Shown here in pieces: positions 1-64,000 of a stretch of DNA of 64,000 nucleotides. The notes under the pieces were generated by a model, which saw only the letters and a program-made list of their open reading frames with translations, had not been told where the DNA came from and searched no databases. How positions within the stretch are numbered: position 1 is the first letter of the stretch; every line of letters starts with the position of its first letter. Origin of the DNA: a virus. Its lineage: Duplodnaviria > Heunggongvirae > Uroviricota > Caudoviricetes. Location of the stretch: the IMG/VR virus record IMGVR_UViG_3300018080_000111. The stretch is one strand, 5' to 3'. The position numbers and the translations under genes were made by a program.

Positions 1-356
1 GATTCAAGTAGTTGTTTATATAGATTTTTATCTGCCGATCCATTAGTTGATAGCGCCACCCTTTTAATACTTTCTTTTTTGGTTGTATGGCTAACCAATT
101 CTACTAGATCAGACCAGATTGTAGGTTCTCCCCCCGAAAATCTGATATTTTTTAGTCCCTGATCTGCCCAGAAGTCAACTACCTTCTTAGCCTTTTCCAA
201 GTCAATATCTGGAGTATTTCTTTTTCTGCAGTAGGTGCAATTAAAGTTACATTTAGAGGTTAGGAGAAGTTCACATCGATGAAGGGGTGAAAATTCTGAT
301 GTGTTACGTGCTCGGGCATCCTCCATTGTGTAAAAACCAATACTTTCAAGTTTCAT
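1..356 (-). CDS. Radical SAM protein, MoaA-like (partial; runs off the window start)
   Basis: Manual translation from ATG at 356: MKLESIGFYTMEDAR...CNFNCTYC...IRFSGGEPT...VALSTNGS. Has the CxxxCxxC motif and GGEP; ATGA overlap with the upstream gene's stop. Confidence 0.85.
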   Translation of the reverse strand, partial: MKLESIGFYTMEDARARNTSEFSPLHRCELLLTSKCNFNCTYCRKRNTPDIDLEKAKKVVDFWADQGLKNIRFSGGEPTIWSDLVELVSHTTKKESIKRVALSTNGSADKNLYKQLLE

Positions 357-898
357 ATTCTAAATCCTATTAATTTAGTTTTTATACTATCTCGCACAAT
401 TCTTTCCTCTTCTGGAAGCATGGACATATGCTCTCGGACTACTTTCCTAATAGATTTTCGATTTGCATCCATTTCATCCCTCATTTGTTCCGGTGGGGAT
501 AACAAAAGTTGGATATACTCCATTTCTCTTCCTCTCAGATTCTTTTTAAGATGAATGAGAAGATCGAGTTCTCTAATTGTATCTCGGACCACATTACGTG
601 AATGAAGAGACTCTGAAATTTCACTACCCAGAATCGGATCCTCCCGGTAGGATTTTTTCACCAGATCTCCAAAATGGTATATTACTGATCTGATGAGATA
701 TGTAGAGATTTTTCCTTTGGTTTCATCAATTCGACCCTTCTTTCGTATATGATGAATTATCACCCATTGGGCCTCACTCTCTAGATCCTGAAGGGTATAG
801 GTCGATGGTTGTTTCATCTTTGGTAGAAACATATACGCCAATTTTTTAATGTTTGGCCGGATCTCCTCAATTACTTTCTGTATTCCTCTGTCGGTCAT
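353..898 (-). CDS. Sigma-70-like RNA polymerase factor (region 2-like)
   Basis: IKKLAY...QDLESEAQWVII...KISTYLIRSVIYHFGDL resembles sigma region 2. Confidence 0.55.
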   Translation of the reverse strand: MTDRGIQKVIEEIRPNIKKLAYMFLPKMKQPSTYTLQDLESEAQWVIIHHIRKKGRIDETKGKISTYLIRSVIYHFGDLVKKSYREDPILGSEISESLHSRNVVRDTIRELDLLIHLKKNLRGREMEYIQLLLSPPEQMRDEMDANRKSIRKVVREHMSMLPEEERIVRDSIKTKLIGFRI

Positions 899-1025
899 GG
901 TTGATCTCCTTTTGTACTACTTTTACTAGGGACATACAGGCCCTGGTTCCTTGTACAACAATTTTTCGGGGTCCAATATACATTACTAGACACCCTAGAA
1001 TAAAACCAATTAGGTATTTTCCCAT
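867..1025 (-). CDS. Small hypothetical membrane protein
   Basis: MGKYLIGFILGCLVMYIG hydrophobic N-terminus; tightly packed between neighbours. Confidence 0.55.
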   Translation of the reverse strand: MGKYLIGFILGCLVMYIGPRKIVVQGTRACMSLVKVVQKEINHDRQRNTESN

Positions 1026-1411
1026 TATCTCCACCTTTTGAATGTGTCCTCGAAAGCTTTCCACACAAGAGTTCGATTTTCCTTGGTTGAAAATAAACCT
1101 GCCCATGTTCGAGTCCTCTTTTCTTTGCCATCGAGAATGACATCAGAGAAATTCCCCTTTAGCAATCTTTGGAGAGCAATCTTTTTTCCGACTCTCTTGT
1201 TGTATGTATCTAAGGGGTTCAAAATTGACTCCGCCTCAGCCAGAGTATTTTTCATCCCATTAGGACTTAATTCATACAGAATGCAGAGAGTGTCAATCAA
1301 TTCTCTTGGTTCCCGGCCCCTTTTTGATGGAATCTCTCTTTTCCTTTTGTGAAAATCAATTTGAAGTCGGATCGGATTTCCCGACGCTGGATCTTTTATC
1401 GTACATCTCAT
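1025..1411 (-). CDS. Hypothetical phage protein
   Basis: 128-aa ORF in operon; contains LNPLDTYNKRVGKKIALQR, a pattern common in small phage proteins. Confidence 0.6.
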   Translation of the reverse strand: MRCTIKDPASGNPIRLQIDFHKRKREIPSKRGREPRELIDTLCILYELSPNGMKNTLAEAESILNPLDTYNKRVGKKIALQRLLKGNFSDVILDGKEKRTRTWAGLFSTKENRTLVWKAFEDTFKRWR

Positions 1412-1412
1412 T

Positions 1413-1814
1413 TTAATTTCCTTTCATTTCAGTTTCTTCGATTTTCTTGGGGCTTAGTTCATCCAACCACTCATTCGCTAGACCAACGACTTTGTTTGGC
1501 AACTCTTGAACCTTCTCATCATTTACTATCATTGGAATTAACTTTATTGCAGCCATTTCTTTGGTGCTCGGAGTCAGTGCTGCTCCCATAATTATTAGAA
1601 GGGATGGAAGAATACCAAATGCGGATAGAAAAATCCATTTATTGTATCTCTTTTTCTCCTCCTCATCGAATTCGTCACGTCTTGAAGCGAGTAGGACAAC
1701 AAGAATAATTCCCAATACTACAAGGAAGGATATCCCAATAGCCCACCCTAGTCCGCAAATGTAATCCATTCTGGTTAACCAATATATTTGACTTTCGGTT
1801 ACAATTGAATTCAT
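1413..1814 (-). CDS. Hypothetical membrane protein (2 TM)
   Basis: Two hydrophobic segments in a 133-aa ORF. Confidence 0.7.
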   Translation of the reverse strand: MNSIVTESQIYWLTRMDYICGLGWAIGISFLVVLGIILVVLLASRRDEFDEEEKKRYNKWIFLSAFGILPSLLIIMGAALTPSTKEMAAIKLIPMIVNDEKVQELPNKVVGLANEWLDELSPKKIEETEMKGN

Positions 1815-1962
1815 TTTAATTTCCTTTCGATTTATATTTTCTTTAGTCTTTTTTCAATCATCCTGAGTGCTTTTGCATCATTCTGTTCAATGGGTCTTTT
1901 CCATTTGTTTTTATACTTCCACCATTCTACTGCCTCCCAAACTGATTTTTCATCCTTATTGC

Positions 1963-2268
1963 TCATAGTTCCTCATCAAAAATGGGTGGAATCCGTCCAT
2001 ATACGTTGTTCTGTTCCTTCCAATCGTTGTATAATTCCATTGGAGTCTGTGGAATATCCTTTTTAAATAGCTCTGGTGGTTTCTTAATTTCAGGATCAAA
2101 ACATATTCGAACATAATCGAATCCGCCGTCAATGGATACTTTTCCACAAAAGCAGGTTCTGAGATCATGACAAGCCCGGCTAAAAATGGTATATCCACAA
2201 ATAGGGCAAGTTATGGCATTTACTGTCGTCACAAGATTCCCCTTAAAGCTTGCTTGAAATTTCATCAA
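1963..2268 (-). CDS. Zn-binding phage protein (DUF7695-like)
   Basis: CPICG...HDLRTCFCGKVSIDGG motif. Confidence 0.65.
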   Translation of the reverse strand: MMKFQASFKGNLVTTVNAITCPICGYTIFSRACHDLRTCFCGKVSIDGGFDYVRICFDPEIKKPPELFKKDIPQTPMELYNDWKEQNNVYGRIPPIFDEEL

Positions 2269-3316
2269 TGATTGAATTCAAATCTTCGACATTCTCTTCG
2301 GTGTGATTAATCACCCAATATCTGTCCAACGCAAGAATGATGGCCTGATCCTTTGGAATGTTTAACCGGTCGGATAAAAGGTCAACGTATTGGACAAAGG
2401 CGTCCACGAACTCAGTTCTATTTACTATGGGGTCTTTTGAAAGACTTAAAACAATTCCTCTTAATTGAGAACAAAGTTCGCAAGGAAAAATTTCCGTGGG
2501 GGAAGCTAATCCACTTGTCATATAGATTTGAAGCTTTTTGGGATCTCCTCCTACTTCCCCAATCAACCATTTTACTAATGCGGGACACCCGGACTTATCT
2601 AAGTCAAAAATGGTGGGAATTCGAGATTCGGACTGAAGGCCCGGAATAAATATATGACCCGGAGGATTCGGTTTGGGTTCTGGTTCAGGCTCTGGTTCAG
2701 TGTCCGGTTGGGGCTCTGGACAACAAGGGGGCTTGGGTCTGGGGGCACAGGATGCCGCGATCGGCCTATCGATGGCCTGGGAAAAATTATCTCCTGCAGC
2801 AAGTACTAATCCTGATTGTACGGTTCCTAAAATCTGAACCTGTCCCGTTCCTTCGCCAAGATTTAAATGATCCAATCCCTTTTGGACAACCTGATTAAAA
2901 TTCTGGTCGGTAATCCCTTGGCCGGATACCATCAGTTGGGGGACATTAATTACAGAGCTTCCTGAAAAGATAATTCCCGCAGGATTAACAACAAAGACTC
3001 TTCCATTAGCAGTAAGGGCACCATTAAAAATGGTTGGAATACTCCCCGAGGTAATTCGGTTAAGGACGGCCGAGGAGCTGTTCTTCTTTCCATCCAAGTA
3101 TTGCTCAAAAGTTACGGACTGTTTTGAGCTTGTATTGAAATTACTCCAATTAATCACCGAACCATTTTGTGTCTCAATAATTGTATGGTCTCCCCATTGA
3201 GTTGGGGTAGCTCCCGAAGAGGAGATCATATCGCCCGGAGTAAGGGCGTATGTTTGGGTGGAGATCAAACTTACAATGAGTAATAGAATGATAGTTAGCA
3301 TGGTTTTTAATTTCAT
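2243..3316 (-). CDS. Secreted protein with filamentous haemagglutinin N-terminal (TPS) domain
   Basis: Signal peptide; INWSNFN...VLNRITSG...NGRVFVVNPAGIIF (Haemagg_act motifs); PE/PK-rich linker; Cys-containing C-terminal domain. Confidence 0.85.
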   Translation of the reverse strand: MKLKTMLTIILLLIVSLISTQTYALTPGDMISSSGATPTQWGDHTIIETQNGSVINWSNFNTSSKQSVTFEQYLDGKKNSSSAVLNRITSGSIPTIFNGALTANGRVFVVNPAGIIFSGSSVINVPQLMVSGQGITDQNFNQVVQKGLDHLNLGEGTGQVQILGTVQSGLVLAAGDNFSQAIDRPIAASCAPRPKPPCCPEPQPDTEPEPEPEPKPNPPGHIFIPGLQSESRIPTIFDLDKSGCPALVKWLIGEVGGDPKKLQIYMTSGLASPTEIFPCELCSQLRGIVLSLSKDPIVNRTEFVDAFVQYVDLLSDRLNIPKDQAIILALDRYWVINHTEENVEDLNSIIDEISSKL

Positions 3317-3361
3317 TTTGTTTTCCTTTCTAAAAATTACTATTTTCTGGTTATCAATAAA

Positions 3362-3829
3362 CTATCTTTTCTTTCTTTGTAATCTTCGAGCTGAGCCAAC
3401 TAAACATACTCCCATACTTCCAAGAAGAACGGCTCCCGGAGCAGGAATGGGTCGAACTGGTTCATTCTCGGGGTTCTGGAACATTTTTCCCAGATCCTCC
3501 CAGGTTCCCCAATCTTTTTCCTCGATAAAATTCTGGCAGATTGGAAAAGATGTCACCTTGGTACGAATCTTTTCAATACTCCCCTTCAGGCATGTGTCTT
3601 CGGTCCAGAGGAAATATTTCTTTGTTCCCCAATCAATACCGAAGACATGTTCACAGATCCAAAAATACCATTTGTTGATTAAGGAATCGTCATCTTTGTG
3701 CTTATTTTGAATGTGTAGTTTCCAGTATCCATCTGGATTTGGTTTTGGATAACATAGACCCGCCTTGGCGCTTACACAAACACCGAAAAGTAATACGAAT
3801 ACGACACAGTACAGCACAAACTTCTTCAT
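3362..3829 (-). CDS. PEP-CTERM-like sorting-signal protein (IPAPGA variant)
   Basis: N-terminal signal peptide; C-terminal IPAPGAVLLGSMGVCLVGSARRLQRKKR = motif + TM helix + basic tail. Confidence 0.8.
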   Translation of the reverse strand: MKKFVLYCVVFVLLFGVCVSAKAGLCYPKPNPDGYWKLHIQNKHKDDDSLINKWYFWICEHVFGIDWGTKKYFLWTEDTCLKGSIEKIRTKVTSFPICQNFIEEKDWGTWEDLGKMFQNPENEPVRPIPAPGAVLLGSMGVCLVGSARRLQRKKR

Positions 3830-3862
3830 CTCTCTTCTCCTAAAAAGGAATTAAAATGGATA

Positions 3863-4264
3863 TTAGGGTACATCGACCCAACGAACAAAAGTTACTTTGT
3901 AGATATCTTGACCCATCCGATTGTGATGGTTCTTTGCATCTTCATCCCTCCCTTTCCAACCATTTATCTCGAAGCACGAAATACAGTCTCGTATGTCCTT
4001 ATCGGTTTTGTTCGGGAGAAACATAATATTTTCTGTTTTCACCTCTCTCTTCTTTCCAGCGAGATCGAATCTTCCAAGAGTATATTCTATATCTTGTGAT
4101 GAAAGTCCAGTAACCGCATTGCCGAAGGCCTCATACGATATCTTGATTTCTAGAAGGTTGATACCGGATAATTCATCTTCAATTCGGATTCCGATATAGT
4201 TTTCCTCCACGTTTGATGTCACTCGACCGATCGATATATTACCTTTCAGGTATTCACGATTCAT
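3863..4264 (-). CDS. Hypothetical protein
   Basis: ORF in operon; start moved to MNREYLKG after GGAG. Confidence 0.6.
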   Translation of the reverse strand: MNREYLKGNISIGRVTSNVEENYIGIRIEDELSGINLLEIKISYEAFGNAVTGLSSQDIEYTLGRFDLAGKKREVKTENIMFLPNKTDKDIRDCISCFEINGWKGRDEDAKNHHNRMGQDIYKVTFVRWVDVP

Positions 4265-4463
4265 TTTTATTCTCCTTTTGGATATCTTCATCTAATCGAT
4301 CAAGAAGACTTTGGATATATTCTTTTCTTCGTTCCGGATCAGGAAAGGCTTGGGAAATTAGAAAATCCAAAATCTCCAGTTCTCTCTTTTGTTTCTTCGG
4401 GAGGATCTCCTCCCGATTTACCTTCCGTCTTTTCTTAAACTTTGGACCTCTCTTCTTGCTCAT
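4254..4463 (-). CDS. Hypothetical protein
   Basis: 69-aa ORF overlapping both neighbours. Confidence 0.5.
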   Translation of the reverse strand: MSKKRGPKFKKRRKVNREEILPKKQKRELEILDFLISQAFPDPERRKEYIQSLLDRLDEDIQKENKNES

Positions 4464-4759
4464 AAATTCTCCTCTGCAGCAATCGCGTCAACTGCATCCT
4501 TTGCTGTTTTTAAGTCCACCAGGCACTCATCTCGATATAGTTTGATCGCCTGGAATTTCCTATTCTGTCTGAGAAGACCAATTATTTGATCCTTTAAAGT
4601 GGGGTGGAGTTTCCGATATGTGGATACCAGAGTTCCCGGATTCTCTTGAGCCAGACTGAGAAGAAAGGATACACTGTCAAATTTGTCCGGATTAAATCGG
4701 ACCTTAGAAATGATTTGAATTGCCTCTTGAAAACTTTGAGCATCTTTGGATAGTTTCAT
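4460..4759 (-). CDS. Protein with ribosomal L7/L12 C-terminal-like domain
   Basis: KFQAIKLYRDECLVDLKTAKDAVDAI matches the AIKxxRxxxGxxLKEAKxxVD pattern. Confidence 0.6.
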   Translation of the reverse strand: MKLSKDAQSFQEAIQIISKVRFNPDKFDSVSFLLSLAQENPGTLVSTYRKLHPTLKDQIIGLLRQNRKFQAIKLYRDECLVDLKTAKDAVDAIAAEENL

Positions 4760-4792
4760 TTTAAGTTCCTTAAATAGTTTCTCTTCTTATAT

Positions 4793-5053
4793 TTAAATTA
4801 TAACATACTTTTCTCCATCGGCAAACAAATTAGGTCGGTTTTCTAGATATTCAAGAACTTTTTGCAAGGCCTTTATGGCCAGTTCCTCGACGGGATTCTT
4901 CCTTTCATGTTTGACCTTTCCTATAATTTTTGGGCCATAATGTATGTTATACTCGCACTCGCCTTCAAAGTCCTGGGTTACTCCTGGACTAATATTATGA
5001 GCGCCAATAACTTTGATAGTTCGGTGATTTACTTTTAGTTGTATGACTAACAT
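4793..5053 (-). CDS. Hypothetical protein
   Basis: 86-aa ORF preceded by AGGAG. Confidence 0.55.
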   Translation of the reverse strand: MLVIQLKVNHRTIKVIGAHNISPGVTQDFEGECEYNIHYGPKIIGKVKHERKNPVEELAIKALQKVLEYLENRPNLFADGEKYVII

Positions 5054-5072
5054 CTTATCTCCTAAAATTAAA

Positions 5073-5157
5073 CGGAGCGAGGAGGATTCAAACCCCCAGT
5101 GCTTTTACACACTGTGGTTTTCAAGACCGCCGCCATAAGCCATTCGGCCATCGCTCC
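5073..5157 (-). tRNA. tRNA-Ser(UGA)
   Basis: Acceptor stem GGAGCGA/TCGCTCC, anticodon loop CTTGAAA, long variable arm, T-arm GGGGG-TTTGAAT-CCTCC, discriminator G, no encoded CCA. Confidence 0.92.
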
Positions 5158-5576
5158 TAGATTATTTATTGTACCATTTCGATTTTGAAATGTGTCCAGA
5201 GATCTCCAACCCTGCCAACAATTCTGAAGTCCAACTTATGCCCATTAGTCCCACAAGGAATATGTTTGCCGGAAGTCTCCTAGTTCTTTTCCGCTGATGG
5301 TTTCAGATTTTGCGTATATTCTATCTTCTTTCCTTCCTCCCCTAAAGAAGGTCTCATGAAGGTTTTGGCATTGGATTCCTCAATCTAGTACCAGTTTCTT
5401 TTCTAGTTCCCCGATCAAATGTTTTGTCTGTTCATTTGTTAGCATTGTAGTCTCCTATTCTACCACAATGCAATGTTGACCGCCACAAACAAGGCCCACC
5501 ATTGCGGATGGTAAAAATCCCAAATTGGTAGGGTATCAAATATTTCAACTATTTTGGTTTTGAACTTGCGCATATC

Positions 5577-5789
5577 TCACTTTATTATTTCATGCCACCA
5601 AAGAAAGAAGTAAATTTCATCCCATATCCATTCCAAAAATGCCCAGACAAATCCTAGTATAAGAAGGAAAAGGGCAAAGAATACTGGAATAAGAACAGAA
5701 GACCATTCCCAATTTATGACATGAAGAACTTTTAGGGTTGGGAGGAAGCCCAGAATGGTTATTGCCCTAACTATTTTTAATAGAATCAT
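5577..5789 (-). CDS. Small membrane protein
   Basis: Two hydrophobic stretches. Confidence 0.55.
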   Translation of the reverse strand: MILLKIVRAITILGFLPTLKVLHVINWEWSSVLIPVFFALFLLILGFVWAFLEWIWDEIYFFLWWHEIIK

Positions 5790-5790
5790 C

Positions 5791-6087
5791 TTACTTTCTC
5801 CACAAAGGATGACGTTCGAGATCTAATTGTTTCATAATATCTTCCCAGGTTCCGTCATTACATCCGGCCCAGGATCGAGAATTAAAACTATCCGGTTTCT
5901 GTCCTTCCGGATATGTATAATACCAGAAATCAGATGACACGGATTTTAGAATATACCGTCCGCAAAAGGTTTCTATGACGGCTATCTTTCCAGATTGGAG
6001 AGCCTCGTTTACAGCCACCATCTCGAGTTGAATTGCCTCAGAAATGGCTCGTAATCTCTCTTTTCCTTCTTTGGTACTTTGTCTCAT
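5791..6087 (-). CDS. Hypothetical protein
   Basis: 98-aa ORF with upstream GGAG. Confidence 0.55.
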   Translation of the reverse strand: MRQSTKEGKERLRAISEAIQLEMVAVNEALQSGKIAVIETFCGRYILKSVSSDFWYYTYPEGQKPDSFNSRSWAGCNDGTWEDIMKQLDLERHPLWRK

Positions 6088-6204
6088 TTTCTACTCCATT
6101 GCCACATATTGATACTCATCCGGTTGGATCTTGGATGGGCAGTGTTTATCTGTTCTTTTGGTTGTCATCTTTTTCCTTCCTAATTTAACTCTTCTTACAT
6201 TTAA

Positions 6205-6232
6205 ATTATAACCCATTTTAAAGGAAAAACAA
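6205..6232 (-). promoter_or_regulatory. Sigma70-like promoter (leftward)
   Basis: TTGTTT-N16-TATAAT followed by TTAAATGTAAGAAGAG; a near-identical downstream motif occurs at 4781-4802. Confidence 0.55.
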
Positions 6233-6433
6233 ACAAAAAATCAAGAAAAATTAAATTTTTTCTGTATCCAATAATATCCCTGTTTTTGGATCAAAAATAA
6301 GGGTAAACTATTTGAAACCCTGCCAATATAATGGATAGGTTGATCACCTCTTAAAATCGAGCCTGGAGAGGATCCAGGTAAACTGGCTGTATGATATATT
6401 TGGGTCCAGTCCCAAAATTTTCTAATTTTCCCC

Positions 6434-6462
6434 TTGGCTTTCTTGAAATATGCGTTATAATT
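6434..6462 (+). promoter_or_regulatory. Sigma70-like promoter (rightward, drives the plus-strand island)
   Basis: TTGGCT-N17-TATAAT followed by TTATATGTA. Confidence 0.65.
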
Positions 6463-6564
6463 TATATGTACAGAAATGGAACAATTTTGGAGATCAAGAA
6501 AGATGACGGAAAGTCAGATGCAGTTGATCGCAAATTATATCCTAAAAGGAAAGAGAGGACTAGA

Positions 6565-6774
6565 ATGACAAAATTAACTAAACCAGTTACGATTGATAAA
6601 AGACAGGAATTTGGTCTAGTTGACGGTTTCGAATATGTAATCTGTGCTGCGAATGGCCATACTATAGCTACAGTTGATCAGAAGGGTGAATCAGGTAGAA
6701 AGATGGCGAGGTACATCGCAGATTCTATCAATGAGAGAATTATGAAAGAGGTGAAAAATGACGACAGAAATTAA
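6565..6774 (+). CDS. Hypothetical protein
   Basis: ATG at 6565 after GAGAGGA (MTKLTKP...). Confidence 0.6.
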   Translation: MTKLTKPVTIDKRQEFGLVDGFEYVICAANGHTIATVDQKGESGRKMARYIADSINERIMKEVKNDDRN

Positions 6775-7069
6775 GGAAGACAAAAGAAGTTTGCATCGTC
6801 CGGGTTGGGATCATTTTGGTGTGGTTCGGGTTCCCGGAGAAAATGATTTTGAAATTGGTTCCGAGCTGGAAGGGAAATTTGCCCAGATAAAGACTAATAA
6901 TGGGATCTATACCAGAGCAAGAATTAGTCGTGTCGGGCGGGAAACCCTCTCGGTCCATTACGTAAGAAAGGTTACACGGGACAGAAAAACCAAGGAGCTC
7001 GTCCCGGAATGGAAATCAGACGTCATCAAGAAAAGGGATGTCCAGAACATTCGAATATACCGAGATTAG
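6758..7069 (+). CDS. Hypothetical protein
   Basis: GAGGTG SD; overlaps the previous stop. Confidence 0.65.
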   Translation: MTTEIKEDKRSLHRPGWDHFGVVRVPGENDFEIGSELEGKFAQIKTNNGIYTRARISRVGRETLSVHYVRKVTRDRKTKELVPEWKSDVIKKRDVQNIRIYRD

Positions 7070-7078
7070 GAGATTGAT

Positions 7079-7378
7079 ATGTGGCTTATTATTGATGATG
7101 AGAGAAATCTGGGTTGCGATGTTATTGCCCGGACTGCCGAGGCGGGTGCGAAGGTGCTTCATGCCATGTCTGGTTGTTTTGAGTGCCTCTGCATCGATCA
7201 TGATTTGGGGCCTGGAAAGTCCGGGTACGATGTAATAAGATCGTCTCTAAATAAGGGTTGTTTACCAAAGCAGGTGCAAATTGTATCTCAGAATCCGGTA
7301 GGTGCCCAGAATATTCGGAATCTATTAATGGATTCAGGATATACCTCTTCGGATAATATTAACTTCTTTCGATCCTAA
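7079..7378 (+). CDS. Cyclic-phosphate processing receiver-like domain protein
   Basis: WLIIDDER...CLCIDHDLGPGKSGYDVI...IVSQNPVG, the (L/I)DHDLG receiver variant. Confidence 0.75.
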   Translation: MWLIIDDERNLGCDVIARTAEAGAKVLHAMSGCFECLCIDHDLGPGKSGYDVIRSSLNKGCLPKQVQIVSQNPVGAQNIRNLLMDSGYTSSDNINFFRS

Positions 7379-7389
7379 AGGAGAATAAT

Positions 7390-7785
7390 ATGAGAATGTG
7401 GTTAGTGAAACCGTCAGTTCTTTGTCAGAAGCATTTAGGGGGAGAACATGTCGAGTGCCATATGTTCTTGGGGACGATTCGGAAAAGAAAGAGTGTTCAA
7501 GGGTATTTAGACAATGGTCTGTTCGAACCTCTTAAGTTGCAAGAAAGGCATAATCAGCTTGCCGAGGAGTTAGTCCGAAGAAAGAAGTTAAAGTTCCGAG
7601 AAATAGGAAAGCCCTCAGAAAGTATTCTTCATAAATCTGAGTTGGCTTTGTCTCCAGATGATTGGGAATATCTTCAATACGTGGAAGGACTCCCCCGGAA
7701 AAGGATCGTCGAACTGGATTCTTTACTGGAACTGATGAGGAGATGTCCGGAATGTCGAAAACGAATTTTGTTGAATAAGAATTAA
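7390..7785 (+). CDS. Pyrimidine-dimer DNA glycosylase (endonuclease V-like)
   Basis: MRMWLVKPSVLCQKHLGGEHVECH matches the DenV-family N-terminus; HNQLAEELVRR. Confidence 0.75.
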   Translation: MRMWLVKPSVLCQKHLGGEHVECHMFLGTIRKRKSVQGYLDNGLFEPLKLQERHNQLAEELVRRKKLKFREIGKPSESILHKSELALSPDDWEYLQYVEGLPRKRIVELDSLLELMRRCPECRKRILLNKN

Positions 7786-8084
7786 ACTGGAATGATATAG
7801 ACGGGCTTTCCTGCTTTTAGGGTCAAATCGATGGTGTGTTTCGTCCCCTTAGACTGTTGATCCCAGAAAGCAACTATCATATGGGAGTAATCTACGATCT
7901 CCTTGTTCCGGATAAGACCTGCTGATTTTCCATGTTTATCCCAGTCCGGAAGAAATATCTTTGTGGGGATCCTACAGATATGGGCAAACCTCTCTGCAAT
8001 GCTATCAGGGCCTTTGGCTCCTCCTGAAACTATTTCTACGTTATACTTATCAGTTTCATTTGAAATCAACCTCAGTAACTTCAA
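7782..8084 (-). CDS. SLOG family (YspA/DUF2493-like) protein
   Basis: IVSGGAKGPD...DWDKHGKSAGLIRN...VAFWDQQSKGTKHTI. Confidence 0.85.
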   Translation of the reverse strand: MKLLRLISNETDKYNVEIVSGGAKGPDSIAERFAHICRIPTKIFLPDWDKHGKSAGLIRNKEIVDYSHMIVAFWDQQSKGTKHTIDLTLKAGKPVYIIPV

Positions 8085-8514
8085 TACCAGCTTCAGAAAA
8101 AAGACCTTTACCCATTTCTATGTCCTTTCCCCATCTTTCTAATTTATCAGAAGGGCAGATAGGACCTACTGATCTTTTAATTTTCTTTTCGATAAAATGG
8201 ATAGCACATTTAGTACAAGGAAGATATGGCCAAGTGTATAGGGTGTATCCTCTTATGTCTTCCGTTGTATGAAGAAGGGCGTTCATTTCACAATGGAGGA
8301 CCAATTTATATTTCAACTCTCGATTGTTATATCTTTCTTCTGTGTCTTTTATCTTACTAGGAAAACCGTTGTAACCTACGGACACAACTGTATTGTCAGG
8401 ACGGACTATAACGGCTCCCGTTTGGGTGCTGGGATCCTTTGACCAGGAGGAAACGAATTTACATAATTCTAAGAAACGTAGATCCCATTTATTTACTTTT
8501 GAATCTTTTACCAT
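8056..8514 (-). CDS. dCMP deaminase
   Basis: SKDPSTQTGAVI...GYNGFP...HCEMNAL...PCTKC. Confidence 0.92.
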   Translation of the reverse strand: MVKDSKVNKWDLRFLELCKFVSSWSKDPSTQTGAVIVRPDNTVVSVGYNGFPSKIKDTEERYNNRELKYKLVLHCEMNALLHTTEDIRGYTLYTWPYLPCTKCAIHFIEKKIKRSVGPICPSDKLERWGKDIEMGKGLFSEAGIEVTEVDFK

Positions 8515-8535
8515 AAGACCAACTCCCAGTATCTT

Positions 8536-10023
8536 TTATAATATACATTGATCTCCATCACATTTCTTTCTCATAACTCCGGCCTTACATCCATCTCTAA
8601 ATACTGTAACTCCTTTACATCCCATTTTCCAAGCTTTGTAGTAAGTATTTCTTACATCTTCAACCGAAGCAGTAGAGGGAAGATTGACAGTTTTTGACAC
8701 ACCTGAGTCCACATGCTCTTGAATTTTTGCTTGTATTTTTAAATGCCAGTCAGGACTAATTTCATGCGATGTGCGACAATATTTAGACCTGTAAAGGTCC
8801 CGAACCTCCTCAATAACACCTACAGTTAAGTGCCTTTCATAACTCCTTTCAAATATAGGTTCAATGCCTTGACTACAATCGGCCAGTATTGAAAGACTAC
8901 CCGTAGGTTGTTGACTCCTCTTGTAGAAACTTCCTTTTGCCACCTTTTCTGTTATTTCCTTGTAAGGAACTGATATTTCATCTAAAAAGTCTAATGTTTC
9001 TTTACTATCATATCTAATACCTAGCATAATGAGAGCATCAGCGAGTCCCATAAAACCTAATCCACAGGGATCTAATTTCTTCATTTGTGCTGTCATTTCA
9101 GGAAATGGATACCAACCAGTAGCATTAATATTTTTCAAAGTTCGTATTCCGATTTCAACTACTTCTGAAAATCTTTTGAAATTGAAATTTCCAGACTTCG
9201 TTACAAACTTTGCTAAGTTGATGGCCCCTAAATTGCAACACGTCCAGGGTGGTAGTGGAACTTCCCCACATGGATTTGCCGCGTCTATGACTACTTTGGG
9301 TTGTAAAGGATTGCCCTTATTTATTCTATCAAAGAAAAGAAGTCCAGGATCTCCAGAACACCAAGCAGAAAAAACAATTTGATCAAAAAGATCTTTAGCT
9401 TTTATTGTTTCCCATACTGCTCCTTTAAATTCCAAGTCAACTCTTTCATCTGTATCCACTTTCCCCATAAACTCATCATTAACTAATACTGAAATATTAA
9501 AATTGGTTAACTTTCCTGTCAATTTACTGATGATAAAAGAGGTGATTTCCGGATGATTGTGATTAAGAACACTGAGTAAAGCTCCCCTTCTAAATCCCCC
9601 TTGCTTGACGACTTCTGTAAGGTAATCGAAGATACCCAGAAAACTAACTATACCACTTGATTCACCTCCTGTTGATAGAGGAGTTCCGCTGGGTCTTAGA
9701 GGTGAAATGTTAAACCCTACCCCACCGCCATAATGGAAAATTCTGGCAGAGTTAGCTAAACATTTCATAATAGAATCGATACTATCCCCGATGGGTAAAA
9801 CATGACAGGGGTGAAGCAGACTTTTCCTTACTCCAGAATTTCTTAATGTAGGAGATGCGGGTAGGAAGATACCTCTTTTCATGATACTTTCTAATTTTTT
9901 ACCAAATTTGTCATCCCCTAAACTTAAAGCTTCACCTACCCTACTAAACAATTGATTAGGTGTCTCATCAGGATGGCAGTATCTTTCTTTTAATAAAAAT
10001 AATGCATTTTTACTTAGTGCCAT
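8536..10023 (-). CDS. nrdJ: Class II (B12-dependent) ribonucleotide reductase, compact form
   Basis: FLPASPTL, GGGVG, NPCGE catalytic motif, PTGSLS, GVSKTVNLP, KGVTVFRDG, C-terminal Cys pair; no nrdB in the window. Confidence 0.88.
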   Translation of the reverse strand: MALSKNALFLLKERYCHPDETPNQLFSRVGEALSLGDDKFGKKLESIMKRGIFLPASPTLRNSGVRKSLLHPCHVLPIGDSIDSIMKCLANSARIFHYGGGVGFNISPLRPSGTPLSTGGESSGIVSFLGIFDYLTEVVKQGGFRRGALLSVLNHNHPEITSFIISKLTGKLTNFNISVLVNDEFMGKVDTDERVDLEFKGAVWETIKAKDLFDQIVFSAWCSGDPGLLFFDRINKGNPLQPKVVIDAANPCGEVPLPPWTCCNLGAINLAKFVTKSGNFNFKRFSEVVEIGIRTLKNINATGWYPFPEMTAQMKKLDPCGLGFMGLADALIMLGIRYDSKETLDFLDEISVPYKEITEKVAKGSFYKRSQQPTGSLSILADCSQGIEPIFERSYERHLTVGVIEEVRDLYRSKYCRTSHEISPDWHLKIQAKIQEHVDSGVSKTVNLPSTASVEDVRNTYYKAWKMGCKGVTVFRDGCKAGVMRKKCDGDQCIL

Positions 10024-10492
10024 TCCGGTTCCTCTCTTTGCTGAAGTTTATAGTTCGCCGGACAAAATTCTGTATTCTACCAAGATCACATTCCCAAATC
10101 TCTTTTGTTCCTGGTATCATTAGAGAGGGATACTGTAAGGTTTCTAATTTCTTCTTTTCTTCTAAAACTCCTCTAGAAGGTTGCCATAAATGCAGTAAAC
10201 CACCATGGCAGCGTCTTTCTATAACTACATAATCTAAATCCATAACTTGTTTGGGAAGTAATAAATTTAATTGACGAGCAGTTTGAATTGGTATTTCAAC
10301 TTCTCCTGGACAGTACCATCTTACTTGAGGAAAAGCATTTCTTAACCATTGGACATTTCTGACTGCTATTTTACAATTTTCATTTTCGTACTCATAATCC
10401 ACAGAAAGTTTTTGGTACTCTTCATGGCTTTTGGCATCAACCCCTTTTTTTCCTGCAATAGGATGGCTGTAGTATATCATTGGTTCTTTCAT
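10010..10492 (-). CDS. Hypothetical protein
   Basis: 160-aa ORF coupled to nrdJ; begins IYYSHPI. Confidence 0.6.
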   Translation of the reverse strand: MKEPMIYYSHPIAGKKGVDAKSHEEYQKLSVDYEYENENCKIAVRNVQWLRNAFPQVRWYCPGEVEIPIQTARQLNLLLPKQVMDLDYVVIERRCHGGLLHLWQPSRGVLEEKKKLETLQYPSLMIPGTKEIWECDLGRIQNFVRRTINFSKERNRNGTK

Positions 10493-11217
10493 TTCAACAT
10501 TCTCCCAAGATCGAAGGACATATTGGACACCGCTTCTATTTCAGATTGCCATTTAAAGCATTTAATAAATTCCTCGTCGACCCACCTTTTGGTGTCCTCT
10601 AAACTCTTTTCCCTATTGTCATAGATGAGATTGAAATACCTTCCTGGTTCTTTCGAGAAAATAAGTGTATTGAATTCATCTATTTGATGGGATATATTAG
10701 GACCTTTTCTGGTAGATTCCAAACTTTTTCCCTCAAATTCATCTAAGGCCGTTTCACTTTCGTGTTGGTCCTGATCACCAAAAGGAGCACGAAGAAGTCG
10801 GATCACGCTTCCTCCCATTTCTTGGATGGACTTAAGCTCATTTGGAAATCGGACGTCTGGGGTAAAGACTACGGTGGGCTCATTTCTACTAGTGTATGAT
10901 CCTAAATCAAATATTTTCTTTTTATATGAATTAACCCAACAATCTTCCCAGGTATGTCGGAACCAATCAGTTCCTATCAATTGAAGAAGTTCTCGGATCG
11001 TCTTTCCACAAGGCAAAGTCTTATTTTTGACCTCATCTAAATCCAAATCATCTGGACATTTAATTGACCATTCTCGTGGAATAAAGCAATCGATTATTAT
11101 TTTCTTTAGGGAGTCCGCAAATCGAACTACACTACTTTGTGGAATTTTTTCTAGTAGATAATCTACAAGGGTAGATTTCCCACCTAGTTTTTTGGCGGAA
11201 ATTCCGATAATGATCAT
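10489..11217 (-). CDS. Deoxynucleoside monophosphate kinase
   Basis: IIGISAKKLGGKST...RFADSLK...RELLQLIGTDWFR...PDVRFPNE. Confidence 0.88.
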   Translation of the reverse strand: MIIIGISAKKLGGKSTLVDYLLEKIPQSSVVRFADSLKKIIIDCFIPREWSIKCPDDLDLDEVKNKTLPCGKTIRELLQLIGTDWFRHTWEDCWVNSYKKKIFDLGSYTSRNEPTVVFTPDVRFPNELKSIQEMGGSVIRLLRAPFGDQDQHESETALDEFEGKSLESTRKGPNISHQIDEFNTLIFSKEPGRYFNLIYDNREKSLEDTKRWVDEEFIKCFKWQSEIEAVSNMSFDLGRMLK

Positions 11218-11642
11218 ATTTCCCCTCCTCCTTCTTCAATTTCAGATTCCATTGCTTTTTGTTCGCCTTCCTTATCTTTATTTATGGCTGATTCTATGGT
11301 AAATCCATTGGGACTTCTTGTTCGTAATTTTACCATATTGAGCCTCATTAGATCCTCAAAGGAGACGTTTAGGGCGTTCATTCCCATAATAAGATAGTGT
11401 AGCTGATCTGCCATCTCATCTAGAAATTTAATTCTAGGAATTTTGACTCCATAGAATTTGATCTTCTTCATCAAATCAGAAAGTTCTCCAGATTCTGTGA
11501 CCATACCGGTTATGGCATGATCTAACCTAAGCCGGATTTCTTCCTCTTTAGTGCATTCCCTGTTGAGTACGAATCTTCGATACTCCTGAATTTTAGGATC
11601 GTTTTCTTGGGGGAAAGTTTCGCTCATTTTGTTTCTCCTCAT
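11214..11642 (-). CDS. MazG-like nucleotide pyrophosphohydrolase
   Basis: HAITGMVTESGEL...DEMADQLHYL...NMVKLRTR. Confidence 0.85.
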   Translation of the reverse strand: MRRNKMSETFPQENDPKIQEYRRFVLNRECTKEEEIRLRLDHAITGMVTESGELSDLMKKIKFYGVKIPRIKFLDEMADQLHYLIMGMNALNVSFEDLMRLNMVKLRTRSPNGFTIESAINKDKEGEQKAMESEIEEGGGEI

Positions 11643-11899
11643 TCTCTATATAGCTTCGAAAGGGACAGACCGAACAAATTTTTGCCTCTACCTCTTTCGA
11701 CTTCCTTCATTTTTGGATAATCACGACAAAATTTATTAAACTCTTCTTCCGTCAGATTAAGTTTCCTTTTCATATGGTTCCGAACCCTTTCCACCATCTC
11801 CATCGTTACTAGATTCTCTTTCGGTGTTAGTGTCTTCTTTATTCTTTTTCTTCCAATCCTCGAGAGCAGATTTTTTCCTCTTCTCCATAACTTCATCAC
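11639..11899 (-). CDS. Hypothetical protein
   Basis: ATGA overlap with neighbour; partly overlaps an alternative ORF 11757-11972. Confidence 0.4.
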   Translation of the reverse strand: MMKLWRRGKNLLSRIGRKRIKKTLTPKENLVTMEMVERVRNHMKRKLNLTEEEFNKFCRDYPKMKEVERGRGKNLFGLSLSKLYRE

Positions 11900-11982
11900 A
11901 TAGTTCCTTAATAGAGTTCCTAAGTTGTTGGGCCTTCCAATCTATTGTTCGTTGTTGTTTTTTAGTGGGCATTGAACACCTC

Positions 11983-12876
11983 TCAGTAATTACTTGTCAC
12001 AGTAAGATGAAATGGATCTTTACATTTCTTCCGATTCAGCCAAAGGAAGGAATCAACGTCATTGCTGGAACACCCACACTTATCTGATATCATCTTACAG
12101 GCTAAAACAGAAACTGCACGAATTTCAATTTCTTCCCGACAATTTTCTGGAAGTAAAGTTCTTGATAAAATCTTCTTTTCTAGATCTTCTTTATATTGAA
12201 TACAACCAAAAAATCTCAGCATCTTTGGAATTTGATAATCTGCTGCGATGGGGAATTCTTGGATATCTTCTTCATACAGACCCAACCTTCTATTTAATTG
12301 GAGGATAAGAAGTATGGCCCTCTTCAAGAATAGGTCCTGGGAATATCCAGAAAGATGCTGAACTATACAATTAAGAAGCAAAGAAGAATCCTTAGGAACG
12401 TTTTCTACCATCTCTCCAATGAAACAGGTATTTGATATCTCATTGAGATGTTGAATTCTATGGGAAAGCAGAGGAAACCGCTCTGAAATGAGTTTACTCT
12501 TAAAGGAATCCACAATAATTCGTACTTCATGCTGGGGGTGGTATTGTCCAGTTTTCCTTAGTTTAATCATTTCTTGGAAACTCTGGGTTAGAAGATCACA
12601 CATCTTTGTGGATTGAGCTCCACCAGGCCGAAGAGTATCATCTCCAAACCAGTAACAATAGTTTACCGAATTTGCAATCAATTCATACAGAACGATATCG
12701 GAATCCAATGTGATTCCTTCCGGCTTTGGCCAGGGAACAGATTTTTCTGTTTTGGCCAACCATTGAGAAATCTCCTCGGATAGCTTAGAGATCCCATCTT
12801 TATTAATTTCAATATGCCGAAGATCGCTGCAAACTTCCCCGGATAAGTCCCAAACGGATTCAATTAGTTTGTTCAT
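11983..12876 (-). CDS. Queuosine salvage family protein (Q_salvage/DUF2419, QNG1-like)
   Basis: ANSVNYCYW, FLKRAIL, FPIAADYQIPKMLRFFGCIQY, EIEIRAVS, VDSFLW, PFHLTVTSNY C-terminus. Confidence 0.82.
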   Translation of the reverse strand: MNKLIESVWDLSGEVCSDLRHIEINKDGISKLSEEISQWLAKTEKSVPWPKPEGITLDSDIVLYELIANSVNYCYWFGDDTLRPGGAQSTKMCDLLTQSFQEMIKLRKTGQYHPQHEVRIIVDSFKSKLISERFPLLSHRIQHLNEISNTCFIGEMVENVPKDSSLLLNCIVQHLSGYSQDLFLKRAILLILQLNRRLGLYEEDIQEFPIAADYQIPKMLRFFGCIQYKEDLEKKILSRTLLPENCREEIEIRAVSVLACKMISDKCGCSSNDVDSFLWLNRKKCKDPFHLTVTSNY

Positions 12877-12907
12877 TCTATTTCTCCGATTTGATTCACG
12901 CCTTATA

Positions 12908-13528
12908 TTATACTTCTCCCAATCCTTTTCGTGTAAATTCTCTTTTTAGTATTCTTGAAACCCGTTCAATTTTTCTTTCCAGGATACTCCGATTTTTACC
13001 CCATCGATTTCCAAAAGTCCTGAGTATTTTATTTATGCTCATATTTCGGATATGCACAACCTCCATAAGGTGATATTCTTCTTTACTGATCCTATCAGCC
13101 TTAATAAGGTCATGAATAATTTTTTGAATCTCTTCGCACATTAAACGGGTTTCAGTATCATCCTCTTCTACATAGTCTGGATGCTCATATAGATATCTTT
13201 CTACATCAAAGTTTTTTACTTTATACATTCGAAAGAGTTCATTTCGGACACAGAGAAGGATCCATCTTGGGATCGCTTTGGAATGAACCTCAGGATCATA
13301 TCTTTTAATTGTAATTCCCAAACCCACTATTGCCGTCTGATAAGCATCCTGTAATAATTGAGGCATAGGTTCCTCAAAGTAGTATATGCGGGAAAACTGG
13401 ACAATCAGTTCCGAAATTAGTGGGTCTACCCTTTCCAATATCTTTGTAAATACTTCTTGGGTAGGATTCTTTTTTTGTTGGCAAAACAACTCCTTTAAAA
13501 TCTCAAGTTGATCCTCATGGAAGTGCAT
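12908..13528 (-). CDS. Sigma-70-like RNA polymerase factor
   Basis: LLQDAYQTAIVGL...RYDPE...WILLCVRNEL (region 2) plus C-terminal HTH-like region. Confidence 0.65.
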   Translation of the reverse strand: MHFHEDQLEILKELFCQQKKNPTQEVFTKILERVDPLISELIVQFSRIYYFEEPMPQLLQDAYQTAIVGLGITIKRYDPEVHSKAIPRWILLCVRNELFRMYKVKNFDVERYLYEHPDYVEEDDTETRLMCEEIQKIIHDLIKADRISKEEYHLMEVVHIRNMSINKILRTFGNRWGKNRSILERKIERVSRILKREFTRKGLGEV

Positions 13529-13639
13529 TCTCCTTCTCCTCTACATAGTTACTACTTTCCTTTGAATTAAAACAAAAAACCCTTCCCCACTTTCATTTCT
13601 GAAAGAAACAACAAATGTTGCCAAAGGGTAATAATTGAC

Positions 13640-13727
13640 TCCTCCCTTGGATATGGCTGGGAGTAACAAAACATAATTTAACTTAACTAAACTTAACGAA
13701 ATGCAACAGAACTCAACTTAGTTCGAT
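13640..13727 (-). ncRNA. Pentamer array B (11 perfect RTT-NN units plus 2 degenerate) with 3' hairpin; putative gapped guide RNA
   Basis: Plus-strand units from 13663: gtaac aaaac ataat ttaac ttaac taaac ttaac gaaat gcaac agaac tcaac; 27 bp (13640-13666) identical to 27698-27724. Confidence 0.8.
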
Positions 13728-13730
13728 GAA

Positions 13731-15695
13731 TTATTTCTGGGATTTTCGGAAAATGGATTTATACTTACTCGCCAAATCATTTCTTAAGGCCTCTTCCTTC
13801 TTTTCTTCAATTTTTTTCTTTCCACCCTTAATCGATCCTTCATCTACCCACCATAACCCCGAGAGAGGTTCTTCCTTCTTCTTTTCAAAGGCCTTTTTCA
13901 TTATATCTATATTTGGTGGGACTTTACATTCTTTCCGGGCCATCTCAACAGATACCACCACAGAGTCAGAACAGTCTTTGGATCCTTCTAAAACCAGTTC
14001 ATCCAGGCTTCCATCCTCTTTGGTAATAGATATGACCGCTTCCTTTGGATGATCTATCTTATTTGTATTGGGATCTTCTTCTAAGTGGGATAATTCAAAA
14101 TGCAGATAACCATGTCGATGACAAACCCAGCGACCATCTTTAACAAGATCATCCCTAAAACTTCGGTAATACTGGGGATTCTTATCAATAGATTCGTATT
14201 TACATTTAATTCCTGCTTTTTCAAGAATCTGGGTTGTGTCGGTACTTGCTAATTTGAGGTCAAAAGTGGCCAATGCTATATTAAACCCATAACTCTTCTT
14301 TAAAAGAATAAGAAATCTCCGTACTTTGGTTAAATCAATTTCATCATCTTCCGGGGCTTTAATTCTCATTACAAAATCTGTTTCTATGACTGGAACTTTA
14401 TCAACCCCAATACTTCCATCCTCCAAAGTTCTATTATTTTCCTTCCATCCAGAAACGCAGGACATTGCCAGTCCATATGCATCATGAGAAAAGGCGATGT
14501 CTCCATGAACATATCTTGGGATGTGCCGAGGAACCCTAATCTTATCCACATTTAGGAAATGAATTAATTCTTTTTCTTCCTCTTTCATCCCCAGATAAAT
14601 AGTGTTCATACTTACTGGATCTTCCTTTTTTGGGTCATAACAGTCCAATAGATATTTTTCGGATTTGAATAGTCGACTTTTCCTTAGGTAGCTGGCACTG
14701 ATACCTGCCAGGTCTCTTAACGCACCCGTGATGTCTTCTTGGAATGCTCTTCGAAAAACCTCGGGAACCTGTATAACTGTGAATCCGTTCGTAGTAGCTT
14801 CCTTTATCTCCTCTTTGGTTTCTATTATTTTAGACGGAGAATATATGTCGCCAATTCTGACTGGAAATTTGGAACAGCCCTCAAATTCCTTATCGTCAGC
14901 TTCCCATTTAGGAATATCAACAATATGGACGGCTTTATGTCCCTTTTTCTTTGCGATGAAAGCATTTACAAAGGATAGGTTTTCCTGCTTTGATGCGACA
15001 ATAAAGAATTTTCCTAAGGATTGTTCATTGATTACAAATCTATCCTCAAATCTACGAAGGGCAGACTCAACCGATTTAATTACTTTCTCCCTTTGTTTTA
15101 TTCCTGCCTTGGGGGAATCAACCTCATCCATAAGGGCTGCAATTACATCCTGGCCTAATTCTGCCTGTGAATAAGGGGAGGCAAGAATGTAATCAAATAG
15201 ATCAAAATGTATCTGAGGTTCCAAATTTCCTGAAATTCTTCCTTTGTTCCTAAACCACTCAGAGGATAGCAGATGGTTCTGGAGAACCCGGAATCCTTTA
15301 CTATCCCCTAGGGTTTTATTTAGGTTAAAAAAGACAATGGCCATTTTTCCGCCTGCCTGTTTGCGATAATATGCAAAAGGGTTACGTAAACAAAGGTGTA
15401 AATACATCACGAATGCTATCCCCAGAATAGCTGCACGGGATTTTCCTATTCCAATGGCACCAGTAAGGACGGGGAGGTATTTGGTGGGTTCACCCATTAG
15501 AAAGGATAGTTCTCTTCTCCACACAGGAAAGATGGCCTTTCCAGGAATCCCATCCTCATTCTTGGTAATTTTTCCTAAGAATTCCTCTCTTCGTAGAAAT
15601 TCCAAAAAGGAGACGGGGGTTTCCTTGTAATGTATTTTTGTGGTTGCTGACGTGAAGGTCGTTAACCAGCGTTGATCAGGATTCTTCTGGTTCAT
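13731..15695 (-). CDS. terL: Terminase large subunit
   Basis: Walker A VLTGAIGIGKS, Walker B ALMDEVD, RNase H-like HGDIAFSHDAYG and KDCSDSV. Confidence 0.85.
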   Translation of the reverse strand: MNQKNPDQRWLTTFTSATTKIHYKETPVSFLEFLRREEFLGKITKNEDGIPGKAIFPVWRRELSFLMGEPTKYLPVLTGAIGIGKSRAAILGIAFVMYLHLCLRNPFAYYRKQAGGKMAIVFFNLNKTLGDSKGFRVLQNHLLSSEWFRNKGRISGNLEPQIHFDLFDYILASPYSQAELGQDVIAALMDEVDSPKAGIKQREKVIKSVESALRRFEDRFVINEQSLGKFFIVASKQENLSFVNAFIAKKKGHKAVHIVDIPKWEADDKEFEGCSKFPVRIGDIYSPSKIIETKEEIKEATTNGFTVIQVPEVFRRAFQEDITGALRDLAGISASYLRKSRLFKSEKYLLDCYDPKKEDPVSMNTIYLGMKEEEKELIHFLNVDKIRVPRHIPRYVHGDIAFSHDAYGLAMSCVSGWKENNRTLEDGSIGVDKVPVIETDFVMRIKAPEDDEIDLTKVRRFLILLKKSYGFNIALATFDLKLASTDTTQILEKAGIKCKYESIDKNPQYYRSFRDDLVKDGRWVCHRHGYLHFELSHLEEDPNTNKIDHPKEAVISITKEDGSLDELVLEGSKDCSDSVVVSVEMARKECKVPPNIDIMKKAFEKKKEEPLSGLWWVDEGSIKGGKKKIEEKKEEALRNDLASKYKSIFRKSQK

Positions 15696-16359
15696 CGGTT
15701 GCTCGGTTTACTTCAGATTCGATTAATCTACGGATTCGGTTAATTTCGGAAGGATCTAATTGGCTCAATTTTTCCATAAGTTTTTGTTCTGCTGGGGGAA
15801 GAACCTCTGAGGATTCTACTTGTATAGTATCCTGGGTAGATCTCTCTTCCTGGGTAGATTGGAGTTGTCCAGGGGTTTCTGGGGAATTTAGAATGAGTCC
15901 CATGGCGGCCAAGAACTTTCCAACATATTCATCTTCTCTCCGCATCCTGTCAATAATTTTGATTACGGTATTGTCATTAACTTTGTCGGCCTTGAGAATT
16001 TCGCAATTCTTCCCACATTTCTTGCATTTATACCAGGTTGATCCTTCGTACGTATTTTCAGAAACCGGCCCTGAGCAGCAGACTGATATCAGTTCCTTTT
16101 TGCTTAGTACTTCTTTTAGGCGGTCTTCTAGGATGGTTAACCGTTGTTCCCTGCCTAAAAGGATCGCTTCTGTAATGTGGCAGGCTATCTGAAAGGAGGC
16201 ATCATGCTTAAATCCTTTGCGGATTCTATTAGTAACCTTTCGGACGTAGTTTTCCTCTAATCCGGTTTCTTCAATGACGGCGGAAACATTACCTCGATGT
16301 TTGAAGTATAGTCTTCGGATCTTTTCTTCGGTTTGAAATTTAGTAATTTGGGTAGTCAT
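15676..16359 (-). CDS. HTH and Zn-ribbon protein, candidate terminase small subunit
   Basis: N-terminal HTH-like GNVSAVIEETGL, CC..CxxC; directly upstream of and overlapping terL. Confidence 0.45.
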   Translation of the reverse strand: MTTQITKFQTEEKIRRLYFKHRGNVSAVIEETGLEENYVRKVTNRIRKGFKHDASFQIACHITEAILLGREQRLTILEDRLKEVLSKKELISVCCSGPVSENTYEGSTWYKCKKCGKNCEILKADKVNDNTVIKIIDRMRREDEYVGKFLAAMGLILNSPETPGQLQSTQEERSTQDTIQVESSEVLPPAEQKLMEKLSQLDPSEINRIRRLIESEVNRATDEPEES

Positions 16360-16364
16360 AACAA

Positions 16365-16727
16365 CTATTCGTCCACTACTCCTAAAATATCTGCCTCAAC
16401 ACAAATGAAAATCTTATATTCTTTCCCATCCAATCCTAGAACATTTAAGGACCAAGGAACACTATTGTCAAAGAAGACCTTCACCCCAGGTTTCAATTTG
16501 GGGTCAATTCGATTCCACTTATTCTTTTTGTCATAGTATCCTGGACCAATGGACATTAGGATTCCCGTCTTGTCCTGATAATATTCTTGGAACTCTTGTG
16601 GTATAGAAATCATTTCTTCCTCTCCTAAGGTTTCAGGGGGAGGACAGGGAAAGATAAATGCCTTACTTTCCAACGCTCTGAAAGGAAATTGTAGTTGTCC
16701 TTTTTCATTGTGGAAGGGGGTCTTCAT
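16365..16727 (-). CDS. groES: Co-chaperonin GroES-like
   Basis: FRALESKAFI...GILMSIGPG...LKPGVKVFF...EADILGVVDE. Confidence 0.75.
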   Translation of the reverse strand: MKTPFHNEKGQLQFPFRALESKAFIFPCPPPETLGEEEMISIPQEFQEYYQDKTGILMSIGPGYYDKKNKWNRIDPKLKPGVKVFFDNSVPWSLNVLGLDGKEYKIFICVEADILGVVDE

Positions 16728-17250
16728 TGGAAAATTCTCCAGTAACGAATCGTTCTATCACTTTAAGATTGTTCTTAACTATATCTGAATTTGTCCTCTT
16801 CTTTATGATCCAAAATCGAAAGGTTTCCGCGGAATTCTCCCAATGATTCGTTAGAGCATACATATTTGGAGCGCCCTTTGCCGGAATCCAATGTAGGGGA
16901 ATAACAAAACAAAGGAAGTTTAACGGAATGTCATATTTTACATCCTGATATTCAGAAAGGAATTTCTCATACTCCTTTGGAGATTTTCTAAGTCGATTTA
17001 CTTCAAAACTATGCATACATTCATGGAAAAATGCCTCTTTTGTGGTAAAAGGACATAAATGGATAATCTCATCGTCCTCAACCCAGGAAACAGAAAAAAT
17101 ACAACGGAGGGAAATTTCAGATTGTATTGGCCCTAGATTTTTCTGCATGTACCGAGGAAGTTCCGACTTCCATGAATCAACTATTTCAGGATTCATGGAG
17201 CATCCTGAGATCACAAGTAGTAGTAAAAAGGGTAGAATTATTCGGAGCAT
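16705..17250 (-). CDS. Lipoprotein with HEXXH metallopeptidase-like motif
   Basis: Lipobox LVISGC; FFHECMH; ENSAETF. Confidence 0.6.
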   Translation of the reverse strand: MLRIILPFLLLLVISGCSMNPEIVDSWKSELPRYMQKNLGPIQSEISLRCIFSVSWVEDDEIIHLCPFTTKEAFFHECMHSFEVNRLRKSPKEYEKFLSEYQDVKYDIPLNFLCFVIPLHWIPAKGAPNMYALTNHWENSAETFRFWIIKKRTNSDIVKNNLKVIERFVTGEFSNEDPLPQ

Positions 17251-17621
17251 TAAATAATGTCCTTAATATATGTGGCCTTGTTCGTGGGTGTTTCCCATAA
17301 GTCTACCCTGTAGCAATGAGGTACCTTATGACAAATCCATCTTGCCAAATTTTCCGCGGTTGGGTTGTCAAAAGGAAATAGTTCCTCTCCGGATAATTCA
17401 TTAAAATTCTGATGGTCCAATACACCATGCACCATCCTTTTTATGATAGAGAAATCTATCAACATTCCTCGGTTCTCATCTATGATGGAGTCTTCTCCTC
17501 TACAGTAAATCTTTACTTTCCAGGAGTGTCCGTGAATTTTGTTGCACGGACTATTGTAAGGAAGATTTAAGTGATGAGCACCATTTATCTCTATATCTTT
17601 TTCGATTTCAAACATTTTCAA
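17250..17621 (-). CDS. queD: 6-carboxy-5,6,7,8-tetrahydropterin synthase
   Basis: GAHHL...CNKIHGHSW...LIDFS...LDHQNFN...PTAENLA...WETP. Confidence 0.92.
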   Translation of the reverse strand: MKMFEIEKDIEINGAHHLNLPYNSPCNKIHGHSWKVKIYCRGEDSIIDENRGMLIDFSIIKRMVHGVLDHQNFNELSGEELFPFDNPTAENLARWICHKVPHCYRVDLWETPTNKATYIKDII

Positions 17622-18174
17622 TTTCTCCTTCTTCTAATTCATAAATACTATCCAGGCATCGATATTTTTCACCCAATCCCATACCACAGCCCACTAGAAA
17701 ACCATTTCCTTCATATTCTAATCCAACCACATCTGGAAGCTCCTCTTCTGATTTCCACATCTGGATTTTTGGATTCACCTTTCTTACCAGGACCGCTGAA
17801 TGAATGGATTTAAATTGAGCCTCTTGTTTTATTATACTGATTGCTCTTACTAATGTTAGGCCGGAATCATAGACATCGTCAATAATCCAGCATTTTTTCC
17901 CTCGAGTCAATTTGGGATCAAGATCCAAAGGATAGGTGATTTTCACCTTTTCGGTGGTCTCGGTTCCATCCTCGTATGAGGATAATCCTAAAAATCCTTG
18001 AAAGATTCTGGATTTATTCTCCTCTCTAATGATATTTAACAGAGACTGGGTTGTAAAAACTCCCCCCTTTAATATACACACGAAGCAAGAATTTTCTAAC
18101 CCAATCCTTTTTATCTGTTCTACCATAGAAGATAGGATACGAGAAATATGTAAATTACCTGCAACTTTTATCAT
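17608..18174 (-). CDS. Purine phosphoribosyltransferase (HPRT-like)
   Basis: VCILKGG...LSSY...WIIDDVYDSGLTL (PRPP loop)...FLVGCGM. Confidence 0.85.
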   Translation of the reverse strand: MIKVAGNLHISRILSSMVEQIKRIGLENSCFVCILKGGVFTTQSLLNIIREENKSRIFQGFLGLSSYEDGTETTEKVKITYPLDLDPKLTRGKKCWIIDDVYDSGLTLVRAISIIKQEAQFKSIHSAVLVRKVNPKIQMWKSEEELPDVVGLEYEGNGFLVGCGMGLGEKYRCLDSIYELEEGEIENV

Positions 18175-18809
18175 AAGAGTCTCTCCACCCTACTGATGTC
18201 GCCTATTTTGGAAACAAGAAAGGACCGATCTAAACCTTCCCTATCAGATGCTTCCGCCAACTCTTTTTCATGAGTAATATAGATTATCTGAATTCCTAAC
18301 TCATCTGAAATATCCTTCATTAGTTGAGCCAGATAGATTAAGGTTTCCTTTCGGAGACACCGGAAGGGCTCATCCAGGAGGATAACCTTTTGAATATTCT
18401 TTTCTGAACTTTGGATTGCCAAAGAGACTATTCGGGAGGCAAATGAGATAACATCAACAATAGATCCTCCCTTCTCATCCTTGGGAGAGTACCGAACACC
18501 ATTCTCAACCACAAACATCTCCATTTCAGGCTGATTTCGGAAAACTCTACTTTCTAATTCAAAGGAGTATTCTTCACCAAAAATTACCTGCAAAGATTGA
18601 GTAATGAGTTCCTCAAAAATTTCCTTGGTTGCATCTTGAGCAATAACCGCTGCGACACTTACTATCTCTCTGGCCTCGGAAAGATCTTGTATCTTTGATT
18701 CCAATTCTTGAATATTCGAGAGGATCTTTTTTTGATCCTTCTCTAAAACCTTTTTTGAAGCCTTTATGTCGGACAGGAAGTCTTTATACTTTATCAGGCC
18801 ATTCGGCAT
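18171..18809 (-). CDS. Rad50/SbcC-like ATPase, C-terminal half
   Basis: Coiled coil, degenerate signature KGGSIVD, Walker B ILLDEPF, H-loop YITHE. Confidence 0.8.
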   Translation of the reverse strand: MPNGLIKYKDFLSDIKASKKVLEKDQKKILSNIQELESKIQDLSEAREIVSVAAVIAQDATKEIFEELITQSLQVIFGEEYSFELESRVFRNQPEMEMFVVENGVRYSPKDEKGGSIVDVISFASRIVSLAIQSSEKNIQKVILLDEPFRCLRKETLIYLAQLMKDISDELGIQIIYITHEKELAEASDREGLDRSFLVSKIGDISRVERLL

Positions 18810-18997
18810 AAAAATTCTCCCAGGTTTCAATTGCAAGAGCTATTACTTGTCTACTTCTCAATTTTCCACCAACCTTCTCAATCTTTTGATTAATACTGGA
18901 AAGAAAACTTTCCAGATCTGGGAGATCATCAAGATCCTGATCCCGGGTCTTTAGTCTTTAGTAGAATACTATTAGCTATCTGTTTCCAATGAATCAT
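18784..18997 (-). pseudogene. Small gene apparently broken by a 1-bp insertion
   Basis: MIHWKQIANSILLKTKDP then frameshift at CCGGGAT into QDLDDLPDLESFL...WPDKV; removing one G joins the frames. Confidence 0.35.
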
Positions 18998-19320
18998 TTA
19001 GATCCCTTCTATTTTTCAAGTAATTTTAATACGGGATTTGTTTTTTGTTCGCATAAATCCATATAAGGGATAATTCACCTCTATAGTGGACTCTGGATCA
19101 ATTTCCTCATATGACGTAAAATCTTCAATGGCCATATTATCTTCTCTCATATACGTCTATTCTAGTTCCTTCTTGATGAGTATTAGTATGAAAGACTATT
19201 GGCTCGTTTGGATTCAATATAACCCCATCTTCATCCATCGTTCCGTCGTCTTTTACTCCAAAGGTATGCCAGCATCGTGCACTACTTAATTTATCCTTTA
19301 CCAGAACAGCATATCCCGTT

Positions 19321-19584
19321 CTATTCAGCTGTCCGGGTTGTTTCTGCGGAGGATATGATTTTTTGGAGTTCCTGATCAATCTTTTCAAGTTCTTGAGTAT
19401 TCTCATGATTTATTGCCTCAAGTTCCTCTAAGTATGTTTTTGCTTCTTCTAGAGAGTCCACATCGTGGGTTTCTTTTAATTGTTTAAGTAATTGGTCTCT
19501 CTTCCCTGATCTACGCTCTTCCTCCTTCTGAATTTCCCGAATTTTCTTTTGTTTTTCTTTTACTTGTCGAATCAGATCACTCAT
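19321..19584 (-). CDS. Small coiled-coil protein in the Mre11/Rad50 cluster
   Basis: Charged heptad pattern; ATGA-type overlaps. Confidence 0.6.
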   Translation of the reverse strand: MSDLIRQVKEKQKKIREIQKEEERRSGKRDQLLKQLKETHDVDSLEEAKTYLEELEAINHENTQELEKIDQELQKIISSAETTRTAE

Positions 19585-19768
19585 TATTCAACTCCTCCTG
19601 AATACGACGAACTGGAATTAAATCAGATGTTGAAATACTACCATCTTCTTCTATTCCGGACATTCGTTGGGTTAGAGTCCACTCTAAAGCGGCTTTCCAT
19701 ACTTCATGTGCAGATAATTTCCCACTCTGCTCTAATCTATTAGTAAACCACGCTTGAAATGCTTTCAT
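19577..19768 (-). CDS. Hypothetical protein
   Basis: Coupled to both neighbours. Confidence 0.5.
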   Translation of the reverse strand: MKAFQAWFTNRLEQSGKLSAHEVWKAALEWTLTQRMSGIEEDGSISTSDLIPVRRIQEELNNE

Positions 19769-20718
19769 TTTTCAATTCCTTGGATCTCTTCCAGAACATC
19801 ATCAATTTCGTTTCGAACATCCTCGGAAGCTTCCTTTTCTTTAATTACCTCAAGGAGAATGTCAAAGCCCGTCTTTCCTCCATTTTTCCTAGAACCGATT
19901 CTACTTTTTAGCGCATCAATAAGTTTCTGACTGTTAATCTTATCTATCTTTTGGTCCCGGCAAAGATCAAAAACCCCTTCTATTGGATCACAGGTCAGTT
20001 CAAAAAATTCTACTTTTCCTGTTTCTGTATCAAAAGTAGCAACGGAAGGACGATGTTCCAAATCCCACTTTGAGATGGTCTTTCTTACTAAACATCCCGC
20101 ATTGATAATAGTCCTTCCTTGATACTCACTGCTGAAACGATAATGGTAGTCGCCACAAATCACTAAGTTATACTTCGGATTATTCCTCAAAAATTGATTT
20201 GGTTTTTGAAGTTCCTGTCCAGGAAAGAGGTCTCGATCACCTATCATTTTATGTATCACCAGGATATTATACTCATCTTCTTGTTCTGGATTAGGGATGG
20301 GCTCTCCATAACTCGCTCCATACAGGTTAACTTTCGTTTCATCGGTTATGGAATAAATTGGATGGGGATCACTGAGTAGAAGGGTTCCCACCCCGGATGC
20401 TTTTAGTACGGCCAAAGGACTATTTTTTAGGGTGTGCAAACTATGTCCACTAATGTCATGTTGTCCGGAGACAAAGAAAACCCCTTCTTCATACCAAAGT
20501 TCCTTACGTAAGAATCTAATGATCTCAGCTTTGATTTTGTTTGAAGAAGTATGGGTATCAAAGAAATCCCCAGGTTGAATGATGTAGTCACATTTCTCCT
20601 CCTTAAAGATAGAGAATGCTTCCCGAAATTTTCTCATTTGAGTCTCAAAGAAGTTGTCCTTCCTTCGACTTGGTCCACGAGAAGTAAAATGTAAATCTCC
20701 GAATATTCCTAATTTCAT
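19765..20718 (-). CDS. Mre11/SbcD-like nuclease
   Basis: GDLHF, PGDFFD, SGQHD, ICGDYH, INAGCL metallophosphoesterase motifs. Confidence 0.88.
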   Translation of the reverse strand: MKLGIFGDLHFTSRGPSRRKDNFFETQMRKFREAFSIFKEEKCDYIIQPGDFFDTHTSSNKIKAEIIRFLRKELWYEEGVFFVSGQHDISGHSLHTLKNSPLAVLKASGVGTLLLSDPHPIYSITDETKVNLYGASYGEPIPNPEQEDEYNILVIHKMIGDRDLFPGQELQKPNQFLRNNPKYNLVICGDYHYRFSSEYQGRTIINAGCLVRKTISKWDLEHRPSVATFDTETGKVEFFELTCDPIEGVFDLCRDQKIDKINSQKLIDALKSRIGSRKNGGKTGFDILLEVIKEKEASEDVRNEIDDVLEEIQGIEK

Positions 20719-20772
20719 CTGATTTTATTCTTCCACCATTTCGTTATTGATTGCTTTTTTAACATCTTCCCA

Positions 20773-20873
20773 CTCGAATTACATCGAATTTCCGGACTGC
20801 CCCAACGAACCGAATTGGAAGAGGAGGCTGTGTACTTCCTCGAATTACATCGAATTTCCGGACTGCCCCAACG
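20773..20873. repeat. Two exact 35-bp direct repeats separated by 31 bp
   Basis: CTCGAATTACATCGAATTTCCGGACTGCCCCAACG at 20773-20807 and 20839-20873. Confidence 0.9.
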
Positions 20874-20906
20874 GGAAGAACTGAGATAACTCTATTTAAT
20901 CTTTTC

Positions 20907-21416
20907 TTATTCATTCTTAAGTTCTTTTAACTTTTGATTCCCAAAGTAATTAACAACATCGTCCCAGGAGTAAGGATAAAAATTATTAGTATCTACTCCA
21001 ACATCTAGCTGGTCTTTGAATGGTCCCTTCCTTCCATGGGAATGGCCGAATAACTGCCAAGCCCCGTAATGGGATCTTTCCCATGTTCTCATACAGTAGT
21101 GGCAAACCACTACGAATTGTTGTTCTATACGTTTTCTCCACATAAATTTGGTCGAGTTCGGTAACCAATGGTCGTGTGATCCTTTTAAGAAGATATGATT
21201 TCCATTCAATTTGGATATATACTTTTTATGGGCTTCTCTTTCCTTTTTGCACCAGCAGAAGTCTCCGGCATGAACGGTAAGATCATTTTTACCAACTACC
21301 TCATTAAATCTGCGGATAAGTTCTTTATCCATCTCTTCTACTGATTCGAAGGGGCGATTACAGTATTTAATAATATTAGAATGTCCGTAATGCTCGTCTA
21401 CAGTAAAGAAAATCAT
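20907..21416 (-). CDS. Calcineurin-like metallophosphoesterase
   Basis: DEHYGH, HAGDF, KGSHD, CHY, FGHSH, DVGVD. Confidence 0.88.
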   Translation of the reverse strand: MIFFTVDEHYGHSNIIKYCNRPFESVEEMDKELIRRFNEVVGKNDLTVHAGDFCWCKKEREAHKKYISKLNGNHIFLKGSHDHWLPNSTKFMWRKRIEQQFVVVCHYCMRTWERSHYGAWQLFGHSHGRKGPFKDQLDVGVDTNNFYPYSWDDVVNYFGNQKLKELKNE

Positions 21417-21418
21417 AT

Positions 21419-21634
21419 TTATTTCTCGGTGTACTCAAATTGAATAACATCATCTGCTAAGTGTGCCATAAAATTGGGGGCATCGATGATAGCGTTGTCA
21501 CATTGTGTAATACATTCCCCGCTAAATTGCTCTTGTTCCGTAAACCAATCGATTACGGCTTCGAACACTTTGTTTTTCATCTCTTCGGAATCATCAAAAG
21601 AAAAAATACAATCTTCAAATTCTATTGTCCTCAT
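21419..21634 (-). CDS. Hypothetical protein
   Basis: Acidic 71-aa ORF coupled to neighbours. Confidence 0.55.
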   Translation of the reverse strand: MRTIEFEDCIFSFDDSEEMKNKVFEAVIDWFTEQEQFSGECITQCDNAIIDAPNFMAHLADDVIQFEYTEK

Positions 21635-22854
21635 TTATAGTTCTCCAATATTTTTCTCTTCTTTTCTTTTGAAAGATTCACGCTTTCACATAGCGGACAA
21701 ACTTCGATCTTATCCAGAAGATTAAAGAGTTCTTCTTGATTCTTTTCAATAAGCGGCTGAACTGGTTTTAAATCCTCTCTACCCAACTCAGAAATCAAAT
21801 TTCTTATTGATCGAATCTCCCCATCTGTATTATTATACTCAGATATCAATGTATCCGTTTCAATAATAAGATTTTCTGTTTTTTCCGGGAGTTCTAAAAT
21901 ATCCTTTAATATGGAAAGCTCCTGGATTAGGTTGGCTAAATTCTCTCTTTTTTGGTTCGATTTTGAAATAGAGTCTATTAAATCACCACATCTGGAAGAG
22001 GTTTTCTCGAAACCTTGGAATAGATCTTTTGGAAGAAGCTCTACTTCAAGTTCTGAAAGTTCGCCAATCTGAGTTCTCAATTCTCGGGTTATTGAAAACC
22101 CTTGAGTACATTTTTCACATTTTTCAACTGTAGAATCTAACATCTTCTCCAGATTTTCAGGAAGAACAATCCGATCTTTTTCTAATTGTTCCAGTTCCAT
22201 TATCATGGGTCGGATATTAGATATCATTCGGGAAACTTCATCTTTCTCCTTCTGGATGGATTCCATAGACTGAATTAGTTTTTCAATTTTATTGACATCT
22301 ATTTTTTGGAGTTTTGAAAGATTTTCCTCTACTTCTGATAGTCTTTTTCTCTCAGAAGACAATTCTGAATTTTTACTTGTAATCTTTCCTTTTAGAGCAG
22401 AGACGGCCTTGTCTAGAATATCCAGCCCAGAAATGCTTCGTATATGTTGTGCGACTTGTCCCGGAGGAGAAAGGACCAGGAAGGGCTGCTCCAACTGGGA
22501 TTGTATATTGACATCCTCTAAATTTAAGGCCTCTAATATGTCAGAGGGTGGATTAGCTCCAAAGGAGTCAAAAGGTTCTTCTATACCAGAAATCCGGTAC
22601 TCATTGGTTTTCTTTCCTCTTATTCTAGATATGGAATCGTTGTCCGACTCAATTTCAACAATAGCATCCCCATCCTGATTTTTTCGTATGAAGGAAGTGC
22701 CTAAAGGTCTATTATCTTTTACCCAGGTTACAGATCGAAAGATGGAGGTCTTTCCTGAATCATTCTCGCCGGTAATAGTATTGATTCCAGGACCAAAATC
22801 AAGAACGCTATCCTTATGTCCTTGGAAGTTTTTAAGTCGTAATTTTCGTATCAT
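21631..22854 (-). CDS. Rad50/SbcC-like ATPase, N-terminal half ending in Zn hook
   Basis: LRLKNFQGH, Walker A GENDSGKT, Q-loop IQSQLE, coiled coil, terminal CPLC. Confidence 0.85.
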   Translation of the reverse strand: MIRKLRLKNFQGHKDSVLDFGPGINTITGENDSGKTSIFRSVTWVKDNRPLGTSFIRKNQDGDAIVEIESDNDSISRIRGKKTNEYRISGIEEPFDSFGANPPSDILEALNLEDVNIQSQLEQPFLVLSPPGQVAQHIRSISGLDILDKAVSALKGKITSKNSELSSERKRLSEVEENLSKLQKIDVNKIEKLIQSMESIQKEKDEVSRMISNIRPMIMELEQLEKDRIVLPENLEKMLDSTVEKCEKCTQGFSITRELRTQIGELSELEVELLPKDLFQGFEKTSSRCGDLIDSISKSNQKRENLANLIQELSILKDILELPEKTENLIIETDTLISEYNNTDGEIRSIRNLISELGREDLKPVQPLIEKNQEELFNLLDKIEVCPLCESVNLSKEKKRKILENYK

Positions 22855-23092
22855 CTTCGGATTCTTTCAGAATATCCAAGACTTCTTCCATTGGAAGCGG
22901 ACAAGGAAGGACCATTCCGTTTGCTAAAAATAAACCAGTGCCGGTTTTCACTATGGGAGTTTCCCCATCACCACCTTTGAGGCCCGTATCTATGGGAATC
23001 TTGTCGAGCATAACAATATGATCCATATTGATTGGATTGTTCTTTGTATTCCCTTCCTTGGTCATTATGGGTAGTTTTTCAGTTAAGTTCAT
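22832..23092 (-). CDS. Hypothetical protein
   Basis: 86-aa ORF in operon. Confidence 0.55.
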   Translation of the reverse strand: MNLTEKLPIMTKEGNTKNNPINMDHIVMLDKIPIDTGLKGGDGETPIVKTGTGLFLANGMVLPCPLPMEEVLDILKESEDDTKITT

Positions 23093-23970
23093 TTTGATCC
23101 TTTCGTGAAAGGGAGAGTTTCAGAATAAAATCCAGAAGCCTTAGCATGGCCGCCACCACCGTATTTTCTCGCTATTTCAGCTACATCAACTCTTCCATCA
23201 GATCGAAGAGAAAATTTCCACATCTCACCATTAAAAACTGATGAAATGCACATATCATATTCGTTTATCCTATCACCAAACATTTCTGCTCCACATCCGG
23301 GGAAGATAAAATTGACAACAAAGCATTTATATCCCTCAAATTCTACTTCGTATCCATATTGTTCAAGTTGATCTTTACAGAGGTTGTCCCGGTAAGTTAA
23401 ACAAGTATGCCCCTGGTCTATAATAGTAGCTGTATCCGCGGCTTGTATTGTTGAGTTTGAATTGAGTAATGCATCCCAGATATCATTCTCCGGACCATGT
23501 TCATATAGTTTCAGTCCTTCATTAAAGGAAGCAGTATTATCTCCATAGACCCACTTCCAAGCGTCCCTATCCCCAATTAATTTTATTGCTGCAGGCATCT
23601 CCTGAGCCGGATATAGGGAGTTCCAAACAAGTTCACATCCAGAATATTTGCTTCCAGGCTCAAGGATGCAGACAACGTTAGGTGGATAATTTTTGGATAC
23701 CTCTGGAGTCGTTTTGTGGTGATCGTAAACGAAGACCCGGGTAGTCCGTGCACAAATTAGTTCCATAATTTCAGGTTTAAAATGGAAGTCAACTATGTAT
23801 ACTACTTCATTGGGTTCAATGGAATCTATCTCTTCCTGTAAGGAATCCTGTATATCGTAGTCCACTTCTACGAATCTTCGTTTTGTGGAAGGGAAGTTTT
23901 CTTTAATGTATTTAGCTACGATGGCCGCGGCGGATCTACCATCCGCATCATTGTGATGAAAACAGAGCAT
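23089..23970 (-). CDS. DHH/DHHA1 phosphoesterase
   Basis: HNDADG, IVDF, YDHH, GGGGHAKASGF. Confidence 0.88.
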   Translation of the reverse strand: MLCFHHNDADGRSAAAIVAKYIKENFPSTKRRFVEVDYDIQDSLQEEIDSIEPNEVVYIVDFHFKPEIMELICARTTRVFVYDHHKTTPEVSKNYPPNVVCILEPGSKYSGCELVWNSLYPAQEMPAAIKLIGDRDAWKWVYGDNTASFNEGLKLYEHGPENDIWDALLNSNSTIQAADTATIIDQGHTCLTYRDNLCKDQLEQYGYEVEFEGYKCFVVNFIFPGCGAEMFGDRINEYDMCISSVFNGEMWKFSLRSDGRVDVAEIARKYGGGGHAKASGFYSETLPFTKGSK

Positions 23971-23973
23971 TTT

Positions 23974-24222
23974 TTATCCTTTCATAGAGCAATCATTTTC
24001 TGGAACATTTAAATCGGACTTCCATTTTATAAAAATAAGTGCCGATGTTTTATCATCTTCTCCACCTAAGGCCTCCTTGGCCACCTCTTCAATATTCTTA
24101 AATCTCCTTTTGTAGGACTTCATATCCTTTTCATATTCATTGGCACACACGAAGAAGCCAACAAGAAGCCCAAAGATTGCACAACAAAAGGAACACGCGA
24201 TTAATTCAGCTGACATCTTCAT
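23974..24222 (-). CDS. Small membrane protein
   Basis: N-terminal TM segment. Confidence 0.5.
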   Translation of the reverse strand: MKMSAELIACSFCCAIFGLLVGFFVCANEYEKDMKSYKRRFKNIEEVAKEALGGEDDKTSALIFIKWKSDLNVPENDCSMKG

Positions 24223-24449
24223 TCTCCAACAGAATTGTTTGTTGTACCCTTTTCAACGATGACATCTTCTACTTCTTCGAATACATCTTTTCCCTTGTTT
24301 GTTCCTGTCTTTTGTAAATTTAATTTATTTACTTGTTCAGAAGTCAAATCTATGGTCACCGTTCTTTTTCTAATAGGAATGGTTTGACCCGTATATTGGG
24401 CATGAAGTATTGGTCCCCAGGTATCTGCTATGATGAATGTTAATTTCAT
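24219..24449 (-). CDS. Hypothetical protein
   Basis: 76-aa ORF after GGAG. Confidence 0.55.
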   Translation of the reverse strand: MKLTFIIADTWGPILHAQYTGQTIPIRKRTVTIDLTSEQVNKLNLQKTGTNKGKDVFEEVEDVIVEKGTTNNSVGE

Positions 24450-24450
24450 T

Positions 24451-24837
24451 TTATCTCTCCAGTAGCAAAGTGGGGAGTTCTTCTCCAGATAAAACTCTCA
24501 AATAAGATAGAAATTCTCTGGTTGGGTCAGACCCCAAAAATAGTTGGAGGAATATCCTCTCAATATCTTCTAGAGTACCTTTTCGATCCTCTAAAGTAAC
24601 CTAAATATGGTAGTGAGGGTGTCCTGATTGGGATTGTTTAATTTCAAAATCTATCGGAAGAAATTGGTTTAAATACTCTGCTCTTTCCTCAAAGAGCTGC
24701 ATTTGTTCTTCCGTGTCAATATCCAAAAGGAGTTCAGTATCCTTAGGATAGACGACTTTTAATCCTTTTTCTTCGGCCTCTTTAATTGCGGACATGCGAT
24801 CAATATCATAATTAATCGTCTCTTTGTTTAGTTTCAT
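24451..24837 (-). pseudogene. Phage gene interrupted by one in-frame TAG at 24601-24603
   Basis: Frame continues after the stop: HYHI*VTLEDRKGTLEDIERIFLQLFLGSDPTREFLSYLRVLSGEELPTLLLER, ending 2 bp before the next start. Confidence 0.7.
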
Positions 24838-25355
24838 GCCATTTGCCCTAAACTGGATCTTCTGATCCATTCGGCAATTAATAGGGCATCACTTCTTCCA
24901 TCCTTCTTCCCTCCTCTAGGTCCCCTTAATTCTGCGGAGGGGAATAATCTTTCGGCGATCATTAGACTCTGTGCCTTCTTATCCCCTTTCGATTTTGTAA
25001 TTTGAAATTCCTTTTGCCAAGTTTTTGGAATGACTAACTCATATGGTATATTCAATCCTACCAGGAGGCCCTCAAAAATACCCTGACATAATCCTAGACC
25101 AAAGGTGGCCTGTATCCGGATTCCCGGGGGTAGGCTCTGCATTTTTTCGAGTGCGACGGTAACTTTTGTGGGTCCTATATCAGAAAAGTTCATAAGAATA
25201 TTTCTAATTGCCGGGATATCGTATTCTCGTTTCTTTTTCTTCCCTTTTGTAAATTCTATAATGGGAGTGTCGTATATCCATATATGTTTTCCTTGTTCAT
25301 CGACAACTCCGATTGCTCCCTGAAGTCCTGGATCAATTCCAATGTATAGACTCAT
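24834..25355 (-). CDS. ruvC: RuvC-like Holliday junction resolvase
   Basis: YIGIDPG, VALEK, FGLG, WQK, DGRSDALLIA. Confidence 0.85.
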   Translation of the reverse strand: MSLYIGIDPGLQGAIGVVDEQGKHIWIYDTPIIEFTKGKKKKREYDIPAIRNILMNFSDIGPTKVTVALEKMQSLPPGIRIQATFGLGLCQGIFEGLLVGLNIPYELVIPKTWQKEFQITKSKGDKKAQSLMIAERLFPSAELRGPRGGKKDGRSDALLIAEWIRRSSLGQMA

Positions 25356-25624
25356 TCTAGTCCATTCCTCTCTTCCAGCAACTTCCTCAGATATGAATTC
25401 TCTCGACGAGTCGCCTCAAGGTCGAAGAGTTGATACTTAATACATACCCTCAGATGATCCAGGGAATCCTGTAGACTGCTGATACTCTTTTCAAGCTTTG
25501 CTCTATTGGCTTTTGCCTGTTTGGCAAGTTGAACTAATTTCTTGTGTTGTGGATCAGTAGATCCTGAGGATTCTTCAATTAATTTGTCCAGTTGTTCTTT
25601 AAGATCGTTTTCATTCATTACCAT
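25352..25624 (-). CDS. Coiled-coil hypothetical protein
   Basis: Coupled to recA and ruvC. Confidence 0.6.
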   Translation of the reverse strand: MVMNENDLKEQLDKLIEESSGSTDPQHKKLVQLAKQAKANRAKLEKSISSLQDSLDHLRVCIKYQLFDLEATRRENSYLRKLLEERNGLE

Positions 25625-26685
25625 ACCCTCGCTTTTCTCTTCTCAGTTTTATGAAGTTCTTGCCAGGTTTTCCAGATTTCTTCACGAAGTTCTTTCTCCT
25701 TATTATTTTCTTCAATATATTGAATCCACTCTACTCGAGTTTTTTCTTCATCAAATATTTTTATTGTGGTTGTTTTATTCTTTGCTTTTTGATCTCCATT
25801 TTGGAGAATATTAAGAAATTGGATATTTGTGGAGATGTCATCTAGGCCATAGGAGAATAAGATTCGGAATCTTCCTTCTTTGAATGGGGGGGCAACCTTG
25901 TTCTTCGTAATCTTGAATTTTACCCAGATTCCAATTGGGCTTCCTTCCTTGTTTTTAATCCCTGAAAGGTGCTTAAGATGTATTTGAATTGAACTATAAA
26001 ATTCCAGAGCTCTTCCACCGGAGGTAACCTCTTTGTTCGCCGAAAAAGGTCCTGCTCCGATATTATCGCGAGTTTGATCTATACAAAATAGAGTTGTATT
26101 GCTTTCCGCAAGAGCAAATAAATACTTTCGGAATCCTTTGGACATCTGTTTGGCTCTGGAGGTTCCGTACGTCCCGTCCATCATACTTTCTTCCAATTCG
26201 ACCTGGGTGGGCAACGCGCTGACACTGTCAACTACTACTATTTTCGATTCTCTGTTTAGAGGATCCTTCTTTTTGATTTGTCCAGTAGGAGTCTTATTAT
26301 AGATGATATCTGAAAGATATACATCAAAAAACTCCTCTAGGGTGGAAGGATGTCCAACAATCACTTTATCACAATCTAGTCCATATAAGGATGCAAAATG
26401 AGGATCCAAAGTATGTTCTATATCAGCATAATATGCTTTTTTTCCAGAACGTTGGGCATATCCACAAACCATTGTTGCTAAGACGGATTTAGAAGTACTT
26501 CCTCCCCCAAAGACGTGGACTATTCTACCAACCGGAATACCACCCGGATATTGGTTTGCAAGAGCTATATCTAGAGTCGTACATCCGGTAGAAAAGAAAT
26601 TGCGGACTCCCGGAAGTCCAATAATATCTGAGGATTGTTTTGCAGTCTCTTTAATCGTATCTTCTATTTTTTCATTTTTAGACAT
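25618..26685 (-). CDS. recA: RecA/UvsX-like recombinase
   Basis: STGCTTLDIAL, GIPVGRIVHVFGGGSTSKS, VVVDSVSAL, SGGRALEFYSS, KNKVAPPF; start set at MSKNEK. Confidence 0.92.
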   Translation of the reverse strand: MSKNEKIEDTIKETAKQSSDIIGLPGVRNFFSTGCTTLDIALANQYPGGIPVGRIVHVFGGGSTSKSVLATMVCGYAQRSGKKAYYADIEHTLDPHFASLYGLDCDKVIVGHPSTLEEFFDVYLSDIIYNKTPTGQIKKKDPLNRESKIVVVDSVSALPTQVELEESMMDGTYGTSRAKQMSKGFRKYLFALAESNTTLFCIDQTRDNIGAGPFSANKEVTSGGRALEFYSSIQIHLKHLSGIKNKEGSPIGIWVKFKITKNKVAPPFKEGRFRILFSYGLDDISTNIQFLNILQNGDQKAKNKTTTIKIFDEEKTRVEWIQYIEENNKEKELREEIWKTWQELHKTEKRKARVW

Positions 26686-27262
26686 TTTTATCCACCATCC
26701 TCTCAACTGAAAATCTTCCAAAAGTTCCACAGGAAGGTGCACCTGGCCTCCAATGACCTATTCCAATAAATTCACCAGCAACCTGCAAATGTTCCAAAAC
26801 AATTTGTTCATTTAGGGCCCCAGCAATTGTAGGATAAACCACTGTAAGAGTTCCTTCCCATTTAGGGATCTTTGGGTATCTTCTTGAAATCCTTCCTCCA
26901 TCTGGTTTTCCATTAGAGGAGACAAAAGATTTTCTTCCTTGAATTGTATCTTTGGTAAGTTCGGTAACTATATCTCCCTCAATTTGTATCAATCTAATAT
27001 AATGGACTAAACCTTTTCCTCTTTTTCCTCCTCCTACTCTTTTTCCTAAAAGTTTGGCAGCAGGCTCCAGAGTTCTCTTTAGAAGAAAACCTGGGATGAT
27101 TACCTTTCCATCCTCATTGTAATGGGCTCTTTCCTTCCAATACCTCTCTTCAAATTGTTGAGGGGTTTCACCCTCTTCTTTTTCCTGATCGATGTATTGA
27201 TCAAACAGAACAGGACTGATACTTTTAAACTTTATTTTGATTCGTTTAACTAATTCATCCAT
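26678..27262 (-). CDS. Stand-alone RAMP/Cas7-like protein (Vipr-like), putative guide-binding filament subunit
   Basis: N-terminal IKFKSISPVLF, IIPGFLLKRTL (cf. iPGSslKG of Csm3/Cas7 RAMPs), C-terminal Gly-rich loop GEFIGIGHWRP...GTFGRFSVE; no other cas genes in the window. Confidence 0.72.
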   Translation of the reverse strand: MDELVKRIKIKFKSISPVLFDQYIDQEKEEGETPQQFEERYWKERAHYNEDGKVIIPGFLLKRTLEPAAKLLGKRVGGGKRGKGLVHYIRLIQIEGDIVTELTKDTIQGRKSFVSSNGKPDGGRISRRYPKIPKWEGTLTVVYPTIAGALNEQIVLEHLQVAGEFIGIGHWRPGAPSCGTFGRFSVERMVDKNV

Positions 27263-27698
27263 CTTTCTTCTCACTGTAAAAGGCAAATTTCAATAACTTC
27301 TTGAATTCTTTATCTTCTTTCTCTTTCAAACAACTATTCATTAAAGGAAGGAAACTAACCCCATTCTCTTTACAAATAAAGGACTTCTTCTTATCCCTTG
27401 CCATTTGTTTCCTATCCGTAAGATGCTGGAATCCTCCTGGCTCTATTGCACATACTAACTTTCCGTGTCGGAATACTGAAATGTCAATATGTGCATTTTT
27501 GTTCTTCCAGAAACTCTTGTATTTAGATGGCTCAGGAAAGAGTTCATATAGAGGCTGTTTTACAACAAAAGCCAGTTTTGGAAAACTTCGTTGTAGCCAA
27601 CAAACGAACTCCTCAATTGTTTTATTATCCGAATACATAAAGTAAAACCCCGACCAAGCATAATAATATGCAAGCACAATCGCTATCGGAAAATACAT
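27255..27698 (-). CDS. PD-(D/E)XK-like endonuclease (DUF559/DUF2726-like)
   Basis: HIDISV...AIEPGGFQH...QMARDKKKSFICKENGV; the SD is the 3' arm of the array hairpin; the stop overlaps the RAMP gene start. Confidence 0.55.
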   Translation of the reverse strand: MYFPIAIVLAYYYAWSGFYFMYSDNKTIEEFVCWLQRSFPKLAFVVKQPLYELFPEPSKYKSFWKNKNAHIDISVFRHGKLVCAIEPGGFQHLTDRKQMARDKKKSFICKENGVSFLPLMNSCLKEKEDKEFKKLLKFAFYSEKKDG

Positions 27699-27800
27699 CC
27701 TCCCTTGGATATGGCTGGGAGTAATAAAATGGAACGGAACGCAACACAACTTAACTTAATTTAAAACAATGCAACTTAACAAAACTTAATTCAACATAAT
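27698..27800 (-). ncRNA. Pentamer array A (16 RTT-NN units) with 3' hairpin; putative gapped guide RNA
   Basis: 27721-27800 parses exactly into 16 NN-AAY units on the plus strand (one unit ttaaa), followed on the minus strand by the CTCCC-N12-GGGAG hairpin shared with array B. Confidence 0.85.
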
Positions 27801-28324
27801 TAGAAATCATTTTCCAGATTCCTTTCCTCTTCTACTTCTCTTTCAAAGGACTTATCGAGTTCTCTTTCCTCCCCTAATAAACTCTGGTTCCCGTAATATT
27901 TATGAACAAACAAAGATACTAAACTTTGCAGCATACTCTTTCTTTGTCCCATACTATCTACTAGGATGGAGAAACCATCAGCTACTTTTGAAACCTCAAT
28001 AAGATCCCTTTTAGCCTCCTGATACGATTCTTGAATTGTTAAGGTTTCATTCACCGCGTCATTCGTTACTTTTCCCATAAGCCCAAATTCTTCTGGATTC
28101 CTTCGGATTCTTGATTTGAGATCAGCCTCCAAAAAATCTAGAGTATCTTTTGCCCTTTTTGCCAAGGATTTAGCAAGAGTGGATAACTCCCCAATTTCAT
28201 GATAAAGTTGCGGTTGTCTTCGACAAGCCTCATCAAGTTCATGAGCATTAATAGGAAGATTGGCTTTACACTCCTGTAAGGACTCTTGTAAATCATTTAA
28301 TTCGGATTCAAGTTCTTGATTCAT
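27800..28324 (-). CDS. UvsY-like recombination mediator
   Basis: Helical protein (INAHELDEACRRQPQLY...KVTNDAVNE) lying between SSB and recA. Confidence 0.6.
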   Translation of the reverse strand: MNQELESELNDLQESLQECKANLPINAHELDEACRRQPQLYHEIGELSTLAKSLAKRAKDTLDFLEADLKSRIRRNPEEFGLMGKVTNDAVNETLTIQESYQEAKRDLIEVSKVADGFSILVDSMGQRKSMLQSLVSLFVHKYYGNQSLLGEERELDKSFEREVEEERNLENDF

Positions 28325-28339
28325 ATTAATTCTCCAAAG

Positions 28340-28771
28340 TCAAAGGATACAAATCACAAATGCTATAAAAGCAATGAGCGTTAGAAGTACTCCCCCGATA
28401 CAAAATAGGCCGACTTCCGATTTTAAGAATTCATGAACCATGGATCTTTCCAGAGTATCCAATTTTTCCATCATTGGAAATCTTTCAAGATCCTCGGAAA
28501 CCGCATCTTCTACCATGGAATCCCATTCCATTTCTTCTGGAGTTTTTCCTCTCAAAAATTCTCCTGGAAAGAATCCTTCATCTAAATCCGCATCGGTTCT
28601 ACTCATTGCTTCGTAACATTCTTCGTGCATGTAGTCCGCATTAAAATCACCATCAAACGTATATACCCGATAGCGTGCTTTGGTTCCACTTTCAATCTTT
28701 TCGTCGCACCAAATACATTGATGATCCTTCCTTGTCTTAACCCACTTACTTTGGATTTCTTCAAAGGACAT
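28340..28771 (-). CDS. Hypothetical Zn-binding protein with C-terminal TM segment
   Basis: KTRKDHQCIWC...HEEC; hydrophobic tail. Confidence 0.55.
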   Translation of the reverse strand: MSFEEIQSKWVKTRKDHQCIWCDEKIESGTKARYRVYTFDGDFNADYMHEECYEAMSRTDADLDEGFFPGEFLRGKTPEEMEWDSMVEDAVSEDLERFPMMEKLDTLERSMVHEFLKSEVGLFCIGGVLLTLIAFIAFVICIL

Positions 28772-29730
28772 TACTCTTCCCCCGCTTTCGCTCTTTTTGC
28801 CTGTTCCAAACGCTGTTGTACCTTCTCCTTTATGCTACTTGATCTGGCAGTTCCAGCACTTCTGGTAGTCTCCGTTCTCTTGGGTTCCTTTTTCACCTCT
28901 TCTGCTGGTGGTGCTTCTTCTTCAACAACTTCTTCTTGTTCTTTAGCTGCTGATCTTCTCCGGGGCGGTTCCTCTTCCACTACTTCATCTGGAGTATCGT
29001 CAGTTGAATCATCGGTTGAATCTTCCTCTGGGGTATTTTCACCACATAAAGCTTCCCTGATCTCCTCTTCGGGGGACATCTTTAAAATATCCTCAAACTC
29101 TGGAAGATCCTCATACCACTCGTCTGGACAGGGATCCGAAGTATGTAAATCCACACCCACGTACTCGTATTTCTTTCCTTCTTTGGTTTGCTCAAAGGAA
29201 ATATCTCGACCGTCCTTTGGATGACTTATGTCGATCCATTTCTTATGATCTGCCCCATCCTCAGATCCTCCTCTTCTTTTATTCTTAGATCTGGAGCGAA
29301 TTTCATTAAACAACTTAACAGGACAATCAAACCAACGAACCCCCTTTGCCATTTCAGCATCACTAGAAACATCAACAACAAAGAATAAATACCTTCTTGA
29401 AGCGTAAAGGGCTGCCGCTCTCTTATCTTGAGGATCCTCTTTTCGGAAAGCATCTGCTTGATCACAAATCAGGCAGGGTTGATCAAACATTCTTTTGTAG
29501 CATAGGAAGGCTTTCCGGTTGACCCCAACATTACTATGCCTAAAGATTTCCAGGCCGTAAAACCCTTCCCTAGTAGGAGGAAAGACGATCCGAATCATAT
29601 TCTCTCCAATGCTGGGCTTATACCGGGTTATCCCTAAACGTTCCAATTTGGCAGTATCCACATAGTTAAAGTAGTTTCCTCCACCACTCTTTGAGAATTC
29701 TTTCTCCATTGCTGAACTTCTATCTACCAT
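28771..29730 (-). CDS. Single-stranded DNA-binding protein (gp32-like)
   Basis: GENMIRIVFPP, H..C..CLIC Zn ligands, RRYLFFVVD, long acidic tail. Confidence 0.75.
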   Translation of the reverse strand: MVDRSSAMEKEFSKSGGGNYFNYVDTAKLERLGITRYKPSIGENMIRIVFPPTREGFYGLEIFRHSNVGVNRKAFLCYKRMFDQPCLICDQADAFRKEDPQDKRAAALYASRRYLFFVVDVSSDAEMAKGVRWFDCPVKLFNEIRSRSKNKRRGGSEDGADHKKWIDISHPKDGRDISFEQTKEGKKYEYVGVDLHTSDPCPDEWYEDLPEFEDILKMSPEEEIREALCGENTPEEDSTDDSTDDTPDEVVEEEPPRRRSAAKEQEEVVEEEAPPAEEVKKEPKRTETTRSAGTARSSSIKEKVQQRLEQAKRAKAGEE

Positions 29731-29794
29731 AATTCACCTCGATCAAAATAGAGTTATTTGTCTTCATCATATTATACTGGAAATTTACTTGTTT

Positions 29795-30751
29795 TTAATC
29801 AAAAAGACAGATTTTTGTAATTAGAGCAACTAGTGAGTTCTTTTTCCCGTAAAAGGTATTAGTCGATCCCAGAATATCTAAAATCCGAGAAAGGTCCTTT
29901 GCATATTCGATATCCGTCGGATCTATTTTTAAGAGTTGTTTTCTCATGAAGGACATAATCCCCACGCGGACGGCTTCCGGTTCCTGTTCCAATTTCTCCA
30001 CCTCTATTACTGCCTTCTTCCAATTCTTCTTCCTCTTCTCCGGGGTCGTAATGAGTAATTGGCATAAGGTAAAGAAATCCCCATCCTCCTGCAATTGGAT
30101 CTCTGAAGCAATGATATCTGCTAATTCGTCCGGATCTTCTATATCCTGAATCTTCTCAAGTAAAATTAATGCGCTTCTGGGAGTTCTATCACAGTTCGAT
30201 GCAATTAGTTCCAGTATTTCCCCATCAATTTCCATTTCCTGTAGCTTACAAGCTCTTTTTAATATTTCAACGATATCGGCGGATTTTAATTTTTCTACTT
30301 TATATTCTGTTGCTCGGTTCTTTAGCGGTGCATGAATCTTCTCTGGGTTCGTAGTTGTCAGAATAAAGTACACGTGAAGTGGGGTGTTCTCTGTATCCTC
30401 GAGAAACGCTCTTTGTGCATCCAAAGTCATTCCATGGCATTCGTCCAAAATATAAGTTATGCATCCCCCACCTAAAGGAGAAAATTTCATCTCTTCAATC
30501 ACTTCTCGAACAGTTTCTATCCCTCTAGTGTTGGCAGCATTAAGAATTTGGATATTAGAATCCTTTGTTCCGAATTCCGTGGCAAGAATTCTTGCAAGAG
30601 TAGATTTACCACATCCCTTCGGGCCACTAAGTAGAATAGTATGTGGACGATCCTTGGGATCTCTTTTCACTACAGATCTCAGACCACATACCGTGGATCT
30701 ATTACCCACCACTTCTGAGAATGACTTTGGACGCACATTTTGATATAGCAT
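29795..30751 (-). CDS. dnaX: Clamp loader, DnaX (gamma/tau)-like
   Basis: LYQNVRPKSFSEVVGN, GPKGCGKST, NAANTRGIE, ILDECH, FILTTT. Confidence 0.9.
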   Translation of the reverse strand: MLYQNVRPKSFSEVVGNRSTVCGLRSVVKRDPKDRPHTILLSGPKGCGKSTLARILATEFGTKDSNIQILNAANTRGIETVREVIEEMKFSPLGGGCITYILDECHGMTLDAQRAFLEDTENTPLHVYFILTTTNPEKIHAPLKNRATEYKVEKLKSADIVEILKRACKLQEMEIDGEILELIASNCDRTPRSALILLEKIQDIEDPDELADIIASEIQLQEDGDFFTLCQLLITTPEKRKKNWKKAVIEVEKLEQEPEAVRVGIMSFMRKQLLKIDPTDIEYAKDLSRILDILGSTNTFYGKKNSLVALITKICLFD

Positions 30752-30863
30752 TTCAATACCCTCCCTTTATGGTTAAGTTATTGAATGTTTGGATCTGCCG
30801 GAGTTTGAATCAAAACAGCCGCGACTATAATGGTAAATATAATCTTTTTCATTTTTAACCTTT

Positions 30864-31886
30864 CTAATTCAAAACTCGATGACATTGAGAACAAAGCTCA
30901 TGATTCTTTGTTACATGACCAGCTACATTTTGCAGTCTACTTGAAGCCATAGGGGACAAAGTCTCATTATGCGTAGCGACCCTTGTTATACAATTCCATA
31001 AATCGTACATCGTCTGAACATTAGATGAGGTAGCCTGATCTTGGACTACCTCAATAATTTTCTTAGATATATGATGATCTCGCCGAATTCCCTCCAAAAC
31101 CTCAGGGATATGCCCTCTTACAGAAATTGAAGTTAAATGGGAAATTCTTTCGAATTCTCTATCCAATTTACTGTCCGCATCTCCAATAATCTCATGGAAC
31201 CAATCATCCAAACCATCTCCACGTTTCTTTCTGGTGAAAGTCCCCAACCTTTCAGAGGAAATCGCCCCGTTCGAGCACCACTGCCGAAAGATGTAAGGAG
31301 ACACTTCTACCACGTCTTTCCCTAAAATACTATTTTGAATTTGAATTCCTCCGTAAAGTATATCTGTGGGTTCCGAATTTAAGGGAGTAAAACTTTTATC
31401 CGTTACTATCCCCATTCTACTGTACCCTAAATTCGTGCTAACCTGGTGGAATCCCAATATTCTGTCTCCTAGATTGGCTTCGGCTGCTCTTAATAATCTC
31501 TCATTGGAAATCACTTGGGTTTTTACCCGATCTTTTGTCATACCAATTAGTTGATCTCCTTGAGAAATTGCTCGAATTGGTGCGGACATCCCTTCTCCAA
31601 AGAAATAGTCAAGGTGAGGAAAGAGTAGATTTGCTGGACATTTACCAGTATACTTTCGAGTCAATCCAACACATTTTGCTACGTCAAGAAAAGCAGAAGG
31701 AATTATTTGTAAATCCCTTCCCCCCAAATCCACAACGGGCTCGTCCTTGGAACCATGAAAACGAACTTCCAGATTATCCCCGGGCTTCAGATCTGTAAAT
31801 TCCAAATTTTCCGTGGGGGCCAAAGTTGCCGTAACTTCATCTCTATTCAGAAGTTTAAGATCACTTGGTTTTGTTTTCTCACTCAT
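30864..31886 (-). CDS. DUF932-like protein
   Basis: GGIQIQNS...FRQWCSNGAI...TMYDLWNCIT. Confidence 0.6.
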   Translation of the reverse strand: MSEKTKPSDLKLLNRDEVTATLAPTENLEFTDLKPGDNLEVRFHGSKDEPVVDLGGRDLQIIPSAFLDVAKCVGLTRKYTGKCPANLLFPHLDYFFGEGMSAPIRAISQGDQLIGMTKDRVKTQVISNERLLRAAEANLGDRILGFHQVSTNLGYSRMGIVTDKSFTPLNSEPTDILYGGIQIQNSILGKDVVEVSPYIFRQWCSNGAISSERLGTFTRKKRGDGLDDWFHEIIGDADSKLDREFERISHLTSISVRGHIPEVLEGIRRDHHISKKIIEVVQDQATSSNVQTMYDLWNCITRVATHNETLSPMASSRLQNVAGHVTKNHELCSQCHRVLN

Positions 31887-32064
31887 TTTATTCTTCCTTT
31901 ATTGTAGTTTATTTTCTTCCTGTATTATTATACTGTTTTGATCCTTTTGGTTTCAAAATTATCTTATCTGGCTGGATACTATATTTTCATTAGGATAAGT
32001 CCAACAATAGAATCCACATCTTCTCCATCGATTAGTATTACTAAATCAAGTTTGGTTAGCTTTT

Positions 32065-34689
32065 TCATACTGCCATCAACTCCTTAAAAGTTTTTGAGGA
32101 CAACTCATACCAATTAGTACAACTGGCTTCCCACTCGACTGCTAATGGAACACATTGCCAATCGAAACGTTTCGCTAAGAGTATCTCATTGGATAATTGA
32201 ACCAGATCTTCGAATTCCTCAGGAACCACATCAAAATCAATTGAATCGTGGGTTTCCAAAAAAGCTTGAGATTCCATTCCTCTTTGAACCATCTCATCAT
32301 CAATTCTTTGTAAGGCATCTAAGAGTAGATGAAAAGCCAATCCTTGAATATTATTATTGAATAATTGATAATAACTTAGAGGACCCGGACGTTTACATCC
32401 AAGAGGACTCACATAACAACCATTCTCATTATAGTACTTTATTTGATCATTCTGCCATTCTCGAACATCTGGATATTCCTTCCAAAAGTCAGCAAAAACT
32501 TTAGCAATATGTTCCTGAGATACTCTTCCTCGGAACCCCTCATACCGTACCATCGCCTTAGGTTGAGATCCATAGAAGGAGGGAAAAATAAACCCGTTCT
32601 TAGAGTAGTATCTATCATCTTTAGTAATTTCTTCCAGAGCCTTGGAGTATAGTAGGACAGCCCATCTTCTGTGGGTATCCCACGGATTTATTTTATTAGG
32701 ATGTTCCAGATCCCACTGCCGCATTTTATGGAGTTGATTTACCAGTTCTGAATCCTTGGACATCATTGCAATGCCACACACTTCCATTCCGGAATAATCT
32801 ACCTGCAATAATAAATTTCCCGGTCTGGGAATGATAATCTTACGGAAAACCTGAAGCTCTTCGTCATGTTTATATATGTTTTGTACGGATGGATCATTCG
32901 CTGAACTCCGGTATGTAGCGGCAATATTCATATTGAAGGTAGGATGGATTCGGGAATTTGGGTCAAGGAACTTCTTATATGTTTTTACTCTTTTAGGTAT
33001 GCTACCACACTTTCGATACCGAAGAATGTTAGAGATGAATCTTCGGACGTTATCATTCTTGGTTTTTCCGGACACCTCTACTAATGCGGGTTCGTCCGTT
33101 TTTCCTTTCTTCGTCTTTTCTGTTTCCTGAAGGATGGGTTCCTTCCATAAATCATATATAATCTTTCCTATCTGAGGACCAGAATTTGGATTAAATTTCT
33201 TGGTTTTTCCTTTACTATCCTCAATGGATTCGAACTCTTTGACCTTATCTGTATTCCTAATTTTTTCTAGTAGTTCTTCACCCTCTTCAGTAAATTGATC
33301 ATAAAGCTCCATCATCATCTTCTGATCAATTAATATTCCACGATGCTTTAGATTTGCGAGACACGGAAGACAAGAGGTTAACCAATTATTAAATCTACTT
33401 CTTTCCGGGTCAATAGAAAGTCTTCTTTGTTGGTCATAGTAAGAATTTAAAGTGTGCCTGGTATCCCAATTATTATAGTTTGAAGTATCCTCTAAGGTCT
33501 CCTTTTGTAGGTCAACCACGTCAACCATTTTCTTGTAATCATGTCCGGTTAACTGATATGCCTGAAATCCCAGACCAGTAGTTCCCCTTTGACAATTTAG
33601 AACATGGGCGGTAACCATTGTATCGTGGATAAAATTATTCATGGATGTGCCAAAGAAAACTCTTCCCCAAAGTTCCTCCATATAATAATTTTGGACTACT
33701 TTTGGTGCATCGCTTTTAAGGAACCGAGAAAATGCCCCCGTTATTTTAGATAACTGATCATCAGAAAAGATCCTTTTTCCATCCTGAAGGAAATTAATGG
33801 GAATACAAGCAGCAGAGTCCACCTCATTGGTAATAGATACGGTTAAGATTTTGGACTCTTTTTCGTAAGGAGAAAGAATATTTGTTTCAAAGTCATGACA
33901 AACCGGGGATTCGGATGCCGACATATATTCTAAGATATCTATGGCCTCTTGATAATCGGTTATTAACTCGTTTCCTTCTTCGGTAAACGGTTTCGGCAGT
34001 GGCTCGTCAAGGAAAGAGATTATATCAGCCATGTCATTGATGAAGACTATGTCATCATTTTTTAGGCCTTTGTCTTTCTTTTGCCTGCAGAAGAAGGAAG
34101 GATGATATGAACACCCCACCCAAGAATTGTACTTTTGGATTGGGAAGACCAATCCATGGGTTCCAGATGCAGTGAAGGAAGATAGTCCTTTCGTATTCAC
34201 AAGGGATTGAATTGCTTTAGTCCCAAGAGAAATAATCAGTTTGGGTTTTACTTCTTCAATATCCTTCTGAAGATTGGATGAACAACACAAAATCTGATCA
34301 TTTGTAGGAGCTACGTCCCTTCCTTTTTTGTCCAGTCCAGGAAAGCATTGAACTATATTAGTTCTGATACAATCCTTGTCCATATCTATTCCTACGTAGG
34401 ACAAGGCTCTTCGCAGGAACTTTCCGGAAGCACCAACAAAGGGGATACCATACCTATCCTCCGATCTTCCAGGGCAAAGACCGACAATAAGAATGCCCTT
34501 TCCTCCCTTTCCATATCTTTGCATTTTAGGGGACTTACATTTGGATTTTAATCCACAAGAGTCACAGTTGTAGATCTTCTCCTTTCTTGGTTTAGAGGAA
34601 GTAGACCTTTTCTTCTTCTCGAAAAGTTCGGGATGCTCTTGCTGATATATTTCAAGGGGAGATAGAAAGAATGCTTTTTGTTTTGCCAT
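32065..34689 (-). CDS. polA: Family A DNA polymerase with N-terminal family-4 UDG-like domain (SPO1-type architecture)
   Basis: UDG: ILIVGLCPG..ED..GIPFVGASG, YHPS; exonuclease DFET; pol motifs DYSGME, KNGFIFPSFYG, ETHDS; start set at MAKQKAFF. Confidence 0.92.
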   Translation of the reverse strand: MAKQKAFFLSPLEIYQQEHPELFEKKKRSTSSKPRKEKIYNCDSCGLKSKCKSPKMQRYGKGGKGILIVGLCPGRSEDRYGIPFVGASGKFLRRALSYVGIDMDKDCIRTNIVQCFPGLDKKGRDVAPTNDQILCCSSNLQKDIEEVKPKLIISLGTKAIQSLVNTKGLSSFTASGTHGLVFPIQKYNSWVGCSYHPSFFCRQKKDKGLKNDDIVFINDMADIISFLDEPLPKPFTEEGNELITDYQEAIDILEYMSASESPVCHDFETNILSPYEKESKILTVSITNEVDSAACIPINFLQDGKRIFSDDQLSKITGAFSRFLKSDAPKVVQNYYMEELWGRVFFGTSMNNFIHDTMVTAHVLNCQRGTTGLGFQAYQLTGHDYKKMVDVVDLQKETLEDTSNYNNWDTRHTLNSYYDQQRRLSIDPERSRFNNWLTSCLPCLANLKHRGILIDQKMMMELYDQFTEEGEELLEKIRNTDKVKEFESIEDSKGKTKKFNPNSGPQIGKIIYDLWKEPILQETEKTKKGKTDEPALVEVSGKTKNDNVRRFISNILRYRKCGSIPKRVKTYKKFLDPNSRIHPTFNMNIAATYRSSANDPSVQNIYKHDEELQVFRKIIIPRPGNLLLQVDYSGMEVCGIAMMSKDSELVNQLHKMRQWDLEHPNKINPWDTHRRWAVLLYSKALEEITKDDRYYSKNGFIFPSFYGSQPKAMVRYEGFRGRVSQEHIAKVFADFWKEYPDVREWQNDQIKYYNENGCYVSPLGCKRPGPLSYYQLFNNNIQGLAFHLLLDALQRIDDEMVQRGMESQAFLETHDSIDFDVVPEEFEDLVQLSNEILLAKRFDWQCVPLAVEWEASCTNWYELSSKTFKELMAV

Positions 34690-34693
34690 AAGA

Positions 34694-34933
34694 TTATTGA
34701 TATCTTCGTTTTGTACCGGACTCTTTTTCTGAGATGAATCCAAATACTTCCAACTGGAGTTGTTCTGGCCATTCCTCCTGGGTATGCCAAGCACCACAAG
34801 AACAAGGACCACTTAACATATCATATTCACTTCCTCCGTTAAAGAAATGCCCCATATATTCTGCAGGCATATTTGCGAATCCATTTTTTGGATTAAAACA
34901 ATCCGAGTGTCTATTTATCTGAAATTCATCCAT
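34694..34933 (-). CDS. Small Cys/His-containing protein
   Basis: RHSDC...SGPCSCGAWH. Confidence 0.5.
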   Translation of the reverse strand: MDEFQINRHSDCFNPKNGFANMPAEYMGHFFNGGSEYDMLSGPCSCGAWHTQEEWPEQLQLEVFGFISEKESGTKRRYQ

Positions 34934-35100
34934 AATATACCCACGAGTTGTAGCACAAAACTGCGGCCAAAGCAGCTAATACCGAAATTCCACCAAGAAG
35001 CCAATAGAACATAGGTTCTTTTACTTTCAAAAGGACATCAAAGATAAGCCCCCCAAAGGAAAAAAGTAGCAATAAAAGTATAATTGAAAAATAAACCATT

Positions 35101-36135
35101 CTACACCTTCGTCTGAATTAATACTTGTAGTTTGTCAGAATCCAAAAGGATAATTCTTTCCTCTGGATGATACAGAAACTTTCCTTTTCCATACTGAAGA
35201 ACCTCAAATACGAGGGAGGGATTCACAACGAATTTATGTTCTCCAATATCCGATTCTAATCCGACGGACTCAACCAGATTTCCACTTCCTTTGCTTTCAG
35301 AAAACAAAGTACAAGAACTATCCAAGATCTCGAACCGAGTCTCCTTATCAAAGAAATCCACTCCTCCTAAAAAGCTCTTTAAGTGTCTTTCTAGAACTCC
35401 TCCTAAATCAGATTCAAAAACCAGATCTGAAAAACTTTCCTTATCTATTTGTTCGAAATACTCCTCAAGATTTGGAAAATCATCCAGGTAGATTGAGCTT
35501 TGTATCATCGATCCATCTTCTAGGATAACATAGAAAAGATTTTCCAGGAGACCATACCTATGAATCCTCTCCCGATTCTTTAATACTATATCAACAAATT
35601 TGGCGGGGATGGTAAACGGATCTATTCCAGAAGAAATTCCTAGAGTATACCTATGTATACGGAATCGATCGGTTGAATATATTTTAGACCCCTCAACTCG
35701 TATGCCTCCAATTGATCCGGAAGTCTTTTCCTTACAAACCCCAAATCGGCAAAGGCGGAGACCTTCCAATAGATCCGGACAAATGCTAAGATTTTTAGCA
35801 CCTTCAGTATTAGGAAGTTCAACCTCTCTTGGTTTTTCTACCCGAAATTTCCCTTGAACCTTATTTGTCTTTACAACCAGATTGGTGTCCTTCATTACTA
35901 AGGTAACTTCTTCCGAAGAAATATTTCTCAGAAGATTAAGAAAAGAGTCCGCCTTAATCGAGAAGGATTCTTCTGGAATTGGGTTCTGGGTAAAGGAGGT
36001 TGTCTGCCCATCCGTAGCGAAGAGGGTATCTCCATTAAAATGGAAGTTCTGATGATCGAGAACAAAAGAACCTCTACCTACCGCGGGAAGGACAAATTCT
36101 AATTTTTCTATAAGTTCGTTTCTATTTATTTTCAT
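35101..36135 (-). CDS. dnaN: Sliding clamp (DNA pol III beta-like)
   Basis: INRNELIEKLEFV, LFATDG, IYSTDRFRI, FTIPAKF, FPN; 344 aa. Confidence 0.75.
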   Translation of the reverse strand: MKINRNELIEKLEFVLPAVGRGSFVLDHQNFHFNGDTLFATDGQTTSFTQNPIPEESFSIKADSFLNLLRNISSEEVTLVMKDTNLVVKTNKVQGKFRVEKPREVELPNTEGAKNLSICPDLLEGLRLCRFGVCKEKTSGSIGGIRVEGSKIYSTDRFRIHRYTLGISSGIDPFTIPAKFVDIVLKNRERIHRYGLLENLFYVILEDGSMIQSSIYLDDFPNLEEYFEQIDKESFSDLVFESDLGGVLERHLKSFLGGVDFFDKETRFEILDSSCTLFSESKGSGNLVESVGLESDIGEHKFVVNPSLVFEVLQYGKGKFLYHPEERIILLDSDKLQVLIQTKV

Positions 36136-36144
36136 TTTAGTCCT

Positions 36145-37203
36145 CTAGAAAAATCTCTTCTGTATTTTTATTCTTCTTGGGGGGGTATTCCGTATATAGT
36201 CGCTCGAGTCCTCAAAGTAGACAATATTGGCACGGACCCTTTCCTCCCAATCTTCTCCTAATTTTTCTTCTGTCCAACCTTTAGATTCGAAGTAGTCGTA
36301 AATTATTGTCACTTCTTCTGGAGATAAATCCTGGGTAAAATGGGGCCTTTGCTTGTCCCCAAATCTGGATTGATTTGAAACCGAAATAACATACGGGGTT
36401 TTGCTATAGTCCGGTGTCTTTCTGTCCTTTTTAAATCGAGGAACCAGAATAGCTCCATATGCTGCATGCTTGACCCACGTGGTTGAATCAACGGAAAAAA
36501 ATCGGTACCTTAACATTAAATCCAAAGAGGTGATTGCAAATCCATGAGTCTTAAATTCCTGCTTGGACTCTTCAAGGAGAGAAAATATTGGATCACCATG
36601 ATGGAGAACAAATCTATTCTTTGTGACATCCTGTCCTAATCCACCAATTCCAATATACTCATATTCATCCATATACTTCTTCAACCATTTGATATCCTCA
36701 CCAAAGTGGTAGACTGGCATAGGTCGGATACCCATAGACTCCAGATACTTCTGGTTCTCCCAGGTTCTCTCTGGATTAAAAATCACATCAATGTTTACAT
36801 ATATATCGAGCTGGTCCTTATATTTGTTCACAAACTCGACATATCTTTCCATGAAGTCCTTTACTTCTTTCGTATCAAAGTAAGAGAAATCTGCTATTGA
36901 TCGGGCATCTCCTTTTCGTTGAACTGAGCCACTTTGCTTCTTGTCCGACTCTTGAATCTTTCCTTCTTCCTCAAGTTTACTCATTCCTAACTTAATAGCG
37001 TTACTGATAAGGGAGTATGCTCCGGAATCTAGTAGGACATGAACTTCTGGATGATCAGTGAGGAGGTTTCCTACTATTCGGTCCTTATAGAAAGTTTCAA
37101 GGGTGAATACTCCTTTTCTTTCCAGGAAAGGGAATCTACCTTGAATACCTTTCTTTGATCCAGTCGTCATTAAGTTTGCTAAGTGGATTCGTTCAACGCT
37201 CAT
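36145..37203 (-). CDS. dpdA: TGT-fold DNA 7-deazaguanine transglycosylase, DpdA-like
   Basis: LLDSGAYS, NIDVI, PVYHFGE, YIGIGG, HGFA, SVDSTTW. Confidence 0.72.
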   Translation of the reverse strand: MSVERIHLANLMTTGSKKGIQGRFPFLERKGVFTLETFYKDRIVGNLLTDHPEVHVLLDSGAYSLISNAIKLGMSKLEEEGKIQESDKKQSGSVQRKGDARSIADFSYFDTKEVKDFMERYVEFVNKYKDQLDIYVNIDVIFNPERTWENQKYLESMGIRPMPVYHFGEDIKWLKKYMDEYEYIGIGGLGQDVTKNRFVLHHGDPIFSLLEESKQEFKTHGFAITSLDLMLRYRFFSVDSTTWVKHAAYGAILVPRFKKDRKTPDYSKTPYVISVSNQSRFGDKQRPHFTQDLSPEEVTIIYDYFESKGWTEEKLGEDWEERVRANIVYFEDSSDYIRNTPPRRIKIQKRFF

Positions 37204-37211
37204 TATCTTAT

Positions 37212-37511
37212 TCAATCCAAATAGGGTCTATCAATTGTTTTCTTTAATTCTTCAACTGAAAGTTTGTTGTTGGAACAATCAAAGTGTCCGCCTACTTCCT
37301 TGAATTTAACGGGTAATTTAGTTAAACCCCTTTCGGATAGATCTACATCTCCACTGGCACTCCAAGTGCCATCTGGATTTTGAGTGCAGACGGACTTGAT
37401 GTAGTCTATCAATCTGGACTTAAGTTCTTCCGGAGAAGCAGGTTGAAAGAGATCTTCAAATTCAGATTTACTGATCTCAGTAAGAATATTTTCGTGATGT
37501 TCAACGCTCAT
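37212..37511 (-). CDS. Short protein with one LRR-like phage repeat
   Basis: GDVDLSERGLTKLP..F..VGGHFDCSNNKL. Confidence 0.55.
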   Translation of the reverse strand: MSVEHHENILTEISKSEFEDLFQPASPEELKSRLIDYIKSVCTQNPDGTWSASGDVDLSERGLTKLPVKFKEVGGHFDCSNNKLSVEELKKTIDRPYLD

Positions 37512-38051
37512 TTATTCCGTTCCATTTAAAGCATTAATAAGATCGGTTGCTTCCGCCTGAATACTTCCCAATTCCGAAATTATTGCCGTCGATTGAGAAA
37601 TTTCTAAATCCGAATTTCTTCTAACCAAAGGAATTGTAGTAGTAATAAATCTTTTTAATAGATCCAAAGTTCTGATGTGCATGATCCTTGTATTTCTTCT
37701 TTCTTGTTCATAAAACGATTCTTCGGTTCTATCGGTTCTATTTGTGCCCAAAGAAAAACTTTTCTGTATTAAAACAGATTGGGGATGGTTTTCACGTATC
37801 TGAACTAAATCTTCTGAAAAATAGTTTATGGGAACCTCTTCTCCTCGTAAGGTATAATGTTTTCGAAGAGTTTTTGCTGATCTTTTATCCCCTGGGGATA
37901 GTCCAGTGATAAAACGATCTAAAAGCTCAAATTTCAGTTTATAAGAACCATCAGATTGTTTTTGTTTCTTATAGCGACGAACCTCAGCTTTTCCATCACT
38001 CCCTTTATGATATCGGAAAGCCGGAGAGGCAGTAATTACTTTTTGATACAA
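37512..38051 (-). CDS. Hypothetical protein (start uncertain)
   Basis: 179-aa ORF; frame is open further upstream. Confidence 0.45.
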   Translation of the reverse strand: MYQKVITASPAFRYHKGSDGKAEVRRYKKQKQSDGSYKLKFELLDRFITGLSPGDKRSAKTLRKHYTLRGEEVPINYFSEDLVQIRENHPQSVLIQKSFSLGTNRTDRTEESFYEQERRNTRIMHIRTLDLLKRFITTTIPLVRRNSDLEISQSTAIISELGSIQAEATDLINALNGTE

Positions 38052-38323
38052 TTCTTCCCCATCAAGATAAATAAGGTATTTTTCCTCATCTCTTCCTTTT
38101 GGGATTAAAATCGGACTTGCACATAACGTTATCTGTGATCAGACCCAAAATATTCTCAATGAGTTCGGGGGTTCCCTCCACATGAAAGGAAACTGAAATT
38201 GGTTTTCCTTCTTTATTGAATTTGTCGAATTCTACTTTTAGATTATTCATTTTTCTTTTCCTATCACAACCATGAAAGATTTAATATAGATTCGTTTTAT
38301 CAATTTGAATTTGTATTCTATTC

Positions 38324-38905
38324 TTATCCAAAACGGAGGAGGGTAGAAGTGGATTTATATTTGCCTTCTCTCTGAATTAATAGAAAGTCGGGAGATAGCC
38401 TCATTTCGATATGGCTCATATTTATCCTTTTTGTCCCTTTAGGATCTTCTTCAGAAGAAATTTCCACCCACCCTTCCCCTAGATTGCATCTTCTAATTAA
38501 ATAACAGTTGTATAGTTTCTCCTCAAAATATTCTCCCGCAGAAAAGAAATCCTCGGTGGGCATCCCCATAATTCTATTGCTTCCCACAATAATGTAGTAT
38601 GGGGACTCGCCGATATTTTCTGCATCCATTCCCATACCGCTATAGCAGAACCACCACTTTTTCCTTTGATTGGGAAGAGCAAATTGGATATTATTACTCT
38701 CTTGCCAGGTGGTTGAAAATAATTTTTCCTTTAATTGTTCCTCAGATAAAGATTCGAAATCAATTTCTTCTGTCTGATCGAAATCTGAGGAGTACTTAAT
38801 AATACCTTTTTCGGACTGGATATCTGCTTCTGCTCCCCTCCCAAGTATTGGTGATATTCCTAAGCCTACCAGAGCAGTCTTTATTAAAGTTCTTCTATTA
38901 ATCAT
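38324..38905 (-). CDS. Protein with twin-arginine (Tat) signal peptide
   Basis: MINRRTLIKTALVGLGISPILGRGAEA. Confidence 0.65.
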   Translation of the reverse strand: MINRRTLIKTALVGLGISPILGRGAEADIQSEKGIIKYSSDFDQTEEIDFESLSEEQLKEKLFSTTWQESNNIQFALPNQRKKWWFCYSGMGMDAENIGESPYYIIVGSNRIMGMPTEDFFSAGEYFEEKLYNCYLIRRCNLGEGWVEISSEEDPKGTKRINMSHIEMRLSPDFLLIQREGKYKSTSTLLRFG

Positions 38906-39263
38906 TTTTCTTCTCCATTTTTATTTTATAGATTTTAGCACATCTCTTCTTCAAATCCTCATTATAGTCTTCTATTGCTTTCTTTGTATCTTCTGGAATA
39001 CAATCAGGACAGAGACTTTCTATCCACATGAAAGGAGTCTGAAATTGGTTTTCCTTCCTCATCTAAAAGTTCCGGACTCGAACAACTCATTAGCCCTTTC
39101 ATTTTCTCTTTTGTTTTTTCTTTTTAACTCTTCTATGTCCTTTAGGATTGTTTGGGCCCCAAATCGGATTTTTCTTGATTCCGCAAGAAGCTTCCGACCT
39201 TCCTCGTTTAATTTTCTTCCTTTTTCATATAATTCTTTAGATTTCTTTTCATTCTCTGTCATC

Positions 39264-39911
39264 TTATTCCCCTTCGGATAATTTCTGAAATATTCGGTCC
39301 TTTTCCAGGCAATTGGAACAACGACCACATTCGTCTCGTCCTCCCTGAAAACAACTCCAAGTATCCTTATACAGAATATTATACTGTAGAAGCTCTTTAT
39401 ATACCTCTTCTTTTGTCATTGTTTCTTTTCGGCCTTCGGCCAGGATAGGAACAACTTGAACTCTCCTTTTGTTCTCTGAGGCGTAATACCAGATGGATTC
39501 CATCATCTTAGCAAAGGGAATGGTGCTATCATAGTAGCTATGTTCTTCAGATAGGATCTTTGAATGGCCCTTGCTTCCAGTAACTACAATATCGGCTTCA
39601 ATTGATTCGGCGTAAGCTATTGTGCAACTTAGGAGGGCCAGATTTCGGACGGGGGTATAGACATCATTATCTTCGCTCTCACCATCAATCATACCACCCC
39701 CAGACCAGATCTTACCAAGAGTAATCATGTGAAGCCCAAGGAAGTCCAGTTTTCTGGCCAGATCAAAGGCGGTTTTCTTTTCCTGATCTGCACAGATTTG
39801 GCCATAGTCGATAAAGACGGGGTAGTATTCTGCGTCTGGCCATCTTTCTTTCATTTTTAAGGCGGCCAAGGTGCTATCTGCTCCACCGCTAAGAGTTATG
39901 ACAATTTTCAT
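39264..39911 (-). CDS. queC: 7-cyano-7-deazaguanine synthase
   Basis: LSGGADST, DYGQ, YTPVRNL, TWSCFQG..ECGRCSNC. Confidence 0.9.
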   Translation of the reverse strand: MKIVITLSGGADSTLAALKMKERWPDAEYYPVFIDYGQICADQEKKTAFDLARKLDFLGLHMITLGKIWSGGGMIDGESEDNDVYTPVRNLALLSCTIAYAESIEADIVVTGSKGHSKILSEEHSYYDSTIPFAKMMESIWYYASENKRRVQVVPILAEGRKETMTKEEVYKELLQYNILYKDTWSCFQGGRDECGRCSNCLEKDRIFQKLSEGE

Positions 39912-39914
39912 TTT

Positions 39915-40403
39915 CTACCCCACTAACTCAAAATGCTCATCTAAACATGTCTGGCAAATATCCACGAATTCCATGAGATCATTATCAATAAATAAGTAGT
40001 ACTTCTTCCCTTGGGAATATCTATCATCCTCCCCGGCGAACCCAATAGTCCGAATTTCCCCAAATGAAATTTCCTTTCCAGGGATATTGAGCTCTTTAAT
40101 GCAGCGATACTTCTTGGAGGAATTAATAGCATTCTCATACTGTTCCGCCTCGGAAGCTTCTCTTGCTTCTTCCTGCATAATATGTATGGAAACCTCTCTA
40201 TAGCGAATCATCGCCTCTTGGAAAATACCTAAGGCCTCATAATGGCTTCCAGATCCCCAAACAACCGTTTCGAAGATAAGATCTTCTGCCGTAACAGATT
40301 TCAGATCATCTGGAACCTGTTCAAAGAAGTCCTTAATCCTCTGTATTTCTGATTGGATTTCTTCTGGAGTCAAAGATTTTTTAAATTCTGGCTCAATATT
40401 CAT
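39915..40403 (-). CDS. Hypothetical protein
   Basis: 162-aa ORF coupled to neighbour. Confidence 0.55.
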   Translation of the reverse strand: MNIEPEFKKSLTPEEIQSEIQRIKDFFEQVPDDLKSVTAEDLIFETVVWGSGSHYEALGIFQEAMIRYREVSIHIMQEEAREASEAEQYENAINSSKKYRCIKELNIPGKEISFGEIRTIGFAGEDDRYSQGKKYYLFIDNDLMEFVDICQTCLDEHFELVG

Positions 40404-41353
40404 GATACTTTTCCTTCCAGCACTTCTCGTACGAAGTGATAATACTTCGGGTCTCGGTAATTAAAGGCACTAACCTGGAAATGATCCGTCATATATGCTG
40501 GGTTCCAATACACTTCTGCATTAAACTTTCGGAATTTTTGAACCCAGTAATCCGGATCCTTAACTTGGATAGTAAGGACTGGACAGACCGTTTCACCAAT
40601 AAATTGGATCTTATCTGAATGGACGGCCCGGCAATTTTCCTCTATTTGTTCTCTACTAATGACATTATTTAGAGCGGAGTTCAGACTCCATAGTTGGGGG
40701 ATTAAAGAGGTGTGGGGAGTTTCATTCTTCTTTGCATATTTGATATATTTAAGAATATTCAAATAGTCTCCGTGATCCTCAAATCGTGACAGAGCCTCTT
40801 TGTCGTATAAGATGATACCCATTGCCGGAAGTCCACCTAGAATTTTGGAGGAGGACGCAATAATCACATTTGCTGAGTCTGGAAGAGGATAGAAACCAAA
40901 TCCACTGACACAATCCACAATGAGAAGATTACCAGGATACTCCTTTTTGATCTCTTCATCGATTCTAAATTCCGGGCTATAATATCTACTTTCAGAGGTT
41001 TCAAATTGGGTATAGTAATGATAACCTCTATTTGTTCCCGGTTTCCCACCGTAGAATTTGGACATCTCAATAGATCTTTGGGTAAAGGTTCCCGTAGAAT
41101 GCCATCTGGGGAAACCTTTTACACAACTAAGTATAGTTTCTATTGCGCTAGTCCCGCTCCCTTGTGTAAATATGATTTCGTACTTGTCCGGGATTTTGAA
41201 TTTGTCCCTCAATTTTTTTATTGTACCTGAATACAGATTCCTAAATTCAGGACTTCGATGACTGAAATCTATATTCAATTCAATATGTTGAGGAATGGGC
41301 CCAGGACTATATAACTTCGAAGCCTGTAAAATGTCCTTTGGGATCGTTGTCAT
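40400..41353 (-). CDS. PLP-dependent aminotransferase, class V
   Basis: YSPGP, SHRSPEF, GSGTSAIE, LIVDCVSG, SSSK (PLP lysine), PHTS. Confidence 0.82.
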   Translation of the reverse strand: MTTIPKDILQASKLYSPGPIPQHIELNIDFSHRSPEFRNLYSGTIKKLRDKFKIPDKYEIIFTQGSGTSAIETILSCVKGFPRWHSTGTFTQRSIEMSKFYGGKPGTNRGYHYYTQFETSESRYYSPEFRIDEEIKKEYPGNLLIVDCVSGFGFYPLPDSANVIIASSSKILGGLPAMGIILYDKEALSRFEDHGDYLNILKYIKYAKKNETPHTSLIPQLWSLNSALNNVISREQIEENCRAVHSDKIQFIGETVCPVLTIQVKDPDYWVQKFRKFNAEVYWNPAYMTDHFQVSAFNYRDPKYYHFVREVLEGKVS

Positions 41354-41365
41354 TAGGCCTCCTAT

Positions 41366-43258
41366 TTACTGCAAAAGATTAATTATACTATCTTTGCTTA
41401 AACCATTCGGTGAAAGATCAATATCAACTTTTCCATCCTCCGGGGGAACATCAACTACAATGGCACCTGCTTGAATTAATGTACTTTTCAGATCCAATCT
41501 GGATAGTAGATCGTTCTTTAGATATTCTGTCATTTTTCCAGATGATTCTCCTGAGCCAGAAACATTTGAAGTCCCATACGAAATATTGGAAAAATAGAAA
41601 CGATTGTATCCATCCATATTTGTAATCAATCCCAAAACAGATTGTGACTGGCTCATTTCTATATTTGCTGAAAGAAGAATATTATTGGGATCTACCATGT
41701 AGTTATGTTCAAAATTTCTCCTTGTGGCTCTTTCTTTTGCTACCAATATTTTTGTGGGAACGGGATCACCATTAGTAAAAGTATAATTATAATAGTTTAC
41801 TAACATCAAAACGGGCTCTGAAATATCCTTCTTCAGGTAAAATAATTCGGAAGCTCCATTTGGTTTTGGTGCATCTGCCATATCTCCAGAGAAGAGCACA
41901 TTACCCATTTCATTTCGATAATTAGAATTCCACCCGATTTTCCCCATTCCTGCAGAGATTATGGAAAGATCTAAATCAATTCGATGTCCTTTAGTATTGA
42001 ACCAATGAATTCCTACAATCATATCCTCATCTACTGATATACTACTTCCAGTAGGAAGAAATCCGGTGAATTGTTTTTCAGTTGCCGGGAGTGTATAATG
42101 AATTCCCTTGGGAATAAGAATGGTCTTTCCTTCCACATTCTTTTTAATATCCTGAACAATTGATCGAATTACTATATTAAGTACTCCTTGGGTTTCTTCT
42201 CTTTTATCCTCCGGCCAATTAAAATCGTCAATCCATCCTCTACCATTCCGGATCCGGTAAACTATTGATTTACTTCCTTGTAATCGGAATTTTAGAGCCT
42301 GTGCCAACCGTATCTTTCTGAAAATAGTGGCTCTTTGAAGCTTCCGGAATAAAGGTTGATCCTTTGCCAATTGATCCCTTTTAATGGATGCGGTTATATT
42401 ATTTAAGTAATCCGGAAGGAGAGGACGATGGATCTTCCTTGCACTCCTTCGTAGCCGGTTGAAGAATCTCTTATTTCCTGAAATTGATTTCATGGCCAGA
42501 AAAGGTGGTTTATATCTATAGAAAATTGATGCCAGATTCCAAGGAACTAAAGTTAATAGATTGTCCAGATGGTAACCGTCAGATTGTTTGATCTTTTCAA
42601 TCAGACTTTCGTTCTTAATTACTAAAGATTCTCCAGTCAATTTGTGAATTAGATATCTCAAATACTCTTCCGGATCAGTGGGAGCAATATGGTAGTAATC
42701 ATATAGCCTTATCTTCAATTCTCGATTTTTGATTCTGTGGACAAAAGCAGAACCAAATTCATTAAATCGGATAATTTCCATAATATCCGTTAGGGTATTT
42801 TCATGCAGGGCTATCCCTTGGCCGAGTTGAGTGATCCTATTAAGGATCTCCTTTCGGGATATTCCTTTAATTACTACCAGAGGTAGATCTTCGTTCATAT
42901 TGGGAAGATCAAGTTCCTCCCTTGGAATATAGACTATCTCTTCTTGATAAATTCCTAACCGTTCGAACCCGTAGGTGGTCAAATAATGTATTGCGGCTTG
43001 TATCCAAAGAGCTTCTTGGGGGGTATCCCGGATAACCCTCCAGGATTTGTGAAAAGAGGAATTGGCCTTTTCCCCGGATATTCCAACAATTCCCTCAATT
43101 TCGTCCAGAAGATCTTCGGTTACCTTAATATGTGGATCGACGACATATCCATTTTGAAGCATCCTTCCGTAGAACTTTTCGTGGTCCCCATTCTCTGAGA
43201 TCCTTTCTCCTACCTGAATTGCATTAAAAAGACGTAGAGTTGCTTGGTTCGCATTCAT
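41366..43258 (-). CDS. Large protein with TROVE-like helical region and C-terminal TerD-like domain
   Basis: SFHKSW...IHYLTTYG; LASIFYRYKP; C-terminal GIHW...IDLDLS...KIGWNS...FSGDM.DAP..GASE; start set at MNANQ after GGAG. Confidence 0.65.
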   Translation of the reverse strand: MNANQATLRLFNAIQVGERISENGDHEKFYGRMLQNGYVVDPHIKVTEDLLDEIEGIVGISGEKANSSFHKSWRVIRDTPQEALWIQAAIHYLTTYGFERLGIYQEEIVYIPREELDLPNMNEDLPLVVIKGISRKEILNRITQLGQGIALHENTLTDIMEIIRFNEFGSAFVHRIKNRELKIRLYDYYHIAPTDPEEYLRYLIHKLTGESLVIKNESLIEKIKQSDGYHLDNLLTLVPWNLASIFYRYKPPFLAMKSISGNKRFFNRLRRSARKIHRPLLPDYLNNITASIKRDQLAKDQPLFRKLQRATIFRKIRLAQALKFRLQGSKSIVYRIRNGRGWIDDFNWPEDKREETQGVLNIVIRSIVQDIKKNVEGKTILIPKGIHYTLPATEKQFTGFLPTGSSISVDEDMIVGIHWFNTKGHRIDLDLSIISAGMGKIGWNSNYRNEMGNVLFSGDMADAPKPNGASELFYLKKDISEPVLMLVNYYNYTFTNGDPVPTKILVAKERATRRNFEHNYMVDPNNILLSANIEMSQSQSVLGLITNMDGYNRFYFSNISYGTSNVSGSGESSGKMTEYLKNDLLSRLDLKSTLIQAGAIVVDVPPEDGKVDIDLSPNGLSKDSIINLLQ

Positions 43259-43274
43259 CTTTTGCTCCAAAAAG

Positions 43275-43410
43275 GGGCGGAAGGTAATTCATCCAATATG
43301 ATTTGTAAGGAACCTTCTTTGCCCGTTTATATTTAATTAGGCGGGAAGTATATTTGGCAAGAGCCGTTTCCGGCTCTCAAGTAGTCATTTGTAAGGAACC
43401 TCCTATGCCC
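43275..43410 (-). ncRNA. Two tandem stem-loop units upstream of the TROVE/TerD gene
   Basis: Both read GGGC-AWA-GRAGGT-TCCTTACAAAT...ACYTYC-C-GCCY with covarying stem pairs; one unit has an extra GAGAGCCG-GAAA-CGGCTCTT hairpin. Confidence 0.55.
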
Positions 43411-43442
43411 AGTAATCAAATCCTATTTCCGCTGGCTTGCAC

Positions 43443-44108
43443 TTACTCAACCACTTCTGCCGTCTGATCTTGTTCGGTTTCTACTGCTTCGGTTTCCGCC
43501 TCTTCTACCGTCTCTGCAGGATTGGAACCTTCCTGTGTCATCTCAGTTCCTTCCGCCGTCTCTGCGGAGGTTTCTTTCTTCTCCTCCACTCTTTCCGGTG
43601 TCTCTGTCGTCTCCACCTTCTTGTTCTTCCTGGACTTCTTGATACCCTCATCCACAGACAGGTTCATCTTCTTCAGAACAGACACAAGGACTACACGTGC
43701 CCGACTCTTTGAATACTTCTCATCCTTTCCCAAATCCTTGTAGCTTTGAATAAGGGAATCCAGAACTTCCTGTTGAGTCTTTCCGGACTCTAACATCTCC
43801 TTTGCAACTTTACGAATGTTTCCGGCCTTTTTTGCCATTTTTGATCCTCCCGTGTCCACTTTTATGGACGTCACTTCTGTTTTTTGTTTTTGTTCATATG
43901 CTGCTGAAAATTCTACCTCGTCCGATATATTATACTGCACATCAAGGAGTTGTGCTATCCTTTTTCCGGAAAAAATTGCCTCTGTTGCAGAAGAAAATGG
44001 AAAAGCCAGGTAATCATTTCCACTACTGACCAGATATACTCCAAATTCATCCGAAATTGTTTTCTTGACTTTTATTCCGTCTAAGGGATCACCAGTATAA
44101 ATATTCAT
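43443..44108 (-). CDS. Hypothetical protein with acidic Glu/Thr-rich tail
   Basis: 221-aa ORF. Confidence 0.55.
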   Translation of the reverse strand: MNIYTGDPLDGIKVKKTISDEFGVYLVSSGNDYLAFPFSSATEAIFSGKRIAQLLDVQYNISDEVEFSAAYEQKQKTEVTSIKVDTGGSKMAKKAGNIRKVAKEMLESGKTQQEVLDSLIQSYKDLGKDEKYSKSRARVVLVSVLKKMNLSVDEGIKKSRKNKKVETTETPERVEEKKETSAETAEGTEMTQEGSNPAETVEEAETEAVETEQDQTAEVVE

Positions 44109-44111
44109 AGT

Positions 44112-44429
44112 TTACCTCTTTGTTCGGGTTTTTAATTTTCTCCACTCTCTTTGGCTTCCCGAGTTCGGGATGGGACGGGGAATTAATGGACCACCCTCTT
44201 GGTCCTTCATATATTCGAAACGGCAACCATATCCAGAGTAGGTCAACATTTGTTGGATTCTGTCAGAACCCCACCCAATATCGGAAAGTTTTTTGATGAA
44301 AGATCGGACCTCTTCCTGATATCCATCATCACCCAAAAGATCGGAGACATTATGTAGGTCCCGAAAATGTTGGATGACACTTCTTTCATCCGTCAAATCG
44401 GGTGTACATGCATCGGAAACCGCTTTCAT
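44112..44429 (-). CDS. Hypothetical protein
   Basis: GGAGGTG SD. Confidence 0.55.
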   Translation of the reverse strand: MKAVSDACTPDLTDERSVIQHFRDLHNVSDLLGDDGYQEEVRSFIKKLSDIGWGSDRIQQMLTYSGYGCRFEYMKDQEGGPLIPRPIPNSGSQREWRKLKTRTKR

Positions 44430-44442
44430 CTGATTACACCTC

Positions 44443-44742
44443 CTATTTCTTTTTAAGTGTTTTCTGGCACCTTATACAAATTTGGATATCCTTTTTCCCA
44501 TTCCAAAAGGGGTATAATTTCGTGGTATATATGCCACATGTCATACATTTCTTGTCCCGAACCTCACAAGGAAGTCCTAGAATCTTTCCCAGATCTTTTG
44601 CTTTTTGAGTCACCTCCTCCAAATCTGGATCAATGAGTAGTGGACCAATTGGGATACCTTCCTCATTTACTCTCCAGATTCCCCAGGTTCCCTCTTCAAG
44701 AGGGCGGACTAACATCCTGGTTGTTCCTATTGGCTTTGACAT
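44443..44742 (-). CDS. Hypothetical Zn-finger protein
   Basis: CMTC...CIRC; GGAGG SD. Confidence 0.55.
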   Translation of the reverse strand: MSKPIGTTRMLVRPLEEGTWGIWRVNEEGIPIGPLLIDPDLEEVTQKAKDLGKILGLPCEVRDKKCMTCGIYTTKLYPFWNGKKDIQICIRCQKTLKKK

Positions 44743-44773
44743 TTAATCCTCCACCGGATCGATGGTCTAAAAG

Positions 44774-44923
44774 TTAATCTTTGACGATATTCTTTGCGCC
44801 GCACACTGGGCAGCAATCTACTTCGTCCCATCCCAGAAAACCACTGCCGCAGTTGCCACAGACATAATCCTCATCTATATGCCCTGTATTATCAATTTTT
44901 ACAACATCTACTGTTTTTAACAT
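44774..44923 (-). CDS. Small Zn-ribbon protein (49 aa, absent from the ORF track)
   Basis: MLKTVDVVKIDNTGHIDEDYVCGNCGSGFLGWDEVDCCPVCGAKNIVKD. Confidence 0.6.
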   Translation of the reverse strand: MLKTVDVVKIDNTGHIDEDYVCGNCGSGFLGWDEVDCCPVCGAKNIVKD

Positions 44924-44970
44924 TTTCAACCCCGTAAAATATTAACTTTTGAACCTTACCTTATATATAA

Positions 44971-44998
44971 ATTATAGGATATTTTAGGGAAAAGGCAA
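44971..44998 (-). promoter_or_regulatory. Sigma70-like promoter
   Basis: TTGCCT-N16-TATAAT followed by TTATATATAAG, the same class as at 6.2 and 6.4 kb. Confidence 0.6.
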
Positions 44999-45074
44999 GA
45001 AGAAAATTAGAAAATTTTGATATTTTAGGGCCTATAATATACTTGATTTTGATGTGAAATAAACGGAATTGGTA

Positions 45075-45794
45075 CTATTTTTCTTCAGTGGTCCCTGGCC
45101 ACATAATTTTATGATTTTGTAACGAGAAGGAATTGACATACCCATCTTGCATTGTCCGGTCCAATAACTTTCTGGGCCATTCCAAATCAACGGCTGGAAG
45201 AATACCAACATACTCTTCTTCGGATTCAACAGTTGGATGTATAATCTGTATAGCTGGGCTAACTGCTGTCTTTGCTTTCCATTGAGGATTAGATTGTACA
45301 AGTTCAACCATTTGATCATAGTCGTCCCAATCGGAAACCACAAATTTGATCACATCTTCTTCTCTCAAGGAATCAAAGGCAGCGGGATTCATCTTATCCG
45401 ACATACCGGACGAATGCAACTTGAAGTCCACTATATATCGTACTCTTGTCCAAAAAAGAGAAGGAACCATTGATCCATTCGTTTCGACAGAAATAGTATA
45501 TTCAATTCCTTTTGAAAATAGAAGTTGGATGATAAGTGCTTCCAGTCCTTTTTGTTGTTCTAAGGGTTCTCCCCCAGTAATTGTTATTTTAGGGAATCGA
45601 ACTTCATTAATTATTTCTTGGATTGTCATCCAATTATAGGGTTGGAATTCTTGGGAATATTCTGTGTCGCAATATGCACATTGCAAATTACATCCTTTCA
45701 GACGTATAAAAGTTGAGAATTGTCCCGCCCCAAGAAAACCATTAATCTCCCCGTCTATACTATGGAAGATAGATTGTACGTTTAGTTTAGTCAT
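45075..45794 (-). CDS. queE: 7-carboxy-7-deazaguanine synthase (radical SAM)
   Basis: IFHSIDGE, FIRLKGCNLQCAYCDT, TGGEPL, ETNGS, VDFKL, LQNHK. Confidence 0.9.
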   Translation of the reverse strand: MTKLNVQSIFHSIDGEINGFLGAGQFSTFIRLKGCNLQCAYCDTEYSQEFQPYNWMTIQEIINEVRFPKITITGGEPLEQQKGLEALIIQLLFSKGIEYTISVETNGSMVPSLFWTRVRYIVDFKLHSSGMSDKMNPAAFDSLREEDVIKFVVSDWDDYDQMVELVQSNPQWKAKTAVSPAIQIIHPTVESEEEYVGILPAVDLEWPRKLLDRTMQDGYVNSFSLQNHKIMWPGTTEEK

Positions 45795-46108
45795 TACTCA
45801 TCCTCCACAAAATCCAATTCACTAACTGGACCATTTTCGGATCTCTTCCTATCCTCATATGGGGCAATCACAGTTCGGTAGAGTTCTTGTTTGATACATT
45901 CTAGGACCCCAATAACATCGTTGCAAGTATGGTAGCGAAGGCCTCTTTTCTTAATTACTTCATGACACAATCTGGAAATGATGTAGTTAAGATGCCCTTT
46001 CCAATCATTTCTATCGAATTCAGAAATCCCAAACAAAAAAATCTGATCTATAATATTCTCGATTAGATTATCATAGAATTCTCGTTCTTCTGGTTTTATA
46101 TATGGCAT
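45794..46108 (-). CDS. Conserved small phage protein (DUF6899-like)
   Basis: MPYIK...GHLNY.IS...GVLECIKQELYR...PYED.K...NG. Confidence 0.65.
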   Translation of the reverse strand: MPYIKPEEREFYDNLIENIIDQIFLFGISEFDRNDWKGHLNYIISRLCHEVIKKRGLRYHTCNDVIGVLECIKQELYRTVIAPYEDRKRSENGPVSELDFVEDE

Positions 46109-46338
46109 TATCTTCCTCCTCTGTAAGCTTTATATAAATCTTCTTTCCCCAACTCCTTAAAATAATCTTTTAGGGTCTTTCCTTCCCGAATTTTTCTAAA
46201 CATCCCAACTTTTGTGTCATCAAAATCTGCTATTGCTGCATCCTCAAGATACGAAATCCATTCCCACAATCTACGTTCTTCAAGTGTCATTTTACCAACC
46301 CTTTTGTCAATTGTTGGATTTTTACCAAATTTTTCCAT
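46108..46338 (-). CDS. Hypothetical protein
   Basis: Coupled ORF. Confidence 0.45.
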   Translation of the reverse strand: MEKFGKNPTIDKRVGKMTLEERRLWEWISYLEDAAIADFDDTKVGMFRKIREGKTLKDYFKELGKEDLYKAYRGGR

Positions 46339-46565
46339 ATAGAATTATCGGGCCCCATCCCCAAAGTTTTGAGGGTATCTTTTAATTCTTTAAGGGATTC
46401 TTCCGGCGCTAACGTTTCCACCAGTAGTGTCGTTGTCCAATCTTTTGCTGTTTTTTCAGTTACATAACTTCCGTAACAGTCTGGGCATTGAGGAAAATCT
46501 TCATATTCCTTCTCCGTCATAATGTAACCACACTTATTACACATTATAAATTTCTTCTTTTCATT
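46287..46565 (-). CDS. Zn-ribbon protein
   Basis: CNKCG...CPDC. Confidence 0.5.
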   Translation of the reverse strand, partial: NEKKKFIMCNKCGYIMTEKEYEDFPQCPDCYGSYVTEKTAKDWTTTLLVETLAPEESLKELKDTLKTLGMGPDNSIWKNLVKIQQLTKGLVK

Positions 46566-46567
46566 CA

Positions 46568-47110
46568 TTAGTCCCACCATCCTCTCGAATGTTTTTGAAT
46601 TAGTTTACAGAGTAATTCCAAATCTTGATCTGCAAGGTATACTTCATGTTCATGTGCAGGAAGTATCCACCTACTGTCCGGCTCGTCTAGTTTATAGTGT
46701 CGGACGATAACTATACAACCTTTTTCATCCAGCTCTCTGTGCATTGCTTCCTGCAATTTTTTTCTAAACCATTCAGTATGTGGACGATTCCTTTTTTCAT
46801 ATGGATTCGTATAGTCATCATCTGCAAGCCTTTTACATAAATTCTTACAAATCATTGTGGTATGGGCATTTCTGTCGGAACTGACCAGATGTCCATACTT
46901 TCGGAATAATTTTTCCATTCGGGAGAATTTGTACTCCAACATGGTGAACAAGTAAGCGTGGTCAAAGTCTCTATCCCTCCAGATGATAGGAAACCAGACA
47001 ATCAGATTTCTTATACCGTATTTTGTTCGGTAGTACAAGGTACTTGGTGTGAGATTCCGATAGTAGAATCCTCGAAGGGAAAAGTAAATATTCTTTACCT
47101 TATTGATCAT
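46568..47110 (-). CDS. Conserved phage hypothetical protein
   Basis: WFPIIWRDRDFDHAYL...C-terminal GWWD. Confidence 0.65.
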   Translation of the reverse strand: MINKVKNIYFSLRGFYYRNLTPSTLYYRTKYGIRNLIVWFPIIWRDRDFDHAYLFTMLEYKFSRMEKLFRKYGHLVSSDRNAHTTMICKNLCKRLADDDYTNPYEKRNRPHTEWFRKKLQEAMHRELDEKGCIVIVRHYKLDEPDSRWILPAHEHEVYLADQDLELLCKLIQKHSRGWWD

Positions 47111-47285
47111 TTATCTTCTCCGATTGATTTTTCCTTCTTTAATCATTTCGAGAATCCTCTTATTAAAGGTGACTCTTGAAATTTTCCCTTCCGCTAACTG
47201 CCAACGCAGTTCTTCTTCTTCCCTGCTGATTAGTCTAGGTCTTCTTTTGCTACCTTTTCCTGCCATAGTATTATACTCCTTTTAT

Positions 47286-47747
47286 CTAATTGCTGATCTT
47301 TTCCTTTCCGGTTAAAATCCAGTAGCACACAATAGTATCAACTGTTCTTGAATCCTCAACTCGATTAACACAGGATAGAATACTTCTGACTTCTGTGTGG
47401 AATTCCTGAGATATTTTAGCTCTTAATAGTCCCAACAATCTCCCTTGGGTCTCGGACCAGAATTCTTCTCTTAATGAATCTGGACGAGTTAATAAGCATT
47501 TTCTGTACCATTTTGTTACCTCTATCCATTTTTCCTTTTCATTTTTATGATATAGTTTGGTGCTTCCTTCTGTTTCTTCTTCGCAACACAAAGAAGCTCC
47601 AATTTGTTGGAATAAATCTAATAGTGTTTTCGTCCGTATGTATTCTACTCCCATACCTTCTGGCCCCCTATCTGGGCTTCTCTTCCCAAATTTCTTTTCC
47701 AAAGTGGTCCCAAGGCAACCGAAAATCGTCCTCTTTACTTTCTTCAA
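47286..47747 (-). CDS. Hypothetical protein
   Basis: 153-aa ORF. Confidence 0.4.
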   Translation of the reverse strand: MKKVKRTIFGCLGTTLEKKFGKRSPDRGPEGMGVEYIRTKTLLDLFQQIGASLCCEEETEGSTKLYHKNEKEKWIEVTKWYRKCLLTRPDSLREEFWSETQGRLLGLLRAKISQEFHTEVRSILSCVNRVEDSRTVDTIVCYWILTGKEKISN

Positions 47748-48177
47748 GAGTATAAGTTGAATAAAACTGGATTACAGCATCATCTGTTAGGGTTTTAAAT
47801 CCATTGTAATACCCCGCGGATATATGAAGTAGGGAAGGTTTGAAAGAGGATAGGACAAAAGATGTCATGCATTTTTCATTATCCTTTTTCCACGCCAATA
47901 GCTTATTATGGTGTTCCGCAAGTCCTTCCTGGTGGGAATATGTTGGAGAATCCAGAACCATATCAAATGAAATTATTTTTACCTCAACTATTCCTCGGGG
48001 AACCCAAACATACTTTTCCTCTTTTTTATGCCCATGGAAAGCCCGAATCATTCCAGCTCTTAGATTTTCTACCTGATACATCCGCCGTATGTCGGGCGGG
48101 AAATCATTAATGAATCTGATAACCCCACGATCGTCTACAAATAAACCACCCTCTTGGTTTTTCTTTTTAATTTCCAT
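47668..48177 (-). CDS. RmlC/FdtA-like cupin (dTDP-sugar 3,5-epimerase/isomerase-like)
   Basis: FVDDRG, IRAFHGHKKE, AGYYNGFKTL, DDFRLPWD. Confidence 0.8.
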   Translation of the reverse strand: MEIKKKNQEGGLFVDDRGVIRFINDFPPDIRRMYQVENLRAGMIRAFHGHKKEEKYVWVPRGIVEVKIISFDMVLDSPTYSHQEGLAEHHNKLLAWKKDNEKCMTSFVLSSFKPSLLHISAGYYNGFKTLTDDAVIQFYSTYTLEESKEDDFRLPWDHFGKEIWEEKPR

Positions 48178-48186
48178 TTTCTTCTC

Positions 48187-48609
48187 CTAATGAATACAAG
48201 GTCCGGAAACCCATCTTCCCTTCTTGTCTCTTGGCCAATTTTTAGAGTCTTCCGACAAATATTGTTTATCCTTTTCTGTTAATTTTGGGAATCGAGTAGG
48301 TAGTTCTTTAATCTCCTCTAAAGGAGCTAATTTCATATCTCCTTCATGCACTTCAACTGCTTTGTTCATCAGACCGAATCTAACGAGCCAAAATATATGA
48401 GTTTTCTTGGGAACAAAATAAGGAGGATCCTCATAATTGAAATAAACACTCCCAATATGGCCATCATACCGAGTACACAAACCCACAACTTGTCCCAATC
48501 TATTTTCAACTAATGGAAGAATTTTCCAGTTTACTTTATTTCCTTGTCTATCCCGAACTCTTATTTTTGAAACAATAACATAGTCACCAATAGTGTATTT
48601 CTTATTCAT
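48187..48609 (-). CDS. Hypothetical protein
   Basis: GGGGAG SD; 140 aa. Confidence 0.6.
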   Translation of the reverse strand: MNKKYTIGDYVIVSKIRVRDRQGNKVNWKILPLVENRLGQVVGLCTRYDGHIGSVYFNYEDPPYFVPKKTHIFWLVRFGLMNKAVEVHEGDMKLAPLEEIKELPTRFPKLTEKDKQYLSEDSKNWPRDKKGRWVSGPCIH

Positions 48610-48614
48610 CGTAG

Positions 48615-48835
48615 TCTCCCCAACCTAATTTGACTTTTTCAAGTTGTTCCCTCGAATTACCTTTCTGTTTGTGAGTGGGAACCCCACGCTCTTGTTCTCT
48701 CGTTTTACGAGCCCCTTCTCAGCCTTTGGGACGTTCGAGTCGCCCACCTAACTAACAATTAGTTCTTCACTAATTCGGCGTGTTTACGCCGTAGGGTAGT
48801 AGGCTATTTTTAATTGTCTGAGAGCTTTCCTTAGT
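48615..48835 (-). ncRNA. Candidate structured RNA or long leader
   Basis: About 220 nt non-coding, downstream of AGTATAATA, with at least five short hairpins. Confidence 0.4.
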
Positions 48836-48867
48836 TATTATACTATTTGTAATTAACTTGTCTACAT

Positions 48868-49791
48868 TTAAAAAACGGGGTCTTCATCCTGTGAGAATAT
48901 TTGTTCTTCAATTAATGACCAAATCTTATCCGTCCCTAAACTATCAGGATCCTCCTCAAAGTCCATGCGTATTACGGATACATGATCAACAAAGGGCTCA
49001 AAGAAACCAGACTCATCTCGAGCGTGCCAGTAAGCATCTCCATCTAAACAGAAAATCAGATTCTTTGGTTGTTTCCGGAGGATTAAACTCTTTTGGAAGT
49101 CCGTCAAATATGAACCTAACATAGCCATTACATTATCTTGGATTCTCCAGGCGTCCAGTATTCCTTCAGTAATTATAATCGTATTTCCTTCCACATCATC
49201 ATATCCATAAAGGTACTTGATGATATCTCCAGGCATATCATACTTTAGTTTTGCGGTTCCGGTTAGGTCTGCAGCAACAAAGGAAACTTGTTCTCCCTCA
49301 AAGTAAATGGGTATAATCATTCGATTCATATAATGTCCGACTCTACATATTCCACAACCCTTCTTAATTACCTGATCAATTGATATTTTTCTTCTCTTTA
49401 GATATTTAAACAGCAGAGCAAATTTAATCCTTTCATCAATTTTTTCAAAGTATTCCGGAAGAGGAGTAATCGATTCCTTAGGGGGTTTTTCCTCTATTGT
49501 ATCTTCAGATAATCCTAAAAGGATCTTTTCCTCTTCAATTTCTGCCTGACACTCTGAGTCCGTCATTTTTGTTAAAATCTTTAGGAGGAAGGAGAAGTGG
49601 CCCTTTCGACCACATTTCCAACAATTAAAGAAGAGGGAGTCCGTAAAAATACCCATGTGGTTACTATGGTCTCCACAGGAGTAGAAAGGGCATTGAATAT
49701 TGATAGAGTCCTCAGAAACATTTTTTCCTTCGGACCAGTAGGATATGTTGTATCGATCTAGGATGTTAGTTATCAACCTCTCATAGTTCAT
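48868..49791 (-). CDS. DNA primase (Zn-binding + Toprim)
   Basis: CPFYSCGDH...CWKCG; IIITEGILDA; FCLDGDA. Confidence 0.85.
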   Translation of the reverse strand: MNYERLITNILDRYNISYWSEGKNVSEDSINIQCPFYSCGDHSNHMGIFTDSLFFNCWKCGRKGHFSFLLKILTKMTDSECQAEIEEEKILLGLSEDTIEEKPPKESITPLPEYFEKIDERIKFALLFKYLKRRKISIDQVIKKGCGICRVGHYMNRMIIPIYFEGEQVSFVAADLTGTAKLKYDMPGDIIKYLYGYDDVEGNTIIITEGILDAWRIQDNVMAMLGSYLTDFQKSLILRKQPKNLIFCLDGDAYWHARDESGFFEPFVDHVSVIRMDFEEDPDSLGTDKIWSLIEEQIFSQDEDPVF

Positions 49792-50045
49792 TTTAAATAA
49801 AGTCCTACCTTTCCATCGAATTCTTTGATATAGATCTCAGAACAAGCCAAAGAGAACACATCTAAATTTCTGTCGTACGGAATTACAAATTGCTTAATTT
49901 GAACCATATCATTCGGAACTACTTCTTCACTAATTCTAATAGGAATAGCACAAGCATACTCTACTGTATACCCATGAACTAAATCATAGGAATTCACTTC
50001 CTTTTTCCGATAAAATTGTCCATTAATACGAATTTCTTTTTTCAT
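49788..50045 (-). CDS. Hypothetical protein
   Basis: Coupled ORF. Confidence 0.5.
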   Translation of the reverse strand: MKKEIRINGQFYRKKEVNSYDLVHGYTVEYACAIPIRISEEVVPNDMVQIKQFVIPYDRNLDVFSLACSEIYIKEFDGKVGLYLK

Positions 50046-50605
50046 TATAAGTCCATAAACTCCTGTCTCATCATTTTATCCGTTCTCATTTTACCCAGAA
50101 GGCAGCTAGTAACCATTTTACTTCCTACCTTTTTAACACCTCTATCGCACATGCAGGAATGGGAAGCTTCAAGAACAACTCCTACCCCCAAAGGATCTAA
50201 ATACTTCATAATAGTTTCTGCAACCTGATTTGTGAGTCTTTCTTGGACTTGAAGTCTGCAAGCAAAAACATCTAGAACTCGTCCAAGTTTTGAAAGTCCA
50301 ACAACCTTTTTATTCGGGACATATCCAATCTTGCCAATTCCAGAGAATTTTACTATATGATGCGAACAATGAGAAGTAAAAGGAATGTCTTTTACCACAA
50401 CCATCTCATCACAGTCTTCAGCAAAATCAACCGATAAAATATTTTGTATGTCCTCTTCAGTAAAAAAATAACCTTTACCAAATTCTTGGGTCCAAGCTTT
50501 GACAACTCTTTCTGGGGTTCGAAGGAGATGTTGATCATTTAAATCTAATCCCATTCCTTCTAGAAAAAGCTCAATTCCCTTTTTCATTTGATCTTTATTC
50601 ATCAT
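50045..50605 (-). CDS. folE: GTP cyclohydrolase I
   Basis: TPERVVK, SHCSHH, GLSKLGR, RLQVQERLT, HSCMCDRGV. Confidence 0.93.
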   Translation of the reverse strand: MMNKDQMKKGIELFLEGMGLDLNDQHLLRTPERVVKAWTQEFGKGYFFTEEDIQNILSVDFAEDCDEMVVVKDIPFTSHCSHHIVKFSGIGKIGYVPNKKVVGLSKLGRVLDVFACRLQVQERLTNQVAETIMKYLDPLGVGVVLEASHSCMCDRGVKKVGSKMVTSCLLGKMRTDKMMRQEFMDL

Positions 50606-51254
50606 TTACTCCTCTTTTTCCTTTTCTAAGTTCTTTCAACCACTCTTCCTCATTAGAAAAACATATTCTTTCTCTCCCATCATATTGATTAAGAAGTTTT
50701 GCGTAATGGGATTGTAATTTGACAGATTTATCTAAAGCCTCTTTTACTTCCAACATCTCTAAAACCAGATTGGACACGGCCTTATGCCCTTGTTCTATCT
50801 TCAACCAAGGCTCCCCATGACGATCGACTCGGACTCTCCAATCTCCTTCTTCAAGGATAAAAGTGTATTTACCCCCAGAACAAGACACAATCGTATTGTC
50901 AGTTCCCATCATCTTTTCTTCCTTCTCCTCTGGCAGCTCCTCAGAAACCTCTTCCTCCTTTAAATTTCCCGAGAAATAATCATAGATCTTTTTCATCTCC
51001 TCTCCGGGAATGAATAACTTATCCCACTGGTTGGGGGTTCCTGCACAAGCTAACCAACCATTCCGGTCTGCCAGAGTAGCAGGTATAAGATCAAACCTCA
51101 TACTCTCGAACCCAGTAACTCCCCCTTCTTCAATGCTGATCCAATGAGAATTTAGGTAGTCATTGTACTTTTTGACAACTACCAACTCCACATCAATCAC
51201 TACATTGGTGAGACAGTTGGTCCTTTGGGCCTTTACTTTTATCATATCTTTCAT
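50595..51254 (-). CDS. Hypothetical protein
   Basis: 219-aa ORF. Confidence 0.55.
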   Translation of the reverse strand: MKDMIKVKAQRTNCLTNVVIDVELVVVKKYNDYLNSHWISIEEGGVTGFESMRFDLIPATLADRNGWLACAGTPNQWDKLFIPGEEMKKIYDYFSGNLKEEEVSEELPEEKEEKMMGTDNTIVSCSGGKYTFILEEGDWRVRVDRHGEPWLKIEQGHKAVSNLVLEMLEVKEALDKSVKLQSHYAKLLNQYDGRERICFSNEEEWLKELRKGKRGVNDE

Positions 51255-51279
51255 AATTGTTCCTTGATTATTATACTGT

Positions 51280-52266
51280 TCACAGATCTATTCGATACAT
51301 CTTTTTCCAGGTTTCAAATTCCTCTCTTTCCTTATCATCTTTACAACCTAAATAGTAATGCTTGGTGAACTGACCACAAGAACTACCAATGTTTGAACCC
51401 GGAGGAGAATAGGCAGATACTTTGGCTTCATACTCCTTCTTTAGTTCTTTGATCCACAATTCCTCTTTAGGACTTCTTTTTAAATTACCGATTGGGTTAA
51501 ATTTTAAAAATTTTAATGGGATGTGGAACTTTTGCCCCAACTCTTTCAGTAGAAAATATTCATCTTCTGAATCATTTATCCCATCAATTAGAGTGTAGTG
51601 AATCTCTGAACAAAGTTCTCGAAAGCAATCCCCATCATGGAAAATTGAAAGATTCTTTTTAACCTCATTAGAGCACAAAGTTGCGTAATCATATAATCGT
51701 AGCAGTGCAGGATCTATTTTTATCCATGATTTTGGAAGAAGGTTTCTTCGGGAACTTAAATCAGGAGAATGCAAAGAAAAATGTATTTTAGTTGGAACTT
51801 TTTCTTGTAAAATTGTATGTATCGCCGCACCCAGGATTCTTTGTTCTGGTACTATAGTGGAGAGGGCAATGGAAAACATTTTCTTCTTTTCATCATCATT
51901 AAGCATTTTATAAATGCCTAAAATAAGATGTGGATTGAAAAGAGGTTCTCCAACTCCCATGAAGGAAAGGAGACATTTTTCGTTTGTAAGATATCGAGAA
52001 TTGATCCATTGAATTATGGGATATAGATCCAAGACACTTATCGATCCCATATTATTTATTCTATCGTTTGATTGGGTTAGATGACAAAATTTACATCCTA
52101 GTGTACAATAGTAGTGGGTGGGGAGACATAGAACGTCTATCCCAAGTTTATTTTTTATCCAGGCAACTTCAATAATCCCTTTGTCCTCTACTTCAAAAAC
52201 AAATTTTTCGGTTCCATCTTCATCTTGGAATCTTCCTAAACATGTAATGGGTTCATTGATTTTCAT
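51280..52266 (-). CDS. RlmN/Cfr-like radical SAM methyltransferase
   Basis: CLPTHYYCTLGCKFC, SFMGVGEP, FSLHS, YTLIDGINDS, IGSSCGQ. Confidence 0.78.
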   Translation of the reverse strand: MKINEPITCLGRFQDEDGTEKFVFEVEDKGIIEVAWIKNKLGIDVLCLPTHYYCTLGCKFCHLTQSNDRINNMGSISVLDLYPIIQWINSRYLTNEKCLLSFMGVGEPLFNPHLILGIYKMLNDDEKKKMFSIALSTIVPEQRILGAAIHTILQEKVPTKIHFSLHSPDLSSRRNLLPKSWIKIDPALLRLYDYATLCSNEVKKNLSIFHDGDCFRELCSEIHYTLIDGINDSEDEYFLLKELGQKFHIPLKFLKFNPIGNLKRSPKEELWIKELKKEYEAKVSAYSPPGSNIGSSCGQFTKHYYLGCKDDKEREEFETWKKMYRIDL

Positions 52267-53747
52267 TTTTCTACTCCCCCATACTCTTGAATATAGGCCA
52301 TAACTTCTGTCACGAAGTCAAACCTCTCAGATCGGTTCTTTAAAGTTCTAGGTTCCACCGAGCTCTTCATAATCAAATCCACAACCAGACAGGTATTTTT
52401 TTGTCCTTTTCGATGGATTCGTCCCGTAGTTTGCTTCCGGGACAATGGAGAAGGAGTCGGACTAAAATTAAGTATAGTGCTTGATGCGGTTCCATCCCAT
52501 CCTTCCGCCCCGGCCCCCCGTTGGACTAAGATACATTTTACTTTCTCTTCTTGAGTAAATCTTTTTACGCTTTCGGTTCGTTCCTTTAAATCTTGCCCTC
52601 CATAGATTCTTGAATACAAATATTTTTCTTTTTCCAAGGCCCTTTGGATCATATTAACTTCCTCCTTGAAGTAATAGAATATTATAACTTTCCCCGAAAT
52701 ATCCTCCAGGAAGTCTATTAAGGATTCTATCTTTGGGTTTTGTTTTAGGTAATATGTTTGAGTCGGTCCATCCTCTGTCTTGTAATATAGAAAGCCTAAA
52801 GGTAGTTGCCTAAGAAGTCGGGACTTAAGTTTTTTAAACTTATCTTCATCCTCATTCAATTCTGTAGGTTCCAATTTTACAATGGTTCCGTTTAGGGTAA
52901 TAGATGGTTGAGTTATTATCGCGTCTTGTAGTTTCAGATACCCTTTTGATGGATTTACCTCCCGGACTATTTCCTGAATCTCTGGAAGATCAAAGCATTC
53001 TTCTCTGTCGAAGCTGATGGATGTTTTTGAAATTTGTTCCAGGATTTTTTCTTTGGCTCCCTTTTTAAGTTTCCAGTCAAATACCACGGGGTAAAAATAC
53101 CTATTCCTATAAGCAAAGAAACTGGTCCCCAGGGTTCTTCCGAGATCAATCACTCTATAGATATTAAAGGCTTCGAGAAGAGAATTGTCAATTGGTGTTC
53201 CGGTAAGTCCTATTACATTCTTTGATAGCTTGGATAACTGATGACAGATAATACTTTGAAGGGATTTGTAACTTTTGCATTTATGAATCTCATCCAGTAT
53301 TATACAATCAAATTTGTGGATGAAGGAGGAGTAATTGATCTTCCAACCTTTTCCTTTCATCAATTTACAATATACTGTTTTTAATCCTTCATAATTGATT
53401 ATAAAAATATCCCTTTTCTTTTTTAATAGAGACCGACGATGTTTTCCTGATCCTAAAAGGAATTCATGAGAGTAGTCAGTATACTTGGAGATATCCCTTT
53501 CCCAGGCACTAAAAGCAGAGGAGGGACAAACTACCAGAATTTTCTTATTTTCCCACAGTTGAGTTGTCCAGAGAGCCGTGAGGGTTTTCCCTGTACCAAC
53601 ACCATGCAAAAATGCACAACGGGAGGAGGCCGCTGCGAAGGCCATGGAAATAAGTTGATGTCTCATCGGGGATAGTTTAAATGGGAAATCCCCAAAGATA
53701 TCATCTAACTCTTCCTTTATCAGTTTTTTATAGTCGAAGGTTCTCAT
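52263..53747 (-). CDS. SNF2-like superfamily 2 helicase
   Basis: HGVGTGKT, INYEGL, ILDEIH, LTGTP, QTTGRIHRKGQ. Confidence 0.88.
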   Translation of the reverse strand: MRTFDYKKLIKEELDDIFGDFPFKLSPMRHQLISMAFAAASSRCAFLHGVGTGKTLTALWTTQLWENKKILVVCPSSAFSAWERDISKYTDYSHEFLLGSGKHRRSLLKKKRDIFIINYEGLKTVYCKLMKGKGWKINYSSFIHKFDCIILDEIHKCKSYKSLQSIICHQLSKLSKNVIGLTGTPIDNSLLEAFNIYRVIDLGRTLGTSFFAYRNRYFYPVVFDWKLKKGAKEKILEQISKTSISFDREECFDLPEIQEIVREVNPSKGYLKLQDAIITQPSITLNGTIVKLEPTELNEDEDKFKKLKSRLLRQLPLGFLYYKTEDGPTQTYYLKQNPKIESLIDFLEDISGKVIIFYYFKEEVNMIQRALEKEKYLYSRIYGGQDLKERTESVKRFTQEEKVKCILVQRGAGAEGWDGTASSTILNFSPTPSPLSRKQTTGRIHRKGQKNTCLVVDLIMKSSVEPRTLKNRSERFDFVTEVMAYIQEYGGVEK

Positions 53748-53766
53748 TATCTTTTACTACAAATAG

Positions 53767-53829
53767 AATTTGTGGACGAAGGAGGAGAATTTGGTCTTCC
53801 AACCTTTTCCTTTCATCAATTTACAATAT
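53767..53829 (-). repeat. 63-bp near-copy (59/63) of helicase segment 53311-53373 at the TnpB guide position
   Basis: The 35 TnpB-proximal bp (53795-53829) are identical to 53339-53373; 4 mismatches lie distal. Confidence 0.9.
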
Positions 53830-53861
53830 TCGGATCTTTTCTTTTCAACAGGCTCCGAATG

Positions 53862-54920
53862 TTATTCTATTCCTGTAAGGAACCGATTCAAGATATTCAA
53901 AGACGCGTTGTAATCTGCATCCGATGTGTATCCACACTCCATACACTTAAATACCTCACCTTTACGATTCTCTTTATGGATACTTCCGCAACGATTACAT
54001 TTCTGACTCGTATAGGCTGGATTTACTTTATGACATTGGACGCCAACTACCTCACAAGCTTGTTCCAGTCTTCTTAGGAAGTACGGGTAAGTCCATCTCT
54101 GTAATTTGTTCATCACCTTCCTGGCCACTTTTTCTTTAGTCCTTTTCTTTATGCCCTTCAGATTTTCAACCACTATCCCCTTTAGATCTGAAAGCTTAAT
54201 CTTTTTAACTTCCCTATTGATATATTCATCTCGCTCTTTTAGAGCACGATAGAAAGCCTTACTTCCTTGCTTCTTCCTTGATATCTTTTCAATCTTTTGT
54301 ACAAGTTCCTCCCCAACCATCTGTCCTGTGGACAATACGGCCAACTTCTTGTATCCACAATCTAGGCCGATCATCTCTCCTTCCTCTTTTGGTTCCGGAG
54401 CAGCCTTCTCAAAGAAGAGGTCTCCAAATAGGTCAGACCCCTTTCTCCTAATTCTAATGGACTTCTTTAATTTCCAATCTTCTTGAATAAACTTATTGAA
54501 ATGCTTGTGCTTTTTGGTTGGAATTTTTACAAAACACTGCTTCCCAGATCTCCTACCCATTCCTTTAATAGTAATCCATAGATCAAAAGAGTTCTTTCCT
54601 TCTTGAATCACAACGAATCGTTGATCAAGTTCAAAACTTTTTCCACTAAAAGTGGGTTTCGTTTTCTTCTTTCTCTGCCTTTGAGATTTTACTATATGGA
54701 GAGCAGAGCATGCTGCTCCCTGTCTTGCGGTAAATGATAGGGGCGAATCCACCTGATCCAGGACCTCTCGTTCCACGAACGAACCGGTAAATCTTTTTAT
54801 TTCCCATAGAGTATCTATATATTGATTAACTGCTTCAGTGTATCTATCTAGGAAATCAAGAACCTTGTTCTTCTTTCCTATATTACAATAATTTAGATTT
54901 ATTGTAGATTTTCTGATCAT
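53862..54920 (-). CDS. tnpB: TnpB/Cas12f-like RNA-guided nuclease with no tnpA
   Basis: RuvC-I IGLDCG, RuvC-II VVENL, Zn finger CNRC..CMEC, RuvC-III DADYNAS; all three acidic catalytic residues present. Confidence 0.9.
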   Translation of the reverse strand: MIRKSTINLNYCNIGKKNKVLDFLDRYTEAVNQYIDTLWEIKRFTGSFVEREVLDQVDSPLSFTARQGAACSALHIVKSQRQRKKKTKPTFSGKSFELDQRFVVIQEGKNSFDLWITIKGMGRRSGKQCFVKIPTKKHKHFNKFIQEDWKLKKSIRIRRKGSDLFGDLFFEKAAPEPKEEGEMIGLDCGYKKLAVLSTGQMVGEELVQKIEKISRKKQGSKAFYRALKERDEYINREVKKIKLSDLKGIVVENLKGIKKRTKEKVARKVMNKLQRWTYPYFLRRLEQACEVVGVQCHKVNPAYTSQKCNRCGSIHKENRKGEVFKCMECGYTSDADYNASLNILNRFLTGIE

Positions 54921-54928
54921 TCTTCTTC

Positions 54929-55450
54929 CTATAATTTTTTAAAGCGCAGTAAGTGCTCATTATCCTTTTCTAAGAATCGAATCTCATTAAATCCTTCTTT
55001 AATGGTAGGAGTATCATATTGTTCGTTAAATTTATCCCAGACTCTCTCCCAAATCTTTCTGTCTCGGATATCATGTGGAATTTTCATTCTCCTATCCACA
55101 GAGGTCTTTTTTAAGAGACGTGGCATAATCAAAGCAATATTATAATACTGATACTTCTTTCCTAAATCAATAAAATCCTTTCTAAGATCAACGGATATAT
55201 TTGTTTCATCCAGAACAATATCAATACCAGTTCTCATAAAACCATTTAGTAAGTCCAAAGTACCTTGAATGACAAGTGGCTCCAACTCTGGATCAAAATT
55301 ATACTTACCTGCTCCAAACATATATCGGAGGGAGTCTCTACTGACATAAATGATTTTCTTCCCCTTCTTTCTTTTTTCTTCAATGAAATTTTGAGCAAAG
55401 GTGGATTTACCAGACCCAATATTCCCAACTAAAATATACAGTTTATTCAT
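54929..55450 (-). CDS. AAA_33 / polynucleotide kinase-like P-loop protein
   Basis: ILVGNIGSGKST, VSRDSLR, VLDETN. Confidence 0.82.
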   Translation of the reverse strand: MNKLYILVGNIGSGKSTFAQNFIEEKRKKGKKIIYVSRDSLRYMFGAGKYNFDPELEPLVIQGTLDLLNGFMRTGIDIVLDETNISVDLRKDFIDLGKKYQYYNIALIMPRLLKKTSVDRRMKIPHDIRDRKIWERVWDKFNEQYDTPTIKEGFNEIRFLEKDNEHLLRFKKL

Positions 55451-55461
55451 TTTATCTTCCT

Positions 55462-56283
55462 TTAAACACACCAAGTATTGGATATTTTCCCATTGGGAAA
55501 TAAGGTCAGTTTTTCTCCTAACTTATATCTAAGTTTAGAATCTTCTAAAAGTATTCTTATCCTCTTTCCTTGTTTGTTTTGTTCATTTGAATAATCCACC
55601 ATTTTATTCAATTCATTATGATCAGGAATCAGAGATGTATCAACCACATCTGAATGGTGGTCCCGGATAGGCCATGCTGAAATATTAGATACTCCCAGCT
55701 GGAAAAGAAATTCTACAACTTCTTTGAATCTACTAAATGTTGAAATATTCAATCGACCCAAAATTAAATTGGCCCGAGAATTCAATTCCGTCTGGTGTAT
55801 TCTACTGAAAACCTCTTTAAGTGGTGGGTAAGAAGGCACATTAAAAATTTTAGCGTTTTCCTTTTCATTAGTGTGATGAACAGTAACATATACGGTGGAC
55901 AGACCTCGGGATTTCCAAAGAGTCAAGTACTTCTCACAAAAGGGAAGATCTTGCCCTATCCTAATACCATTAGAATAAAGATTAATCGATTGAAATTTAT
56001 AACCGATTTCAGATAAATAAAATAGTAGATTCATAAGTTTGGTTAAGGAAACCGGAGATAGGGTGGGTTCCCCACTACCACTAATTGTCAAATTTCTTGC
56101 TCCTTTATTATGGCAAGAAATTACCAACTTCTTAATTAAATCAAGATCAATTTCTCCATCTTTTATTGGAGAATATTTTCTCAAGGGCATTCCCGCACAA
56201 TGGGAACAAGTAGCATTGCAGATTCCCATACCCACAAAGATGGAAAGACTCTTTACCCGATCGGATATTTTTACTTCATACAT
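55462..56283 (-). CDS. Radical SAM protein
   Basis: CNATCSHC, SGSGEP, LYSNG. Confidence 0.85.
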   Translation of the reverse strand: MYEVKISDRVKSLSIFVGMGICNATCSHCAGMPLRKYSPIKDGEIDLDLIKKLVISCHNKGARNLTISGSGEPTLSPVSLTKLMNLLFYLSEIGYKFQSINLYSNGIRIGQDLPFCEKYLTLWKSRGLSTVYVTVHHTNEKENAKIFNVPSYPPLKEVFSRIHQTELNSRANLILGRLNISTFSRFKEVVEFLFQLGVSNISAWPIRDHHSDVVDTSLIPDHNELNKMVDYSNEQNKQGKRIRILLEDSKLRYKLGEKLTLFPNGKISNTWCV

Positions 56284-57143
56284 AGGGCCCCCTCCCTTAT
56301 CCAGGAGTAGGCTACCGTCCCATCCTGAAATACCACTAATTGTCTAACAAAATCCTTTCTCCTATTATGTTTTGTTACGTAGTCTGTGTATCTTAAGATC
56401 GCCCCATTGTAGTCAAATACACCACCTCCCCAAGCGTGACCATGACACATTTTTGCATTTTTTCTCAACCACCTTCGTATGGAAAATAGTCCCCATCGAG
56501 AAGGAGTAAATTCATTTCTTGAGTTATCCGGATTCCCCACAGGCCAGGAGGTTATATTGTTAAATCCCTTTTCAAGTAATCTACTTACAGCTACTGCATA
56601 GGTATATGAAGAATCTACTATTCCTTTATGAAGAAGTAGAGTAAGTCGGACACCAACTCCATGTTTTTCAATATTGCGTTTTATATCCACAAGATTAGGA
56701 TAAGAGTCTATATTGTATGCTTCTGCTTGTCCAGTTTCCTCTACATCATGAATTGATATAGCGACATTAGTTAAACCAAGTTTTCTCCATAAAGGAAGAT
56801 ACGTATTACAGTATTCCCCATCACCAAACAATATTCCATTGGTAAATAGGTTTACATTTGGAAAATAGGCTCCTTGCTTAGCACAAGCAGAATAATGCTC
56901 CAATGCTTCAGTTACACACTCCGGTTCAACCGATGGTTCTCCACTTCCTGTCAAAGATAATGACCATCCCCCATATCTTGCTGACAATCTTAACGCAGTA
57001 TCAAAATTTCTAAAATATAAATCCTTGGATACTACACCAACCTCTTTGCGTAGATCAGTTGCTGCACAAAATTTGCATTTTCCATTACATTTTCCAGTTC
57101 CTATAAGTGCGGAAACACTATAAATCTTTTCGATACATCCCAT
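56271..57143 (-). CDS. Radical SAM protein (paralog of neighbour)
   Basis: CNGKCKFC, TGSGEP, LFTNG. Confidence 0.85.
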   Translation of the reverse strand: MGCIEKIYSVSALIGTGKCNGKCKFCAATDLRKEVGVVSKDLYFRNFDTALRLSARYGGWSLSLTGSGEPSVEPECVTEALEHYSACAKQGAYFPNVNLFTNGILFGDGEYCNTYLPLWRKLGLTNVAISIHDVEETGQAEAYNIDSYPNLVDIKRNIEKHGVGVRLTLLLHKGIVDSSYTYAVAVSRLLEKGFNNITSWPVGNPDNSRNEFTPSRWGLFSIRRWLRKNAKMCHGHAWGGGVFDYNGAILRYTDYVTKHNRRKDFVRQLVVFQDGTVAYSWIREGALCMK

Positions 57144-57144
57144 T

Positions 57145-57963
57145 TTACTTCCCCCCCACTATTTTATGAATTTCCTTACATTGGACAATCAGATCTTCCA
57201 ACCATTCAATAGGCATAATGGTGGCAGTATCTGATTTAGATTTTTCAATATGGGTATGAACCTCAGTAAATATCCCATTAGCTCCTGCGGCAACTGCTGC
57301 TTTAGCTAAGATCGGAGCGTATGCTCTTTCTCCACCACTTTGTGCCCCCAAAGCACCAGGTCTTTGCACACTATGAGTAGCATCAAAAACAACCGACCAT
57401 CCATGTCTTTGAATACGAGAAATTGATGTCATGTCATTAATCAGTTGGTTATATCCAAAACAGGTTCCCCTTTCGGTTATGAGAATCTTTTTGTTTCCAA
57501 CATATTTAATCTTTTCAACAACATTCTTCATATCCCAAGGAGAAAGAAATTGTCCTTTCTTTATATTAATAGGTTTTCCGGTTTTTGCACATGCTACAAT
57601 TAAATCTGTCTGCCTACAAAGAAAGGCAGGAATCTGTAAACAATCAACAATCTGGGAAACCGGACCTACCTGGTCTACTTCATGAACATCTGTCAGTATG
57701 GGTAGTTTGGTTTCCTCCTTCACTTTTTGGAGTACTTTTATCCCCTCTGCCTTTCCTATCCCTCGGAAACCATATATGCTTGATCTGTTAGCTTTATCGA
57801 AGCTGGCCTTGAATATAATCTTGACTTTAGTTCTTTTGGATATTTCAACTAATCTTCTTGCAATGTCCAAACAGATCTTCTTACTTTCAATAACACAAGG
57901 TCCAGCTATGATGAAGAATGGGGAATCTAAACCAATTGGTATATTTCCAATTTTAAACGCTAT
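57145..57963 (-). CDS. kdsA: KDO-8-phosphate synthase; full length requires an ATA start
   Basis: AGPCVIES lies upstream of the ORF-track start; KASFDKANRSS, TDVHE, QIPAFLCRQT, KKGQF, ERG, FDATHSVQRP. Confidence 0.88.
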   Translation of the reverse strand: MAFKIGNIPIGLDSPFFIIAGPCVIESKKICLDIARRLVEISKRTKVKIIFKASFDKANRSSIYGFRGIGKAEGIKVLQKVKEETKLPILTDVHEVDQVGPVSQIVDCLQIPAFLCRQTDLIVACAKTGKPINIKKGQFLSPWDMKNVVEKIKYVGNKKILITERGTCFGYNQLINDMTSISRIQRHGWSVVFDATHSVQRPGALGAQSGGERAYAPILAKAAVAAGANGIFTEVHTHIEKSKSDTATIMPIEWLEDLIVQCKEIHKIVGGK

Positions 57964-59180
57964 AAGTTATCCTCCACATCTCCTTCTTCTTTTTCATATT
58001 TCTTATCCTGATCCATTAGGAACTCTTCGCTTTTATGCTTCAAACAGGACCAATTTCCGTCCTTATCTTGAAACCAGACAACTACTCCTTCCCTTAAAGT
58101 TCCGGCATCTAGAGAAGATTTACCTTTATAATATTTCAGAACCTCACTTGTTCCAATTCCATAATCCGGATGGTTTCTTTCCAATGGATCTAAGGGGGCC
58201 CAAAAACTGTTTCCAAAAACTTTAGGTTTTTCTAATCCCAATTCCTCTGCCCGTTTATAAACCTGCTTTCGGTTTAAATCAATGGAGAAACCATCTTCAT
58301 TTACAAAACAGACTCGGTAAAGCATACATTTAAATTCACCAGGTCTGCAATCATAAGGGAATCCATTTTGAATCATTGAACCATTTATGTCGTATCCATA
58401 AATTTCATAATAGATGGTCTCCCCTTTCCTTAGATGGGGAGCAACCTTTCTTTCAATCTCTTCCCGCACTTTCGGAATATGGAAATTGATATTGTCAACT
58501 CTTCTGGTTCCACTAATTACTTTCCATTCCTGTTTAGGTTTCCAAAACTTCCACCAAGGTCGATTGGTGGAACAAAGGACTCTCCCGGTTCTACCAGAAG
58601 TTCCATGAATTTTTTCCTCAATATAGCAAGTAGCCCCCTCAGGAATACTTTTCAATTCCCTCATTAGCTGCTTAGTGTCCCAGTGTCGATGAAACATTGC
58701 AGACTTGATCCGAGTTATTTTATTTCTTGGGGTATATCCTCCACGACCAACTGGTGCAACATACTTGGAACAAATTTCAATTCCATTGATATGGGTAAAC
58801 TCAGTTCCTTCCTCAAATAGATTTTCTCCCACTCCTGGAATATTTGTTAGGATCCAAAGATCTGCAACAAATCCATTGCTCACCTCTCCTCTAAATTTTT
58901 GAGATCGGACTCTACCATTCTTCCCGAAGTATCCTTTCATTGTGTTGTCAGAATTCATTTCCTTCCTTGAGTAGAGATTGTTGTGGTGGAGATATTTATG
59001 GGACAATCGAAGATTGCTGTCGAAGTAAACCACCAAATCATCCTCTTTCGAATCCAGTCCGACTACGACTTGGGTTCCTAAAACGGTTGCTAATTTTAAT
59101 CGATCAGCATTAGGATGAGATCGAACATTCTTAAGACGGGTAACAATCGCATTATTTGTTTCGGACTTTGTTAGATCCAC
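57960..59180 (-). CDS. RNA ligase (Rnl2/DRB0094-like) with N-terminal OB-fold
   Basis: HPNADRL, EEKIHGTS, YYEIYG, REGVVV, LKHKS. Confidence 0.85.
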   Translation of the reverse strand: MDLTKSETNNAIVTRLKNVRSHPNADRLKLATVLGTQVVVGLDSKEDDLVVYFDSNLRLSHKYLHHNNLYSRKEMNSDNTMKGYFGKNGRVRSQKFRGEVSNGFVADLWILTNIPGVGENLFEEGTEFTHINGIEICSKYVAPVGRGGYTPRNKITRIKSAMFHRHWDTKQLMRELKSIPEGATCYIEEKIHGTSGRTGRVLCSTNRPWWKFWKPKQEWKVISGTRRVDNINFHIPKVREEIERKVAPHLRKGETIYYEIYGYDINGSMIQNGFPYDCRPGEFKCMLYRVCFVNEDGFSIDLNRKQVYKRAEELGLEKPKVFGNSFWAPLDPLERNHPDYGIGTSEVLKYYKGKSSLDAGTLREGVVVWFQDKDGNWSCLKHKSEEFLMDQDKKYEKEEGDVEDNL

Positions 59181-59595
59181 TCTTCTTCTCCCGTATATCT
59201 AATTCATCTTGTCTAATATCCTTACAGGTATCCAAACAACGATTATAGTCTTTTTCATATTGATCTGCTATCCATTTTACTGTCTCGGCCCGGATCTTGT
59301 TCTTTTTTATCTCCACAGCAAAAATTTTTGCCAGTCTGTATCTAACATTTCCTGGATCTATTAGAGGGGTTGATTTATCTTCCTCGGGATTTTTTCTTCG
59401 GTAATTTCTAATTGCACTTATTGAAGTGATGATTCCCATGCAACATAAGAAGTACATCTGATTATGTAGTTGAGTGATGATAAAAAAGATTGATCCGGAT
59501 AGGTACACCAGCCACCAGTTCCGATGTTTAGTAGCGTTAAAGATACCTAAAGTAATAAGTATACTGGATAATATATCAAAAATCCTAATCCACAT
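59152..59595 (-). CDS. Membrane protein with PnuC-like N-terminal half
   Basis: Three TM segments with a WWLV motif, then a soluble tail. Confidence 0.45.
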   Translation of the reverse strand: MWIRIFDILSSILITLGIFNATKHRNWWLVYLSGSIFFIITQLHNQMYFLCCMGIITSISAIRNYRRKNPEEDKSTPLIDPGNVRYRLAKIFAVEIKKNKIRAETVKWIADQYEKDYNRCLDTCKDIRQDELDIREKKSGSNKVRNK

Positions 59596-59606
59596 TCAGA
59601 TCTCCT

Positions 59607-60464
59607 TTAGGTCAATAAAGAGTCGAAGCCTAATTCCTCGAAGATTGGATCTAATTTGTCCCATTTTAAGGGTTTCCTTTTCATACCATCAAAATCGATC
59701 TTCATATCGATATCATCTTTTAGGGTGGCCAAAGAACGGCTGAGAACAAAGTCATCATACCCTTTTAGGATTTTCAGTTCGGCGTTACTGAGATTCTTTT
59801 GCTCACATAAATTTTCAAATATCTTATCCCCAGTTTTATGTTTGTTCAAAAATTTGACCGCAGTTTTTGGCCCCACTCCTTTTATGCCTGGTATATTATC
59901 AGAACTGTCACCAATCAACCCTAAGTAATCCACAAACTGGGACGCCTCAATATTATACTTCTTTTTTACTTCTTCTACATACATTCTGGTATTCTTGTAT
60001 GGATCCAAAATATTGATTCTGTTTCCCTCGTCAGTTAATTGAAGTAAGTCTTTATCCTTGGTACAAATCGTAATCAGAAAAGAGGGATCAGCTCTTTTCA
60101 CAATTGTTGCTATCACATCATCGGCTTCAAATCCTGGAGCATAGTAGATGGGGAATCCCATAGCTTCCAAAATTTGTTTCATCCGATCTACTTGAACAAA
60201 GAGATCCTGGGGCTTCTCCTTCTTTCGGTTATTCTTATACTCTGGATACATTTTCTTTCGGAAGGTTTTATCCGGACCATCAACCGCACAACAGATCATG
60301 TCTGGAAGATATGTGTCTAAAATTCTAAGTATGGTCTTTGTAAAGATAAAAGTGCCATATGTTGGTTCCCCAGAAGGGGAAGTCAATCCGGTATATCCCC
60401 CAGCAAAGAAGGAAGTGTACATCAGAGAATAGCTGTCAAGAATATATAAGTCCATCATTCGCAC
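59607..60464 (-). CDS. 5'-3' exonuclease / flap endonuclease
   Basis: ILDSYS, YPEYKNNR, FEADDVIAT, DKDLLQL, GDSSDNIPGIKGVGPKTA. Confidence 0.92.
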   Translation of the reverse strand: MRMMDLYILDSYSLMYTSFFAGGYTGLTSPSGEPTYGTFIFTKTILRILDTYLPDMICCAVDGPDKTFRKKMYPEYKNNRKKEKPQDLFVQVDRMKQILEAMGFPIYYAPGFEADDVIATIVKRADPSFLITICTKDKDLLQLTDEGNRINILDPYKNTRMYVEEVKKKYNIEASQFVDYLGLIGDSSDNIPGIKGVGPKTAVKFLNKHKTGDKIFENLCEQKNLSNAELKILKGYDDFVLSRSLATLKDDIDMKIDFDGMKRKPLKWDKLDPIFEELGFDSLLT

Positions 60465-60889
60465 CTGAGAAAATCTCGAACTTCCATCAAAATTATCCCT
60501 AAAACATTCTGTCCTTCAATCTTCTTGCACTTTGGGCAGTAACAGTTGCCCCAGAAATTGTCATGCCAGTAGTTTCCTTCTTCAAGGTACTCATACTGTA
60601 ATTCTAGTAGTTTCTCTGTTAAATCCCTGTTCTGGGTAAATTTGAGAAGAACCAGGTCGGTCATTACATCAACTTTAATCTCTTCCCAGTCTTTTCGAAG
60701 ATCTAATCTTCTCCCAACTGCCTTCGCGTCCTTTGGAAAAGGAAGATTCCGAATGTATTCATCAAAGGAAAGATCTTTGGCCTTTGTCGCTTGAAAAGCA
60801 TGCTCTACCGTTGGCCAGAAAGTTCCTCGATACAATATTCTGGAAGGATAAAAGTTACTAAGAAATTTCAATTCGTCTTTGAAAATCAT
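60455..60889 (-). CDS. NADAR (YbiA-like) family protein
   Basis: FLSNFY, PTVEHAFQA, KFTQN, FWG, GQNVLG.ILM.VR. Confidence 0.9.
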   Translation of the reverse strand: MIFKDELKFLSNFYPSRILYRGTFWPTVEHAFQATKAKDLSFDEYIRNLPFPKDAKAVGRRLDLRKDWEEIKVDVMTDLVLLKFTQNRDLTEKLLELQYEYLEEGNYWHDNFWGNCYCPKCKKIEGQNVLGIILMEVRDFLRCE

Positions 60890-61356
60890 TAGTCTTTCCT
60901 CCTAAGGAGATCCCAAAGGACCCAAATGTATGGAAAGATTGAAATAATAAAGACAAAACAAAGATAAACCCTTTCAGGAGTTGAAATATATTCACCCGGA
61001 CATCTTAAAACAAAAACCGTAATTAGACAAAGAAATCCCAATGATATAATAGAGGCCCCAAATGCTAAGATATCAATCAAAAGTTCTAATATTGTAAGAA
61101 AAATGGGATATTTTATTTTCATTTTTACTTCTCCTATTTCTACAAATCCTTGCCTAAGCATCCTAATTTGTAAATCTTTTCGGTCAAGTACCAATCGAAC
61201 CAATTCTGCTGGTGGAGTACCTAAAGGACCATGTTTTTCAATCATAATATCAGAAAGCTCAAGTTCATTTATAACATCTTCGAGCATATTTTTAAGCTGT
61301 TCTTTGTTCCAGCAACTCATCTCTATCCCCAATTTTCTCTTCTCAAAGGCCAACAA
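60889..61356 (-). CDS. Hypothetical protein with C-terminal TM segments (may be two genes)
   Basis: Internal MKIKYP preceded by GGAGAAG. Confidence 0.4.
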   Translation of the reverse strand: MLAFEKRKLGIEMSCWNKEQLKNMLEDVINELELSDIMIEKHGPLGTPPAELVRLVLDRKDLQIRMLRQGFVEIGEVKMKIKYPIFLTILELLIDILAFGASIISLGFLCLITVFVLRCPGEYISTPERVYLCFVFIISIFPYIWVLWDLLRRKD

Positions 61357-62696
61357 TCCATGATCAATTGGCCTACATTCAAGTTATAGTTAAAGGAACA
61401 ACCAAAGAATTCGCCGCCTCGGTGCCTATTCGCCAATACCCAAGCCTGCATTACATTACTCTGATGCTGCTTCTTACTTTGAGATATAGCCAGCATTAAA
61501 TCAACATTCCCCACTTTCCGGATATCCTCCGCCGTGTCACTCTGGTCCATAACCGCTTTGGATAGAGCCTGGCGGTTGACCTGGCTTGCGGTAACCATAA
61601 GAAGCTTTCTCTCGTCGGCAATCGCTTTGGACTCGATATACATATCATTGATTGCATCATTTCTTTTTTCTCCTGGGGGGATGTGCATCTTCTCAATATA
61701 GTCGTTAATGACCACATCTGGAAGGAACCCTTTGTAGGTTTCCAACCAATCTAAGTATCTGTTGATCTCACCCATGGAACAACGGCCCATATCATACTTC
61801 TTAATCTTTAGTTGTCCACCCATTCGAGCCAAAGCATTTCTACTTTCAACTACTTTCTTTAGATTGTAAATAGTATCTACTTCCTCTTCCCAGGTTTCAA
61901 TTCTGGACCCTTCCTGATCATAATTTTCAAAGGCGATCCTTTCTATCCCATCCCGATCAGTTAGCTCCCCAATGTTCATATAGTATCTTGCGGCAGTATC
62001 CTCTTCCGATAACTCATGGGTAATATGCAGGACTTTAAGTCCATGCTCTAAGGCCACGACCCCCATATTAATACATCCCCAGGATTTCTTTCCTTTAAAT
62101 CCTCCGACAATACAAACAAAATCGGTTCTCCGAAGTCCTCGAGTTAATCTATCATCGATGAGGGGTATGCCAATGGGCATGAGATATTCGTTCTTCTTCT
62201 CCGGGAGTAGATGAACAGGATAGTCCTTTAGGAGATCAAAACCATCGTCTTCCCCTTGAATCCCAACTCTTAAGGCCTTCTGCATTATTTGTCGGGCTTT
62301 TTCAAAATCCCCATTCTTGGCCGTGTCAATGAAACGAACAGCAGCATTTTCAAACTCTACTGCCTGGATAAACTTGTGAATCCTGGAAAGGATGTAGTCC
62401 TTGTTCGGGGGATCCATCTCCTGTATCTTTGTAAGATAGGTGATATAGAATTCCTTTTCCTCCTTGTCCCGACCATCCAGAAATTTGGTTAATTCGTCGT
62501 GAAGATGATCCTCAGGGGCTTGTCCGACTACATCAAAGAAGTTGTAGCACAGGCGGATGGAGTTCCGGACAATCTCAGACTTCTTAAAGGCTCGCTCCGA
62601 AACAACTCCCCGGACAGTCTTTAGAAACTTACTGTCCGTGATGCACAGGAAGACAAAGGAATCGATAATGCGTTGTGATACGACGGAGTCTTTCAT
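61323..62696 (-). CDS. Replicative helicase, DnaB/SF4-like
   Basis: IVGGFKGKKS, HITHELS, VINDYIE, TASQVNR, AEDIRK. Confidence 0.85.
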   Translation of the reverse strand: MKDSVVSQRIIDSFVFLCITDSKFLKTVRGVVSERAFKKSEIVRNSIRLCYNFFDVVGQAPEDHLHDELTKFLDGRDKEEKEFYITYLTKIQEMDPPNKDYILSRIHKFIQAVEFENAAVRFIDTAKNGDFEKARQIMQKALRVGIQGEDDGFDLLKDYPVHLLPEKKNEYLMPIGIPLIDDRLTRGLRRTDFVCIVGGFKGKKSWGCINMGVVALEHGLKVLHITHELSEEDTAARYYMNIGELTDRDGIERIAFENYDQEGSRIETWEEEVDTIYNLKKVVESRNALARMGGQLKIKKYDMGRCSMGEINRYLDWLETYKGFLPDVVINDYIEKMHIPPGEKRNDAINDMYIESKAIADERKLLMVTASQVNRQALSKAVMDQSDTAEDIRKVGNVDLMLAISQSKKQHQSNVMQAWVLANRHRGGEFFGCSFNYNLNVGQLIMDCWPLRRENWG

Positions 62697-62707
62697 TTTG
62701 TCCCGAT

Positions 62708-63208
62708 CTATATTTCACTAAGTTTCAAGTCCAATTTATTATACTTTATCAAGGGAACTTCTGTTTCAGAATATTCTTGATATTGTTGTTCAATTTTCTT
62801 TTGTAGATCCTTAGCCCTCCTTTTCCGTTCTTTAACCATTTGTTGAAGTTCTTCTCTGTTTAGTACTTTTTCTCCATTAGTTCCTTCCCGACGAACCCAG
62901 GAGTCAGGAGTCTTCTCCAAATAGTCTGGGAGCCATTTATTCCAGAGAATTGAGGAAACAAAAATATTTTCCTTTATAACTTTCCCCTCATTCTGGTGAA
63001 AGAGCAAGCATTCGAATACGCAGTTCAACTTTGCCTGCTCACTTAAGTCCAATCCCCAATTGAAATTCATAAAGTATTCTGCACCTTTTAGGAAGAATCC
63101 TGCTGCTTGATTAGTATAAGCATATTCTTTGAGATTTATTTCTCTAAGCTGTAAGAATCCCTTTTTTATTCTTTTTGCCAAGTCTTGATATCTAAGATCT
63201 TTTTTCAT
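62708..63208 (-). CDS. Hypothetical replication-associated protein
   Basis: Lies between the initiator-like gene and the helicase. Confidence 0.55.
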   Translation of the reverse strand: MKKDLRYQDLAKRIKKGFLQLREINLKEYAYTNQAAGFFLKGAEYFMNFNWGLDLSEQAKLNCVFECLLFHQNEGKVIKENIFVSSILWNKWLPDYLEKTPDSWVRREGTNGEKVLNREELQQMVKERKRRAKDLQKKIEQQYQEYSETEVPLIKYNKLDLKLSEI

Positions 63209-63221
63209 TTTACTTCTCTTC

Positions 63222-64000
63222 CTAAATTAAATCTCGTAAGTCCACATCTTTCTCCTGCCTTTGTTTTTCCGCAACCAGTCGGTCCCAGTATTTTTGAAGA
63301 TCTTTTACACAAACAATCTTTCCAGAAAACCAGGAATCTTCCCTACAGAAATCAATAACTTCTTCAATTGTTTCAAAGGAAGTGCCTCTTTCCAGAAGCT
63401 CGTGGGCATCCTTTGCCCAAGATTGTAGTAGTATTCTATTACTCCTCTCATGTTTATGAGCCTCCTGAAATTGAGGAATATTGTTACATAAGGAATCAAA
63501 AAGTTTCTTTGCGAGTAGATATTCTTGAGAATCCTTTTCGTAGGAATCAACCTCAATTTTGATGTCATCCTCCCACCGTCTTTTTTCAATCCATCTATGG
63601 GGATGAGGAATATATTTCATTTTCTTTGTTTCTACTTCTTGTCTCCAAGAAGGGGTACGAAGATAGAGTTTGAGTCCCAACATTATTTTTTCATATTCTT
63701 CATCATTTGGGTTAAGTGTACAGAACTTTGTAAGGGCTACTTTCTTTTCCACCTTTTTAGGATACAAATCCCAAAAGGAATTAAATAATTTTTCCAGTCG
63801 TTCCTTTTCTTCTTTTGTTAGTTTTTGTTTCTTTTCTTCTTGTTCGATTGTAATTGGAACATTCCCATATAATTCTGGATTTTCTTCTTGATAATTTACT
63901 AATGTATCCCTTCTGAGGTAGTGATTAATCTTTACATACGCTTTTGATTGAGAACCCGCTGCCGGTACATCCTCAATAAGTTCTAGTTGACGAAGAATCA
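63222..64000 (-). CDS. Replication initiator / replisome-organizer-like protein (partial; start beyond the window)
   Basis: Frame open to the window end; FWDLYPKKVEKK..A..KF, YIPHP..W....RWED, and CREDSWFSGKI motifs. Confidence 0.7.
   Translation of the reverse strand, partial: ILRQLELIEDVPAAGSQSKAYVKINHYLRRDTLVNYQEENPELYGNVPITIEQEEKKQKLTKEEKERLEKLFNSFWDLYPKKVEKKVALTKFCTLNPNDEEYEKIMLGLKLYLRTPSWRQEVETKKMKYIPHPHRWIEKRRWEDDIKIEVDSYEKDSQEYLLAKKLFDSLCNNIPQFQEAHKHERSNRILLQSWAKDAHELLERGTSFETIEEVIDFCREDSWFSGKIVCVKDLQKYWDRLVAEKQRQEKDVDLRDLI

Follow-up and report, generated by a model that had tools for sequence, protein, structure and literature searches.

A predicted solo guide-RNA gene of an RTT-type VIPR system directly behind terL in an uncultured T4-like phage

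What is a tract of eleven five-base units doing directly behind the large terminase gene of a phage, 13 kb away from its presumed protein partner, and which DNA would it read? We addressed this question in a window of 64,000 nucleotides (the whole stretch of DNA that was analysed). The VIPR family, which was described in 2026, gives the frame for an answer. VIPR is a CRISPR-like RNA-guided DNA binder that consists of a minimal RAMP protein, Vipr, and of vrRNAs, in which 9-16 GGY+NN units are followed by an invariant structured tail; the dinucleotides displayed are those after the fixed triplet, and they pair with dsDNA while every third target base is skipped, so that codon positions 1 and 2 are read (10.64898/2026.04.26.720920,.720927). 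Type II VIPR, found in Escherichia phage SUSP1 and in a Pseudomonas fulva prophage, is composed of Vipr, vap1 and vrRNAs (10.64898/2026.04.26.720920,.720927). Solo (orphan) vrRNAs have been reported from F5 satellites and from VIPR-null SUSP1-like phages (Lopez et al. 2026; 10.64898/2026.10.15.759431).

The repeat tract behind terL

The elements at the end of terL are the following.

13731 to 15695, minus strand: terL, large terminase, 654 aa, of a divergent family (tblastn)
13663 to 13717, minus strand: array B, repeat tract of the putative solo vrRNA, 11 RTT+NN units (sequence)
13640 to 13662, minus strand: vrRNA tail of 23 nt, in which a CUCCC/GGGAG stem with a loop of 12 nt is followed by GA (predicted fold)
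13572 to 13639, minus strand: 3' extension of the solo cassette, about 70 nt (fold and alignment with the sibling solo array L008)

The name terL holds for the predicted 654-aa gene because the 281 phage records matched by tblastn (E 6e-45, residues 3-565) are annotated as terminase large subunit; no sequence matches of the protein were found in Pfam, PHROG, NCBIfam or PDB. Array B begins 13 nt past the terL stop codon, the next gene being at 13528. Its neighbours are terL and a sigma-like gene; no vipr or vap adjoins it, and vipr is 13 kb away. Read from 13717 to 13663, it contains nine GTT and two ATT triplets with NN after each, and the pentamers are followed downstream by TCCC-12 nt-GGGA. 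The 27-nt array end is present twice in the window (13640-13666 and 27698-27724) with 0 mismatches, 0 such pairs being expected from shuffles, and the tail of array B is identical to that of array A, the array of the operon described below. No pseudoknot was seen in the predicted fold of the array B tail. A phase-aware period-5 scan of the 64-kb window gave no arrays besides A and B on the minus strand.

The same build was found across the clade of this Vipr. RTT triplets account for 132 of 143 units (92%) over 10 arrays, all 16 dinucleotides are in use at the NN position of these arrays, and the final NN is AC in every clade array (13664-13663 in array B), followed by a short hairpin. The tail stem in relatives shows compensatory pairs (CCCAC/GUGGG, CUGCC/GGCAG, CUCUC/GAGAG and CCGCC/GGCGG). 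The unit counts, 11 in array B and 16 in array A, are within the published vrRNA range of 9-16, with a triplet that is not the canonical GGY. By its sequence, array B is best explained as a solo vrRNA, a guide-RNA gene standing alone within a VIPR system of the RTT/NN type; a tail with no neighbouring vipr or vap is what defines a solo vrRNA, and the genome itself is VIPR-positive. A binding site for a TRAP-like ring protein (triplets every 5 nt) was also considered for array B and was dropped, since the VIPR preprints account for the element.

In its predicted fold the 3' extension forms a branched stem, which ACCCUU/AAGGGU pairs close, and a U6 run comes after it. Stem and U6 run together look terminator-like; a simple terminator scan did not call the extension. 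A sigma-70 promoter scan of the minus strand near array B gave nothing usable. A T4-late-like TATAAAT lies within the resident terL site, and as this motif is not enriched before genes, we make no promoter claim for array B. The 70-nt extension is common to array B and to a solo array of a sibling phage (L008). Since both solo arrays have it and array A lacks it, they appear to represent a distinct "solo cassette" form of vrRNA. A scan for the extension returned the sibling contigs only, and an IMG/VR scan with a tail-plus-repeat pattern, which was too strict for the degenerate last triplet of the sibling, returned 0 matches.

Guide B in the resident and the sibling terL

The original prediction decoded array B into the C-terminus of the terminase, counting a leading (GA)(AA) and a final AC among its units. 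The array stood, but these outer units did not belong to the guide: no RTT lies 5' of the leading (GA)(AA), and the final AC does not vary in the clade. The programmable guide B thus consists of 10 dinucleotides, GA CT GC TC AA TA AA AA AT TT. The predicted match of 8 of 11 units to terL at 13749-13781 was counted correctly, and with the programmable guide only it becomes 7/10 units and 15/20 bases at the following site.

13749 to 13778, minus strand: imperfect copy of the target in the resident phage, at terL codons D-L-A-S-K-Y-K-S-I-F, 15/20 read bases (75%)

This is the best one-skip site of guide B in the window (13778-13749), in frame, on the same strand and 35 nt upstream of the array. 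It falls in the lineage-specific C-terminal tail of terL, outside the tblastn-matched residues, and the motif [FY]Kx[IL]F[KR]K[SA]Q, with which the tail ends, is conserved in all of the approximately 30 relatives retrieved. Where guide B asks for CTN, TCN and AAN, the resident gene has TTG, AGT and TCC. The first two of these three mismatches are synonymous codon-family switches, within Leu and within Ser, and the third puts Ser in place of Asn. The in-window match had been offered as confirmation of the NN-skip rule. Its score alone is at chance level, as 84% of trials with permuted guides gave 15/20 somewhere in the 64-kb window and 17% gave 7 units, but its placement is non-random, a match as good being found in 0.3% of 200-nt windows. 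The rule of reading two bases and skipping one, which the prediction considered confirmed within the window, is the published 1-nt-skip rule of VIPR; other skip lengths were no better than background, and in the window skips of 0, 2 and 3 bases gave background matches or the array itself only. The resident match of 75% is below the 80% NN threshold of the VIPR paper. This makes self-avoidance concrete: a guide blind to the wobble base can be evaded silently mainly by codon-family switches in Leu and Ser, and Arg is the sole other residue with such a silent escape route.

The closest terL relatives have 73% identity and are found on two IMG/VR contigs and also in JGI metagenome records. Their orthologous codons are GAT CTC GCA TCA AAA TAC AAG AAT ATT TTT, which match guide B in frame at 20/20 read bases and 10/10 units. 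The prediction had hinged on CTN-GCN-TCN at this position in related terL genes, and CTC GCA TCA is what the closest relatives have there. It had also asked whether relatives with a perfect site lack the array, and this was borne out: in the sibling about 20 nt separate the terL stop from a homologue of the window's next gene, with no cassette in between, as against a gap of about 200 nt with the cassette in the window. In IMG/VR (2.9 million contigs) the ten-unit pattern occurs on these two sibling contigs only. In 596 Gb of prokaryote genomes it gave 8 matches, 0 of them in a TerL-like gene, which we take as chance background. More distant terL genes match guide B at 75% or less, and the perfect site is carried by one sibling lineage only, seen in two metagenomes. 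Given the shared ancestry of both terL sites, we estimate the extra evidence from the three discordant units at about 20- to 50-fold. A sliding identity profile of the window and sibling terL showed no clear co-conversion tract.

The sibling contig carries a solo vrRNA of its own (L008), with a near-identical tail and the same 3' extension, behind a gene for a RuvC-like resolvase. No vipr was found in this 37.6-kb sibling fragment, which is 24% complete. The sibling guide matches the window's resolvase at 17/24, and no reciprocal targeting was seen. The natural biology of VIPR is so far known from one coliphage-satellite pair, and the present locus adds a clean natural pair of guide and predicted target, which lies in a gene essential for packaging and involves two sibling T4-like phages.

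The VIPR operon and arrays beside their own putative targets

The presumed partner genes of array B, and a second guide with its resident site, are located as follows.

26678 to 27262, minus strand: vipr, 194-aa RAMP protein, presumed partner of arrays A and B (AF2 and Foldseek)
27255 to 27638, minus strand: accessory gene lying between array A and vipr, 127 aa, predicted Vsr/DUF559-like PD-(D/E)xK nuclease fold
27698 to 27800, minus strand: array A, the vrRNA heading the vipr operon, 16 RTT+NN units at 27721-27800 and tail at 27698-27720
25882 to 25926, minus strand: resident uvsX site resembling guide A (WVKFKITKNKVAPPF), 23/30 read bases (77%)

The AF2 model of the 194-aa protein (pLDDT 88.5) found as its best AFDB match in Foldseek, among 2.3 million clusters, X1U2U4 (E 8e-13, TM 0.75/0.81, rmsd 2.8), which is the reference Vipr in bioRxiv 10.64898/2026.10.21.760802. 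Its PDB matches in Foldseek are type VII Cas7 and Csm3, and a C-terminal Gly-rich region, GxGHWRPG...GxxGRF, is conserved. The modelled product of 26678-27262 fits Vipr as a minimal RAMP protein with an RRM core, a glycine-rich loop and a thumb. About 30 metagenomic homologues were found, with no Pfam family; there were no relatives in IMG/VR by related-locus search and none in cultured phages by tblastn. All homologues adjoin RTT/NN arrays (7 contigs, with the same array build in each).

The accessory gene overlaps the start of vipr. The AF2 model of its product (pLDDT 89.9) gave weak Foldseek matches to PDB (best E 5e-3), and the fold was placed by VIA search: VIA-align gave Z 9.3 for 3hrl (a DUF559-type endonuclease), Z 9.2 for Vsr 1cw0 (21% identity over 104 aa) and Z 8.7 for I-Bth0305I (a homing endonuclease catalytic domain). 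There is also a weak Pfam match to DUF2726, and H50, D52, E66, PGG, H72 and D75 are invariant. These models suggest a Vsr-like nuclease fold, with similarity of moderate strength. From gene content and predicted folds, the window holds an RTT-type VIPR operon in the order array A, nuclease-like gene, vipr, directly upstream of uvsX. It is plausible that one Vipr would serve arrays A and B in trans, because the tails are identical and the window has a single vipr, confirmed by fold, at a distance of 13 kb.

Guide A points to the neighbouring uvsX in a similar manner. Exact matches of the guide A core in IMG/VR are in two recA/uvsX genes only, in frame, at a KAVKNKVAPPF motif, and over uvsX the guide matches the resident gene at 77% and that of the sibling at 83%.

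The prediction that each guide is inserted near the resident homologue of its target was then examined in the relatives. Eleven clade arrays lie directly downstream of a protein gene, and for each of them the best one-skip match in the 200 nt upstream was compared with that in all other 200-nt windows of the same locus. The arrangement recurred: 5 of these 11 arrays stood out, where about 0.1 was expected by chance. The match in each of the five is in frame, falls in the 3' portion of the preceding gene and lies 9-150 nt upstream of the array.

Window array B, behind terL: 15/20, p 0.003
Sibling solo array L008, behind the RuvC-like resolvase: 18/24, p 0.004
L012 array: 21/32, p 0.013
L016 array 1: 20/30, p <0.002
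L046 array: 27/36, p 0.003

All five matches are imperfect (66-75%), and that of the sibling solo array includes a Ser AGY/TCN switch. Exact-pattern scans for targets of the sibling guide and of the L046 guide gave 0 matches. We found no mention of a guide beside its own target in the VIPR preprints, and the target-adjacent solo-guide layout is so far undescribed in VIPR.

Proposed action and relation to known systems

The system is a member of the VIPR family which differs from those described in its triplet, tail, accessory gene and target-adjacent solo-guide layout. Like type II VIPR, it has a small single-RRM RAMP protein, five-base units in which three bases are fixed and two vary, a structured 3' tail that stays constant, a one-base skip that falls on the wobble position of codons, predicted targets in the genes of competitor phages, and no self match at 80% or more (75% for array B and terL, 77% for array A and uvsX). 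It differs from type II VIPR in several respects: RTT (GTT or ATT) stands in place of GGY as the fixed triplet; the 23-nt tail consists of a simple 5-bp hairpin, and no pseudoknot is evident in it; the accessory protein is predicted to have a Vsr-like nuclease fold, where type II has the DNA-binding vap1; and sequence searches do not find this Vipr in cultured phages, its carrier being an uncultured T4-like myovirus from sediment. Like the solo vrRNAs of 10.64898/2026.10.15.759431, array B is apart from any vipr and its self match is lower than its match to a rival. It departs from the published solo vrRNAs in lying within a VIPR-positive genome, 13 kb from vipr, in having as its predicted target an allele of a core structural gene, terL, and not vipr, other vrRNAs, satellites or host repeats, and in standing directly behind the resident allele of its own target. 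Non-canonical VIPR arrays with GAC, CAC, WGT and TGH triplets are named in the text of 10.64898/2026.10.21.760802; the present arrays resemble them in the period of 5, the approximately 10 repeats, the place beside a Vipr-like fold and a fixed triplet other than GGY, while RTT is not among the triplets named in that text. The RTT triplet bears on how Vipr reads repeats.

Array B is probably a solo guide with which Vipr, supplied in trans, binds the terL allele of the sibling and spares the resident allele. The guide would be read on the minus strand within or just after the terL transcript and would end at the terminator-like structure. By analogy with the SUSP1 structures, Vipr protomers encoded at 26678-27262, 13 kb off, may take one RTT triplet each and form a filament capped by the 3' hairpin common to A and B. 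Such a filament would display the ten dinucleotides and read dsDNA of the form GAxCTxGCxTCxAAxTAxAAxAAxATxTT, which corresponds to the D-L-A-S-K-Y-K-(N/K)-I-F codons of the terL end; the sibling site has this form exactly. The resident terL would be spared, as 3/10 units differ and the match is below the 80% used for target calling. In a co-infection the rival's terL allele would be bound, and with the Vsr-like accessory nuclease it could possibly be nicked or cut. With the guide directly behind the immune allele, guide and immunity would stay linked. Guide B has the same sense as the mRNA and would therefore pair with the template DNA strand, which fits targeting of DNA and not of mRNA. TerL acts in trans, so silencing of a rival's terL would exclude that rival poorly if the terminases are interchangeable, which argues that simple repression of the rival terL is not the whole story. 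On a minimal reading of the adjacency, linkage prevents the guide from recombining onto a sensitive allele.

Other accounts of array B have to be weighed against this. Some CRISPR systems make use of partially matching natural guides, and array B might likewise bind weakly at the 3' end of its own terL, where it could tune read-through into the sigma-like late gene or autoregulate the cassette. The five clade arrays that match their upstream gene at 66-75% and never perfectly are in line with such a cis regulator, as is guide A with its 77% match to the resident uvsX; we nevertheless regard it as unlikely, because a perfect 20/20 site is present in the sibling that has no cassette, the two synonymous codon-family switches look like escape and not like tuning, and the published system has no self matches at 80% or more and loses silencing when NN pairing is perturbed. 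If array B were an inert relic, a repeat that recombination left behind to decay and that resembles terL by coincidence, this would agree with the in-window match score, which by itself is at chance level. All 11 triplets are intact, however, the array end is identical to that of array A at 27/27 positions, the 3' extension is conserved in common with the sibling solo array, and the perfect matches in IMG/VR are only at the orthologous terL codons, so we consider this account very improbable.

The guide could also be a hijacker, of the kind called "guns for hire", that loads the Vipr of a co-infecting sibling and turns it on the rival's own terL. Cross-loading is plausible in view of the near-identical tail and the same 3' extension of the sibling solo vrRNA, and published solo vrRNAs of satellites and VIPR-null phages in the SUSP1 system do redirect a foreign Vipr. 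Against this, the window phage has an intact Vipr of its own and an array A with the same tail, which makes a foreign protein unnecessary, and no vipr was found in the 37.6-kb (24% complete) sibling fragment; hijacking as the role of array B has little probability in our judgement. Hijacking and service by the phage's own Vipr are compatible with each other.

For targeting of the sibling allele by the phage's own Vipr, the layout invites one further step, which we put forward tentatively: solo vrRNA cassettes might be RNA-guided elements of "intronless homing" or allele drive, placed 3' of the immune allele of their target. We consider this possible, though not the likelier case, because silencing of terL would be a weak weapon, the accessory gene has a predicted nuclease fold and the layout resembles that of T4 homing endonucleases. 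Vipr and the Vsr-like nuclease, acting in trans, would break or block the sensitive allele of a co-infecting sibling, and the rival genome, repaired by recombination, would receive both the immune allele and the guide cassette. If true, this would be an RNA-guided counterpart of Seg/Mob marker exclusion in T4-like phages. A layout that recurs at 5 of 11 arrays, and an operon that encodes a predicted Vsr-like nuclease, open such RNA-guided homing or marker exclusion to direct testing.

The free-standing homing endonucleases of T4-like phages (SegA at uvsX, SegG at gene 32, SegE at uvsW and MobE at nrdB) sit in intergenic gaps by the gene that is cut in relatives, and they cause marker exclusion (PMC2988022). 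The likeness of the solo guides to them is in layout; cleavage, gene conversion and preferential inheritance are here a proposal only. Recognition also differs, as it would be by an RNA guide and a Vipr in trans and not by the cassette's own protein. In both, a short cassette occupies the space between conserved core genes and has as its neighbour the gene that is, or in the case of the guides would be, attacked in relatives. Relatives without the cassette have an intact site (here one lineage) and the resident allele is altered (here at 3 units). In both cases the targets are conserved genes, with uvsX among them.

Solo vrRNA and terL of the sibling phage

A solo vrRNA, with no vipr gene beside it, was found in the sibling, which carries the closest relative of the window's terL and is the same phage whose terL is targeted by array B. 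The features concerned are as follows.

L008:12188-12282, minus strand: solo vrRNA of the sibling phage (contig IMGVR_UViG_3300013133_000021)
L001, ORF ending at 4728: sibling terL reading frame, 1094 aa
Window 12908-13528, minus strand: gene after the array B cassette, weak sigma-70/ECF-like match (E 4e-6)

The sibling vrRNA has the same tail type and 3' extension as array B, and directly upstream of it lies a RuvC-like resolvase gene, which its guide matches at 18 of 24 read bases. It is followed by a homologue of the nuclease-like accessory gene that is shorter at the C-terminus, and vipr was not found on the sibling contig, a 37.6-kb fragment that is 24% complete. The sibling terL reading frame is interrupted after approximately residue 83, close to the Walker A motif, by about 430 extra in-frame aa. 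This insertion, probably an intein, is missing from the window's terL. The gene that follows the array B cassette possibly encodes a gp55-like late sigma factor, and its homologue in the sibling directly abuts terL.

Guide A and the resident uvsX

Guide A (27721-27800), the NN series of the vrRNA heading the window's VIPR operon, spells the RecA/UvsX loop-2 motif K-A-V-K-N-K-V-A-P-P-F. Its exact core was found in only two IMG/VR contigs, each time inside a recA/uvsX gene, and the resident uvsX site (25882-25926) matches it at 77%. The operon lies immediately upstream of resident uvsX, a placement much like that of T4 segA, which adjoins uvsX.

Arrays in Vipr-bearing relatives and a repeat beside TnpB

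In L016 (9616-9740), a locus with a Vipr homologue, the database gene call for this protein (227 aa) begins within a vrRNA array. The first approximately 37 residues are pentamer repeats in translation, an annotation artefact which could mislead family alignments. In a second such locus, L043 (4463-4552 and 4657-4707), the array comes after vipr, and its best same-strand match (23/34, a score not significant alone) is to the first codons of a DnaB-like gene immediately downstream.

Separately, we observed a 77-nt direct repeat with 87% identity (window 53306-53382 and 53762-53838) adjoining the TnpB gene. This repeat is possibly another RNA-guided system, one in which the guide region is a copy of a nearby gene.

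Follow-up and report, generated by a model that had tools for sequence, protein, structure and literature searches.

A Predicted VIPR Guide Array Beside a Mismatched Copy of Its Own Target Site in a Tailed Phage: The Contribution of Leucine and Serine Codon Families

Introduction

In VIPR, an RNA-guided system described in 2026, the small RAMP protein Vipr forms a filament along a guide RNA (vrRNA). The vrRNA has 9–16 pentamers, each combining an invariant GGY with a variable NN, and ends in a fixed structured tail. Double-stranded DNA is read by the filament as NNx, where x is usually the wobble base, and in nature the guides are directed at competing phages and satellites (bioRxiv 10.64898/2026.04.26.720920, 10.64898/2026.04.26.720927). 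These texts also mention VIPR types that have "a related consensus" instead of GGY. A cut-off of 80% NN match was applied in these preprints, and self hits at ≥80% were absent. The skipping of the wobble base was considered to leave no synonymous escape, so that a target must alter its protein. Further work described solo (orphan) vrRNAs, as well as vrRNA-targeting vrRNAs that match self less than non-self, and stated that escape requires amino-acid-determining changes (bioRxiv 10.64898/2026.10.15.759431). An escape through the six-fold codons of Leu, Ser, and Arg is unmentioned in the three preprints. They also give no figure for the mismatch tolerance, and a match of 77% may therefore still bind, or one of 91% may not.

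Self/non-self discrimination is likewise needed in CRISPR, where it relies on the PAM or on repeat-flank pairing, as any RNA-guided system must spare the DNA of its carrier. Since VIPR works without a PAM, such sparing must come from mismatches at the read positions, and differences in codon family can matter for this reason. T4-like phages carry free-standing homing endonucleases, such as segG and mobE, which are responsible for intronless homing and marker exclusion. These resemble the guide array described here (vrRNA-B) in being an intergenic weapon gene located beside a resistant allele of the site attacked in insert-free siblings, while they differ from it in that recognition by vrRNA-B would be RNA-guided. 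The resemblance is one of gene arrangement and does not extend to cleavage, repair, or co-conversion.

Results

The VIPR Locus

A 64-kb stretch of phage DNA, hereafter the window, was analyzed; its phage is denoted WIN, and the relative lineages compared with WIN are denoted by L-numbers (L0xx). The features of the two guide arrays and their associated genes are listed in Table 1.

Table 1. Positions in the window of the two guide arrays, their self-sites, and the associated genes.
Feature	Position	Strand	Remarks
Insertion relative to array-less siblings: guide, tail, branched hairpin followed by U-run	13573..13730	-	Sibling spacers 0–52 nt
vrRNA-B 3' tail: AC + CUCCC/GGGAG hairpin + GA	13640..13664	-	Identical to vrRNA-A tail
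vrRNA-B repeat tract, 11 pentamers NN-[G/A]TT	13665..13719	-	Begins 11 nt past the terminase stop codon
Probable large terminase gene, 654 aa	13731..15695	-	PF27249 MJ0330_N family; Walker A and B motifs
Near-cognate self-site of vrRNA-B	13749..13781	-	Codons N639–F649; 8/11 units, 17/22 read bases
Ser647 TCC, third mismatched unit	13755..13757	-	Guide AA; siblings Asn AAY
Flagged nine bases	13767..13775	-	Leu641 TTG, Ala642 GCG, Ser643 AGT; opposite guide units 3–5 (CT, GC, TC)
Near-cognate self-site of vrRNA-A in own recA/UvsX-like gene	25882..25926	-	11/15 units, 23/30 bases
vipr, 194-aa Cas7-like RAMP	26678..27262	-	Homologous to SUSP1 Vipr protein
vap-like accessory gene, 147 aa	27255..27698	-	DUF2726-like, nuclease-related fold; beside vipr also in L078 and L080
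vrRNA-A: 15 units (27723–27797) + tail (27698–27722)	27698..27797	-	Tail identical to that of vrRNA-B

A profile of 30 homologues of the 194-aa ORF matched the PDB chain 36pp_D, "SUSP1 Vipr protein", with an E-value of 4e-10, by which query residues 25–190 were aligned with residues 36–190 of the chain. The AF2 model obtained with an alignment (pLDDT 89) matched type VII Cas7 and Csm3 folds (E-values of 1e-9 to 1e-6); the structure comparison used this model, and the single-sequence model was unusable (pLDDT 33). The G-loop reads GHWRP in WIN Vipr and GDWRP in SUSP1, and the protein fits the Vipr type, which is a small single-RRM RAMP having a G-loop and a thumb. The start of vipr is overlapped by the 147-aa DUF2726-like ORF, and the same accessory gene accompanies the Vipr relatives of L078 and L080, in which four further NN-RTT arrays were found. 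The arrays consist of 11 and 15 units in WIN and of 11–15 units in these relatives, and the unit consensus NN-[G/A, rarely U]-U-U holds for all six. The 25-nt tails of vrRNA-A and vrRNA-B are identical letter for letter, while the hairpin is kept in the tails of L078 and L080 with compensatory stem changes; the stems observed over WIN and the relatives are CUCCC/GGGAG, CUCCCC/GGGGAG, CCCAC/GUGGG, CUGCC/GGCAG, and CUCUC/GAGAG. Because of the profile and fold of Vipr, the adjacent accessory gene, and the arrays with their co-varying hairpin tails, the WIN locus was identified at the sequence level as a VIPR system in which R-U-U takes the place of the G-G-Y trinucleotide.

The locus resembles the type II VIPR of Escherichia phage SUSP1 in its minimal, phage-borne make-up, in which a small Cas7-like RAMP is joined by a single accessory gene and by neither cas genes nor a CRISPR array, in the range of 9–16 pentamers that alternate a fixed trinucleotide with variable NN before an invariant structured 3' tail, and in a predicted NNx reading with x on the wobble base, directed at rivals, with no self match of ≥80% in the window. 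Apart from the G-loop, it differs from SUSP1 as follows: the trinucleotide is R-U-U and not G-G-Y, the tail is a simple hairpin and not a pseudoknot, the fold of the accessory protein is DUF2726-like, and one guide adjoins a near-copy of its own target. The latter guide, vrRNA-B, is a solo guide lying 14 kb away from vipr. It shares with the published solo vrRNAs the location away from vipr and with the vrRNA-targeting vrRNAs a predicted avoidance of autoimmunity, in that the guide matches the carrier's copy less than that of rivals, but the WIN genome retains vipr. The target in WIN differs as well, as it would be the packaging gene of siblings and not vipr, a vrRNA, or a satellite.

Neither tandem nor CRISPR-type repeats were detected in the window; Tandem Repeats Finder reported none, and the only Rfam match was the tRNA. 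The region had no blastn match among GenBank phages. The exact tail was found neither in IMG/VR nor in the JGI metagenomes, and IMG/VR also gave no match to the complete degenerate target pattern of either array. The guides of L078 and L080 gave no match of ≥80% in any locus examined. Other origins of the repeats were rejected: a diversity-generating retroelement would have template and variable repeats of equal period, while here the periods are 5 and 3, and a ribosome stepping through the array 5 nt at a time would meet a stop at unit 7. A pac or terminase-binding site and a protein-guided homing endonuclease were also considered and dropped.

The Solo Guide and the Terminase Gene

The 654-aa gene adjoining vrRNA-B is probably the large terminase gene. 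It has no sequence match in PHROG, the classic terminase Pfam families, or PDB, and the name terL is based on the labels of the PF27249 cluster, the Walker motifs, and the inteins present in some homologues. The gene ends with AAT GAT TTG GCG AGT AAG TAT AAA TCC ATT TTC CGA AAA TCC CAG AAA TAA, which gives the C-terminus N-D-L-A-S-K-Y-K-S-I-F-R-K-S-Q-K, and the genes surrounding the flagged site are all on the minus strand. The vrRNA-B array begins 11 nt past the terminase stop codon and is located 35 nt downstream of the resident target site. Beyond the insert, high similarity to L008 resumes at once. Both arrays were covered approximately 20x with zero differences by independent Logan contigs from a public sediment-metagenome run. 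An assembly artefact or a planted sequence was therefore rejected, but this is no independent occurrence, since the run may be WIN's own sample. Among the public runs listed as carrying the sequence, none was an RNA run.

The dinucleotides of vrRNA-B are AA GA CT GC TC AA TA AA AA AT TT. When compared with codon positions 1–2 of residues 639–649, eight of the 11 units match. The three mismatched units (guide/gene) are CT/TT, which is synonymous for Leu, TC/AG, which is synonymous for Ser, and AA/TC, where the guide specifies Asn or Lys and the gene encodes Ser647. The footprint contains only two six-fold codons, and both are in the other family than that of the guide, which costs the guide three read bases with no change in the protein. 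By whole units, the self-site is the sole 8/11 match over both strands of the window and is in frame, the next best having six units. By read bases, its 17/22 is at chance level, since unit-shuffled guides gave a mean best of 16.1 and a maximum of 18 in the window. The self-site is regarded as related to the guide because the 11 homologous codons of two sibling lineages match it at 22/22.

These two lineages are L008, the closest sibling (87% protein identity), and L074 (72%), which comes from another run; both match all 22 read bases in frame under a 1-nt skip. By the same rule, 21/22 was obtained for L075 and the L001 group and 20/22 for L012/L013, while skips of 0, 2, or 3 nt gave ≤17/22 in the loci of the relatives. 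The five guide-matched sibling lineages are all array-less behind the terminase gene, with spacers of 0–52 nt. For the resident copy, 17/22 corresponds to 77%, which is under the published 80% cut-off, and vrRNA-A matches the recA of WIN itself at 77% (23/30) as well. These are the best self matches in the window, where none reaches 80%. Self-sparing of the resident copy is hence plausible as far as the sequences can tell. These results agree with several statements of the first-pass annotation, which had flagged the nine bases of Table 1. It had described the array as a wobble-skipping guide and had assigned two of the three mismatches to amino-acid-keeping changes, both of which hold on the minus-strand sequence. 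Its remark that Leu, Ser, and Arg are the only residues permitting synonymous changes at codon positions 1–2 follows from genetic code table 11. Its assumption that the resident copy escapes the guide is likewise consistent with a predicted match that does not exceed those of shuffled guides.

Codon Families in the Relatives

The comparison covered ten sibling lineages, which are all that the collections contain. They fall into two allele classes. The M class has Leu CTN, Ser TCN, and Asn AAY and is read by the guide at 91–100%; the E class has Leu TTR, mostly together with Ser AGY, and is read at 68–77%. WIN itself belongs to the latter. The E codons were also found in lineages free of the array: L009/L010 carry TTA and AGT in 26 kb that are syntenic with both array sites and have no array, vipr, or vap, while L077 (TTA and AGC) and L076 (TTG) have no array behind the terminase gene. 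This indicates that the E state also exists outside the array-bearing genome, and it probably predates the insertion.

A protein tree that left out the last 25 residues gave the topology (L009,(WIN,L008)) with supports of 100/99 and placed L074, L075, L012, and L077 in its sister clade. The E and M classes cut across this tree and occur in both main clades. With L009 as the outgroup, the differences at Leu641 and Ser643, together with a family change at Arg638, are specific to L008, and those specific to WIN are only N647S and the family of Arg650. Of the footprint mismatches, only that at Ser647 is clearly derived on the branch of WIN. The ancestral state of Ser643 is ambiguous, because one switch with a reversal and two parallel switches are equally parsimonious and have similar branch-length products; a Ser643 switch on the WIN branch is possible for this reason.

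Discussion

A Guide Probably Beside a Pre-existing Allele

We consider it moderately probable that the guide adjoins an allele of its target that was already unreadable. By analogy with published VIPR, Vipr protomers would coat the NN-RUU repeats, one per unit, hiding RUU and presenting NN, and the resulting filament would read double-stranded DNA as NNxNNx, with x at the wobble base of each codon. Such a filament is expected to bind the final terminase codons of sibling phages that infect the same cell, where it may silence transcription or damage the DNA, the latter being an option because the accessory protein has a nuclease fold. The carrier would be spared because the allele lying 35 nt from its guide gene is of the E class. 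Judging from the aligned codons, the family differences at Leu and Ser genuinely contribute to the predicted unreadability of this allele and leave the protein unchanged. Since the E state is not array-specific and probably predates the insertion, the guide most likely persists only when linked to a mismatched allele that was already present, and a silent recoding of the host gene driven by the guide most likely did not happen.

The background of family switching has to be considered for every history of these codons. Between WIN and L008, the codon family differs at 21 of the 51 conserved Leu (41%) and at four of the 34 conserved Ser (12%), by which Leu family switches are saturated throughout the gene. 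Windows of 11 codons contain on average 1.85 mismatched units, and 31% of them contain at least three; two or more silent family switches occur in 13.5% of such windows, and among those with exactly two six-fold codons, both are switched in 7%. The last 17 codons stand out from this background, as four of their five conserved six-fold codons are switched, the highest number anywhere in the gene (0.8% of windows), and 19 nucleotide differences occur there with 15 of the 17 residues identical, more than in any other stretch of this identity (0.7% of comparable windows). Of the four tail switches, those at R638 and R650 fall outside the footprint. If an old allele had simply been inherited, such a maximum against L008 would not be expected, unless the tail had a separate history.

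A rival history is that the E allele arose repeatedly, in WIN, L009, and L077, as a silent escape of targeted phages from vrRNA-B-like guides, which would make the tail a susceptible/resistant polymorphism upheld by VIPR conflict. The crossing of the gene tree by E and M alleles in both main clades is consistent with it. On the tree, Ser643 requires three family changes, which ties for the top among 26 conserved Ser columns (two such columns), and Leu641 requires four, which is within the top six of 39 conserved Leu columns. In quartets that pair WIN and L009 against L008 and the others, three discordant sites at codon positions 1–2 were observed in the footprint for 0.39 expected (P of approximately 0.007), while the same pattern at wobble sites was not significant (2 for 0.69 expected, P = 0.15). 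Within an allele class, the tail shows only 0–1 family switches even between lineages that are 30% apart, but this uniformity is partly circular, as the classes are defined by the same codons. All of these switching tests are post hoc and concern two codons in ten lineages within a substitution-tolerant C-terminal tail, where Ala, Thr, and Lys are seen at the same or neighbouring positions; such tolerance would ease family changes at Ser with no guide involved. Recombination of short tracts would also produce an identical pattern. When recombination was tested as a source of the discordant tail, the wobble excess was non-significant and no switch of the nearest relative was seen in sliding windows. 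The statistics are taken as a hint of a conflict-driven or recombinational history at the footprint, and a repeated escape from guides seems to us unlikely.

The first-pass annotation had proposed that the family switches are a signature of selection against self-targeting, namely that arrival of the guide selected the silent changes CTN to TTG at Leu and TCN to AGT at Ser in the WIN terminase. What speaks for this proposal is the concentration of switches at the footprint, which coincides with the gene-wide maximum against L008 and includes both of its six-fold codons. A cost of self-targeting would also be conceivable with a nuclease-fold vap product, N647S is derived on the WIN branch, and if the common ancestor of WIN and L008 was guide-matching, three unit changes would have occurred on the short WIN branch (P of approximately 0.02). 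An adaptive signature in WIN does not follow, however. The annotation had expected the switch to co-segregate with the array, and it had held that the same codons in array-less relatives would speak against selection; TTR and AGY are indeed carried by array-less L009/L010 and L077, and when polarised by L009, the Leu and Ser differences belong to L008. The saturation of Leu families, the 7–13% of windows with two six-fold codons in which both are switched, and the two Arg switches outside the footprint point in the same direction, as do the four mismatched units at the self-site of vrRNA-A, every one of which is amino-acid-changing. We therefore regard recoding of the terminase under self-targeting as improbable; the six-fold-codon route exists here, as read from the sequences, and naming selection by the guide as its cause goes beyond the evidence.

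The least credible reading, to which we give very little weight, is that vrRNA-B is inactive or also binds the resident site, e.g., for timing downstream transcription, under neutral divergence; it would accommodate the 14-kb distance from vipr, a number of mismatched units that the gene-wide divergence from L008 predicts, and the position at the extreme 3' end, where a roadblock mainly affects downstream genes, but it is opposed by the letter-identical tails of the two vrRNAs, by the absence of self hits at ≥80% in published systems, and by the 22/22 match that is kept to lineages whose protein sequences have diverged by 13% and 28% and whose wobble sites are saturated, which argues for selection on the guide.

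Significance of the Six-Fold Codons

With a guide linked to an older mismatched allele as the preferred reading, the six-fold-codon escape is a small new point inside the known VIPR system. The genetic code leaves one exception to the immunity given by wobble skipping, which is the six-fold Leu, Ser, and Arg, and if true, this loophole contradicts the published claim that skipping the wobble base closes synonymous escape. The terminase tail provides a natural example, in which the same Leu-Ala-Ser protein is encoded by one allele read at 22/22 and another read at 17/22, and two of the three units that go unread are silent. As a speculation that we hold only tentatively and consider rather doubtful, VIPR conflict may maintain a susceptible/resistant polymorphism at the terminase tail, with Leu, Ser, and Arg switches serving as a recurrent route to unreadability both for targets and for guide carriers. 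If general, such a route would bear on the durability of VIPR targeting, the sites that natural guides ought to avoid, and the design of programmed guides.

A further observation concerns the other guide of the locus. No relatives of the recA gene were found in IMG/VR, and vrRNA-A matched the recA of eight Opitutia MAGs at 26 of 30 read bases, in frame.

Guide Match to recA and Position of the Guides

The 13 tail-proximal units of vrRNA-A were found to match exactly the recA of eight Opitutia/Verrucomicrobiota MAGs (L081–L088), and all 15 units together gave 26/30; the peptide is RTKLKAVKNKVAPPF. The phage's own recA gave a lower value of 23/30, and the match to the MAG recA exceeded that of every sibling phage RecA motif observed. 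The match may point to the host and to a host-directed guide.

Both guides lie less than 2 kb from the phage's own homologue of each target, at a distance of 35 nt for the terminase tail and 1.8 kb for recA. In the sibling phages, the spacer 3′ of the terminase gene is merely 0–52 nt, and no VIPR genes were present at their recA site. This homing-like layout is not described in the three 2026 VIPR preprints. Inteins that include a domain of the HNH or LAGLIDADG type are present in many relatives of the 654-aa terminase-like protein (homologues of 1040–1140 aa; loci L001, L002, L014, and L015; proteins P0006, P0015, P0033, and others), as expected for a phage gene that is conserved and often invaded.

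G-Loop of the Window Vipr and Guides of a Vipr Relative

The G-loop of the window Vipr (residues about 167–173 of 194 aa) is GIGHWRPG, of which the His is invariant across 30 homologues, whereas that of SUSP1 Vipr is GVGDWRPR. In the triplex paper, the SUSP1 Asp was assigned the role of recognizing the initial G in GGY, so its replacement by His may accompany the repeat change from GGY to RUU. In locus L080, which encodes a more distantly related Vipr (51% identity), every guide terminates in AC, a UUCG-loop hairpin, and GAAGGAG, so that the 3′ part of the tail also serves the next gene as a Shine-Dalgarno-like sequence.

Features of the window and of the L080 locus
Feature	Position	Strand	Remark
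Guide region, terminase	13573–13730
vrRNA-A region	27698–27797	−	units 27723–27797
vipr	26678–27262	−	194 aa
L080 Vipr relative and guides	9816–10640 (L080)		two head to tail upstream of vipr, one downstream
tRNA-Ser	5073–5157	−	phage-encoded; anticodon UGA
35-nt direct repeat	20773–20807, 20839–20873		perfect; copies 66 nt apart; intergenic gap
TnpB-like ORF	53862–54920	−	Cas12f1-like TNB domain, E 9e-20
77-nt segment and counterpart	53306–53382 / 53762–53838		adjoins TnpB-like ORF

Other Features of the Window

The tRNA-Ser, which reads the UCN family, is the sole tRNA of the window. Logan contig breaks coincide exactly with the 35-nt direct repeat. The 77-nt segment by the TnpB-like ORF shares 87% identity with a stretch within the neighbouring SNF2-type helicase gene.

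What the first reader, a model, noticed from the sequence alone, without database searches (positions are those of the whole stretch)
25618..27800. Putative RNA-guided system: RAMP-like protein + nuclease + pentamer guide array read through a gapped NN-skip code (VIPR-like)
Seen in the sequence (minus strand): 16 RTT-NN pentamers, then a conserved hairpin, a PD-(D/E)XK-like gene, a 194-aa protein with RAMP/Cas7 hallmarks (KSISP, IPGxxLK, C-terminal Gly loop GIGHWRP...GRF), then recA; the three genes are translationally coupled. No CRISPR array or other cas genes are present. Known: RAMPs polymerise along guide RNAs at a fixed nucleotide step. From memory, recently reported phage VIPR systems pair a single RAMP with RNAs of alternating constant trinucleotide and variable dinucleotide, reported as GGY-NN; here the constant unit is RTT. 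Inference: each subunit grips RUU and displays NN for pairing, so this is a variant clade with a possible dedicated nuclease.
Basis: partly seen in the sequence, partly recalled or inferred. Interest (0 to 1): 0.95.

Follow-up and report, generated by a model that had tools for sequence, protein, structure and literature searches.

The report
Phage VIPR system with RUU-NN guides
A large uncultured phage carries a VIPR system (a CRISPR-like RNA-guided DNA reader first described in 2026) whose guide RNAs use R-U-U instead of the published G-G-pyrimidine, and whose guides spell genes of sibling phages that lie next to the guides' own insertion sites.

Summary
On the minus strand, 27721-27800 holds 16 five-base units (15 RTT-NN, 1 TTT-NN), followed by a 23-nt hairpin. 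A second array of 11 units with the identical hairpin lies at 13641-13717.

The 194-aa protein is a Vipr. Its model's best AlphaFold DB matches include all five published Vipr seed proteins, and its profile finds the solved SUSP1 Vipr. The 127-aa gene has a DUF2726 / restriction-endonuclease-like fold and sits beside vipr in all 14 related loci long enough to show both genes. recA is only a neighbour.

In total, 25 distinct arrays from related metagenomic phages share the layout RTT-NN (10-19 units), then RTTAC, then a hairpin that co-varies, then GG.

The NN pairs mirror codon positions 1-2. Under the published one-base-skip rule, guide B matches 20/20 a sibling phage's copy of the gene just upstream of array B. 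That sibling has no array at that site, and the window's own copy matches only 15/20. Guide A spells a conserved recA motif.

Verdict: a new variant of a known kind. The scan has already noted a GTT-NN VIPR in another genome. A homing-like, poison-antidote role is possible but unproven. Expression could not be tested.

The parts
27721..27800 (-). vrRNA A repeat tract: 16 pentamers (15 RTT-NN, 1 TTT-NN). The last unit is the constant ATTAC. It starts right after the stop codon of the upstream 174-aa gene.
27699..27721 (-). vrRNA A tail: hairpin CTCCC / 12-nt loop / GGGAG, then G. Identical to the tail of array B.
27255..27638 (-). vap-like accessory gene, 127 aa, with a DUF2726 / restriction-endonuclease-like fold. 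Invariant residues include H50, D52, E66, H72, D75 and D82. A possible N-terminal extension reaches 27698. Its stop overlaps the vipr start by 8 nt.
26678..27262 (-). vipr: 194-aa single-RRM RAMP with G-loop GIGHWRPGAPSCGTFGRF. Its stop overlaps the recA-like start by 8 nt.
13663..13717 (-). vrRNA B repeat tract: 11 RTT-NN units, the last being GTTAC. It lies 14 kb from vipr, in the gap between the 654-aa gene and the next gene.
13641..13663 (-). vrRNA B tail hairpin, identical to that of array A.
13568..13629 (-). Predicted branched stem followed by a U-run, downstream of vrRNA B. A possible terminator, from a fold prediction only.
13750..13778 (-). The window's own copy of the guide-B site (codons DLASKYKSIF of the 654-aa gene). 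It matches the guide at 15/20. The Leu and Ser codons are in the other six-fold codon family. The sibling phage's copy matches 20/20.
25880..25926 (-). The window's own recA-like site (WVKFKITKNKVAPPF) that resembles guide A at 24/32. Sibling phages' recA sites match at 26-27/32.
25618..26685 (-). RecA/UvsX-like recombinase. A neighbour, not a conserved part of the module. Its gene family is the predicted target of guide A.

Best explanation
This is a phage-borne VIPR system of a divergent clade. It consists of vipr (26678-27262), a nuclease-fold accessory gene (27255-27638), and two guide RNAs. vrRNA A lies at 27699-27800, directly upstream of the accessory gene. vrRNA B lies at 13641-13717, away from the protein genes.

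Each guide is a run of RUU-NN pentamers closed by RUUAC, a hairpin and GG.

By homology with SUSP1 VIPR, one Vipr protomer binds each pentamer. The protomers hide the constant RUU and present the NN pairs. The NN pairs then pair with DNA while skipping every third base, so the guide reads codon positions 1-2 and ignores the wobble position.

The predicted targets are genes of sibling phages. Guide B reads the 3' end of the sibling's copy of the 654-aa gene that flanks array B. Guide A reads the conserved KNKVAPPF region of recA-like genes. The phage's own copies are mismatched.

Shown here: the protein folds, the repeat architecture, its conservation, the tail covariation and the sequence matches. 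Inferred: transcription of the arrays, RNP assembly, DNA binding, and whether the outcome is silencing or cutting.
For: Protein.
- The AF2 model has pLDDT 88.6.
- All of the top 50 PDB Foldseek hits are Cas7-type RAMPs.
- AFDB ranks 1, 2, 3, 5 and 6 are X1U2U4, A0A0F9A1L0, A0A661D0E2, A0A1F4YLN4 and A0A2D6XG06. These are the five Vipr seeds named in the paper's methods. The best has E 5.5e-12 and TM 0.74/0.80.
- The clade profile's best PDB sequence hit is 'SUSP1 Vipr protein', 36pp_D, E 7.9e-7.
- BLASTP against SUSP2 Vipr gives E 4e-8.

RNA.
- There are 25 distinct arrays on the gene strand in the window and in relatives' loci, with 332 internal units.
- Position 1 is G 70% / A 28%. Position 2 is T 98%. 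Position 3 is T 100%. Positions 4 and 5 carry about 0.1 bit each.
- Arrays have 10-19 units, and the last unit is RTTAC in 24 of 25.
- A stem of 4 bp or more starts right after RTTAC in 23 of 25 tails. My reading of the table gives at least 9 different compensatory stems. GG follows in 20 of the 23. Only 16.5% of shuffled tails give such a stem.

Accessory gene.
- It is adjacent to vipr in 14 of 14 loci long enough to show both genes, in either order.

Code.
- NN composition correlates with sense codon positions 1-2 (r 0.85). Every other model gives 0.42 or less.
- Among the 17 guides with 13 or more variable units, 4 score z >= 3 with a one-base skip. None do with a skip of 0 or 2.
- Guide B has 2 exact 20/20 hits in IMG/VR with skip 1 and 0 hits with skip 0 or 2.
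- Both hits lie in frame in the homologous gene of a syntenic sibling phage.

Context.
- The window is a phage replication module with all genes on one strand.
Against: - No RNA data exist for this phage, so transcription, processing and binding of the arrays are untested.
- The constant motif is not the defining GGY.
- Guide A has no perfect target. The best are 26-27/32, and 18 of those positions are a widely conserved recA motif.
- The window's own genes match the guides at 68-77%, and the tolerance of this clade for mismatches is unknown.
- The skip rule rests on a handful of strong matches in a small, partly biased sequence set.
- Eight exact guide-B hits in prokaryote genomes look like chance. 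This shows that AT-rich patterns can match at random in very large databases.
- The host is unknown.
Confidence: 0.85

Rival explanations
1. RNA-guided homing or poison-antidote drive. This concerns the mode of action and sits within the VIPR reading. Each leading guide targets the un-recoded or empty allele beside its own insertion site in co-infecting sibling phages. The nuclease-fold Vap cuts or blocks that allele. Recombination then replaces it with the donor's allele together with the linked guide cassette.
For: - Guide B matches 20/20 a site 15 nt before the stop codon of the flanking gene in sibling G001. In G001 the next gene starts 18 nt after that stop, with no array. The window has a 202-nt gap there that carries array B, and its own site matches only 15/20.
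- The L013 guide matches its own upstream gene at 27/36. It matches the syntenic VIPR-less relative L065 at 31/36, z 10.7.
- Seven of 24 arrays match their own upstream flank within 423 nt at p <= 0.04 under skip 1. The figures are 1 of 24 under skip 0 and 0 of 24 under skip 2.
- Eight of 37 mismatched units at the phages' own sites are Leu/Ser/Arg codon-family switches.
- The accessory gene has a nuclease fold.
- The cassette sits among the recA-like and RuvC-like genes.
Against: - No cleavage, conversion or mobility data exist.
- Only two filled/empty pairs were found.
- Second and third arrays in multi-array loci show no flank match.
- Linkage of a guide with a resistant allele can also arise under plain silencing.
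- Two further guide searches in IMG/VR found nothing.
- Published VIPRs silence transcription.
Confidence: 0.28
2. Plain VIPR silencing of sibling phages, as in SUSP1. The RNP binds the rival's DNA and blocks transcription. Vap is a DNA-binding helper and does not cut. The closeness of targets to arrays is hitch-hiking.
For: - The published mechanism is repression.
- Lower self-match than non-self match has been reported for solo vrRNAs.
- The targets lie in conserved coding motifs and are wobble-aligned, as published.
Against: - The accessory protein has a restriction-endonuclease-like fold with invariant acidic and His residues.
- The significant flank matches are hard to explain by chance.
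Confidence: 0.45
3. Self-regulation. The guides bind the phage's own flanking genes with partial complementarity, to time their expression.
For: The phage's own flanks match at 68-85%, which is significantly above shuffled guides.
Against: - Where relatives are available they match better than self: 20/20 against 15/20, and 31/36 against 27/36.
- The published study found no self-targeting at 80% or more.
Confidence: 0.08
4. The arrays are not guide RNAs. They are DNA-level repeats such as iterons, bent DNA or packaging signals, and they sit next to a RAMP-like gene by chance.
For: No expression data exist. The repeat tract has no predicted structure of its own.
Against: - The arrays are strand-specific.
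- They always lie beside vipr and vap in relatives.
- The free positions follow codon composition.
- There are exact gapped matches to sibling genes.
- The tail hairpin co-varies, as a structured RNA would.
Confidence: 0.03

Closest known systems
VIPR systems (Vipr + vap + vrRNA). The type II exemplars are Escherichia phage SUSP1/SUSP2 and a Pseudomonas fulva prophage. Sources: bioRxiv 10.64898/2026.04.26.720920, .720927 and 10.64898/2026.10.15.759431.
   Same: - A single-RRM RAMP of about 190 aa with a G-loop ending WRP...GRF.
- A small adjacent accessory gene.
- Guides of 10-19 pentamers with three constrained and two free bases, followed by a constant structured 3' tail.
- Carried by a phage.
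- Wobble-aligned targets with a one-base skip, in genes of rival mobile elements.
- Guides placed away from the protein genes.
- Self-match lower than non-self match.
   Different: - The constant is R-U-U, not G-G-Y. In the published register, G2 has become U at about 100% and G1 is relaxed to a purine.
- The G-loop reads GHWRP, with a 6-residue insert, where SUSP2 reads GDWRP. The Asp is the G1 contact in SUSP1.
- The tail is a simple hairpin, and no pseudoknot was seen.
- The accessory gene has a DUF2726 / restriction-endonuclease-like fold and usually lies upstream of vipr. The paper says nuclease-type vaps occur only in the cell-borne types III and V.
- The leading guides resemble the gene next to their own insertion site.
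Non-canonical VIPR repeat clusters (bioRxiv 10.64898/2026.10.21.760802)
   Same: The preprint reports 21 clusters of 5-nt arrays beside Vipr-like folds whose fixed trinucleotide is not GGY. This establishes that the constant motif can vary.
   Different: The motifs named in the text are GAC, CAC, WGT and TGH. RTT, GTT and ATT do not occur in the text. The full list (Fig. S10A) could not be read, so RTT may or may not be among them. That preprint gives no targets or accessory genes for such clusters.
Cas7-family backbone subunits of class 1 CRISPR effectors (type VII Cas7, type III Csm3)
   Same: The fold (Foldseek E 5e-9 to 1e-5), and polymerisation along a guide RNA at a fixed step.
   Different: There is no CRISPR repeat-spacer array and no other cas gene was seen. 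The step is 5 nt with only 2 bases exposed. The element is phage-borne.
Phage homing endonucleases and marker exclusion (for example T4 seg/mob genes, I-TevI). The comparison is by function only and rests on my own knowledge.
   Same: The target is the sibling's allele close to the element's own insertion site. The phage's own allele is protected by sequence differences. A nuclease-fold gene is linked. The setting is a T4-like replication and recombination module.
   Different: Recognition would be by a programmable RNA rather than by the protein. No cleavage or gene conversion has been shown.

Membership tests
VIPR | Vipr protein: a minimal RAMP (RRM core, glycine-rich loop, thumb) related to the published Viprs | tested here: met
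   The model has pLDDT 88.6. All five published seed accessions are among the top six AFDB cluster hits. The profile hits solved SUSP1 Vipr 36pp_D at E 7.9e-7. BLASTP against SUSP2 Vipr gives E 4e-8.
VIPR | Tandem 5-nt repeats with a constrained trinucleotide alternating with a hypervariable dinucleotide, about 9-16 units | tested here: met
   The window has arrays of 16 and 11 units. There are 25 arrays and 332 internal units in the clade. Information content is 1.0, 1.85, 1.97, 0.12 and 0.08 bits at positions 1-5.
VIPR | The constant trinucleotide is GGY (canonical definition) | tested here: not met
   The constant is RTT: G 70% / A 28%, T 98%, T 100%. The papers allow 'a related consensus' and report non-GGY clusters, so this marks a variant and does not exclude membership. 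A neighbouring protein clade (P0040, locus L150) uses GGT-NN.
VIPR | An invariable, structured 3' tail after the repeat tract | tested here: met
   The two window arrays have an identical 23-nt hairpin. In the clade, a stem starts right after RTTAC in 23 of 25 tails, with many compensatory stem sequences and GG after it.
VIPR | An adjacent accessory gene (vap) with a DNA-related fold | tested here: met
   A homologue lies beside vipr in 14 of 14 informative loci. It has a DUF2726 / restriction-endonuclease-like fold. Whether it equals one of vap1-6 could not be checked.
VIPR | No CRISPR array or further cas genes; viral genome context | tested here: met
   No interspaced repeat family in the window apart from the two arrays. 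Phage replication genes throughout. No relatives in 185,579 prokaryote genomes.
VIPR | Targets read with a one-base skip, wobble-aligned | tested here: met
   Computational evidence only: the NN-to-codon composition match, the skip-rule contrast, and in-frame matches in long ORFs.
VIPR | vrRNAs are expressed and co-purify with Vipr; the RNP binds dsDNA and represses transcription | not testable with these tools
   No RNA run holds this sequence. This needs bench work.
CRISPR-Cas class 1 (type III / VII) | A repeat-spacer array plus a multi-subunit cas operon | tested here: not met
   There is no CRISPR-like array. The PADLOC scan of the two proteins gave no cas hit at or below E 0.001. Only a single RAMP gene was identified.
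Homing endonuclease-like mobile element (by function) | The target is the cognate empty allele next to the insertion site, and the element's own allele is immune | tested here: inconclusive
   Seen in two filled/empty pairs: window against G001, and L013 against L065. Own-flank matches are significant for 7 of 24 arrays. Cleavage and conversion are untested.

The most novel reading that the evidence does not exclude
The RUU-NN vrRNA cassettes act as RNA-guided homing or poison-antidote elements. Each leading guide is aimed at the sibling phage's allele of the gene beside the cassette's own insertion site. The phage's own allele is recoded, partly through the only synonymous changes a wobble-blind guide can see (Leu, Ser and Arg codon-family switches). 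The restriction-endonuclease-fold Vap would cut or stall the rival allele, so that recombination spreads the cassette together with its resistant flank.
Probability: 0.27. Interest if true: 0.85.

Novelty: new variant of a known kind. Interest (0 to 1): 0.62.

Why it matters
VIPR is months old and has been characterised mainly for GGY-NN guides.

This clade shows that the constant trinucleotide can be changed to RUU while the pentamer step, the 3' handle and the one-base-skip reading appear to be kept. A neighbouring protein clade still uses GGU. That gives a natural pair for working out how Vipr reads its constant bases, and perhaps for building orthogonal VIPR tools.

It also places a nuclease-fold accessory gene in a phage-borne VIPR. 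The founding paper saw nucleases only in cell-borne types.

The link between a guide's target and its own insertion site suggests a selfish, homing-like logic. If true, it would connect RNA-guided recognition with the marker-exclusion biology of T4-like phages, and it bears on how new guides arise.

Tried and rejected
- Expression. No RNA holder is listed for the locus. Laying contigs of three DNA runs gave only short identical fragments and no informative joint at either array.
- No whole genome is held for the window.
- Rfam found nothing in 13000-28500.
- Promoter and terminator scans found nothing convincing near the arrays.
- Self-targeting in the window. There is no site at 80% or more. 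The best is guide A at 24/32 in the phage's own recA-like gene.
- Perfect target for guide A. The 5' half pattern gave one unrelated hit, 23/32 in an SbcC-like gene. The 3' half equals the common recA motif and hit more than 120 contigs.
- Guide B in prokaryote genomes. Eight scattered exact hits, several with in-frame stops and no common gene. I judge these to be chance.
- Exact-target scans for the L001 and L004 guides in IMG/VR gave 0 hits.
- Idea that the G-loop residue aligned with SUSP1 D177 sets the constant base. Rejected as a simple rule. That position is H in this clade, D in SUSP2 and R in L150, and L150 still uses GGT-NN. It is highly variable across relatives.
- recA as part of the module. 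Rejected, because the gene next to vipr differs in relatives.
- PADLOC. No meaningful hit.
- Vipr-Vap complex prediction: weak support only.
  - Score 0.39, against a best control of 0.01.
  - The pass mark was reached by 58 of 80 solved complexes and by 2 of 110 mismatched pairs. Passes at 0.60 or under were rare among true pairs (7 of 80) and included both false passes.
  - The runs agree in at least 86% of contacts, and the partner's pLDDT is at least 84.
  - I do not rest any claim on this result.
Full report
WHAT IS THERE

Read on the minus strand, the gap after the 174-aa gene (27800-28324) holds 16 consecutive pentamers at 27721-27800. Fifteen are RTT-NN and one is TTT-NN, and the last unit is ATTAC. 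A 23-nt hairpin follows directly (CTCCC, 12-nt loop, GGGAG, G) at 27699-27721.

It has 11 RTT-NN units at 13663-13717, ends in GTTAC, and is followed by exactly the same 23 nt at 13641-13663. By chance, 0 matches to that 23-mer are expected. In 100 third-order Markov simulations the longest RTT-NN run was 4, against observed runs of 7, 8 and 11. Both arrays lie on the strand that carries every gene of the window.

THE GENES

Downstream of array A come three genes:
- a 127-aa gene (27255-27638);
- a 194-aa gene (26678-27262);
- a RecA/UvsX-like gene (25618-26685; PF00154, E 4.8e-47).

The 194-aa protein has no Pfam hit, but it has 27 close metagenomic homologues. Its AlphaFold2 model is confident (pLDDT 88.6, pTM 0.83). 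Against the PDB, all of the top 50 Foldseek hits are Cas7-type RAMP subunits, such as type VII Cas7 (E 5e-9) and Csm3.

Against AlphaFold DB clusters, ranks 1, 2, 3, 5 and 6 are X1U2U4 (E 5.5e-12, TM 0.74/0.80), A0A0F9A1L0, A0A661D0E2, A0A1F4YLN4 and A0A2D6XG06. These are exactly the five proteins that the VIPR discovery paper names as its founding hits.

At the sequence level:
- the clade profile's best PDB match is 'SUSP1 Vipr protein', 36pp_D, E 7.9e-7;
- BLASTP against the SUSP2 Vipr gives 25% identity over 161 residues, E 4e-8.

The protein is therefore a Vipr.

The 127-aa protein has 16 homologues and a confident model (pLDDT 89.9). Most of its AlphaFold DB matches are DUF2726 domains (E down to 6e-6, TM up to 0.78). 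Pfam gives DUF2726 at E 4e-4, below the curated cut-off. The weak PDB matches are almost all restriction-endonuclease-like folds, including BstEII, McrC, TnsA and Hjc. Invariant residues include H50, D52, E66, H72, D75 and D82. That this is an active nuclease is my inference.

THE MODULE IN RELATIVES

I fetched loci for relatives from several metagenomes and from IMG/VR. In all 14 loci long enough to show both genes, the 127-aa homologue lies next to vipr. The order is vap-vipr in close relatives and vipr-vap in three more distant ones. The other neighbour varies (GP88, thymidylate synthase, radical SAM), so recA is not part of the module.

Every locus with enough flanking sequence carries RTT-NN arrays on the gene strand, from one to six per locus. 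Locus L018 has six in tandem.

Across 25 distinct arrays and 332 internal units:
- position 1 is G 70% / A 28%;
- position 2 is T 98%;
- position 3 is T 100%;
- positions 4 and 5 carry 0.12 and 0.08 bits;
- arrays have 10-19 units;
- the last unit is RTTAC in 24 of 25.

A stem of 4 bp or more begins immediately after RTTAC in 23 of 25 tails. Reading the table, I count at least nine different compensatory stem sequences, for example TGCC/GGCA, CGCC/GGCG, CCAC/GTGG, CGTC/GACG, TCCT/AGGA and TCCC/GGGA. Many have UUCG loops. GG follows the stem in 20 of the 23. Only 16.5% of shuffled tails give such a stem. This is the published vrRNA layout: a repeat tract plus an invariable structured tail.

As positive controls, the same scripts recover GGT-NN arrays beside SUSP2 vipr and GGC-NN arrays in mycobacteriophage Quico.

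A more distant relative in the family is P0040 at locus L150. It uses GGT-NN, so RUU is a derived trait of this clade.

HOW THE CONSTANT MOTIF DIFFERS

In the published register G1-G2-Y3-N-N, this clade has R-U-U-N-N. Y3 is kept as U, G1 is relaxed to a purine, and G2 has become U.

The SUSP1 structure paper assigns contacts as follows:
- G1 to H17 and D177;
- G2 to R138 and W178;
- Y3 to R179 and neighbouring residues.

In the alignment with SUSP2, the G-loop GVGDWRP corresponds to GIGHWRP here. His is invariant in the clade, and a 6-residue insert follows. I tested whether this residue alone sets the motif, and it does not. The GGU-using L150 protein has Arg at that position, and the position is highly variable across the family.

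THE CODE AND THE TARGETS

The NN dinucleotide frequencies of 325 units correlate with sense codon positions 1-2 of the window's own genes (Pearson 0.85, Spearman 0.75). They correlate far less with any other codon phase, with the antisense strand, or with bulk dinucleotides (0.42 or less). This fits guides that copy the sense strand of coding DNA at positions 1-2. Such guides would pair with the template DNA strand and could not pair with the mRNA.

Guide B was written with a one-base skip and 20 specified bases, and searched against IMG/VR:
- skip 1: two exact matches;
- skip 0: no matches;
- skip 2: no matches.

Both matches are in frame (DLASKYKNIF), 15 nt before the stop codon of the homologue of the 654-aa gene. 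In the window, that gene lies directly upstream of array B.

The contig that carries one of these matches, G001 (37.6 kb), is a syntenic sibling of this phage, with 45-75% amino-acid identity over 25 genes. In G001 the next gene starts 18 nt after the stop, with no array. The window has 202 nt there, which hold array B, its hairpin and a possible terminator.

The window's own site matches the guide at only 15/20. Two of its three differing codons are Leu and Ser switched to the other six-fold codon family. These are synonymous changes that alter positions 1-2.

Guide A spells (I/M)(D/E)KFKAVKNKVAPPF. The matches are:
- the window's own recA-like gene at 25880-25926: 24/32;
- G001's recA: 26/32;
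- other phage recA genes: 26-27/32, all in frame.

No perfect target was found for guide A.

G001 also lacks the array-vap-vipr cassette upstream of recA and has a 61-codon ORF there instead. It carries its own array and a truncated vap downstream of its RuvC-like gene. No vipr was found in the 24%-complete fragment. This resembles the published VIPR-null phages that carry solo guides.

Among the 17 guides with 13 or more variable units, searched against 1.2 Mb of held phage DNA, four exceed every shuffled guide under skip 1 (z 4.8, 4.9, 6.4 and 10.7). None do so under skip 0 or 2. The database was enriched for recA contigs through guide A's pattern, so only three of these four are unbiased. 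The best matches sit in frame in long ORFs.

A PATTERN NOT FOUND IN THE PAPERS I READ

For 7 of 24 arrays, the best skip-1 match in the 1.5 kb upstream on the same strand is significant against shuffled guides (p 0.002-0.04). All of these matches lie within 423 nt of the array. The figures are 1 of 24 under skip 0 and 0 of 24 under skip 2.

The L013 guide matches its own upstream gene at 27/36. It matches the same gene of L065 at 31/36. L065 is a syntenic relative with no array, vap or vipr at that site.

Leading guides therefore resemble the gene beside their own insertion site, and they match a cassette-less sibling better than they match self. Of the 37 mismatched units at the phages' own sites, 8 are Leu, Ser or Arg family switches.

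This is the logic of a homing element or a poison-antidote pair. With a nuclease-fold Vap, and a position among the recA-like and RuvC-like genes, an RNA-guided homing or marker-exclusion role is conceivable. I put it at about one in four. Plain silencing of siblings, with the guide and the resistant allele linked, explains the same data.

The word 'homing' does not occur in either the discovery paper or the competition paper. Lower self-match than non-self match has been reported for solo vrRNAs.

WHAT IS KNOWN AND WHAT IS NEW

VIPR, its pentamer guides, the one-base skip, wobble alignment, solo guides and sibling targeting are all in 2026 preprints. A further preprint reports 21 clusters with non-GGY motifs, naming GAC, CAC, WGT and TGH. 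RTT, GTT and ATT are not in its text, and its full list could not be read. The alternative repeats listed in the discovery paper all keep G: NNNGG, YNNNG and NNNNG.

This scan has already noted a GTT-NN VIPR in another genome (e1-5384696). I did not check that note.

What this locus may add:
- the RUU clade defined by 25 arrays with a hairpin handle;
- a phage-borne nuclease-fold accessory gene, where the discovery paper found nucleases only in the cell-borne types III and V;
- the tie between a guide's target and its own insertion site.

LIMITS

- No expression or binding data exist.
- The host is unknown, and no relative occurs in 185,579 prokaryote genomes.
- The source is a sediment metagenome. 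Identical fragments occur in two other studies' runs.
- The Vipr-Vap complex prediction gave only weak support: score 0.39 against a best control of 0.01. The mark was reached by 58 of 80 solved complexes and 2 of 110 mismatched pairs, but passes this low are more often wrong than right. The runs agree in at least 86% of contacts, and the partner's pLDDT is at least 84.

Noticed in passing
L024 / G001 (IMGVR_UViG_3300013133_000021), G001 coordinates 9435-10735 and 24065-25215: In the sibling phage, the homologues of the 654-aa gene and of the clamp-loader gene are each interrupted by about 1.1-1.3 kb that is absent from the window. The first stays one open 1093-aa frame. These are candidate inteins or homing-endonuclease insertions.
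   Followed up: no
L018:454-939: Six RTT-NN guides lie in tandem upstream of vipr, each closed by GTTAC plus a CGTC/GACG hairpin. This is a multi-guide array in the RUU clade.
   Followed up: partly
L001:6001-6111 (protein P0012): The public gene call for this Vipr homologue starts 37 codons too early. The extra N-terminal residues are a translation of a guide array.
   Followed up: partly
window 27639-27698 (-): An in-frame ATG right after the array-A hairpin would add a hydrophobic 20-residue N-terminus (MYFPIAIVLAYYY...) to the 127-aa protein. A similar PIAI.LAY stretch follows the hairpin in L004. Whether this is protein or RNA conservation is undecided.
   Followed up: no
window 20773-20807 and 20839-20873: An exact 35-nt direct repeat, 66 nt apart, unexplained. 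The source run's contigs break near 20802-20868.
   Followed up: no
window 53306-53382 and 53762-53838: A 77-nt direct repeat (87% identity), 456 nt apart, around the start of the helicase-like gene at 52263-53747.
   Followed up: no
window 4781-4811, 6189-6219, 44955-44985: Three copies of an AT-rich 31-nt motif. On the gene strand it reads ...TATAATTTAAATATAAGAAGAG. It may be a phage promoter or regulatory box.
   Followed up: no
L016 / L017 (one 172,614-bp contig, positions 36018-42560 and 122596-129138): The same vipr-vap locus occurs twice, about 86.6 kb apart on one contig, which suggests a concatemer-type assembly. Its arrays are degenerate and have register shifts.
   Followed up: no
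L009 (Mycobacterium phage Quico 37300-37540): A long GGC-NN array lies upstream of gp57, a Vipr-like protein next to the Cro/Ant region. Many related mycobacteriophages gave the same weak protein hit.
   Followed up: partly
window 5073-5157 (-): A tRNA-Ser (anticodon TGA) gene in the phage.
   Followed up: no
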